A stretch of 64,000 bases of DNA from Blastocystis sp. Blastoise (lineage: Eukaryota > Protista > Bigyra: Opalinata): positions 1,054,001 to 1,118,000 of the forward strand of contig JBBPEB010000004.1 in NCBI GenBank assembly GCA_039096225.1, written 5' to 3'. The position numbers and the translations under genes are program-made. Within the stretch, counting starts at the first letter, position 1; each line of letters starts with the position of its first letter. The notes under the pieces are model-generated. The model was not told where the DNA came from, did not search any database, and saw only the letters and a program-made list of their open reading frames with translations. Shown piece by piece: positions 1 through 64,000 of this stretch.

Positions 1-2
1 AA

Positions 3-3000
3 ATTCATTATTTTCATTCACCTTTACTTTATTTCACTTCTTTCCTTCAAATTCATCTTCTTCCATCTATATCTACATTATCTACTAATAATACACTTCT
101 TCTCTATACTACATGTAGAGGGAAATCTTCTTGTCAATATCTATTATATCCTCAATATCCTGTATCTTCTTCTTCTATTTGGACATATATACAAAAAACA
201 CAAGAAATAAATCCTTTATGGACTACAATAAACTATAATGATTCTTCATGGTCACAACTCTCTTCTTCTTCTTCTTCTCCATTAATATCATCATCAATAT
301 ATCTTTATCGATCTATATTCACAGTAACATCAACTTCTCTTCTTCAATCTATCTCCTTATATATATCTACTTCATTTCCATTCATTCTATATATTAATGG
401 AATTCAAATCATACAATATGAATGGATATCTTCTACTAATAATCCAAATATTATGAATAAGAAATCTATTTCTAATGATACTCAATCATTCTTATTAACA
501 CATACATATGATATTATTGAAGAAGGAATTAATTGTATATCTTTAGAAATCTTTATATCCGATATAAATACTTCTTCGTCTATTCTTCCTTTTGATTGTT
601 CTCTTCTCCTTTTTTATCATGAACATATTATAGATCTTCTTTCTTTATCTACACTATATTTAAATAATCAAGTTGTTTCTTCTTCTATTCCTTCTACATA
701 TTCTACAACATGTTTTTTATCTCCTAATTATCATGCTACTACTATTTATTCTAAACTTCCTTCTTATCTATTTGATCTTAATCTCTATACTTCATGGTAT
801 CAACCTATGACTATTACTTTAGATCCAATTGAACTCTTACTTCTCTTTCATAATCATATTTCTCTTCATCATAATGTCTTATGTTTCATTACAAATCCAT
901 CACAACCATTCTATGATCCATATCAATGGACACTCTATGGAGTTCTTCAAAGCCAATCAAATGGTTTATCTAATTCACAATATACAGATGATCTATTATA
1001 TCATTCTGAATATGATATTTATCAATCTACACTCAGTAGAAAATGTTATTATCTATTAAATAATACAAAATCTTATCAAGGATATCGACTTATCTTTGAA
1101 AAACCATATAATTCACTATATATACAATATATTTCTCTTTCTCAAATTGAATTTTTCTCTATGAATCTTCAAACAATAGAATTACCTCCTTTTGAATTAC
1201 CTAAGAATCGATATATATTCTTTTATCAAACAAAATATATCTCACCATTCTTCTATCCTTATGGATATCAAAATTATGAAATATCTTCTTCTGCTCTTCC
1301 ATTTTCTAATTTTAATTCTCTTCATGGATATTTTAATCCTTTTATATTATTAACATATTCTTCTCGACTTACTACTATTACAGCAACAAATCTAAAGAAT
1401 GAAATAGTATCAAATACAATTACTTTAGAATCTAGATATTGTAATGATGGATATAGTCCTCTACATTTATATGTATATATGGATGAACATTATTTAACAG
1501 TTACTTATACATTAAGATCTATATTGAATAATAATGAAGATATTCTTAATAAAACTATAGGAAATAATGATAATATCGATACACCTCCTATGAATATTTA
1601 TACAGAATCCTCTATATTATATCAATCCAAAGATATACTTCCTTCAGTAACTCTAGCGAAAGATTTTTGTTTAGATAATGGTATATATCAAATAGAAATA
1701 GAAGATTCTCAAGAAGAACCATGGATAAATAGTTTTATATCTATTCAAGGTATTGAACATTCATTCGTTACTATACATAAACCAAGAGGCAAATATTATA
1801 AATATATATTTAATTTAAATTATATTCTTAATTCAAGAGATTCTAATTGGAAATTAAAAGATATATCTACTTATCCTATAAATTGGAATACATTATCTTT
1901 TAATGATATATTATGGGATCGATATGATATTCAATTTAGTCAATCTATATATGATTCTCCTCTTCATTTATTTCGACATTCATTCACTATTACTGAACAT
2001 GATATTCAATCTTATTTATCTATTGCTATTTCTATTAATTCTCCAATTGGATGGGTTATTCATATAAATGGTATTACAATGAAAATATGGAATATGATTA
2101 ATGATATTTCAATGATACATGCAAATACTTATTCTATTCATTATTATCCAACTAGACCTAATACAGGTATACTTAAATCTTTGTATAATTGTCCAAATAA
2201 TATATCCTATTCTTCTTTTTCTACAAATATTTCTTCTACAAATATTTCTTCTTCTTTTTCTTCTACAAATATTTCTTCTTCTTCTACATCTACTAATCTT
2301 TCAGAATGTATATCTCCTTTTATTTTAGGAAAGAATGTTTTAGCTATAGAGTTTCATGAAGATGCTCATGCTGTTCTTTATGATTTCCAATTTGATGCAT
2401 CTATTCGACGAATTCATTCTCGTGAAAATTTAATGTTTTCAGGAGAATATCATAGTAATTGGAATATTGAAGGTATTCAAGGTGTAAATGCTCTATTTGA
2501 TAATAATATATATACTTCTGTATATATAGAAGGAGAATGTAAAGGAATTCAATATCAATGGACTTATACTTATGATCGTTATGTAATGATTAATTCTTAT
2601 AGAATTGCTAATGGAGATGATTGTATTCATTTAAGTCCTACTTCTTGGATTCTAGAAGGTTCTTTAGATAGTAATACATGGATATTATTAGATACAGTTA
2701 CTTATGTATATTGGACTACTTTCAATCAAGAATATTATTTTTCTTTCTTTAATAATAATGTATATACTAATTATCGAATAACTATACAATCCTGTTCAAT
2801 GCCTATTGAAGATTCTTCATGTATTTCTTATGGATTACAACTTAGTGAATGGACACTATCAGTTGATACTCTTACTTATTGTGAAGATATTCATGGAGAT
2901 TTAACAATTCCTTATGGTCATTTCTTATTATTCCCTTGTATATCTTGTGAATATGGATATATAGTGAAGAGATGTTTAGGTAATAATGAATATATTATTC

Positions 3001-5380
3001 TTTATGAAACATGTACATCTTCTCTTCCTTCTTCTTTCTATTATTCTTATGATTCTAGTTTATATCCTCCTTCTATTACTAATACAACTCAAGGAATATC
3101 TCCTTCTTCTCCTTTTATTCTTTATCGTTATATATCGATATCTCCTCTTTATCCTTCTATTTCTATATGTAATGCTACTTATACGAATATTACAATTCTA
3201 CCTAATGGACTTCATTTAAATCCAAATACTGGAATAATCACAGGAATACCTACTTCTATACAAGAATCTATTCATATTATAATTTCTATAAATACATTGA
3301 CTAGTACTTCTATATCAAGTTTATATATATCAATAACTGAACATTATTGTCCATCTATAGATACATGGCCATTAACACTTCCTGGAACTACTGCATCTAT
3401 TCCTTGTGATGATCCTATTCATTATTTTGGAAATCTTCTTCGAACATGTAGAGAAGATCTTCTTGTTCCTATTTGGGGAGTTATCGTGAATAACTGTACA
3501 TTAAATATTCCTCAACTTATATATTCTTCAACATTCTTTGGAACATTAGATGAAGTATATTACCTAGAACCAGTAATATATTCTGGACTTTATGACCATA
3601 TTACTTTCATTCCTCCACTTCCTTCTTCTTTTTCCTTTAATAACGATACAAGAGTAATTACACTTTCTTCTTCTTCTTTTTTAGGACAAGTATATCTTAT
3701 TAATATCAGTAATACTTATGGATATAGTCTTTCAACTATTCGTGTTTCTATTTATTATCATATCGATAGTTCTTATTGTAGTGACAACGATGGATTCCCT
3801 TATATGCGTCAAGAACAAACTCTTTCGATTCCTTGTGAAGATCCAATACATTATAAAGGACAACGAACAAAAACTTGTTTTGTCTATGGTAACATCAATT
3901 CAAATATTACTTCTACATGTAATCCAAAAGATCCACAAATACATTATCCAAGATCTTTATATGGTTATATAAATCAGAATATTGATATTCTTACTCCTTT
4001 TATTATCTCTTTTCCTCCTCATATACTTAGTATATCTCCTTCTCTTCCTACAACACTTCATTTCGATACAACTAAGGGTATATTATCAGGATATACAACA
4101 ACTACTATATTAGATACATATACTATTTCTATTACAGATACTATAGGTACTAGTTCTATATCTTTATATATTCATATCACAGAACCTTATTGTGAACAAG
4201 ACGATGAATGGCCAGAAACAATTGTTGGATATACAGTCTCTATTCCATGTGAAGATCCGATCAATTTCATTGGTGAACGATCACGTGCTTATATTTTGGA
4301 TAGATCTCCTATTTGGTCAGAGATTACAGTTTCTTGTGTTATATCTCCTCCTTCTCTTTCTTATCCTTCTTCTTCTTTATATACATATGTAGATAAACCA
4401 ATTCAACCATTTCAACCAACTACAACGGGTTTGAATTTATCTGATTATTCAATCAGTCCTTCTTTGACGAATGGTTTATCATTTAATAATAAAACAGGAA
4501 TAATCACAGGAACAGCATCGATTCGAGATAGTTCTTTATATAGTATATCCGTAAATAATTCAGCTGGTACTGGTCGAACAACATTATATATATCTATAAT
4601 AATGTTAACATGTAGTAAAGAAGATGAATGGATATATAGTTATGAAAATACAACAGTATACCTTTGGTGTGGCGATGGATATATAGGTACGAAACAGCGC
4701 ACGTGCATGAGATTCGAGAATGATACAACTTATTGGGGAACTATAGATACAGAGAATTGTGTAGATATATCACGTGAGAAACGTAATGATTTAACTTACA
4801 TCAATATACCTTTTCGAGTATGTTTATTCTATATATAATATATATATAACTATTTTTTATTTTAATATATAATAATATAAATATTTTATAGATTATGGGA
4901 ATATCTTTAGCTTCATTTTCTATACCCCTAGTTTATGAACAGTTTCGACTATCGATATATAACACAGTACAATCCTGGATACTGAATACAGAAAATGTTG
5001 TTATTTCTAGTATATATGAAGTAACTACAGAAAGTGTATTTAGTGGAGGAATAACAGATATAGTTATAAGGATATATTGTGATTCAGCAACAGCTTCAGA
5101 AGTAGTATCAAATCTATTAGACGTTTATGAGTTGAATCACGATTTCTTTAAGGAGTCGATGGTTTCTAGTTCAAGTGAAGTACTTAAAGAAATCGAATCT
5201 ATAGATATAATTGTAGACGAAGTTAAAATATATAATGGCGATGTAGCAATGATATATATAATAATAATAATATTTATAATTATAGTTACAGTAGCAATTA
5301 TAATGTATGTAGGATACAAATTATATACAAAGAAGTTTCGTATAGCCAAGAAACCAAAGGTAGCCGTGATTAAAGAATAG
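3..5380 (+). CDS. Large type-I membrane/surface protein with carbohydrate-binding-like beta-sandwich domains and repeated He_PIG (putative Ig)/Cys-rich modules; 5' end lies outside the window
   Basis: Frame is open from position 3 through ORF 453..4838. Repeated LPxGLxxNxxTGIITG and CxxxDxWP...IPCxDP modules; WxxxxYNDxxW motifs. A phase-0 GT-AG intron at 4818..4891 joins ORF 4895..5380, which carries a C-terminal TM helix followed by a basic tail. Confidence 0.8.
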
Positions 5381-5611
5381 ATTAGACTATAAATAAATTA
5401 GACTAAAAACAAAATATTGTTTAGTTACTATGAATGAATAATAATTAATTACACAACATAAATAATGATAAAAATATTTTTATTATATAAATTTAATAAC
5501 TTGAAGTGAACAAATATTTAGATATATAGGCATATAAATGTTAGAGAATTGTGTAAGCATATCTATAGAATATAGATGATTGATAGAGATAGATATAGAT
5601 AAAATAAATAA

Positions 5612-5880
<269 letters not shown>

Positions 5881-5899
5881 AAGAATAGGAAGAATAGGA

Positions 5900-8300
5900 A
5901 GAATACGTATAATCAAGAAATAAGCGTAATTCAGTTCTATTTTGTTCGCAATTATATCGTTCTTTTAATTTTTATCAACCATCTCTTTTACTTTAGTAAG
6001 CTACTTATATTTAGCATTATGATTCAGACGCCTATTAAATTTTTGTATCATTCTAAAATCTTTGATTAGCACATATGTTTAAACCACTCCTCTTTCGTTT
6101 TTCATGTTTTTATTTATTTCCTATATAACATATATAGTATAAAGATTTGTTATATATTACTTCTAAAGCTTTTAAACTATTTTAAATATACATACGTTAT
6201 ATAAATAATTTCAAAAGACTTCCACATTTTGCGTGTTTTTTCTGTGTTTTACATTCTAGTTTTCTTTTACGTTATATCTTTACATGAAGCATTTCTATTC
6301 AACAAACGGCTACATAATGATACTTTAGAAGTAAGAGACGCGATCAGATCAACAGCCAACCACGATTTAACTAACTTCTCAGTCACTTCAGCACTATAAT
6401 TCAGAAAGAAAGTCTATTAAAAATACTATATACCCAGCGATATGTAAGAAACCCGGACTTATGCATATAATGGATCAAAAATAGCAGCATCTGAGATACA
6501 TTAGCACGTTAAAAATAGAAACCTGGACTTCAATAAGCTTTTCATTTCGTCTTAAACGCTAGTATAACTCATAAAAGTTTTATAATTAAATATAGATATG
6601 TATATACTATCAGATCCAACAAAGGAAACCTTAGGTAGAGCAAAAACATGGAAAAACACGGCTAATTTGTTTTCCAAAAAGTGTTTCCACAAGGTTATTT
6701 TCAACTATAATATTTAAAATATATTAAGGGGAATGTATAGAGTAAAAAGCAATAAGAATAAAACATGATCATGACAAATAGAGTCACATTGACGCGATTA
6801 CTTAATTAACACTTTGTTCTATTACAAAATAAATAATAAATTCATGTGTCCGACTTATAGACAAGATGATATACTATTTTAATATACATTATTCCTTTGA
6901 TTAGATCAAGAAATAAAAGAAATATGTTGAAAAATTCATATGAACAAAGAATTTCCCTTATTTCCACCATTCGTTTAAAAACCAATTAAATCGTCAATTC
7001 TTTGACAAATAAATAAATGTCATGATGAAATATGATATCAACCAATGATGTTTGACAATTAAAAGACATCTGGAAGCTTCTATGAAATCCCCGGCCTTTT
7101 TTTCGCGGGGCTAATGTTCCACCTCAACTTTTTGTAATTTTACAATATACGTAGTTTCATCAAAAAATAGTCATACCAATCAACTGAACATAATAAACTA
7201 AACCATTTGAGTGAAAACAACGACAACATCACACATCATTCAAAGACAAACATCATTATAAAGCCAGTTTAAAATACTTTTAAAAGTATGTAAGGACATC
7301 CAGGAATGTTTTGAGATACATTTCAAACCTAAAGAAAAAGAAAAAATAAATTCGCAGGTCTATTATACACTGTTATTCTGGTTTCATTTTTTTAAAGTAT
7401 ATGATTGGCTAGTTTCAGTTCAGAATTTGTTCAGCCACTAAAAACAGAGTAGTTTTAGAGACTTAGGTAAAAATCGTGAATTTTGACAAAATTTTGATAC
7501 TTTTTTTCAGTTGACTTTTTATTAGACTATAAAATTCATGTTTAGCATATGTTATCAAAGAATTGACAATATTTTCTTGTTTTACAAGGTCACATAATAT
7601 CCAAAACGTTTTTATTTTGTTTTAAGTCGCAATTACGACAAATAATGGGGTCAATATCTTAAAACCTTTTGTTGCTCTGTTTAAAGTTTAGACCTTCTTA
7701 GAGTCACAAGTATGCGTAAAAAGGAATAAAAAAGACCTCTATGGGTCAAAACCAAAATTCAGCCAAAAAGTCAAAAATTTATATTTTTTTTACACTGAAA
7801 AATTTAACCGAGCCTATTTGTATCATGGGCAGTTAGACCAGAGTTTTGAATTTTTAAAATATCTACGGGAATATTTTTCTTGTTCAAAACTGAGTCTATT
7901 TATATTTTAATATATATCAGAGGACACAAGTGTTTTAGAAACGTTTTTTCTTTAGATTTTATTATCACTAACATTTCCTCATCAAAAAAACTTATCAGAG
8001 GTTATAAAAAAACTAGTTTTTCACAGAATCAAAGAAAGTCCTTCTATTTGTTGTATTTTGAAATGATTCTGTAATAAACAGGTATTTTAAGTTAGAAACA
8101 GTAGTTTTAAAACGTTTAAAAAAACAGATCAGAGAGTCAAAGAAAATGAGTAGTTTGTTTATAAGTTATGATTAGTGGGATTCAAGAGTATTTAATAATA
8201 GTGTAGTATGTGACTTGTCACAGGTTATAATACTATTAAAATATCTAAAAAAAACAAAAAAACAATAAAACTGAATTTCTATGTAATTTTTCTTTTTTGA
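5900..8300. repeat. Diverged relative of the long-repeat family at 14492 and 25238 (boundaries approximate)
   Basis: Non-coding and lacks (TA)n tracts. TTTTGTTTTAAGTCGCAATTAC (~7615) matches TTTTGTTTAAAGTCACAATTAC (~26710) at 20/22. Also shares GTTTTAGAG, AAAACGTTT and TTTATTAGACTA words. Confidence 0.45.
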
Positions 8301-8799
8301 CTAATAAATTTGAATTTAAACGTGAATTCGCATTTATTTTTTATTTGACGTCTGTATTTGGAATTAGAGCTTATTAAAAGGTTTATGTATGTTTCTATGA
8401 TAAGGACATGCTATTTCAGTATTTAATTATAAAATATTTTATATATTTTTTCGTAATTCTTTAAGATTTTGCATTCTGGATTCCCTCTTTCTACCTGGTA
8501 GTCTTTGTATTCTTTTTTAAGATGGTTTGTGATGTACACATGTTGACTTATTTCTTATGAGGTATTTTTTTAGATTCATTTTTAATTCATTTAGGTTTTT
8601 GGTTACTCTTGTCTACCTTCTTTCAAACAACAACTCAAGCACTGTTGAAGGTATATAAATATATTATATATATTTTTATTTTTTTGCATTAGTACTTTTC
8701 AATTTTTCTCTTTTCGTATATAAATATTATTTTTATTATTGTTTATTCTTATTCATTTTATGCTTCTTATTTTATATATTATTTAGAGTATTAATTTTT

Positions 8800-9700
8800 T
8801 TGTCTCAATTTATGAATCCAGTTGATCGTTATATTCTTTTAAAGAAAAATATAGGTTTATATATTATTATTATTATTTATAACAATAATTATTATTATCT
8901 CTAGCCATTAAATGAATGTATAAAAAATGTATAAGAATCAGTGAATCATAATTATATAAGAAGAGGTTAGAAGAAGCTATGAAAAAGATTGAAGTGAACA
9001 TACAACATAATGATTTAAAGAGTAAAGAAAGGGAATTAACTCAACAATTGAATTGTAATTATCCTACGATTATTTAACTATATAATAGTTATAATGTTCT
9101 TTCTATTATTATATCTGATACTGTATATTATTATTCTATTATATATTTACTATATTATATTGAATTCTGTATTCTATTTTATGTAATGATTTTGTTTTAT
9201 TATTCTATATTATCAACTTATAAGTAGCCATTTATTATTGATTCATATTTGTTTTCTTTATAATAATAATAAAAGAATAAGAATGACTATATATATATAG
9301 GCACCTTTTTATTATTGGTACCTTATGTTTGTGCTATTATGAACATTATTACTGCAAATAATCATGAATATGCTAAGAAGCAATGTGTTCTTGAAAGAAA
9401 AATTGTAAAAGAATCATTAGTGAATGAAACATTATTTATTTGTATAAAAGTTCATCATCCTCTTAAATATGTATATATATATATATATAATTATTATTAT
9501 TATAGAGAAGAACTTGATTATTTATATTTTTATTTTATTTTATTCTTATTATTATGTTATATATATATATATTTTTTTTATTTATTTATTTATTATTTTA
9601 TATAAAGATAGAGAACAGATAATTCTTTATAATGTCAAAATTTCTATTTTAGAGATTAAAAAAAGGTATATAAATATTTATTACCTAATTATTCATATAA
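8800..9700 (+). pseudogene. Possible decayed gene fragments
   Basis: Purine-rich exon-like blocks bounded by TATAG/GTATA signals but broken by stops; no recognisable domain. Confidence 0.25.
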
Positions 9701-12258
9701 TAGTTTGTTTGATAATTATTTAATGTTGAAAATTTTAGCATTTATATACTATGAGATATATTTTATAGTATTTCTTCTTGTACTTCTTGATTAGAAAATA
9801 TCATATAAAACTAGAATTACTAATCAGAATATATATTTTTGTATGTTTATGTCACTACATTTTATGTAGACTATTTGAAAGCTAAATTAATTTCTTTGAA
9901 GCTTCTAATTGTAATATAATTCTTTTCAACGAACTTATTGGATAAATATATATTACATATTAAGATTTGAATTAATGTATTACCATGTTCATTGTTATAT
10001 ATATTTTGGTTACTTTTATTCCTGTATTACTACTACCTCTTTTTCCATTAGACAAATCTATATTTGGAATTAATTTATCTTCTTCTGACATTTTTTTTGT
10101 CTCCTATATTCTATTCATATATCTATCTTCATATTCTTATATTCTTTTTAAATAAATAAAAGAATTGAATTACTATAAAATTCAATTATACTCTTCCTTT
10201 GTTTAGAATTATCAATATATATTTTGAATTTTTTCTTCATCTACTCATAATCCTTTAATTTTTATATACTCATTTAAGTGCTTCTATAAATATATATACT
10301 GATTCTATTTAGTAAGAGTAGCCTTTCTACATTGATAACTCAATTCTACCTTCTAAACTATTTACTTGTTACTATACATTTATCTTTCTGAAAAAAGAAA
10401 TATTATTTCTAAGAATTTAAAATCAGCATTTATGTCTCTTATTCTTTTTCTATTTATACGTTAGAAAACACATATTTTCATTTCAGTCTTTATATAAATA
10501 TTTATTCATAATTAATATTTGATTTACAGAATTAGTCTATTATAATGTAAATATATTTTTGCTACTATTTTTATTTTCTTAAATATCTCAATAATATTCA
10601 AGATGTCTATCCTAGATTCAAAATATATCCATTTTATTGTTATAATACTTCTTATGCTATTAGTCTTTCCGTTATTATAATGAATCCTACTGAACATTAT
10701 CATAAAGATCTACATATACTTATTTATATTTTATATATAATGAAATAGATATTATCGAACTTATTAATAATTCTATTATACTAATTTTTATGTAAAAAAA
10801 ATACTAGGCTCATATTATTCATTTATTAATAGGAGTGCTTTAAAGCTACTTATCTTCCAAATATTGAGTTATATAATAATAATATTGCTATTAATGATAT
10901 TTATTCAAAAATTACTTTTGCTCTATTCCTGTATTTAGAATTAAATGTTATGAACTAAAATTTCATTATAATACTCTTACTATTCCTATTATATTAATTA
11001 TGAAATAGAAATGATAATAGCTATAATGCAAATATTATATATATATACTATCTTTATTCCTCCTGTGACTACTACTCATATTCCTGATACTATTATACTT
11101 TTATCAAATTATGTTACATACAAATAATGGCTCAAAACTGAGTATTTTCTTGTTTTAATAGTACTACTGATATTCATACTCCTTCTATATTATAGAATGT
11201 TACAATTACTCATATTAATGTATACTTATTATGTCTATGTTCATATTTTTTTAATGATATTGGTCATGATCACTCCAGGATATTATAAACATTTCATATT
11301 ATTATTATTTTCCATTATTATTACTTTATGTCATTATTATAACCATATAAGTATCCTAGTTTTTATTCTACTGTTGTGGTGAATCTTGATTACATGAATC
11401 TTCATATTTCTATTATCTAACTATTGTTTATCCCCTGAGAGTATTGAATCAACTAATAACGATTCACAAAAAAATAATGATATCAAAATTCTATTAATTT
11501 TATTAATTATCATATTATTATGTTCATCAATATAATTTCTTCCTTACCTAAACTTTTTATTATTTATATTTCCCTTACATCTGAGTCAATGTAACATATA
11601 TTCGAATTACAAATGTTACTACAAAATGGAGTATTCCATATTATTTAAAAGTTAATATATATATAGATTATTAAAAACACATCCTTATATTTTTAATTAA
11701 TGTAACCTAACAAAATTATACATATTTCTTCTTATTCATGTAATTATACATTTTCTACCAATAATACTACTAGTAATAATGATAGTGATCCTCATTTTAT
11801 TCATATTATTACTACATGTTTCCATTAATTACTATAATTATACTGTTTATAGTTTTCTTAATATTCTTACTATCATGTAATTATTTATACTTTAATTTGT
11901 ACATCACCATATATTGATTTCATTGATTAATGAAATTATCATATAATTTTAATACTATATGTAAATAATGATTCTATTTTTATAAATTCGAGAAACACTT
12001 ATATTATATTACATATGTATCACCTAATAATTATATTAATAATTATATTATGTTGTATTAAAATGATAAATCTCATGCTATTAATATATTGTTAAGCAAC
12101 TTAATTCCATTTTACTACAATTTATTCTCATTCGATTACTTTTATTTCCAAATGCTAATTATTATCTTCTTAAGTAATTCCTTTTTCTGCTTAAAACTCC
12201 TTATAATAAGTCTCTTTTATTATCTTCTTCTATTCTTATTGTTAAATAAGACTTTGAT

Positions 12259-12296
<38 letters not shown>

Positions 12297-14383
12297 CTCT
12301 TGTTGATCATGATATTATTAAGTTTTATTGATTACTTTTTTTTCGGAAAGTAGTTAACTTATAAGAAATATTCTATTTTGAATTTGATAAATGTAAGAAT
12401 TTTTAATAAGAATTATTTAATTATTTTTAATTGAATATAAAATTGAAAACTAAATATGTTCAAGGAGAATATAAAGCATTCTTCGGCACAATCATTTATA
12501 AAAGAAGACAATTCCTTTATGTTTGAAGTTTTATATAATCTCTTTCATGGAATCATTATTAAAAAGTTTCTTTGTTTTCTAATTAGTTTTCATATCTTTA
12601 AATATCTATATATATATATATTTATAATGATTCTATTAATTACTATATGTGAGGATTATTTCATACATTTAACTATGATTATAATTTATTTCTTTTTGAA
12701 TATATAAATCAAAAATGGCATATGTTCTATTTCTTTCTATTTTTATTCTTAATTTCAAATGAATTATATTATAAGAAAACAGTCATTAATCTTATCAATA
12801 AAATTAATCATTTTTTTATATATAGAAAATGTTAAACTATATCATTATCTGATTGAAATGAATAGATAATAATAATAATAATAATTGTTGTTAAAGATAC
12901 TGTTTAAAACGATATGATTCTCACACATTGAATATGGAAATTAGAAATTATATTTTGTAATAACAAATAGTATATAGAAGATATCATTTTCAACTTACTT
13001 AATATTTTTCATTTTGAACACATTACTTTATTTTAATTATAATAAAATTGTTTCATAATTCGAAATATATATCATATATTATTAGTATTTATCAGAATAT
13101 ATTATGTAATCTCTTCTCGAATTCTATTATATAAAGATCTATTTTTGATACTGTTATCAATTTAGCGAAGTGAAAATAATTATTTAACCTATCATACTAT
13201 TTCTTAGTATTATTTATCATAACTGGTATTACTAGGTGCACTTTATTCTGAATATAAATTAATTTATTTGAAAGAAAATACTTTGCATTATTGAAACACT
13301 TCTTGATTATTTATAACTAATATATTTCTTTTCTTTTATTTGACCTTGAATTTAAATCTCAATCTTCTATTTATAATTGAATTATCAAGTTTCTAATTAT
13401 GTAGTTAGTAATCAGAAATGGATATTCTTTCTATTTAGTTCTTCTTCTTTTTAGTGGTTTTATATAACATTAATTTTTGTTTTAATTATTTAAATTTCTT
13501 TTTAGTATTCAATAAAGAATCAGAATTCTTATGTCATATTATTAAATTGACTAATGATACTTATACTTAATACAGATATTTCGTATTATTATTTGGTTTA
13601 TCATATCATCAGCCATTAATGTTCTACTTCATAGGAAATTTCTTTATTATTTAATACTATTCTGATTTATTTTTCTTTTGTAAAGAATAACGTTAATTAT
13701 TTATGATTAAAATTAATAGAATTTAATTATACTATACTTCCTATTATACTACTGTGACTCTTTATTTTTACAGTTATGATTACTTATAAAAACAATTTGA
13801 TCATTAATTATACATTCTCCATATTTATTATGTTCTGTTATGATCTTATTTATAGATAAAAAAAAGAAATGTATATCTTTTTCCTATTATTAGTTATATA
13901 TATTATGCTTTTATTTTAATTCAATTTTTCGTTGAAATCTTATTCGAATCAATATGAATTATTTCTTTTAAGCCTTAAAGATAAAGATTTTTTGCAAATA
14001 TCTTTAAATAAAAATATCTATAGTATATATTATTAAAATGAGAAATATCAATGTTTATCTATACATAAATCTTCATTGATTCATATTACTATGATTATTG
14101 CATGTTATTGAATAGTTTGATATTATTACTATCAAACTAATTAGAATAGTTGAATTAAATAAAATGGATACCAATTATCTAATTAAAAATAATATATTAT
14201 GAAGAATATTGTATTTTAAAGTGTCTTAAAATGTCATTTATATATAACTTTAACTTCATACATATTTTAAAATATAATTAAAAGATTATTATGAATATTA
14301 TCTCCTAATGATAAACCATGATCTTTGTATCAAATCTTTTAGGATGTTATTTATATAAACAATATGGAAATATATGAAAGATG

Positions 14384-14491
14384 ATAATATATATAAAAAA
14401 TAAATAAGATAAATAAAAATATATGTATACCGTTATATCTTAATATACTAAATAATATATATAAAAAATAAATAAGATAAATAAATATATA
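14384..14491. repeat. 68-bp-period tandem duplication; its second unit is interrupted by long-repeat copy 1
   Basis: ATAATATATATAAAAAATAAATAAGATAAATAAA occurs at 14384 and 14452. The intervening ATATATGTATACCGTTATATCTTAATATACTAAATA reappears with 3 changes at ~18954-18989. Confidence 0.8.
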
Positions 14492-17400
14492 CAAGCGTTT
14501 CACGACTGGCTACGCCAGCCTACGCTTGAGTTTTGATAGTTGTCATCTCTTAATTGTTATATTTTATGTTGGTTTTTTTTTAAATATTATGTTTATTTTT
14601 ATGTTTTTGTTATTCATTTCTATTTTTTTATTTTTAGGATGAAGACTATTTCATATTTTATAAATTATTATTTCAATTGTTTTAGTTGTTATCTTCTATT
14701 GTTTAGTTATTAGTTTAGTATATTCTAAATAATTCAATTCATACTTTATTGATAATTCCTATTTAACATTTTATATTACATTTTTTTGAGTATTATTTCC
14801 TTTTTTATTTAGTATCATTTTAGCTATTTTTATTATTGATTATATATATTTATTGTTTATTAATAATAATTGATTAGCTCTTGTGTTTTATTTTTGATCT
14901 TATTCATATTTCTATTTCTATTTCTATTTCTATTTCTATTTCTATTTCTATTTCTATTTCTATTTCTATTTAGATTTCTATTTCTATTTAGATTTCTATT
15001 TCTATTTAGATTTCTATTTAGATTTCTATTTCTATTTCTATTTCTATTTCTATTTCTATTTCTATTTCTATTTCTATTTCTATTTCTATTTCTATTTCTA
15101 TTTCTATTTCTATTTCTATTTCTATTTCTATTTCTATTTCTATTTCTATTTCTATTTCTATTTCTATTTCTATTTCTATTTCTATTTCTATTTCTATTTC
15201 TATTTCTATTTCTATTTCTATTTCTATTTCTATTTCTATTTCTATTTCTATTTTTATTTTTATTTCTATTTCTATTTCTATTTCTATTTCTATTTCTATT
15301 TCTATTTCTATTTAGATTTCTATTTCTATTTCTATTTCTATTTCTATTTCTATTTCTATTTCTATTTAGATTTCTATTTAGATTTCTATTTCTATTTCTA
15401 TTTCTATTTCTATTTAGATTTCTATTTAGATTTAAATTTATATTTTAGTTTTCTATATTAATTCACTTTTCTTTGTTAATTTATTTATAACTGTTTTTGT
15501 AATTATAAATTCATTTAGTTTTATAAATATTTTATACTTTAAACAATATTATTATGATTATAAAATATTTTTTCTTTTAAAACTTATTATTATCAGTTAT
15601 TTCTTATCTTTAAGAATTTATTTTTTATTTTTAATTATTCTATATAATTATTATTATGAGAAAGAACTTACTCTTTTGTCTAAAAAATATTATTTATTCT
15701 TTTATAAATTTTCTCATATATTATTTTATTCCATTTTAAATTATTATCATTTTTATCTCTATTTGATTTTTTATATTCTATCATTTCTTTTTATATATAC
15801 TATTATATATATATATTTAATATTTTATTATACCCCTTTTCTTATTAATAAATGTTTAATTATATGTAATAGTTACTATATTTTAATACTATCAGATTCA
15901 AATGTTTATAATATTATTATTTTTTATTACTCCTATTTCAATTTGGATTTAAAAAAATATATATATATTTTTAATAATTAAAATATATATATTATTCTAT
16001 ATAATCGATAATAACTCATAGAGTTCTTTCTAAATATTTATCATATATAGAATTTCTTTTATAAAAGAAAAAAAGAATTATTTTTAAAAATTATCTATTC
16101 ATTTTTTATAATGTTTTCAAAATCATTTCATTAAATGAAACGAAAAACTAAATATAAACCAAAAATTACATTCTATATCATAAATAGATTTAGTACTTTA
16201 AAAACTGTAACTATCATACATAAAATATAGTTTATAAAACAAATGAGTTATTTTAAAAAAACTCTAAAAGACTTTAACGTTTTGAAATACACATATCCAC
16301 TTTTATTTTAACTAATTTTATGCTAATATACATATATATTTAATTTATTATTTTAATTTATAAAAAGTAACTTGAATTTCATTTGTTTAAAGTCACAATT
16401 ACAAAAAAAAATGAGTTCTTTTGAAAGATAAAAAACATTCTTTAAGCTATAATATTTTTGTATTTAGTGACAAAAAAACGTATTATACTGTTTTAGAAAC
16501 AATTAAAATCTTTTTACCCATTCTAACATTCCTATCAAACAGTCAACTACATTTAATTAAACTAATTTTTAATATTTTATATTCTATAATAAGTCTATTT
16601 ATTATTTTTATAAAAAGTGACTTGAATCTCTTGACTTAACTATTGTAATTCTAAAGAATCAAATTTTTAAACAACTTAAAATGTTTATTTATTGTAGATT
16701 TTAATATAAAATACTCCAAAAACACTCAATACTTTCTTATTCTAACCATTTTTTTAAAATAGACTCATTTTAACATTTTGGTCAAACACACAACCACCTT
16801 TATTTCAAACAATTCTTTTATTATTATAAACATTAAACACTCTAATACTCATTTTTACAAAAAGTGACTTGAATCTCTTCACTTAAGACAGTCAAACAGA
16901 CAATTCAAAATTATTTTACCCTTTAAACTCATTATAAAGTGATAATATTTATAGAATTGTCCTAATATATGGTTTAGGACATATTGAACTACTTTTTATA
17001 AAATTATGAGCCAACATGTTGCATATATATATTCACTCGTCAACTCCACTTTTGACCATTTTTTTGAGATATGCAATACATATAATGTCTAGTTTTCAAA
17101 TATGTAAAAATTAATTGTCAAATATGAATTTGATTTGTCAACTTTCAGAAAATTTTTAGAAAAACGATTTTTCAATTTTCAGTTTTTTAACATGTTATAC
17201 TATTGACTCTACTGAACTCATTTTTTTATTAATTTCAAATATTAAAAATAATATAATTAATATATCTTATTCTATGTATTTATTTGTTAAAATTATATAA
17301 AATAATAAAATATTGACTGAGAAATTAATGTTATAAAGTATACCCTTTTTTCAAAAAATAATTTTTTTATGTTTTTCATATATAATTTTTTATCTCAAAA

Positions 17401-18947
17401 GTTATTATATATTTTGATAAGATTTTTATCAATATATAAACTATAGGTTGTCTAGTTTATATATAAGTTTTATTTATTTTTTAAAAATTAATATTGATGG
17501 AGAAATTGTCAAAATAAACTATAGTATCAAAAATGTTTTCTTTTTTTAAACGATTTATTTCACTAATTAAAGACAATTAAAAACTTATTTATTTATTTTA
17601 AGCTTATTTATGACATATACAACTCATAAAGACTCATAACTAACTTTTTAAAACAAACATTGTCTGTATCAGTTCAACATGTTGTCTTAACTTTTTCAAA
17701 TAAGTGATATATAGTATCCATGAGTGGTTCTAAACACATATTAAAACGTTTTAAGAGTTTATTGAGTTAACATTGTCTGGTGATCTGTTGTTAAAGTCTT
17801 TTAAAAACAAAATAAAATTGTAAAATATGTTTATTTTGGTATGTAGTTTTTAAATATAAAGTAAAATGTCAAATAAAATTGTTAATGATGAAAATATAAA
17901 CAAAAAACAAATGAAAACTTTTTAAGAAAATTTTTTGAAAGTCATTTTTTATTGAGTTCAACTATTGACTCTTGTCACCTGAGTTTTCAATTAATTAAAA
18001 AAATGAAAAATATGTATCTGCTATGACATGTCTAGTTTCTAAATATGTTTTAACTTTTTTATTTTATTAAGAATTGATTGAGAAATCACAATAACAAACT
18101 ATACCCTTTTTTGAAAATTTTCATTTTTATGTTTTTCATATAAATGAATGTTTCTCAGTCAATATTCAATATTTAGATAAAATAAAAAATATGTATCTGC
18201 AATAGCTTATCTTAATTATAATTATACTTTTATTTTTAAAAAATACCCAAAACTCAAGGAGAAAGACGAATAACAAACTATACTATCAAAACATCAAAAT
18301 TTCTATTATCAAATATTTTCTTATGAAAACTTTTTAAACAACTAAAAGACATATTTCTGACATGTATTGATTCAAAATCACTTGAATAAACTCAAATAAG
18401 TTTATAAAGAAGGAATGTGTTGGATATCAGTTTGTCTTTTGTTGTTATTTAAAGGAATTATTGTTGTTTCAGAGTAGTTGAGGTCAGTATCATTGCATAT
18501 AAAATGGTTTTAGAGTTTATAGTTAGTGATGTGTGTATTGATATGTTGTCAACTTCTAAATATAAACAAATTTACCCGTCAAAACTATTTATTAGACTAA
18601 CCCGTCAATAAAAGTCAATTTTATAAAAATAAATATAAAGAATGTGAGTAGATATAGAAAAAATAAGAAAACAATAAAAAATAAAAAACGAAAAATAAGT
18701 GTTTTTATAAAAATGAAAAATATTGGATAAAATAGAAATAATCCAATAATTTTGGTTAAAATTTTGTGCGAAAATGGTTTTTTGCGTTTTTTAGCCAGAA
18801 ATTTAGAGTTTTCGAAAAATTTCTTTAACAGTCATTTTCAGAATTGTGTTCCGGTTTTTATGATGTTATTTTTATTTTATAAAAGTTAATAACAAAGTCA
18901 ATAAATGTGAAAGTGTGTGAGACACCGTACGCTACATGAACTAAATT
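14492..18947. mobile_element. Long non-coding repeat, copy 1 (4456 bp); probable non-autonomous mobile element with Helentron/HINE-like architecture
   Basis: Collinear with 25238..29272 from CAAGCGTTTCACG to ACATGAACTAAATT. Terminal hairpin, internal microsatellite and subrepeats. Flanked by ATAAATATATA on both sides (14481-14491, 18948-18958). Confidence 0.75.
14907..15432. repeat. (TTTCTA)n hexamer microsatellite with TTTAGA variant units
   Basis: Directly visible; it explains the FLFLFL ORF at 14870..15448. Confidence 0.97.
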
Positions 18948-19104
18948 ATAAATATATATGTATACCATTGTATCTTAATATATTAAATACTAATGAAAGA
19001 AGATAAGAATTAATAAGAATTAAATGAAATCCATCATTTTTAATATAAATTAATAAATAAAATTAAATAAATAAAATAATAATTATATATAGGAAAATGT
19101 ATTT

Positions 19105-22100
19105 TTAAGACCATAAAGATTTTAAGTATCGTGTAGTAAAAACAGTATTAGTTTGAATATCGCTTGAATTGTATGCTCTTCTATTTGAATTTTTAGAATG
19201 TATATCTTCCTATAATAATTTAATATAGAAAAATATATATAATTATTATATACTTGATTATATTCTTCATCCTCATCTTCACCCTTCTTTTTTATATGTA
19301 TATCTGAAATAATAATATTATCAGGAATAATCTTATTGATTATTAAGAATGGAGATCCATATTTAGATTCTATTGGAACAGAATCATTTGAATTATTTAT
19401 TATATAATATAATCTGCTAACTGATGGTTGTGAAACAGGGTATTCATGTTTTCTTATAAATACTATATCATTTATTTGAATATAATATAATGACTTTATT
19501 AGATGAATTGTATTCACATTTGATATATCTGTTACATTATATGCAATATAGGAGTTATCTATTGACTCTATTCCTTCGTCTTCCTCTGTACTTGTAAACA
19601 CTAATGATTCATTGATAAGAATTTCGGAATAATAAAAAATGGATAATAATTTCAAGTTTTCTTTTAGTTTATTATAAGATGAATTATGATCTAGTAAATC
19701 TATATTATTTGTGAGCAAATCCATATTAATATCTTTAAATAATAGTTGATTTATGGTAGTATCATTAAGTAAAATCAATTCTTTTATAAGATAATATATT
19801 TCTTGTTCATTAAGATCTTTCTCCTCTGACTCTCTTAAACCCTTTACAGAATGAATAAAGTTATTCTCAGCATATCTAATTGTTTTAAATTGTTTATGGG
19901 ATTGATATTCATTATCATGAATGATATTAGTTTCAACATTATTCTCTAAATCAGCTAACATAGGTGAAGAAATATTTCCATTATTTATATTAGAAAAATC
20001 ATTAATAAAACAAGCTTCTTCTTGTATAAGTTTTTTTATACTTGATTCATTAAAACATCTTCTTCCAAATGTTATCCGTTTTATTTTGGAGTAAAAACGT
20101 TCTGATTCATATGTACAGCCATATGAATATGACCCTACTGATTGTATAGAATCTGCTAAATGAAGAAGTAGATGTATTTGTGAATTGATAATCTCTCGAG
20201 GCAATAAAACTTCACATAAGAAATTAAAAAGATAACATTGTTTTCGTAGTATTTCTATATTGTTATTAAACATAAATAATTTATCATATTCAACTTCTCT
20301 AATTATTGTAGCTAAAGGATCGATAAGGAGAATAATTGAAGAATCTTCTATATTGAAATCATGAGTAATAAGAGGTAATATAACTGAAAAGAAGAATATT
20401 CTTGTATGCGAAGAAACACATGATATTTTCTTTTTATTCATGATTAATCTAAACTCATATTCATATTTGTTATATAAAGTATTAAGATTGATTATTCTTG
20501 TATTCAAAATATTCATGTTTTCTTTAGACAAACAATATTTATTAACTACTTCAACTCCTTCAGTATTACTATCTTTTGAAACTAGTGAAGAGTAATGCTC
20601 AGAGTTAAAACCAAATAATAAGGATAGAAATAGAGTTACAATATTATTAAACAGGTGCATTGTATCAATGCTGAAACTAGCTGAAATATCAAATAAGGGA
20701 ATACTTTCAAATGGGCAACATTTCTTTTTGACACCCATATATGATTCGTTCTCTTCACATAGACTTCTTTGAGTTCTTATAGTATCCATTGTCCTTTGAT
20801 TATATTGCTTCATTTCAAACGCATCATTATATATATATTCCAGTGGTATTGATTTAATTATTCTTGGTAGAAGACAAGATGTATCTTCTATATAATATGT
20901 ATATATAGTAACATTTACTATTATATAAAAATGTATAAAAATGAAAAAAAAATAGATATAAATATAGAAGAAACTAATACTAGAAATATATATAAAAATG
21001 TTTTTATTATGGATCATGAATATTAATGAAATATGAATATAAATAATTATAATATCAATAATGGTATACTATACTAACTATTTACAATATAGAGGCGATA
21101 TAAAAAAAAATTATATGAATAGTAATAACTATAAGATATTGAACTACATATGATATTAATACAGATACTAAGGATAATAGTAGTACTAATAACAATATCA
21201 GTATAAAGAAGAATAAAGAATGATATATATACTATTATGGATAATCAATGGAATATTGAAATAATGATAAAAATAATATAATATAAACATAATAATATAT
21301 GTTTATAAAAAGTATACTAATATAATTAGAATATATATATATATATATATACCTGGATTCTTGATAATTATTGGAAATCTTATTTCATTAATTTGATTAT
21401 TATCATTACTTTTGTCAATAAGATTAGATACACTTCCAAATGAGCATTTAATTCCTTCATGAAAATGTTCGTCTGTTCTTCCTATTTCTAATTCGCAACA
21501 TCTACATGGGAAAATAGAAGATGGTCCACTGAAACAACCGATTGCCGTCATAGCGGCATAGTCTCCATATACATTTAATAATATGCCAACAACCTTTCTT
21601 TTTTGTATAGTGTTGTTTATCATTATATCCATTTCTATCCCCTTTGAAAGTTGTTTAAACTCTTCAACTATTATTGACATTATAGGCCAACTATGATACT
21701 CTGAAGTAATTGCATAAGTCCAAAAAGATCTCTTATCATAATTTCTTTTAATATTATAGTTTAATAGCTTTATTAATAGAGGAAAGGAGGATCTATTATA
21801 ATCTGAAGAAGAATGCGAAAATACTGATATCCCATCACAAGTAAAACTAAAGGCTAAGAGAATATCGCCATTTTCTAGTAATCTTTCAATATACTTCTTA
21901 TATGTAATACTTCTTAAAAAAAGAGGAATATCATCTGGAATACTATTTTGATCTGAATTAATTATTGATAATATATCTTCTTTTTTATAAAAAGAAATAT
22001 CTTGGATCATTGTTTTTGATTTTAGCATTTGTCTTATCCTTGGTATTATAGGTACAATTGTTATTCTTCTACCTAAATAAACAATAATGCATATCTTATA

Positions 22101-22569
22101 TATTAAAAATATAATATTATTGTCATACTTGATTTCACCTCACAAATACTATTTGAACAAGTCCTTTTTTCTATCTCTATTGATTCTTTACCTTTATTAT
22201 ATCCAAGAATAGTATTACAACAATCTGATACATATATGTTAAGAGTAGAAACTTTATTAGGTACTAATCTTATTAATTTTTGTACTACCTGTTGACCATA
22301 AAGAGGAATATCAAATTTATTTATTGATGGATTTATTATTTCAATTATATCATTTACAAATTTATATATATTCTTAATTTTTTCCATACTAATTCTTAAT
22401 GAAATCCAAAATTCAAATATAATCTTCTCTATCTTCTCATTTACTCCATTAGAACCATGATTCTCATTTGATATCTATATATATGTATCTATATATATGT
22501 ATCTATATATATATATCTATATATATATATATGTATCTATATATATATATCTATATATATATATATGTA

Positions 22570-22618
<49 letters not shown>

Positions 22619-22848
22619 TATAATAAAAATACGTTATCTTTCAAAATCATATTAATGATTTTTGAGATTAAAGGATCATTTCCAGTTATATTAGATCCTT
22701 CATTTGAAACTATAGGTTCTATTACATCATCGTGTGATATGTCCACTGAATTATCATTGACTTCTATATTTCTTTCTTCATGATGTTTTGTTTCTTTATT
22801 TTTTCTTTTATTCGGGAAGCCATTATTTGAATATAATCGGTGTGTCAT
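19105..22848 (-). CDS. CMC superfamily (CACTA/EnSpm-Mirage-Chapaev)-like DDE transposase, about 1006 aa, 5 exons
   Basis: Exons 22848-22633, 22474-22129, 22072-21353, 20887-19254 and 19209-19105 join through phase-compatible GT-AG introns (3021 nt, no stops). Motifs: FTCDG (first D), GDYAA (second D), FPCRCC, IDTMH (DxxH), HLLLHL, YESERF (E). Start codon and last exon are less certain. Confidence 0.85.
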
Positions 22849-24243
22849 TCTATATATATCTTGTAAAATACAGATTGGAATAGGTGTATTTATTCTTAAT
22901 AATATTATTGAAAGTGAATAGAAATAATTAATATGATATATGATTTTGTACATAATCAATTTTACAACAGAAAAATTATTTTATTAGATACCTTTGTAAT
23001 TTCAAATAGCACCTGGAAATACAATAAATTCTTCACTTTATGTTGTTATTTCAATATAATATGAAATTACTTCAAGTTTTAAATGAAAACATCAGATTCA
23101 TGGAAAATGTATATATTCTTGTAAAAAAATATGGATAACCATGAATAGAAAAATAATTGAAGATTCTTTCTATTTTGTAAATACTATTTAATATTATGGT
23201 TTGCTATTTAAAAATAGAGATCACATCTATTTATGTATAATATATTTGAAATATGTTGCAATTGGAGACAAAATTGGAGTGCCCAGTTGAATTCAATTTT
23301 ATTAAAATTATGTGAATGCCAATCTTAATAAAGTCAACTGTATTATTGTCAATTATTACTTTTATTAACATGTTAATTAATACATATTTAGGTATTTCAT
23401 ATAGTTATGCATTTTTGATAGAAATATTTTAATATTTTGAATGATTTAAATAGAATTACTTTATTGCTTTTAATAGGAAGAATAAGTACAAATGATTATG
23501 ATTTGTTTATTTACTTAATCGATTATTAATAATTGCTAAAGTGAAGATATTATTTCTTTGTTTATCTATATAAACTATATGAGATATTAAAGTACTCTTT
23601 TCTATATAAGTAGTTTCTTCTATAAGAATAATCCTGACCTATTTTCTATATAATCGGCACTCTTCTTTTCTTTATATATTCTCCTATCATTTCATTTATT
23701 CGAAATACTTTTAGAAATAGATAGAAACTTCTAATTAATGGTTTTAGATTATATTAACTAGTCTTATTTATATTTAGCAGATACAATAATTATTCTAAGA
23801 GTGTATATATATATACATATATAATGAATATATTATATAAATTATTTATTATATATATAGATTAACAATACTTGATGCAAACTTTATATTATATTTTAAA
23901 TATTCTTTTGTTTTACTAAATTGATCAATATATTTACATTATAATCTTCTTAAATATATATATATATAATATAAGATATTCTAGTTCATTCTGGTTTTTG
24001 TTTTTAGTTGATTGTTAGCTAAAGAAAAACAGATTTCTTAAAAATTGTATCAATCACTAAATTTGATATATAAATACGTTTTCTTAACATAACTAACTGA
24101 TAACATTTTTATGATTAAAATTATTGTATTTGATTTTTTTATTTATATGTAAACACAAAGAAATATTTTTTACTTTTTATAGAATTTACAGAGAATAAAT
24201 AAAAGAAAACCATAAAATCATATATTTTTTATTTCATTTAAAA

Positions 24244-25152
24244 ATGCCTAGAAAGTATTATAAATATTATTTTGTTATAATAAATAGAAAAATTGAGGTT
24301 GAATTGTTATCTACAGATGAAATCATTAGAATAAAAAAATTCAAAGTAGAATTTCTGAATCAATTTCGTGAATTCTATTTGTCACTTCTTAATACAACAC
24401 AAAGTAGTATATATATATATTTTTCATAATTAATAATAATTATAGAACAATATAAGAAACTGGACTATGATATGGAAATTTTTTTTCGACGAGAGGCTCT
24501 AAAAAAAGGTATTAAAGTAACATCAATTATGTCATCAACAAAGGTCGTAAAAGTAATTATAATAATTTATACCATTATGATACACTTTTAATATTATAGT
24601 CACGTTTAAGGTTTATTCCATACGTTTTAAATAATGAAGAATTAATACAAGCAAGAATTATCTTTAAGAAAGAAAATGACTGTTTAGTAGTCGATGAAGA
24701 AAGTCAATTGTTCATATTAATTTTTCAAATAATTAAAGAATATCTATCAGTATTTAGTGAAACCAGTAAATTAAATGATTATACAATTAAAAGAATAATA
24801 AAAAAGGCATTTTATGATAAGAAAAATAATGGTAATTTTGTTTCATTTTTTGGATTTTTCTTAGAAGATAAAGATCATCAAATAATAGAAGATATATCAA
24901 AGATTAAAGAATCATTCATGGTAAATATTATATATATATCTATTTTATTATCTATATATATATATATTATTAATATAAATACATATATATTATATGATTC
25001 CCCGTGAAATTTACTTATATTTATAGATTTCTAATTGGATAAGGAATGACGAAGCCTTTAATAATAAGTCATATAAGTATAAAACCAACCACGTCATAAT
25101 ATCTCAACTGACGAGCTGTTATGACAGAGTCAAAAATAATATCCGTCACTAA
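24244..25152 (+). CDS. Spliced hypothetical protein, about 227 aa, divergent from the transposase; possible DUF4806/BEN-like accessory protein
   Basis: Exons 24244-24254, 24288-24406, 24446-24552, 24600-24920 and 25027-25152 join in frame via GT-AG introns (684 nt). The first 33-nt intron is in frame and optional. The domain guess rests on IKRIIKKAF...SFFG...LTSCYDR. Confidence 0.65.
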
Positions 25153-25237
25153 TTGTAAGTAATATGATTTGACAATAAAGGTTGTATTTAAAGACATACC
25201 TTTTTATTTATTCTAGAATATATTTTATTTATTCTTA

Positions 25238-28200
25238 CAAGCGTTTCACGACTGGCTACGCCAGCCTACGCTTGAGTTTAGATAATTATTATCTCTCAAT
25301 TGTTATATATTACATTGAATTTTAAAAAATGAATATTTATTCTTATGTTTTTGTTATTCATTTCTGTTTTTATTTTTTTTTTTTAGGATTAAAACTATTT
25401 CATATTTTATAAATTATTATTTCAATTGCTTTTAATTGCTATCTTCTAATGCTTAATTTTCAATTTAGTGTTTTATAAATAATTTAATTCATACATATTG
25501 ATAATTCTTACTTAGCATTCTATATGTTTTTGAGTATTATTTCCTTTTTTATTTAATATTCTTTTTAGCCATTTTTATTATTGATTATATATATTTATTG
25601 TTTATCAATGATAATTAATTAACTCTTGTGTTTTATTTTTGATCTTATTTCTATTTCTATTTCTATTTCTATTTCTATTTCTATTTCTATTTCTATTTCT
25701 ATTTCTATTTCTATTTCTATTTCTATTTCTATTTCTATTTCTATTTCTATTTAGTTTTTAGTTTTCAATATTAATTCACTTTTCTTTGTTATTTCATTTA
25801 TAACTTTCTATGTATTTTATCAATTCATTTAGTTTTATAAATATTTAGTATTTTAAATAATATCAATATGATTATAAAATACTTTTTCTTTTAAAACATA
25901 TTATTATCACTTATACCCTACCTTTAATTATTTATGTTTTATTTGAATTAGTCTATATAATTATTATTGTGAGAAATAGCTTATTCTCTTGTCTAAAAAA
26001 AACATTATATATTCTTTTCATATATTGTTTTGTTTTATTTTTAAAATATTATAATTTTGATATCTATTTGTTTTTTTATATTTTATCCTTTCCTTTTATA
26101 TATACTATTATATAAATATTTTAGAAATTTTATTATACAGCTTTTCTCAATTAATAAATGTTTAATTATATAAATAGTAATCATATCTTGATATTATTTG
26201 ATAAATATTATAATTTTTCTTTTATTATACTTATTTTAGTTTGAATTATTAATACAAAAGTACTCTTAATAATTAAAAGATATTTATTACTTTATATACT
26301 AAACAAAAAAATTAGAGTCTTATTTTAATATTTATCATTAATAGAATCTATTCGTTTTAAGTAAAAGAGAATATTTATAGAGAAATTATCTTTTCATTAT
26401 TTAAAATTAATTAATTCAAATTTAATTCAATTTTTATAGTGTTATCAAAATCATTCTAGAAATAAAAAATAAAAACTAAAATATAAAACAAAAATTACAT
26501 TCTATATCAGAAATAGATTTAATACTTAAAATACTTTACCTATTGTACATGAAATATAGTTTATACAACAAATGAGTTATTTTTAAAAAACTCTAAAAGA
26601 CTGTAACGTTTTTAAATACATATACTCACTTTTATTTTAACTAATTTTATATTCATATACATATATATTTGATTTATTATTTTAATTTGTAAAAAATAAC
26701 TTGAATCTCTTTTGTTTAAAGTCACAATTACAAAAAATGAGTTCTTTTGAAAGACAAAAAAAATTCTTTAAACAATAATAATTTTGTATTTAGTGACATA
26801 AAAACGTATTATACGGTTTTAGAAACAATTCAAATCATTTTACCCATTCTAACATTCCTATCAAACAGTCAACCATACTTAATTAAATCAATTTTTAATA
26901 TTTTATATTCTATTATGACTCTATTTATTATTTTAATAAAATGTGACTTGAATCTCTTGACTTAACTATTGTAATTCTAAAAAAATAATTTTTTGAACAA
27001 CTTAAAATATTTATTTATTGAAGATTTTAATATAAAACAATTTAAAAACACTCTATACATACTTATTACAACCATTTTAAAAAATAGACTCATTTTAACA
27101 TTTTGGTCAAACACACAACCACCTTTATTTCAAACAATTCTTTTATTATTATAAACATTAAACACTCTAATACTCATTTTTATAAAAAGTATATTGAATC
27201 TCCTCACTTAAGACAGTCAAACAGACAATTCAAAATCATTTTACCCTTTAAATTCATTATAAAGTGATAATATTTTCAGAATTGTCCTAATATGTGGTTT
27301 AGGACACATTAAACTACTTTTTATAAAATTATGAGTCAACATGTGCATATACTCATACACTCGTCTAACTTATTTTTGATCATTTTTTTGAGAAATGCAA
27401 TACATATAAGGTGTAGTTTTCAAATATATAAAAATTAATTGTCAAATATGAATTTGATTTGTCAACTTTCAGAAAATTTTGAGAAAAATGATTTTTCAAT
27501 TTTCAGTTTTTTAACATGTTATACTATTGACTCTACTGAACTCATTTCTTAATTAATTTTAAATGTTAAAATTTATATCGTTAATATATTTTATTCTATG
27601 TATTTATTTGTTAAAATTATATAAAATAATAAAATATTGACTGAGAAATTAAAATGATAAACTATACCCTTTTTTGAAAAATAATAATTTTTATGTTTTT
27701 CATATATAATTTTTTTTCTCAAAAGTTATTTTATATTTTGATAATATTTTTATAAATATATAAACTATAGGTAATCTAGTTTATAAATAAGTTTTATTTA
27801 TTTTTTAAAAATTAATATTGATGGAAAAATTATAAAAATAAACTCTAGTATCAAAAATGCTTTCTTCTTTTTAAACGATTTATTTCACTAATTAAAGACA
27901 ATTAAAAATTTATTTATTTATTTAAAGCTTATTTATGACATATACAACTCATAAAGACTCATAACTAACTTTTTAAAACAAACATTGTCTGTATCAGTTC
28001 AACATCTTGTCTTAACTTTTTCAAATAAGTCACGTACAGTGTCTATGAGTGGTTCTAAACACATATTAAAACGTTTTAAGAGTTTATTGAGTTAACATTG
28101 TCTGGTGATCTGTTGTCAAAGTCTTTTAAAAACAAAATAAAATTGTAAAATATGTTTATTTTGATATGTAGTTTTTGAATATAGTGTCAAATGTCAAATA

Positions 28201-29272
28201 TGCTTGTTAATGATGAAAATATAAACAAAAAACAAATGAAAACTTTTTAAGAAAATTTTTTGAAAGTCATTTTTTATTGAGTTCAACTATTGACTCTTGT
28301 CACCTGAGTTTTCAATTAATTAAAAAAATGAAAAATATGTATCTGCTATGACATGTCTAGTTTCTAAATATGTTTTAACTTTTTTATTTTATTAAGAATT
28401 GATTGAGAAATCACAATAACAAACTATACCCTTTTTTGAAAATTTTCATTTTTATGTTTTTCATATAAATGAATGTTTCTCAGTCAATATTAAATATTTA
28501 GATAAAATAAAAAATATGTATCTGCAATAGCTTATCTTAATTATGACTATACTTTTATTTTTAAAAAATACCCAAAACTCAAGGAGAAAGACGAATAACA
28601 AACTATACTATCAAAACATCAAAATTTCTATTATCAAATATTTTCTTATTAAAACTTTTTAAACAACTAAAAGATATACTTATGACATGTATTGATTCTA
28701 AATAACTTGAATAAACTCAAATAAGTTTATAAAGAAGGAATGTGTTGGATATCAGTTTGTCTTTTGTCGTTATTTAAAGGAATTATTGTTGTTTTAGAGT
28801 AGTTGAGGTCAGTATCATTGCATATAAAATGGTTTTAGAGTTTATAGTTAGTGATCTGTGTATTGATATGTTGTCAACTTCTAAATATAAACAAATTTAC
28901 CCGTCAAAACTATTTATTAGATTAACCCGTCAATAAAAGTTAATTTTATAAAAATAAATATAAAGAATGTGAGTAGATATAGAAAAAATAAGAAAACAAT
29001 AAAAAATGAAAAACGAAAAATAAGTGTTTTTATAAAAATGAAAAATATTGGCTAAAATAGAAATAATCCAATAATTTTGGTTAAAATTTTGTGCGAAAAT
29101 GGTTTTTTGCGTTTTTTAGCCAGAAATTTAGAGTTTTCGAAAAATTTCTTTAACAGTCATTTTCAGAATTGTGTTCCGGTTTTTATGATGTTATTTTTAT
29201 TTTATAAAAGTTAATAACAAAGTCAATAAATGTGAAAGTGTGTGAGACACAGTACGCTACATGAACTAAATT
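25238..29272. mobile_element. Long non-coding repeat, copy 2 (4035 bp), same orientation as copy 1
   Basis: Same termini as copy 1; the length difference is almost entirely the shorter microsatellite. No flanking duplication seen. Confidence 0.75.
25646..25752. repeat. (TTTCTA)n microsatellite, short version in copy 2
   Basis: Directly visible at the position homologous to 14907..15432. Confidence 0.95.
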
Positions 29273-30893
29273 AAGGATATTAATTTTTTTTTATATTTAT
29301 TTTATGTTTATTCAGTATGAATTAATAACGTTATATATCTTTAGTAATTCTTGATCTTATATAGGACGATGACTGATGTAGCCGTTCTTGTGTCACATAT
29401 TTATCTCTGTATGTATGTTTTTAATTCCTTGTTTTTGATTATTTTATTTTATAGTTAAGACTCTATCATGGTTGATGTGATTATTATTTTTGCTAAACAT
29501 TATTATAATTGTAAATATATTTCTTATATTCTTTTTTATAATATAATTAATTACTATCATATATAGGTTATTCGTTTGTACTATTTTATTAAAAATTATA
29601 CTTACGCTTGTATATATTTATATATTTGTAATCTAATTTTCTTTTCTTTTATAGTTAATACTTAATTATGATTTAGACTTAAATATATCTGTTCCAACCA
29701 ACTATATTGGTAAATATTTGTATGTATATAATTAAAATTAATACTATTTTCACTAATTTATATATTATTTTATAGGATTGAGAAAGGATTAAATTACAAA
29801 ATATATTTTATAATTTAAATATTATTTTTATAATTAATTGCTATTTATTTTATAATTAATTATTATTTATTTATAGGCATAAAACTGTACTTCATGATCT
29901 ATATGATTAATTATAAACAAATATCTTTCATTAAATATATATTTACGATATTTTTATTATTTAAATTGTTATCATTATCTATTCTATTAATATTAAGAGT
30001 TTTGTTTTCTATTATATACAGAAGTTATAAATATGTTTAAAAACACTGATAATTATTAAAAAGATAATTACTTTTATTGAAACACTAAAATTATTTTCGA
30101 ATAAATAGAATGCTCTATATAAGAAATTTTGGACATTTTATTGGCTCCCATTATGAATATTCTTAATTTTATTGGATTATTATTTTGCTTACTTCAATAG
30201 AATGTTAGAAGTTTGCTTTATTTCCCAAGGGGATGACTATGATAATATCTTAAATAATCTGAAAAATAATTAGTTGGAATTTCTCATGTATCGCTTTTTT
30301 CCTCCCGTGAAAAAAGACTAATAGTGTTAACTTTCATTGCATACTAGAATCTTGATTTTAGTAATCTCTATAGATATTATAAGCCTATGAGAATATTATA
30401 AATGAATAAAGTGATTCATCTATACTTTTTCGTAATCGATTTGATCGCCAATATGAATTAAATGACTGTCCTAATCCATGTCTTGTTACATAAAATTGAT
30501 ATAGATATGTTATAATGATAATCAACGATAATTATTTTTAAACACGAAAACATAACACGAAAAGTCTCTTGTCAAAAGGAGGGAAATCGAAAATAAATAT
30601 GAATGAATCGTAAAAGTAATTATTTATATTTAAAATGGTTATATATATTAAATTAAGATGTAAATGAGTTGAATATTCTATCAAATATATTATTTTATCT
30701 TTAGAATGATGGAGATAGAAAAGAATATACTTTTTCAATGATAAAAAACAAAGATTTGATCAATCATGAATTGAATTGTATGTTATTCTTAATAATTCAT
30801 AAATTAATACAAAACTATTTATGAAAAAAACAAATATATATTAATATATCCATATATAATAAATCAATTAATTATATATAGATAGATATCGAT

Positions 30894-38729
<7,836 letters not shown>

Positions 38730-39320
38730 TTTCTTTATTCTTCTTCAATAAAACTATTTATAAAGAGATAAAAATATTCTTATAATCTTCCAAAAATCAA
38801 TTACAAAGAATTGAAATATTTAAAAAATAATAGAAATAAATATTTTCTTATTAGAATCATATTGATATAATACAAAATAGAGAAAGGAATACTAACTCAA
38901 ATTATCAAGTTTCACAAAACTCGTTTGTTTTAAATAGATTTCGATGAAAAAACATGGTTATTTTAGATAGAGAGACGAATAGTATTTGATGAACGAGTTA
39001 TTGAACGAATAAATACCAATAGAAAAATAGAAATGAGAAATAACAGAGATTAATTCGATAAAGAAGATAGATGAAGAGATTTGTAAGGAAACAAGTTTTA
39101 TAAAAGACAAGTGGTCGAATGAAGAAAGGAATTGAGTAAGAAGAAAATAATCAAGTTTTAAAATGAGCGGGAAAATCAATTAGTTGTTTTTCAATTGATT
39201 AAAGGATAAAATAAGTCATTATGTTATTTAATTTTATTTGATGGATTCAAAAGAAATGAATTGAATCAAAGATTGAGTGACAGAATATTATTATTTCATT
39301 TTTAAAATGATAAAAAGTAA

Positions 39321-39393
39321 AGCCTCAAGGGAGGATCGAACTCTCGACCTTTCGCTTACTAAGCGAGTGCTCTACCAACTGAGCTATTGAGGC
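39321..39393 (-). tRNA. tRNA-Thr(AGT)
   Basis: GCCTCAATAGCTCAGTTGGTAGAGCACTCGCTTAGTAAGCGAAAGGTCGAGAGTTCGATCCTCCCTTGAGGCT folds as a cloverleaf with a 7-bp acceptor stem, anticodon loop TT-AGT-AA and TTCGA T-loop; a T-run terminator follows. Confidence 0.96.
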
Positions 39394-40240
39394 AATTCTA
39401 TTCATTTCTCTCTTCTTCACTCCTTCTATATTCTACTTTTATCTCAATTCATCATCTTTCTATTTCTCATCAGTTACTATTCTTTATAATATCTAAATTG
39501 TTGTTATTATTATTCAACTGTTTATTTTATGTCAAAAAGACAATTATTCATTATTGTTCTTTCAAGTATTTCGCAAAAAGAAAATTAAAACTCTTAATAA
39601 TCTCATCTATATTGTCAATATATTATTTTCATGTTATTTTAGAATACTTAGAATGATATATTTCACAAATTATTCTAATGATCATCATAAGTTTCTACAA
39701 GAATTTTATTTATTAATTAAAAAATATCTTCAATGAATAGAAGTCGAAGTATACAATATAAAAATCATTTTTCTAAGAATAAATAAAGCAAACTATATAT
39801 TGAATATGAAAAATCAAATTATTGAAATAGATTTCTTTTAAAAATTTTACTTTTTATGAAGAATTTCTTATAATTTTTTATTTATCGTTTATTATCAACA
39901 AAATTAATCTATTTTCAAAATCACAACACTATTTTATATACGTTCAGATAGAAATTAGCAAATAAAAAAGAGAGAGAGAATGAGAAATTATACACATAAC
40001 TAATAAGATTGAATTAATATTGTACCATCTTAATAAGAAAGTATTAATATATATAATAAATATACTTTAAGATAGACAAGAAGAAAGTATGACAAAAAAT
40101 AGAAGATTATATAAAAGAAGAATACTAGAAAACAAGTATTATTTATATAATAACTGGAGAAAACTCATATAAAATTAAATATATATATTTTACATTAAAA
40201 ATAGATAAGAAAGAATTACATGTACAAAAAAAAATTTCTT

Positions 40241-42234
<1,994 letters not shown>

Positions 42235-42553
42235 TATTCAATCTTAAATCACATATTAAGTATTAACATACTTTTCAATTATTCTGAATCAATTATTTAA
42301 AAAAAATTAAAATCATAAGATAATTAAAGAGAAAAACAATGTTCTCTCTTTATTAGACAACTTTTTTTCTTTCTTTTTATTTCTGTTAATCACTACTATC
42401 TTCCTTGAGAATTGAAAAATTACCATGAAATTTTTTTAATAATTATTTTTCTATTTATTTGCCTTCTCAATTGTATCCTATACATAATTTTGCCTTTTCT
42501 TAGTTATAAAGGTAGGTATAAAGCGTGGTATCTATTAGAAACAACAATTCAAC

Positions 42554-44639
42554 ATGAATGTAGCTAATCCTTTTTTCTCAAAAGTCAGTATGAGGAAAGC
42601 TAATTCATCTCAATCATTCAATTTAAAAGACGAATTAATACCCTTTATAAATTATATCAATATATGTATTTTTTTTGAATCATTTGTTATTTCTTGACTA
42701 TCTACTCCGAAGGAAAGCAAACCATATTAAGAGATTTGTATATATTATTTATATAAAATATTATGTGTCTTTGTATAGTTTGAATTCTACAGTATCTCAT
42801 GCAGTTACTCAAAATGTTCCTCTAATCAATCCAAACATCACTTTTGTGACATTAATAAAACTATTTAGTTACCTTGAGTATTTAAATTTTAGATATATGT
42901 AATTCTATGAAGATTTATTACAAATTAAATTCCAAAAATATTTAAAAATTTATTTTTTTAAATATAATTTGATATAATTCTATAGAACAGATCTTATATT
43001 GCTTCCTTGTGAAGATTCAATTCGAATATTCTCCATTTCTACGATTCTGTCTACTTTATCAGATCCAGAAATCTATACAAAAATACAAAATGAATCGTCT
43101 TCTTTGAAATCAGGTCTAGATCCAGTAGAATCCTTTGATTCTATTGGATTACGATATATAGATTATGATGAACCAGTGTATATCAAACAAACTGGAACTA
43201 TTCAACAAGCAATTCAATTATTACAAGTATACATTCTTTATAATCAAAATATATTTTTATATGATTCTATATATACATTTTTGAAAATATCAGATTCTAT
43301 TTTTATATTAATGAGTTGCACTTTAACTAAATACTATATCTATTTCTATATAATATTAATATAAAGACAACTCCCTTATTGTTACTAGAAGAAGAACGAA
43401 CTAGATATATACATTTATCATTTGAAACTTTAAATGGAACTGTATTGAATTATATATTTATTAATGTTATTACTCGATCTCAACTGTATCTTATGCTCTC
43501 TCAAAATATTATCTCAGTAAATACATAATTATATATATTCATTTGTGTTATAATCTCTATATTTTTTCTAAATATATATTTTGTGATTCATTATATGGAT
43601 GTTATTTGTATTATATTCTCTATGTATATATATTCTATTTGATATTAAAAAACAATTATAAAATCGATTGCCATGTTTTATTTATTTATATCAATGCTAT
43701 ATATATTTATATAAATAATAATATATAGCGTCATATGTCTGATTATTCTAGTTCACAGCAATTAAGTATATTTGATTCTCGATCTAAAGAGAAGAAACAG
43801 AGATCTATTATGCAGGGAAATATGTCATCTCATTCTATTACTTCTCCTCGCCAAACACCTTCTTCAATTAATCATTCTACTAGCTCTTCTATGATAGTAC
43901 GTAAAACACCTTTAGGAACAACTTCTTCTTCCTCTACTACTCAAATCAGATCGCAAACTCCTGCTACTCCTGCTACTACTGCTACTACTACTCTCTATAC
44001 CCAGTCAAACCCAAATTTAAATCAATCTCCGTCAATACCCACATTATCAAACCAATCTCCTCAACCTATGTCTTCAAATCAATTAATTCCTCTAAATAAC
44101 CGTGGGAATGCATCGAGTAAAAGTATAGTATCCGATACACATAGTCAGACTATAATAACTAATGCAGATCAATATAGCTTCTCTTCAGGAAATAATCTAC
44201 CTACTGTTAATCCACTTGCAATATCTAGTTCTACTCTGTATATTTATATATATTTAAATCTTTTTTATTATATATTCTATTTATATATTCTATATTCTAT
44301 TTATATATTATATATAATACTTATATATTCTATATTATATGTATATTCTATATTATACTTATTTATCTATATATAATATATAGACTTGTAAATGATTCTA
44401 TGACCATAAGTTCACCACAATTAATTGATGAAAATATTACGCATGACGTATCACATGATGCGTCACATGATGCGTCACAACCACCTTCAACTGAATCAAC
44501 GCCTTCAACTTCTAAAAGATGTTTACCCAAGCTGTTAGCTTTCCTTGTACGGTGTGTAAATAAAATCATGAATATTGATTTTGCACCTCTTTTTCTTTTT
44601 ATAAAGAAACTCACTTTGAATATTTGTATATATATTCTG

Positions 44640-44674
<35 letters not shown>

Positions 44675-44759
44675 TGTAATGTTATTAATGCTGGTATTTT
44701 ATTATGCGGAACTTATTTTGTGTTTCTTAAATATGCTTGATATATATGATTATTCCCAT

Positions 44760-44802
<43 letters not shown>

Positions 44803-46754
44803 TGTATATATATATAGTCAATTGATAGTTATATCTTCATTATTCTTTTCAATTGAAACCATTCTCCAATCGTGGACTACACCTACTTTATTCAAACGAG
44901 AAACAGCTGTATATATATTCTATTATTAATTATTATATATAATATATAATATTTATTATTATAATAATAAATCAATATTTATATATATATTCTATTGAAT
45001 AATATTTATATATATAATTTCTATACATATTATTCTATATATCTACTTATAATAGTAATCATATATTATATCCTATTCTATCTCCTTCTCTCTATAGACT
45101 CTTAATCTCTATATATATATGGGATCTTATATGATGTCTTCTATTGATTGTGTTGCCACTTTCTGTTTCGCTTTATCCAAAATACTCATTCTCTCTCGAT
45201 TCCTTACCTTCTGGAATGTATTATTATTATTATATATATATATAGAGAGAGAGATATAAATACTGTTCAATATATTTTAAATACTTGCTATTAAATATAT
45301 ATATATATAGTTATTATCTGTGCGTCAAACCTATACAAGTAACGCGATTCGAAGAACATTTAATAAGAGTAGAAATCGACTGAAATATCAAAAGAATGAA
45401 CTGGATATTACTTATATTACTTGTATATATATTATGTTTATTATTATTATTCCTATAATATCAATAGTATTTTATTGTTTAATATATATATATTATTATT
45501 TAGATTAGTATATTTTTCTTTTATATATGAATAGCATATTTATATATATATATATATATATATCTTTATCTATAAATGTCAATATCAATATCTATATATA
45601 TATATCCTTCTTATCCTCTGTTTCTTATAGCGCGTATATTAGCTATGTCTTGGCCGGGATCTAATCTATCCACAATGTGGAGAAATAAAATGGAAGATGT
45701 TGAAGAATATCTTAATAAAGAATTTAAAGGCAATTATAAAGTGTATATATATACTATAATTACAAGTAAAAGTATTATTAGTATTGATATATTGTGGTTT
45801 TCTCTTATTCTCTCTCTCTATATATAGGTATAATTTGTGTGCTGAGGGTGCATATCCAAAGAGGGACGTCCCTCCTTTTGGCGGGAGATATGAAAATATT
45901 AAAGTTTATGATCACAATGCGACTACACTAAGTATATATATATATATATATTAAATAATATTTGTGTATATAGAAAATGTTGTATATTTTGTGAAATCGG
46001 CAAATGATTGGCTGAATCGCGGGAATAGTAATGCTGTCGTTGTGCATTGCAAAGTATATATTATATACTTCATATACTATTCTATTATATATATATTTTT
46101 ATTATTATATTATAATTATACTATTATTGTTTTTTATTATTTTTATAATTATAATAATAATAATTGCTATATTATTATTATTATTATTATTATTATATCA
46201 TTATTATTATTATTATCATCATATTATACGCTATTATATATATATATGTATATAGGGTGGAAAAGGAAGAACGGGAATGATGATTGCCTGTCTTCTCCTG
46301 AAATTATGCGTATGTACTGATGTCGAAGAAGCCCTCTCTTTCTTTGCCGCCAAAAGAACCGCGGATATTGATAAAGAAGATACAGATGAAGATGATAGAA
46401 AATGGGAGGAAGAAGCGGGAGAATTCATATTCCCATTTGTTGGCGGGAACATCAAGGTACAACGAGTTACAAGTATATATATATATAATATTTATATTAT
46501 GATATTTTATATAATATATATATATAATATTTATATTATGATATTTTATATAATATATATATATAATATTTATATAATGATATTTTTTATAATATATATA
46601 TAATATTTATATTATGATATTTTATATATATATATATATATAGGTCCGAGTCAGATTCGATATGTCGGTTATTATCATACATATATAAGTGAAGGGCATA
46701 TGCGACCTCGACGACCTCTCTATATCAACCAAATCATTATTGAAGTATATATAT

Positions 46755-46822
<68 letters not shown>

Positions 46823-49800
46823 GATTTATTTATAATGATTCATATATATATATATAGACTGGAGAAAAGTCAAAAATTGATTTCTCTGTAGACATTTTCC
46901 AAGTATATATATATGGTTTATTCTCTTTAAATAATATATATATATATAAAGAATGGTGATCCTTCATTGCCTCTTCTTGCTGACGCGCACTTCACACTTC
47001 AGAATCCCTCTAAACAAGAGGAACAAAAACGATTGATTGGAGAGTTTCGAAAGGGTACAAAAGAAGTGAAAGAAGTTCTTATACATCAATATATATACAA
47101 AAGTGATAAAAACAATAATCCTATATATTCTGTATATATATATATATGTATTGCTTTCTTATGATATGATTGTTTTTATTATCGATAATTACTTATGCTA
47201 TATATATATATATATATATAGGATGATATAAAGATATGTTTTATGATACATTCTGTATCTCCATATGTCGGCTTCTTCTGCTGGGTTAATACAAGGTATA
47301 TATATATATATTATCTATTTTATTATACATAAAAAACTATTCAATATATATCTATTCATATTTTTATAAACATAGTATCTATTCATTATATATATATTAT
47401 CTCTTTTATTATACATATAAAACTATTTGATATATATCTATTCGTTATATATATAGATATATTGATGATAATCCTGCCTGCTTTCATGCTGAAGATTTAG
47501 ATATGTCTTCACGTGCAAGCGATGATTTTAAAAAATCAATGTATATTATTCTATATATATTATATATATATATTTTTTATTTAGCATATAATAATAATAA
47601 TAATGATAATAATAATATATATAGTGAGAATAAGACATTTACAATTAAAATTGAATTCCGTTCCTATATTCGTACAATGCACGTTACTCCAAGTATGAAG
47701 AGTTTCGGTATTCCATTTTCGAAATCGCATGCGTCATTTCCCGCCCTTTCTTCCCTCTCTACATCGACATCCATTCGTTCTCAATATTATTTACACAACG
47801 CTATTAAAGAAGATTATAAGGATGATGCTATTACTAAAGTAACAGAAGAAGAAGAAGAAGAAGAGTTTTATATTGATGGAGATAAAGATACTTCTGTAAA
47901 AATCAGAAAACTCAATCCTTTCTTAATCAATCTGAATTCTGTTCATTTAAATCCACCCAGTACTATTCTAGAAGATTCTACAGAATTGAAAACGATGAAA
48001 TCACCATTAGATATATCTAAACAGAAGAGTGCGTCATCTAAAACTATGGATAAATCATTTACAAAACACAGTTCAAACACAAATACAGGATCTCAACGAT
48101 TCATTCACCCATTAGATCCATTCCCGCCATCCCCCACTGAGATTCCCGCCACATTAACATCAGATACTAGTAATTCTTTAGAGACTAGTTCTTCTAGTGA
48201 TACTAGTGATACTAGTGATACTAGTGATAGTAATGACAGTAATGATAGTAATGACAGTAATGACAGTAATGACAGTAATACTAGTGATGAATATGATAAC
48301 GAGGAGTATGATGAAAGTAGTGATGAATCTAGTGATCGTGTCTCTATATCAGGGAATAATCACGGGAATAAACAGAAGCATACGCAACAAGATCGAAGAA
48401 ATACAATAGGAAACACGAAAGTGACGCAAGCTGTGTCACGTCCATCTAGCGGAGTTGTAACTGATAAGTCTGTATATAGTAAGAATAATACGATTAATAA
48501 TAATAATAATAATACTAAAAGTAAAATAGATACTCCTAATAATAAGGCGAATAGTAACAATAATGCTAACAATAATGCTAACAATAATGCTAACAATAAT
48601 GCTAACAATAATGCTAACAATACATCAAAACTAGCAAATAGACAATCTCTGGATCATCCTTATAATAATCAAAAATCAAAAGATACTCAAATTTCTTCAA
48701 AGACTATTTTATTTAATAATAATAAAAAGCCCCTTTCACCTAAACCTATGTCGCCAACTATCCCACTCAATACTCCATCGCAAAAAAATCAAAAATCACG
48801 TTCAAAACCAAATACTCCCGTGGGAATCCCTCGCATCTCTCCTAATACAATAACTATAAATAGTAAATCCAATGAGAATAAAAGTGTTAATACATCAACA
48901 ATATCTTCTTCACCTCTTCTTATCAATAAATCACATGATAATCCATCAGTCTCTCTGCAATATCCTTCTTTTCCTCCTCATTCTTCAAGTATCACTATAT
49001 CATCTAGTCCTTGTCTCTCTTCTCCTTCTTATAATCCTATTCTTTCTACTACTACTAATAATACGAATAATAATTCTAATAATAATGCTAATAATAATTC
49101 TAATAATAATTCTAATAATAATTCTAATAATACTAATAATAATAATACTACTACTACTAATAATAATAATAATAATAATAATCGACTTATCCCTTCATCT
49201 CCTTCTCCTTCTCCTTCTCCTACTCCTCGTCTAAAGCGACTTCAGTCTCCTTTCTTCTCTCCTCCTGTTCGACCTACATATAATTATTCCTATCCTATGC
49301 CTCCTCCTATATCTGTTACTCCCGCGGTTATGAGTAATAGAAATCAACAAGATTATATTGACTATAGTATACCTCCACCACTCCCTCCAAAAACATGTAA
49401 TTTTAATAATCCTTCGTCTTCACGTTCTGTGAATATTTCTAGTCCTATTTTCTCTACACCATCTCTAGCTATGCATAGTATGTCTCCTTCTTATCCTATA
49501 TATACAAATAATATGTATTCATCACCATCTATTCGACGACCTTCTTCTTCATCTTTATTAAAAACACAAATTCAATTTATTCCACATCTATCTGCACAAC
49601 CTCTTTATCCTTCTCATCCTTCTTTCCCTAATTCTTCTTCTTCTATCTCTCTTGAATATAACAAGAAACCTATACTGTCTAAGAATATAAATGAACAAAA
49701 TATTCAAAGACATTCGACAACTGTAAATAAGAATAATAATGATAGTTTTGATGAGTTTGCTGATCTTAATTATATACCTTCTGGAATACGAAAAGATTTA

Positions 49801-49884
49801 TTATCACAAGACCCCAAATTGAAAAGAAGATCGAAATCAATTCAACCATTATTCTCAAATCGAATACCTAAAGAAAAAACATAA
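42554..49884 (+). CDS. Voltage-sensing-phosphatase/TPTE-like PTEN-family phosphoinositide phosphatase with TM domain, C2 domain and a long S/N/P-rich tail (5' exons uncertain)
   Basis: LDITYITSRILAMSWP, WRNKMEDV, YKVYNLCAE, DHN, spliced P-loop HCK|GGKGRTG (intron 46054-46255), FAAKRT, PSQIRYVGYY. Hydrophobic exons at 44.5-45.2 kb lie upstream. Confidence 0.85.
46473..46642. repeat. Intronic minisatellite, about 33-nt unit
   Basis: ATATATATATAATATTTATATTATGATATTTTAT-like unit repeated 4-5 times inside a phosphatase intron. Confidence 0.8.
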
Positions 49885-50308
49885 TTCAAATTTACTTTTT
49901 TAAACAAATATTTATTTAGTATAGTTTTATTATGTTAATTATAACATGTTTTCATTCTTTTTCTTTTCATTTTTTCTTCTTTTTATATTTATTTTGGTAA
50001 TTACATTGTTTTATTATTGTTACTTTTGTTGTTTAAATAAACTAATGATACTATATAATACTATTGTATATGTATTCCATGACTGAATTAAGCAGTCTTG
50101 TGCATAACACGTTATAGTGCTAATAATTCTTTTATAAAACTAGAAACAACTTCGTTGTATATTTACTTTTTAATTAAATTTAAAAATATATACGTATAGG
50201 CAAAAACAGACATTAAATGAAAAAGATAGAAAATTCAAAGCAAATAAAAGCATATATAAATCTAAATAGGTATGATATATCTTGGATAAAAAACATGTGA
50301 GAATTCAT

Positions 50309-53302
50309 TTATATTTGAATATATTTCATGATGATTTGATTGGCTATTTCATTTGATCCGCTTTCTCTGTATAATAATGATAAGTTATATGCAGCTTCTG
50401 TGACAGGTGTATACGTATTCCAAATAGTAATATAATCAGTAGGAATTGGTTGAGATTGATCTTCTATTTCTAAGACTTTATGATAATATTGCATAGCTAT
50501 GTCATACTGATGTAACTAGAAACATATATTATATTATGAATATTATATAAATTATATTATGAATATTATATAAATTATATTATGAGTATTATATAAATTA
50601 TATTATGAATATTATATTAATTATATTATGGATATTATATATATTATATTATGAATATTATATAAATTATAGTATGAATATTATATAAATTATATTATGA
50701 ATACTATATAAATTATATTATAAAACAATAGGATAATCATACTTGATGATAAACACGTGCGCTATTATAATAGCATTCCATTTTCCATAATTCTTGAGGT
50801 AATTTGAGTAGATCTTGAGAAGTATGTTTATATTCTATATAATCATTCATATTAAGATGATAAGATTTCTTTGAAGATATTTTTGTAGTTAAAAGAGAAG
50901 TATCCTTAGTTAATGCAGTAGTATCATTTGAAATATCATTATTTTTAATAGTTGATGTATTTTCATGGTTATTTGATTGATTTGAAAGAGATGTAGATTT
51001 AGATAGAGCAGGATATTCAGGAAGAAGAGGAATTGAATTTATATCTATATTAAGATCTATTGAAGAATTATTATTATCTTTATTGTTATTATTATTACTA
51101 TTATTATTATTATTAACCAAATTGTCATTATTAACCAAATTATTATTATTATTATTAATCAAAGGAATAGAGTGAGATATAGATTGTTGAAGAGAAGTTG
51201 AAACATCAATTGGATCTGTTAATAGATCTGTTATAACACGATATTCTTCTTCTTCTTCTTCTTCTTCTTCTTCTGAATGTATTTGGTTTTCAGGGTCTTC
51301 ATTTTCTTCTTCTTCTTCTTGTGTAGATTGCAAACTAGAAGGAATAGAAGAAATATTATCATTATTTTTAGTTAATACTCTTGTTTTACTACTATCATTA
51401 TTATTAGATTGTACATTTATATGATTATTATGATCTTCTCTTTCTTTATTCATATCCATATCCATATCTATGTCTATATCCATACTATTTCTTTGAAGAT
51501 CTATAGTTTTAAGATCATCAAGAAGAGGAAGGAGACGCATGGCTTGTTTTTGACGGAGATATGTATATTCTTGTAAGAGAGACAAACAATGAACACAATA
51601 GACATTGGAATAACTATGAATAATATATAAAATTAAATTATTTAAAATAATTCTTTTAATAACAAGAAATAATGAATTAATTATGAATGAATAGAGTTAG
51701 AGGATCTATGAATAAACTATAATAATAATAATAATATAAATACTGATTAGACTTTGAAAGAAGGAAATTGAGTATATGTATAAAATAGCAGAATAAAGGG
51801 AATGGTTCATTAGGAAGAGAAGCCATAGCATATTGACAATGTTGTTCTGCTCTAAGGGAATGACGAGATATAAATAAAGATGCTCTTGCTAATGATAATT
51901 TAGCCCTAAAAATAAGAAAGAAATATATGCGTGAATATAAATACATTAAGGAATTGAATAAAAATAAATAAAGTATGATAAATAAAAAGAGAATAACAAG
52001 ATACTTTATAATAATAGAGTATGGAGATAATATAATTGTAGATATAAGATTAAATAATATAGAATTTGTAGATATAAGATTAAATAATATATAATAAATT
52101 ATTCAATATAAATATACATATATTTTTGATTAGGTTTAGCTCTGGCGATAACTCTATAGAGAAGTATACGTTGTTCATAAGAGAGAAATGGAGTAAGTAA
52201 ACTAGTTAAAGTATATAAGGAAGAGAAGTCGAAATATTGTTGAATAGAAGTAACTGAAGAATAACGTTTGGATAGAGAGGAAGGAAGAGGAGGAGATGTA
52301 GTTATTGAAGGAATATCTCTATTAACAGATTCATTATTTGTTATATTTGTATTTGTATTTAATGTTGAATCTGAAAGAATGACTGTTGAAGATGAAGAAG
52401 GATCGTTAGCATTAGTGAAATATGTGTGTGTCATTATATGACGAATAGCTGTCATTGCTTCTTCATATCGACCAATCATAACTGAATAATAATAGAGATG
52501 AAGATATAGAGATCGAGAGAAGAAATAAGATGTAAACTATATATTAATATTTATATAGATATAGAATATGTTATATATGGACATAATGGTATGATTTGGA
52601 TATATATATAAAGATTAATAAAGAATATATTGATAGAAAAGAGGAGAGAAAAAAAGGTAAAATACTGAATATTTGCTAACCACTTGTTTAAGAAGAAACA
52701 TGGAGAATTCAGGGTGATTTAATAACGAATGAAACTAGATGAATAAAAATAATAGTGGATAAATTATTATAAACTGAAAAAGAAAGAGAGGAATAAATGA
52801 TATAGGAATTTAGGAATAAAAATAACAAAATAATATAGGAATAGAATAATATAGATAATAATATGGAATAATATACTTTACAGACATTAATAATAATACG
52901 ATAGAGTTTCTTTTGAGTTATTTGTAATGTGATATCTAGCATGTGACAGAGTTGATATACATGCTGACGATGGATTGAATCCGATGACGCATAGGGGAGA
53001 GGTAAAACAGCTATGAATAGAAATTATAGTATATTTATAATATATATAATGAATAATATATATATATATATATAATATGTATACGTTCTTGAATAATACA
53101 CCTTAAGATAGTATCCATTGTGTCTAGATATTTGACTCCTTCTCCTTCTATATCTTCTGTATTCACATACTTATCAACATCATCAATAAGAATATGTAAT
53201 TTCTCTAATTGTTGCATGTTTAACTATAAACATTCGTTATATACATAATAAATAAATATATATGTGAATATTAAATTTATAAAAATGAACATATAAAAAC
53301 AA

Positions 53303-53339
<37 letters not shown>

Positions 53340-56025
53340 TTCTTGTTCTAATTTAGAAAGAGGTCGTGGAATTGATTTGATCTATATATTTATATATTAT
53401 GATTATTATAAATAATAGAATAGAATAATAAACACAGTACATTTCGTTTTTTGGATCCCCCAGCATATCGTTGAAGTGTTTCAACAGCTTTTAACGTTTG
53501 TCCCGTTCGTTCATATAATTCGGACAATGAGAAAGCAATACTTACACGATATTCCAAAGATAATAATGTAGATGGATACTATAGAGAATAATCCTATTAT
53601 AGTATATTATATTATATATATATACATTAATAACTGTTTCATATTGTCGAATAGCATCATAATAGAGATTCATATTTGTATAACACTTGGCAACAACACA
53701 ATATAACTATATAATAATATATTTTATAATAAGATAGTAATAATAATAGATATAAATATACATAAGGAGTTTTATATTCTTGTTTTGTCATAAGTAATTT
53801 GAATGCCTTAATTGCTTCTTCGTAATCACCCATATCTGCAAGAGACTACAGGAAGAAGAATAAGTGTAATAATAATAATAAATAGAATAATAATAAATAG
53901 AATAATAATAAATATATAATAAATATAAAATAAATATAATAAATATAAAATAAATATAATAAATATAATAAATATAATAAATATAAAATAAATATAATAA
54001 GAAAAATTATACTTGAGCAACTTCTAGAATTAAATCAGAATAAAATTCAGTTTCTTGGTCAAATAATAAATTAAAACAATTCATTGCCTATAAAAACGCA
54101 TAATAATCCAATATATAATTAAAATATATTTCTATATATATATTATTATTTTATGATATTTTCTATTATATTGAATCTAATGGAATAATAATAATATATA
54201 TATATATATATATACTACTTCTTTCTCTCCTGTGTGTAATTTGGATATACCATAGACTACGGCTAGATCAATGGGTAGAGGACGATTTAATAAATCACTG
54301 CATTTCTCGATAAGTGTAATACAGGACTCGAAATTACCTTGTTTACAATAACTAATATATATATTTATAAGAATAGTATAGTAAAAATATAGAATAATTA
54401 TAGAATAATAATAAAATATATATACCAGTCTGCTAGTGAATTAACAACTTTTAATAATAAATTCAGTTGACTTTCTAGAGTATCACGTGTACTATCCCCT
54501 TCTAAGCATGTGCCTAAATCTTGATTGATTTGATCTACAAATATATATTTATATGCATTTTATATATATTAATGAAGAATAGCAATATTATTATATACAT
54601 ATTAATATATAATAATAAATAGTATATTAATGAAGAATAAAAATAACTATTTTATACATATTAATATATAATAATAAATAGTATATTAATGAATAACAAT
54701 AACTATATACATATTGATTTGAGAACAGTGGCCATTCTCTCTTGAAAGATCGAAAGGACATTTAATACTCCTCCAGTGAGTTTCGCTTGTTTATATAACG
54801 AGAGAAGAATCGTATAATCAGTAGGACACAAGGATGTCAATACTAATAGATCATTCATACACTATATATATATATATATATATTGATCATGTAATATTGA
54901 TATAATATATGAATAATGATTAATAATAAATATAATGATATTATATATATATTTATGTAAGCAATATTGATATTAGAATGATAGAACACATGAATAATGA
55001 TAATAACAAATATTTATATACTTTTTCATGATATCCTAATTTAGAATATAATACTGCGCGTTCTTGAAGAATAGAAATATTTTTATTATTATTTTTAAGG
55101 AGATGTTTATAGGCTTCTAATTCACGTTTTGATTGGTCCAATTGATGAGACAAAGAAGCTACTTGTGACCATAAATATTCATCCTATATATAAATATATA
55201 ATTATTATGTATTGTGATCATTCAATATAATTATGAACATAATAAATAAACTAGTATATACATTATTCGATAATGTTGCAGCTATATAATAACATTCAAG
55301 ACTATTTGAATAATTCTTTTCACTTTCATAAATAAGACCTAAAGTCTGGTAAACACCACAAATCAAGGATATATGTGAAAAAAAATAATAATAAATTGAA
55401 ATATAATATTATAAATATAAATAATATTATAATAAATATAAATAATAGAATAATATAAATAATATAATATAAATATAAATATAAAATAATAAACTGAATA
55501 ATGATAAAAAAACAACGAAAAATAATAGATATATATGTTCCACTAAAAGAAGGAGTTTCTTTAACAATTTCACTAAGTAAATGTTTAGCCTATATAAATC
55601 AATAAAAAAAATTTATTATATTTATATAAAACAAAATTTACTCTTGCAAAATCTTTCATAACATAAGATTTCTGTGCTTCACCATAGACAGCTTGTAAAT
55701 GTAATGAAAGTTGAGATTCTAATAAACAAAATAACATAAAAAAAGAATAAAATTATGGTAAAACACATTAAATAGAGAGAATAACAATACGAGGTGTTTT
55801 AGATTTCTTTTGTTTTTGCTTTTCCATTCGTCTTGATTGAACAAACTGTTCAACACCAAGACCAAAATGATTAATTGTTTGTTCAGAACCATCTCCAAGA
55901 TTCTTTTCATTGTTTAATAGCTATACATAATTCATTATCATAACTTATTATAAGAATACATCTTTATCAATTGAATTCACAACAATCAAATTCACTTCTT
56001 CGTCCGATAATTCAGATTCAGTCAT
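50309..56025 (-). CDS. GTF3C3: General transcription factor IIIC subunit 3 (TFIIIC102/Tfc4-like), multi-exon TPR protein
   Basis: Acidic N-terminus (MTESELSDEE), TPR array, PNEP motif, ECYYNSARVYHQL and C-terminal EAAYNLSLLYRESGSNEIANQIIMKYIQI, which are characteristic of TFIIIC102. Confidence 0.85.
50524..50722. repeat. Intronic minisatellite, about 21-22-nt unit
   Basis: TATATTATGAATATTATATAAAT-like unit, about 9 copies, in the last GTF3C3 intron. Confidence 0.85.
55349..55532 (-). other. Probable U12-type (minor spliceosome) AT-AC intron, 184 nt
   Basis: 5' end ATATCTAT, branch site TCCTTGAT (55369-55362), 3' end TAC 14 nt after the branch A. Removal gives in-frame PSFSGTY|QTLGLIYE. Confidence 0.8.
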
Positions 56026-56486
56026 ATTTCAGTAAAGAGAACGTCTGTAAATAAAATAAAATACTTGATGAATAGATCTTGAATAGTTTCAGTTGTTTTT
56101 TATTTAAAATATTTTCTGTTTTCTTTTTTCTAACAAAAACGAATCATTAAGCATTTAATACATAACAAAACAAGAGTAATTTCATCAATAATGGTACACG
56201 AATTATCACATTTCATTAAGAGAATAAGATACTATAAAAAAAACGTAATGGAATTAATTCAAAATAGTAAACAAATAAATACTAACATTTAATAAAAAAG
56301 GAAATCTACATATATTTATTATTATTATTTACAAATAAATATTTTGAGAAAAAGGAAAAAAGAGACATATAAAAGCTTAAAAAAAAATAATAGATATATA
56401 AAAGTGGAAAAGTATGTAGATAAAAATTTCAAAAGATAAATAATAACTAACTAAAAAGAATGCAAATAGTGTATAGTAAATCTATA

Positions 56487-56933
56487 TTAAAAATTTGTCA
56501 ATTGTGTTTGAAGATGAACTTGAAGACAACCCAAAAATGAAGAACAAAACTTACAAGTATTACATCTACAGACACTTCGATGATGGAAGAAAAATTTCAT
56601 TAAATTACAATGTTTAACAGAACATTTAGCTTTTTTACAAGTAGAAACATGCATTAAAAAGTCTGATAATTTCGTTCTTGATTCAGGAGTAAGTGATTTC
56701 CATTTTCGACAAGGACAAGTAGAATGCTCACCACATTTTACAGTATGTAATAACAATAAATATATTTTTGATATCGAAAGAATGAATTTCTTTTCAAGAT
56801 TCGAAGTCTGCATCGCTTTGTCAAGAGGTGTTTCGATCTCTTTTCTATTCAATAACTCATCCCAACATTTTTGAATGTCTTGTTTATTTTCTACAACTGG
56901 TAATTGAGACCAATCCATACGGCACACTTGCAT
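56487..56933 (-). CDS. Small TAZ-type zinc-finger protein
   Basis: Single exon. LLLHTVKC..CPC, HVSTCKKAKCSVKHC and HHRSVCRCNTCKFC follow the H-x3-C...C...C triplet pattern of TAZ fingers. Confidence 0.7.
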   Translation of the reverse strand: MQVCRMDWSQLPVVENKQDIQKCWDELLNRKEIETPLDKAMQTSNLEKKFILSISKIYLLLLHTVKCGEHSTCPCRKWKSLTPESRTKLSDFLMHVSTCKKAKCSVKHCNLMKFFFHHRSVCRCNTCKFCSSFLGCLQVHLQTQLTNF

Positions 56934-58863
56934 AAAGTTCAAAGAAAATGATAGAAAAAATGAAGTCTAGATGTGATTATATATCAAATAATATATATAG
57001 CCTTAAAGAAAACAATATAAAAACTACTCTTCATGATTCAAAATACTGACTCTATTTTCAAGAATCAAATGGTTCGAGATTCATTTGTTCAGAATTCCAT
57101 GAAGATTATTTGTATGTCCACTATAATTCATTTTTTCCCCGAAAACGGTTACTTTAATGGATAATTAATTTAATTTTCTTAGAATAATGTATTTTAGAAT
57201 TTCTGTAAGCAAAAACTGAAAAGAAAAATAAAACACATTTCTAGAATATATTTATTACTTACATAAGAATTTCTTAATGTTCTTTTTTTTATTATCTATT
57301 GAAATGAATATGTAACAGATATATTTACTTCATTGCTGTATTTAAAAAACATATCAGACGTAGGACAATAATCACTTTTATAGAAAGAGTCTTGTACTTC
57401 CGTTTTTCATAGTATAACTTTTGTCTCTTTTATTCTTTTCGTTAATCTCTTTTATTGTTCGTATACACACAAGATGATACATGATGATCTGTGTTCAAAT
57501 TATTCAATTTTAATTGTAATCGTAAACAGTAATTCTTTAAAAGTTCTTTTTTTTATTATTGACGATCGTTCTGTTTCGTGATGAACCTGCTTTTCGTAGT
57601 TTATACCCTTTTAGAATGTCATCACACATTGAAAATATCGAAAACAATGATAATTTCGTTGAACTGTCTGCTAAATGATTCGTTTTTGTTTGTATATACG
57701 TAGGATAGCATCGTTGTATGTTTGTATAATTGACAGTAACTGAGTCTATCAGTTAAAAAAAGAGAGTCAGTTTTGAATATCTAAAAAAGGAAAGACAATT
57801 CAGCGGAAAGCAAAATCCCAAAAAAAAACAGAAATGACTGGGGATAGTAAACACAACTTTAGATCCTTTTACAAATAGTGTTTTTATAATAAACATTATT
57901 TACTGTATTTACATATCAAAATAAGTATAGAAAATGATAAACTAAGAATAGAATAGTTCGATTGATGTTCACGAAATTAAGAAAGTTTTATAGAATTTTT
58001 GAAAATAACTTTTTTTTAGATAAAAAAATATGTGTGAATAATAATTGATGTTTCTTGTTGATAAGAATAAAAAATGTCCTAAGAAATTGTAAATGTGTGT
58101 TGTCAGAATTTGATTTTAGGGTCTAGATAAGATAGAAGATCTCTCAAATTGCTGTTCGCAATATGATTTTGAAGTTTGCAAACGATATTAGGAAATAATA
58201 AGTTTGTGTGTGTATTTATTTGAATTTTTCTATAAAAGTATATTGCGGAAAAGTATTTTAATTTCGAAATCAATAATTTGTATTAAAATAGTTGTTGTAG
58301 TTAAAATGTTGTATATTATTATAATATATGATTTTCAGGCAATATATGAATCATTTCTTGTTAATCAATTAGATACTCAAAAGTAGATTCGCTTAATTTA
58401 TACTCCAAGCACTCTGAAAATTTTAAGGATATAGCAAAGACATTATATACTGATGATTCGGATTCGATTGGATTGTTAATGAAAAGAAATTAATATTCTT
58501 TACCATATTTATTAGTCTTATATCTATTTTGAGCAATTTGTATGATCAACCAAGATAACTTTTGTCTGATTTTTCTGTGTGATTCATCACAAATTATTCT
58601 AATTTTGTAATTTAAAAATAAAATAATTATTTCTCAATAAGCTAACAATTTATGAAATTGTCATGAATACTGTTAATACTTATTTAACATAGTATACATT
58701 GAAATAAAAGCAAAGAAATAAAGAAATAAAAATAATCACTAAAATAAATAATTTCTAAGAGAGAACAAGTGAAATAATCATGAAATTAGAAAAATACAGA
58801 AGAAATCATTTTCAAAAGAGATTTCCTCATTGTTTATAACTTAATACAAGCGATACATAAGAA

Positions 58864-60839
58864 ATGCTTGCAAAATTTGAAACAAAAAGTAGTCGTGTCA
58901 AGGGTGTTTCTTTTCATCCTACTAGACCTTGGATTCTTTGTTCTCTTCACGATGGTCAAATTCAATTATGGGATTATCGTGTAGGTACATTATTAGAAAC
59001 CTTCCAAGAACATGAAGGTCCTGTTCGTAGTGTTGATTTTCATCCTTCTCAACCTTTATTTGTTTCTGGTGGTGATGATTACAAAATAAGAGTTTGGAAT
59101 TACAGACAAAAGCGTTGTCTCTTTGCCTTATTAGGACATCTTGATTATATTAGAACAGTATGTTTTCATCCTGAATGTCCTTGGATTTTATCTGCATCTG
59201 ATGATCAAAATATCAGAATATGGAATTGGCAATCTCGTGAATGTTTAACTGTATTAGCAGGTCATAATCATTATGTTATGTCTGCTCAATTCCATCCAAA
59301 AGAAGATTTAGTTATTTCTGCATCTCTTGATCAAACAATTCGTGTTTGGGATATTTCTGGTTTACGTCAAAGTAGAACGAAAGCTCCTGGTCAATTACCT
59401 CAACCATCGGGTGTTATTGGTCGATTAGGTTCTGAAATTCTTGGTGTAGTTAAATATGTTTTAGAAGGTCATGAACGTGGTGTAAATTGGGCATCATTTC
59501 ATCCTGAATTACCTCTTATTGTATCAGGTTCAGATGATCGTCAAATTAAAATATGGAGATATAATGAAATTAAAGCTTGGGAGATTGATAATTTACGTGG
59601 TCATACAAATAATGTGAGTTGTGTTATTTTCCATCCTAAAGAAGATCTTATTATTTCTGATTCTGAAGATCATAGTATACGTGTTTGGGATGGTACTAAG
59701 CGTATTGCTCTTCAAACTTTTATGAGAGCTCATGATCGTTTCTGGATTATTACTGCTCATAAAACACAAAACTTATTAGCTGCTGGTCATGATACAGGTG
59801 CTGTTGTATTTAAATTAAGAAGAGAAAGACCCCCGCTTGTTGTCAATAATAATCAATGCTTCTATGTTAAAGATAGGTATTTTATTTAATAATTATTTTG
59901 TAATTTATATATATATATTATTGTATTAAAATTCTTAATGGTTATTCATTTAATTTTAACATTCTATTTTTATTATTGTATATTGACATTTATTTTTTAA
60001 ATTTAATTAGTAGTATTTTAATAGATATTCATAATTTTTAGAATATTTTTCTATATTTTTAATTATTTTCTATGTTTTTATATTTTTAATTATTTTCTAT
60101 AATTTTATATTTTTATATTTTTAATTATTTTCTATAATTTTATATTTTTATTTTTTTAATTATTTTCTATATTTTTATATTTTTATAATTTTCTATATTT
60201 TTATATTTTTATATTTTCTATATATCTATAATTTCCCATAATCACAGTGTATTCATTCTTCTAATACTTATAATTCTCTATAGATATTATCGTATTCGTG
60301 ATTTTGGCGATAATAACCGTGATACTGCTTTATTCCCTGTGACTCGCGGTCCTGCTTCTATTAATACTGCTCCTCGTACGATGTGTTATAATACTCTGAA
60401 TACCTCTCAAAACAACGTTCTTATTCATACTCAAGCTGATGGAGGTAGTTATGAACTTCTTGTCTTTAGTTTAGATAATAATAATAAACAACAACCTGAT
60501 ATACGTAGTGGAGTTGCGAAATCGGTTTGTTTTACTACTCGTAATCGTTTTATTACGTTAGAAGATGATAATACTATTCTTATTAAGAACCTTGAGAATC
60601 AAGTCACAAAGCGTGTGACACTCCCTCTGTCAGGCGTACAATCTGTATATTTCGGTGGTTGTAGCGGTCGTGTTCTCCTTAAAACTGATGAACACATGGT
60701 TCTTTATGATTATTCTAGTGGACAAATCTTAGGAGACTTAACTGTTAGTAATGTCAAACGTATTTCTTGGGACAAGAAATGTACTCGCGTTGCTATTGTC
60801 TGTAAACAAGGAATTACTATTGCTAATAAAGATCTTAAA

Positions 60840-60903
<64 letters not shown>

Positions 60904-63429
60904 GCTATTCATTAATGATAACTTTTTTGCTTTTAAAGAATATAAATATATTGATTAAATATTCTTTTTTTAAATATAAGGAATATATATAGTTTATTAT
61001 TATGATTTGATATACTATTTTATAAAATTAATAATTCAATATTATAATTCTAGTTATCTATTATTCATATAATTGATATAATTCTTATTATTTGTTATTC
61101 ATATAATTCTTATAAATCTATAAATATATCTATAGTCTGTTTGTAATGTGACGGATCCTCTTCGTATCAAGGATGCTATTTGGGATGATCGTGGTGCTCT
61201 TCTCTATAGTACTTTATCTCAAGTAAAGTACCTTCTTCCTTCAGGAGAACAAGGAATAGTTCGTTCTTTAGATGAACCTATTTATTTAGTTACTATTAAG
61301 GGCAATTCTCTCTTCGCTTTTAATAGAGATAATAACGTCTGCAAACTTGAAATTGACCCTACTGAGTACTTATTTAAGGTATTTAACTAGAGTCTTATTA
61401 TATCTATTCTTATTCTGTATATATTAGTTTTTATATAATCAATATTTATTCGAATTCTATTTTATTTACCTTTAATGCTTATTATTATATATTCTTGCTT
61501 ATAATGAGTTATAATAATAATAATAATATATATATATAGTTAGCTTTAGAACAGAATCATTATCGTGAAGCTATTCGTATTATTAAGGATCAAAAGGTAG
61601 ATGGTCAAGCCATCGTTAGTTACCTTCAAAGAAGAGGATTTGAAGACATTGCACTTCATTTCGTTCAAGAACCTAGAGCTCGTTTTAATCTTGCTATTCG
61701 ATGTGGTAATCTTGAAGTATGTATTATTATGTTTATTATTATGTTTATATTGTGCTTATTATGTTTATATTGTGTTTATTATGTTTATTAAGTTTATTAA
61801 TATGTTTATTATTATGTTTATATTGTGCTTATTATGTTTATTATGTTTATTATTATGTTTATTATGTTTATTATGTTTATTATATTTATTATATTTATTA
61901 TTATGTTTATTATGTTTATTATGTTTATAATTCTTTATATACTTTATAATTCTTAAAGCTATTCTATAATATGCTTAATTTATTAATTATTATAATATTT
62001 AGTTTAACTCATTTTAAAAATCTTTTTTCTTTTTTTAAATAATTATATATATATATATCTACATATATATATAGATTGCTTTAGAGTGTGCTCATATATT
62101 AGACGAGACCGAGATCTGGAATACACTTGCTACTGAAGCTCTTCGTCAGGGAAACCATCAAATTGTGGAAATGGCATATCAAAAAACTAAAGCTTTCGAA
62201 AAATTATCATTCCTTTATCTTATTACTGGTATATATATAAATTATTAAATATAAATTATTAAATATAAATTATTAAATATAAATTATTAAATATAAATTA
62301 TTAAATATAAATTATTAAATATAAATTATTAAATATAAATTATAAAAAATAAATTATAAAAATACAAATTATAAACAATTATAAAATATAAATTAATCTT
62401 ATATATACTATTATTCTATATAGGTAATATGGATAAATTAAGAAAGATGCTTAAGATTGCTGAAATGCGTGGAGATATTATGTCTCGTTTCCATAACTGT
62501 CTCTATTTAGGAGATGTTGAAGGTCGTATTAATATATTAAAAGAAGTAGGACAATATACATTAGCTTATATTACTGCTTCTACTTATGGTATTACTGAAG
62601 AAGCTGAAATGCTTAAGAATAAACTTATAGTATATATTATATATATATGTATTCTATATTCTATATTCTATATTCTATGAAATCGATGTGTTTTTTTTAT
62701 TAACTTTGAATATTATTTATATTATTATATTATTATATATATATAGGAGGATGGTTTACCAGTTCCCGAGTTGAATCCTAATGCTGAATTATTGATGCCT
62801 CCAGTACCTTTAACTCAAGAAGGTAATTGGCCTTTATTAGAAACCCCTAAGAGTACATTTGATAGAGTTATGGAAGAAGAAGAAAAGGGAATACCAGAAG
62901 AAGATGTTGAAAATGAATTTAAAAAAGCTAAAGAAGAAGGTATTTTTTATTATTCTATTTTATTATTCTTTTTTATTATATATTTTATTATATGCTTATT
63001 TATAATAATAATAATTAACATAATAATAATAATTAACATAATAATAAATATAATCAATATAAACATAATAATAATAATATATATAACAACATATATATAT
63101 ATATATAGAAGGTACAGGTTGGTCAGATGATGATATGGGTATAGAAGATGAATTCCAAGTAGAAGGAGAGGAACAGAATGGATGGGGTGATGATTTAGAT
63201 CTCGATATGGGAGATACGGATATTCCCGTGGAAACAAAGCATGAAGATACTCAAGATTCTATTCCTAAATATGGTAATAATAGTAGTCAGAAATGGTGTC
63301 AAGATAGTAGTTTAGCTCATGATCATGCTTCTGCTGGATCTATTGATACTGTCGTTCAATTACTTAATAGACAAATTGGTGTTGTCAATTTTGAACCTTT
63401 ACAAGAATCTATTCTTGGAGCTTATACGA

Positions 63430-63467
<38 letters not shown>

Positions 63468-63815
63468 TTTTTATGTATATTTATATTTTTGATACAATTA
63501 ACTATATATATATCTATAATAAAGAATATGATTATAACAATTATTATTATATATTTCTCTCTTTATAAAGGTGTTCATGCTACTTTACCTGGATTCCCAG
63601 GATTATCTTCTCTTTCTACTCCTCTTTATCGTTTCTCCAATGATTCTACTTCTCTACCTCTTTCTGTATTCCGTGTAGAACATTTGACTCAATTAATGAA
63701 AGTAGGTCACCGTTTATTCCAAGCAGGTAAATTTGAAGAAACACTCTCTGCTTTCCGTCATCTTATTCTTGCTATACCGATGATGGTTGTAGACACAAAA
63801 GAAGAAGAAGCAGCT
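58864..63815 (+). CDS. COPA: Coatomer subunit alpha (alpha-COP), multi-exon, continues beyond the window
   Basis: [25 protein letters not shown]40 propeller; [32 protein letters not shown] and [15 protein letters not shown] motifs. Confidence 0.98.
61718..61930. repeat. Intronic (TTATGTTTA)n-type minisatellite
   Basis: 9-12 nt units in a COPA intron; they explain the LLCLLC and YYVYYV ORFs. Confidence 0.85.
62235..62345. repeat. Intronic 14-nt minisatellite (ATAAATTATTAAAT)n
   Basis: About 7-8 copies in a COPA intron. Confidence 0.85.
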
Positions 63816-64000
63816 GTATATATTTATATAATATAAATTAGTTGTTTAGAAAACAATTAATTATTAAATATTATTTTAAATTTATATTATTCTAATTATA
63901 ATATTATTTTATTCATAATTATATATAATATAATAATTATAAGAGTATAATTCTTTTAATTCATATAATAATAGTAATTAAATATAAAAATATATATATA

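Follow-up and report, generated by a model that had tools for sequence, protein, structure and literature searches.

Are the long direct repeats that enclose a transposase cassette in Blastocystis sp. Blastoise the ends of a composite or LTR-like DNA element, as the initial annotation of this locus proposed, or did they reach their positions in another way? The window studied here, by which we mean the whole stretch of 64,000 nucleotides that was analysed, contains a 6.3 kb core with two divergent genes. The reported long repeats, closely bracketing this core in the same orientation, are real: comparing the window with itself by BLAST, 15333-18948 matches 25646-29273 with 90.4% identity over 3659 bp, and 14490-15071 matches 25236-25811 with 85%. 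On the whole, the interval 7368-30326 is very probably an ordinary two-gene CACTA (CMC/EnSpm-like) transposon into which two Helitron-like elements have inserted separately. A new LTR-like architecture of DNA transposons is absent here, and there are nested insertions only. The features are listed below.

7368-30326, plus strand: complete CACTA (CMC/EnSpm-like) transposon, 22,959 bp, or 14,445 bp once the two nested insertions are subtracted
7368-7386, plus strand: left terminal inverted repeat (TIR), CACTGTTATTCTGGTTTCA, of whose 19 positions 15 agree with the right end in reverse complement; start of all four copies
30308-30326, minus strand: right TIR, reverse complement CACTATTAGTCTTTTTTCA
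7383-8899, no strand assigned: left subterminal region of 1.5 kb, no ORF, 71-79% conserved at at least 40 genome loci
14492-18948, minus strand (the Helitron sense): copy A, Helitron-like non-coding element, 4457 bp, with a (TATTTC)~90 microsatellite
14492-14528: counterpart in copy A of the terminal hairpin of copy B
18949-25237: core between copies A and B, 6.3 kb
19108-22848, minus strand: Tnp2/Transposase_21-like DDE transposase gene, aligned to P0001 by tblastn in seven segments (about 7 exons)
24244-25152 (limits of the initial annotation), plus strand: divergent accessory gene, of which exon 24708-24920 was tested
25238-29283, minus strand: copy B, complete Helitron-like element, 4046 bp, with (TATTTC)18
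25238-25274, minus strand: nested GC-rich terminal hairpin of copy B, forming its 3' terminus when read in Helitron sense, ...GAAACGCTTG with a host T next to it

The two genes of the cassette

The transposase was studied through P0001, an annotated protein of 972 aa from a sister copy, which stands in for the full-length product, the exons of the window being used by reference. In a direct Pfam scan the transposase itself stays below the thresholds, with only sub-threshold DUF4218 matches (13-22 bits, the cut-off being 27) in all five of the five paralogues. A profile built from 8 paralogues reaches remote proteins with E-values from 1e-11 to 3e-7, and P0022 at 2e-54; among the remote matches scanned, 7 of 10 carry PF02992 above the Pfam cut-off, and the atlas neighbours of the transposase carry PF02992 or Plavaka. 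The gene is placed among the PF02992 Tnp2-type transposases by transitive homology only, and this profile link supports the CMC/CACTA assignment made earlier. Its stop lies about 157 bp from copy A, near that repeat as first described.

For the accessory gene, which was said to end about 85 bp from copy B, the plus-strand exon 24708-24920 is confirmed, while the outer limits stay as the initial annotation drew them. Matches to this exon, of 35-62% amino acid identity, occur at 20 other places, which correspond to about 18 further loci; a paralogous transposase in divergent orientation lies a few kb away in every case.

Limits, ends and arms of the transposon

Homology to the sister copies G000:C15:1019904-1034350, C29 and C23 begins and ends exactly at 7368 and 30326, and the flanks of the copies differ. 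Overall, three full copies and one truncated copy are present. All four begin with CACTGTTATTCT, the three complete ones end with ...AGACTAATAGTG, and their flanks are unrelated. The ends form imperfect CACTA TIRs, CACTGTTATTCT... and CACTATTAGTCT..., which start with CACT(A/G) as in CACTA elements. It was correctly stated before that no CACTA TIRs surround the core; the true ones are at 7368 and 30326, both outside the interval then considered. The flanking trinucleotides are TTA/TTA in C29, ATA/TTA in the window and AGC/AGT in C15, so a 3-bp target site duplication (TSD) is perfect in one of the three complete copies, the partial matches being weak in a genome of about 78% A+T.

The left arm of 7.1 kb contains no ORF longer than 96 aa. 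Subterminal repeat arrays are typical of CACTA elements, without being strictly defining; here 7368-8900 shows no repeat families, and 29285-30326 contains weak AT-rich pairs only. In addition, an Rfam search of 7000-31000 gives no match.

Empty sites and the origin of the direct repeats

The sister copies provide the empty-site comparison which the initial annotation had proposed, and both repeat sites are empty in them. In C15 the segments 7368-14491, 18948-25237 and 29285-30326 follow one another unbroken at 99.8-99.9% identity. Since the sister sequence runs uninterrupted across both repeat positions, these are empty sites: C15, C29 and C23 all lack the insertion at site A, and the one at site B is missing from C15 and, by BLAST continuity, likewise from C29. 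The C29 copy carries yet another insertion of the 4 kb element, a third and distinct one, which splits the accessory exon at core position 24781; neither the window nor C15 has an insertion there. The fourth pair of filled and empty sites is given by a copy of the element nested within another copy of the same element. In three of the four filled/empty pairs (sites B, C and D) the element has inserted precisely at TTA|T; site A is atypical.

The two repeats of the window also have different relatives. Seven copies elsewhere (L015-L021) share 99.4-99.8% identity with copy A, against 90.5% between copies A and B; the nearest relatives of B are 93-95% identical to it. Copy A is a recent insertion. 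A and B belong to different subfamilies and are independent insertions. Copy B inserted at TTCTTA|T without a TSD, with one extra T in the T-run. The junction of copy A is atypical in combining an end replacement of 10 nt with a flank duplication: at its right-hand end on the plus strand, a duplicate of the left flank, TAAATATATA, has taken the place of the final 10 nt (14482-14491 = 18949-18958). Separately, an 18-mer at 29604-29621 is an inverted copy of the left junction of copy A; it is native CACTA sequence, present in C15 and nearly so in C29, and is not a product of the insertion.

With these results the readings first offered for the locus can be weighed. If the long repeats worked as the ends of a new kind of DNA element, LTR-like or composite, carrying a CMC transposase, their identical orientation and their position near both gene stops would be expected. 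Yet the three other copies of the cassette lack the repeats and continue into the shared CACTA arms, A and B are not mutual closest relatives (90.5% between them against 99.8% from A to copies elsewhere), and no common TSD flanks 14492-29283. A census of the units points the same way: repeat-core-repeat occurs in none of the 3 other core copies, and at least 60 solo repeats have no transposase nearby. The reading is ruled out by the empty sites in the sister copies, and we give it practically no chance. Another proposal was a rolling-circle element that had captured the transposase, so that B, core and A would move as one large Helitron. Read in the Helitron sense (minus strand), the order is indeed B, core, A, and bypassing the terminator of B could transduce the core as far as the hairpin of A; adjacent and nested copies of the 4 kb element in the same orientation do exist in the genome. 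Against such read-through of a 3' terminus, the genome holds no second B-core-A copy, the core continues on both sides into CACTA arms shared with repeat-free copies, and A and B come from different subfamilies with separate empty sites, all of which leaves capture extremely improbable. What holds is the remaining proposal, two independent insertions that bracket the cassette, as the empty sites, the different subfamilies and the larger element with CACT TIRs all indicate. The transposon has ordinary TIRs of its own, and the repeat is abundant and has no general association with this transposase, the outcome which the initial annotation had named as refuting its reading.

Two insertions of the element of about 4.05 kb have very probably entered the window copy of the CACTA transposon after its split from the near-identical C15 sister, both landing in non-coding DNA slightly past the stops of the two divergent genes and in identical orientation. 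In this arrangement the cassette looks as if long direct repeats framed it.

The 4 kb Helitron-like element

From the placed copies compiled in the genome, the element is non-coding, about 4.05 kb long and present in at least 64 copies; the first look had given 83-85 candidates per end, and one terminal 27-mer occurs at 46 sites against 0 for the reversed control. The search for ORFs in the 4 kb repeats finds none longer than 72 aa. All 27 of 27 copies have an A before CAAGCG (background A 37%), and ...TTAA is followed by T in 22 of 22 (background T 40%). The element inserts between A and T without a TSD, as Helitrons do. As in Helitrons again, it has no TIRs (its ends are unrelated, and inverted repeats of at least 100 nt are absent) and it bears a hairpin near the 3' end. 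This hairpin, conserved in all copies, has a DNA folding energy of -12.9 kcal/mol, with z = -4.5 relative to shuffled sequences. Taken in Helitron sense, the element begins TTAATATCC and ends CGCTTG, in place of the canonical 5'-TC...CTRR-3'; the termini being non-canonical, we therefore name it Helitron-like and do not file it as a Helitron.

The genome has 51 PF14214 matches in long open frames, most of them of 1,476-1,677 aa. One resident autonomous Helitron (L038) has a canonical hairpin and a CTAG|T 3' end, and its 3' region, the single one compared, shows no similarity to the 4 kb element; for none of the 46 terminal-motif sites is the distance to a RepHel ORF a plausible one. The element behaves as a non-autonomous Helitron would, and it is presumably mobilised in trans, by the rolling-circle route, by one of the about 50 resident RepHel Helitrons. 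It might instead belong to another class free of TSDs and TIRs (e.g. a tyrosine-recombinase, Crypton-like element) or have spread by recombination, to which the non-canonical termini, the odd junction of copy A and the failure to find a partner with shared ends at the L038 3' end or the 46 sites would lend themselves. We regard this as unlikely, since insertion is precise at A|T in three of four filled/empty pairs, the flanks are invariably A and T, the terminal hairpin is present and intact RepHel genes abound in the genome.

Only 8 of the 64 copies lie within 12 kb of any Tnp2-like match, and 3 of these 8 are the insertions in the present CACTA family (sites A, B and the one in C29). For the approximately 50 kb of this family, the genome-wide density would predict roughly 0.15-0.25 insertions, compared with these 3. 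A bolder and very improbable reading is that the element is an atypical rolling-circle transposon with TT...CTTG ends which prefers CACTA elements, and that the A/B pair could be mobilised together as a chimeric Helitron. Such a chimera would carry a complete CACTA transposase cassette, and the replaced 10-nt end of copy A would then represent a second, non-canonical integration route.

Comparison with known systems

Explaining the direct repeats by nesting removes a false lead, and two transposon families are delimited and classified in a tortoise-derived Blastocystis, namely a CACTA element of 14.4 kb with two genes and a non-autonomous, Helitron-like element of high abundance. They are new members of kinds already known. 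Copies of 99.8-99.9% identity, intact ORFs and empty sites within one genome suggest that both have been mobile recently. The main text of the Blastocystis tortoise genome paper gives the bulk TE content only (5.6-7.5%), with Helitron and CACTA unmentioned (PMC12129017).

The transposon resembles the CACTA/En-Spm elements in its imperfect CACT(G/A) TIRs, its size of 14.4 kb, its two genes (Tnp2 and, in the known system, a TnpA-like second gene), its putative short flanking duplications, consistent with 3 bp, and a transposase that the profile connects with PF02992 and DUF4218. It differs in that subterminal repeat arrays are not detectable in the window element and its TSD is perfect in one of three copies, in that the left 1.5 kb subterminal region is conserved across many families, in the divergent arrangement of the two genes, and in its host, a stramenopile gut protist.

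The 4 kb element is similar to non-autonomous Helitrons of the Helitron1 type, with A/T insertion without TSD, no TIRs, a GC-rich 3' hairpin, no coding capacity, derivatives by internal deletion, copies that lie next to or inside one another, and a host genome with many RepHel genes. Unlike in those Helitrons, an autonomous partner with matching ends was not found here in the comparison with the L038 3' end and the 46 terminal-motif sites, the ends are TT(AATATCC)...CTTG instead of TC...CTRR, and the outer stem of the hairpin reaches the very last base.

Nested transposon insertions are common in the TE-rich regions of plant and fungal genomes. There, as in this window, one TE family inserts repeatedly into copies of another and gives rise to apparent long direct repeats, and the present case does not differ from them in any essential way.

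The repeat pair and its surroundings

Self-comparison of the window bears out the two same-orientation long repeats described in the initial annotation: 15333-18948 matches 25646-29273 with 90.4% identity over 3659 bp, and a second segment matches at 85% (14490-15071 and 25236-25811). Copies A and B differ in length because of a (TATTTC)n microsatellite, which has about 90 units in A but 18 in B. The distances between the core genes and the repeats had been given accurately (about 160 bp and 85 bp), and CACTA ends are indeed absent directly beside the core, the element ends being found at 7368 and 30326. The features are as follows.

7368-30326: CACTA element, including both repeats
14492-18948: copy A of the 4 kb element
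18949-25237: 6.3 kb core between the repeats, carrying an intron-containing transposase (minus strand) and, divergent from it on the plus strand, a small gene
19122-21017, 21303-22028 and 22103-22387, minus strand: open reading frame pieces of the transposase
24244-25152, plus strand: accessory gene, with the limits given by the initial annotation
25238-29283: copy B of the 4 kb element

Origin of the repeat pair

The arrangement arose from two nested insertions, independent of each other and in the same orientation, into a CACTA transposon. With the core as query, three further copies were obtained from the genome, which were taken with their flanks and aligned. On contig C15, window segments 7368-14491, 18948-25237 and 29285-30326 are contiguous with 99.8-99.9% identity, and the insertion points of copies A and B (sites A and B) are both unoccupied; site A is also empty on C29 and C23, and site B on C29. 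At a third site (C, core position 24781) one 4 kb element is present in the C29 copy, and this site is empty in the window and C15. As to the relationship of the repeats, the last 3.4 kb of copy A has 99.4-99.8% identity to seven copies elsewhere (L015-L021) and 90.5% to copy B, and the nearest relatives of copy B are at 93-95%. Copies A and B are not mutual closest relatives, therefore they are not repeats made or carried together. Independent insertion had been one option of the initial annotation, and the empty sites and the separate relatives decide for it. The LTR-like or composite reading fails, as ordinary TIRs bound the other transposase copies, these are not linked to the repeat, and the repeat is abundant; the initial annotation had itself named such findings as evidence against that reading.

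This CACTA family, amounting to about 50 kb, holds three insertions, against about 0.15-0.25 expected from the genome-wide density. The simple explanation is that gene-free, AT-rich transposon DNA serves as the target in a compact genome. The G+C content of the window is about 20-25%, and tortoise isolates have genomes of 26.0-33.3 Mb, of which transposable elements make up 5.6-7.5%, and a G+C content of 21-23% (PMC12129017). The main text of that genome paper mentions neither Helitron nor CACTA (PMC12129017).

The CACTA element and its genes

Homology among the four copies begins exactly at 7368 and stops at 30326, with unrelated outer flanks. The element ends are CACTGTTATTCTGGTTTCA and, as reverse complement, CACTATTAGTCTTTTTTCA, agreeing at 15 of 19 positions, and the element without the two insertions measures 14,445 bp. 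The flanking trinucleotides, TTA/TTA (C29), ATA/TTA (window) and AGC/AGT (C15), are compatible with a 3-bp TSD, without proving one. No subterminal repeat arrays were found in the element. The ORF-free left subterminal 1.5 kb (7383-8899) is conserved at 71-79% in at least 40 loci (855 first-look candidates), many more than the element has close copies; possible readings are a shared cis region and a non-autonomous derivative family.

Seven tblastn segments (19108-22848) match P0001, a 972-aa protein annotated on a sister copy. Pfam gives the transposase DUF4218 matches only, all sub-threshold. A profile of eight transposase paralogues of this genome, compared with 1.8 billion representatives, detects remote proteins, and 7 of the 10 scanned bear PF02992 above the Pfam cut-off, often with DUF4218. 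PF02992 is Transposase_21, the CACTA Tnp2 family; language-model neighbours of the transposase likewise carry PF02992 or Plavaka. Overall, the genome has more than 50 Tnp2-like transposase loci in several families, with 30-60% identity to the window transposase and many open frames, one family having nine copies with identical scores and shared internal stops. In addition, one intron of the transposase contains about 155 bp of palindromic (AT)n-rich sequence (22466-22621), with similar sequence at 46478-46642 and many genome sites.

The accessory exon (24708-24920) recurs, with 35-62% amino-acid identity, at 20 other places (about 18 further loci). In each case a transposase paralogue is found a few kb away, in divergent orientation, thus the exon belongs to a true second gene of the transposon group. 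On C29 (697365-701613, L033) a 4 kb insertion breaks this exon at about residue 25.

The 4 kb element and its insertion

Copy B finds at least 30 long matches in the 33.3 Mb assembly, with 87-95% identity, on many contigs and with common, sharp ends. One terminal 27-mer occurs 46 times versus none for the reversed control, and each end has 83-85 first-look candidates. Among 64 copies placed, eight are within 12 kb of any Tnp2-like match, three of which are the insertions in the window (A, B) and C29. The element has no ORF longer than 72 aa and no match in Rfam. Its plus strand starts with CAAGCGTTTCACGACTGGCTACGCCAGCCTACGCTTG, which forms a nested hairpin (-12.9 kcal/mol when folded as DNA, z = -4.5), and ends with ...ACTAAATTAAGGATATTAA.

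A fourth filled/empty pair (site D, L027) is a deletion derivative nested in another 4 kb copy. Insertion at sites C and D is exact, between A and T of TTA|T and without duplication, and site B shows the same except for one extra T within a T-run. Genome-wide, all 27 distinct copies examined for it have A as the preceding base, and T follows ...TTAA in 22 of 22. Nesting of 4 kb copies is seen at C8:1446320-1454768 and at L027 (C5:392929-398848), and deletion derivatives joining positions 1-48 to 1122-4047 recur at several loci. A dispersed repeat of about 0.5 kb (L038:5883-6394, C23:98882-99393; 86-95% identity, at least 15 loci) stops exactly at the start of the C23 CACTA copy and also adjoins 4 kb copies on C7 and C16.

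Copy A ends with the 10 nt TAAATATATA in place of the AGGATATTAA seen in 99.8%-identical relatives, and this is an exact duplicate of the 10 nt left of the insertion (14482-14491; 18939-18958). Since such duplication is found in copy A alone among the four filled/empty pairs, the integration was non-canonical; it looks like an end-truncated copy captured at a staggered break. The 18-mer ACGCTTGTATATATTTAT at 29604-29621 is a perfect inverted copy of the left junction of copy A. It is identical in C15 and has one mismatch in C29, showing native CACTA sequence, therefore it was not made by the insertion.

Comparison with Helitrons

With the minus strand as sense, the 4 kb element has four hallmarks of Helitrons, and it probably moves as they do: A|T insertion without TSD, the lack of TIRs, a terminal GC-rich hairpin, and internal-deletion derivatives retaining both ends. 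Helitron activity appears both high and recent in this Blastocystis genome, which has 51 Helitron_like_N (PF14214) matches within long open frames, mostly of 1,476-1,677 aa and of at least three size classes. One autonomous 3' end was read (L038, 1-3047), and it is canonical, with hairpin GCATCGGC-GAA-GCCGATGC, a spacer, and CTAG followed by T. Unlike the TC...CTRR of Helitrons, the 4 kb element ends are TTAATATCC...CGCTTG, and comparison with that 3' end, and of terminal-motif sites with the ORFs of RepHel (the Helitron-encoded protein), showed no common termini. Therefore we name the element Helitron-like in behaviour and a candidate Helitron member.
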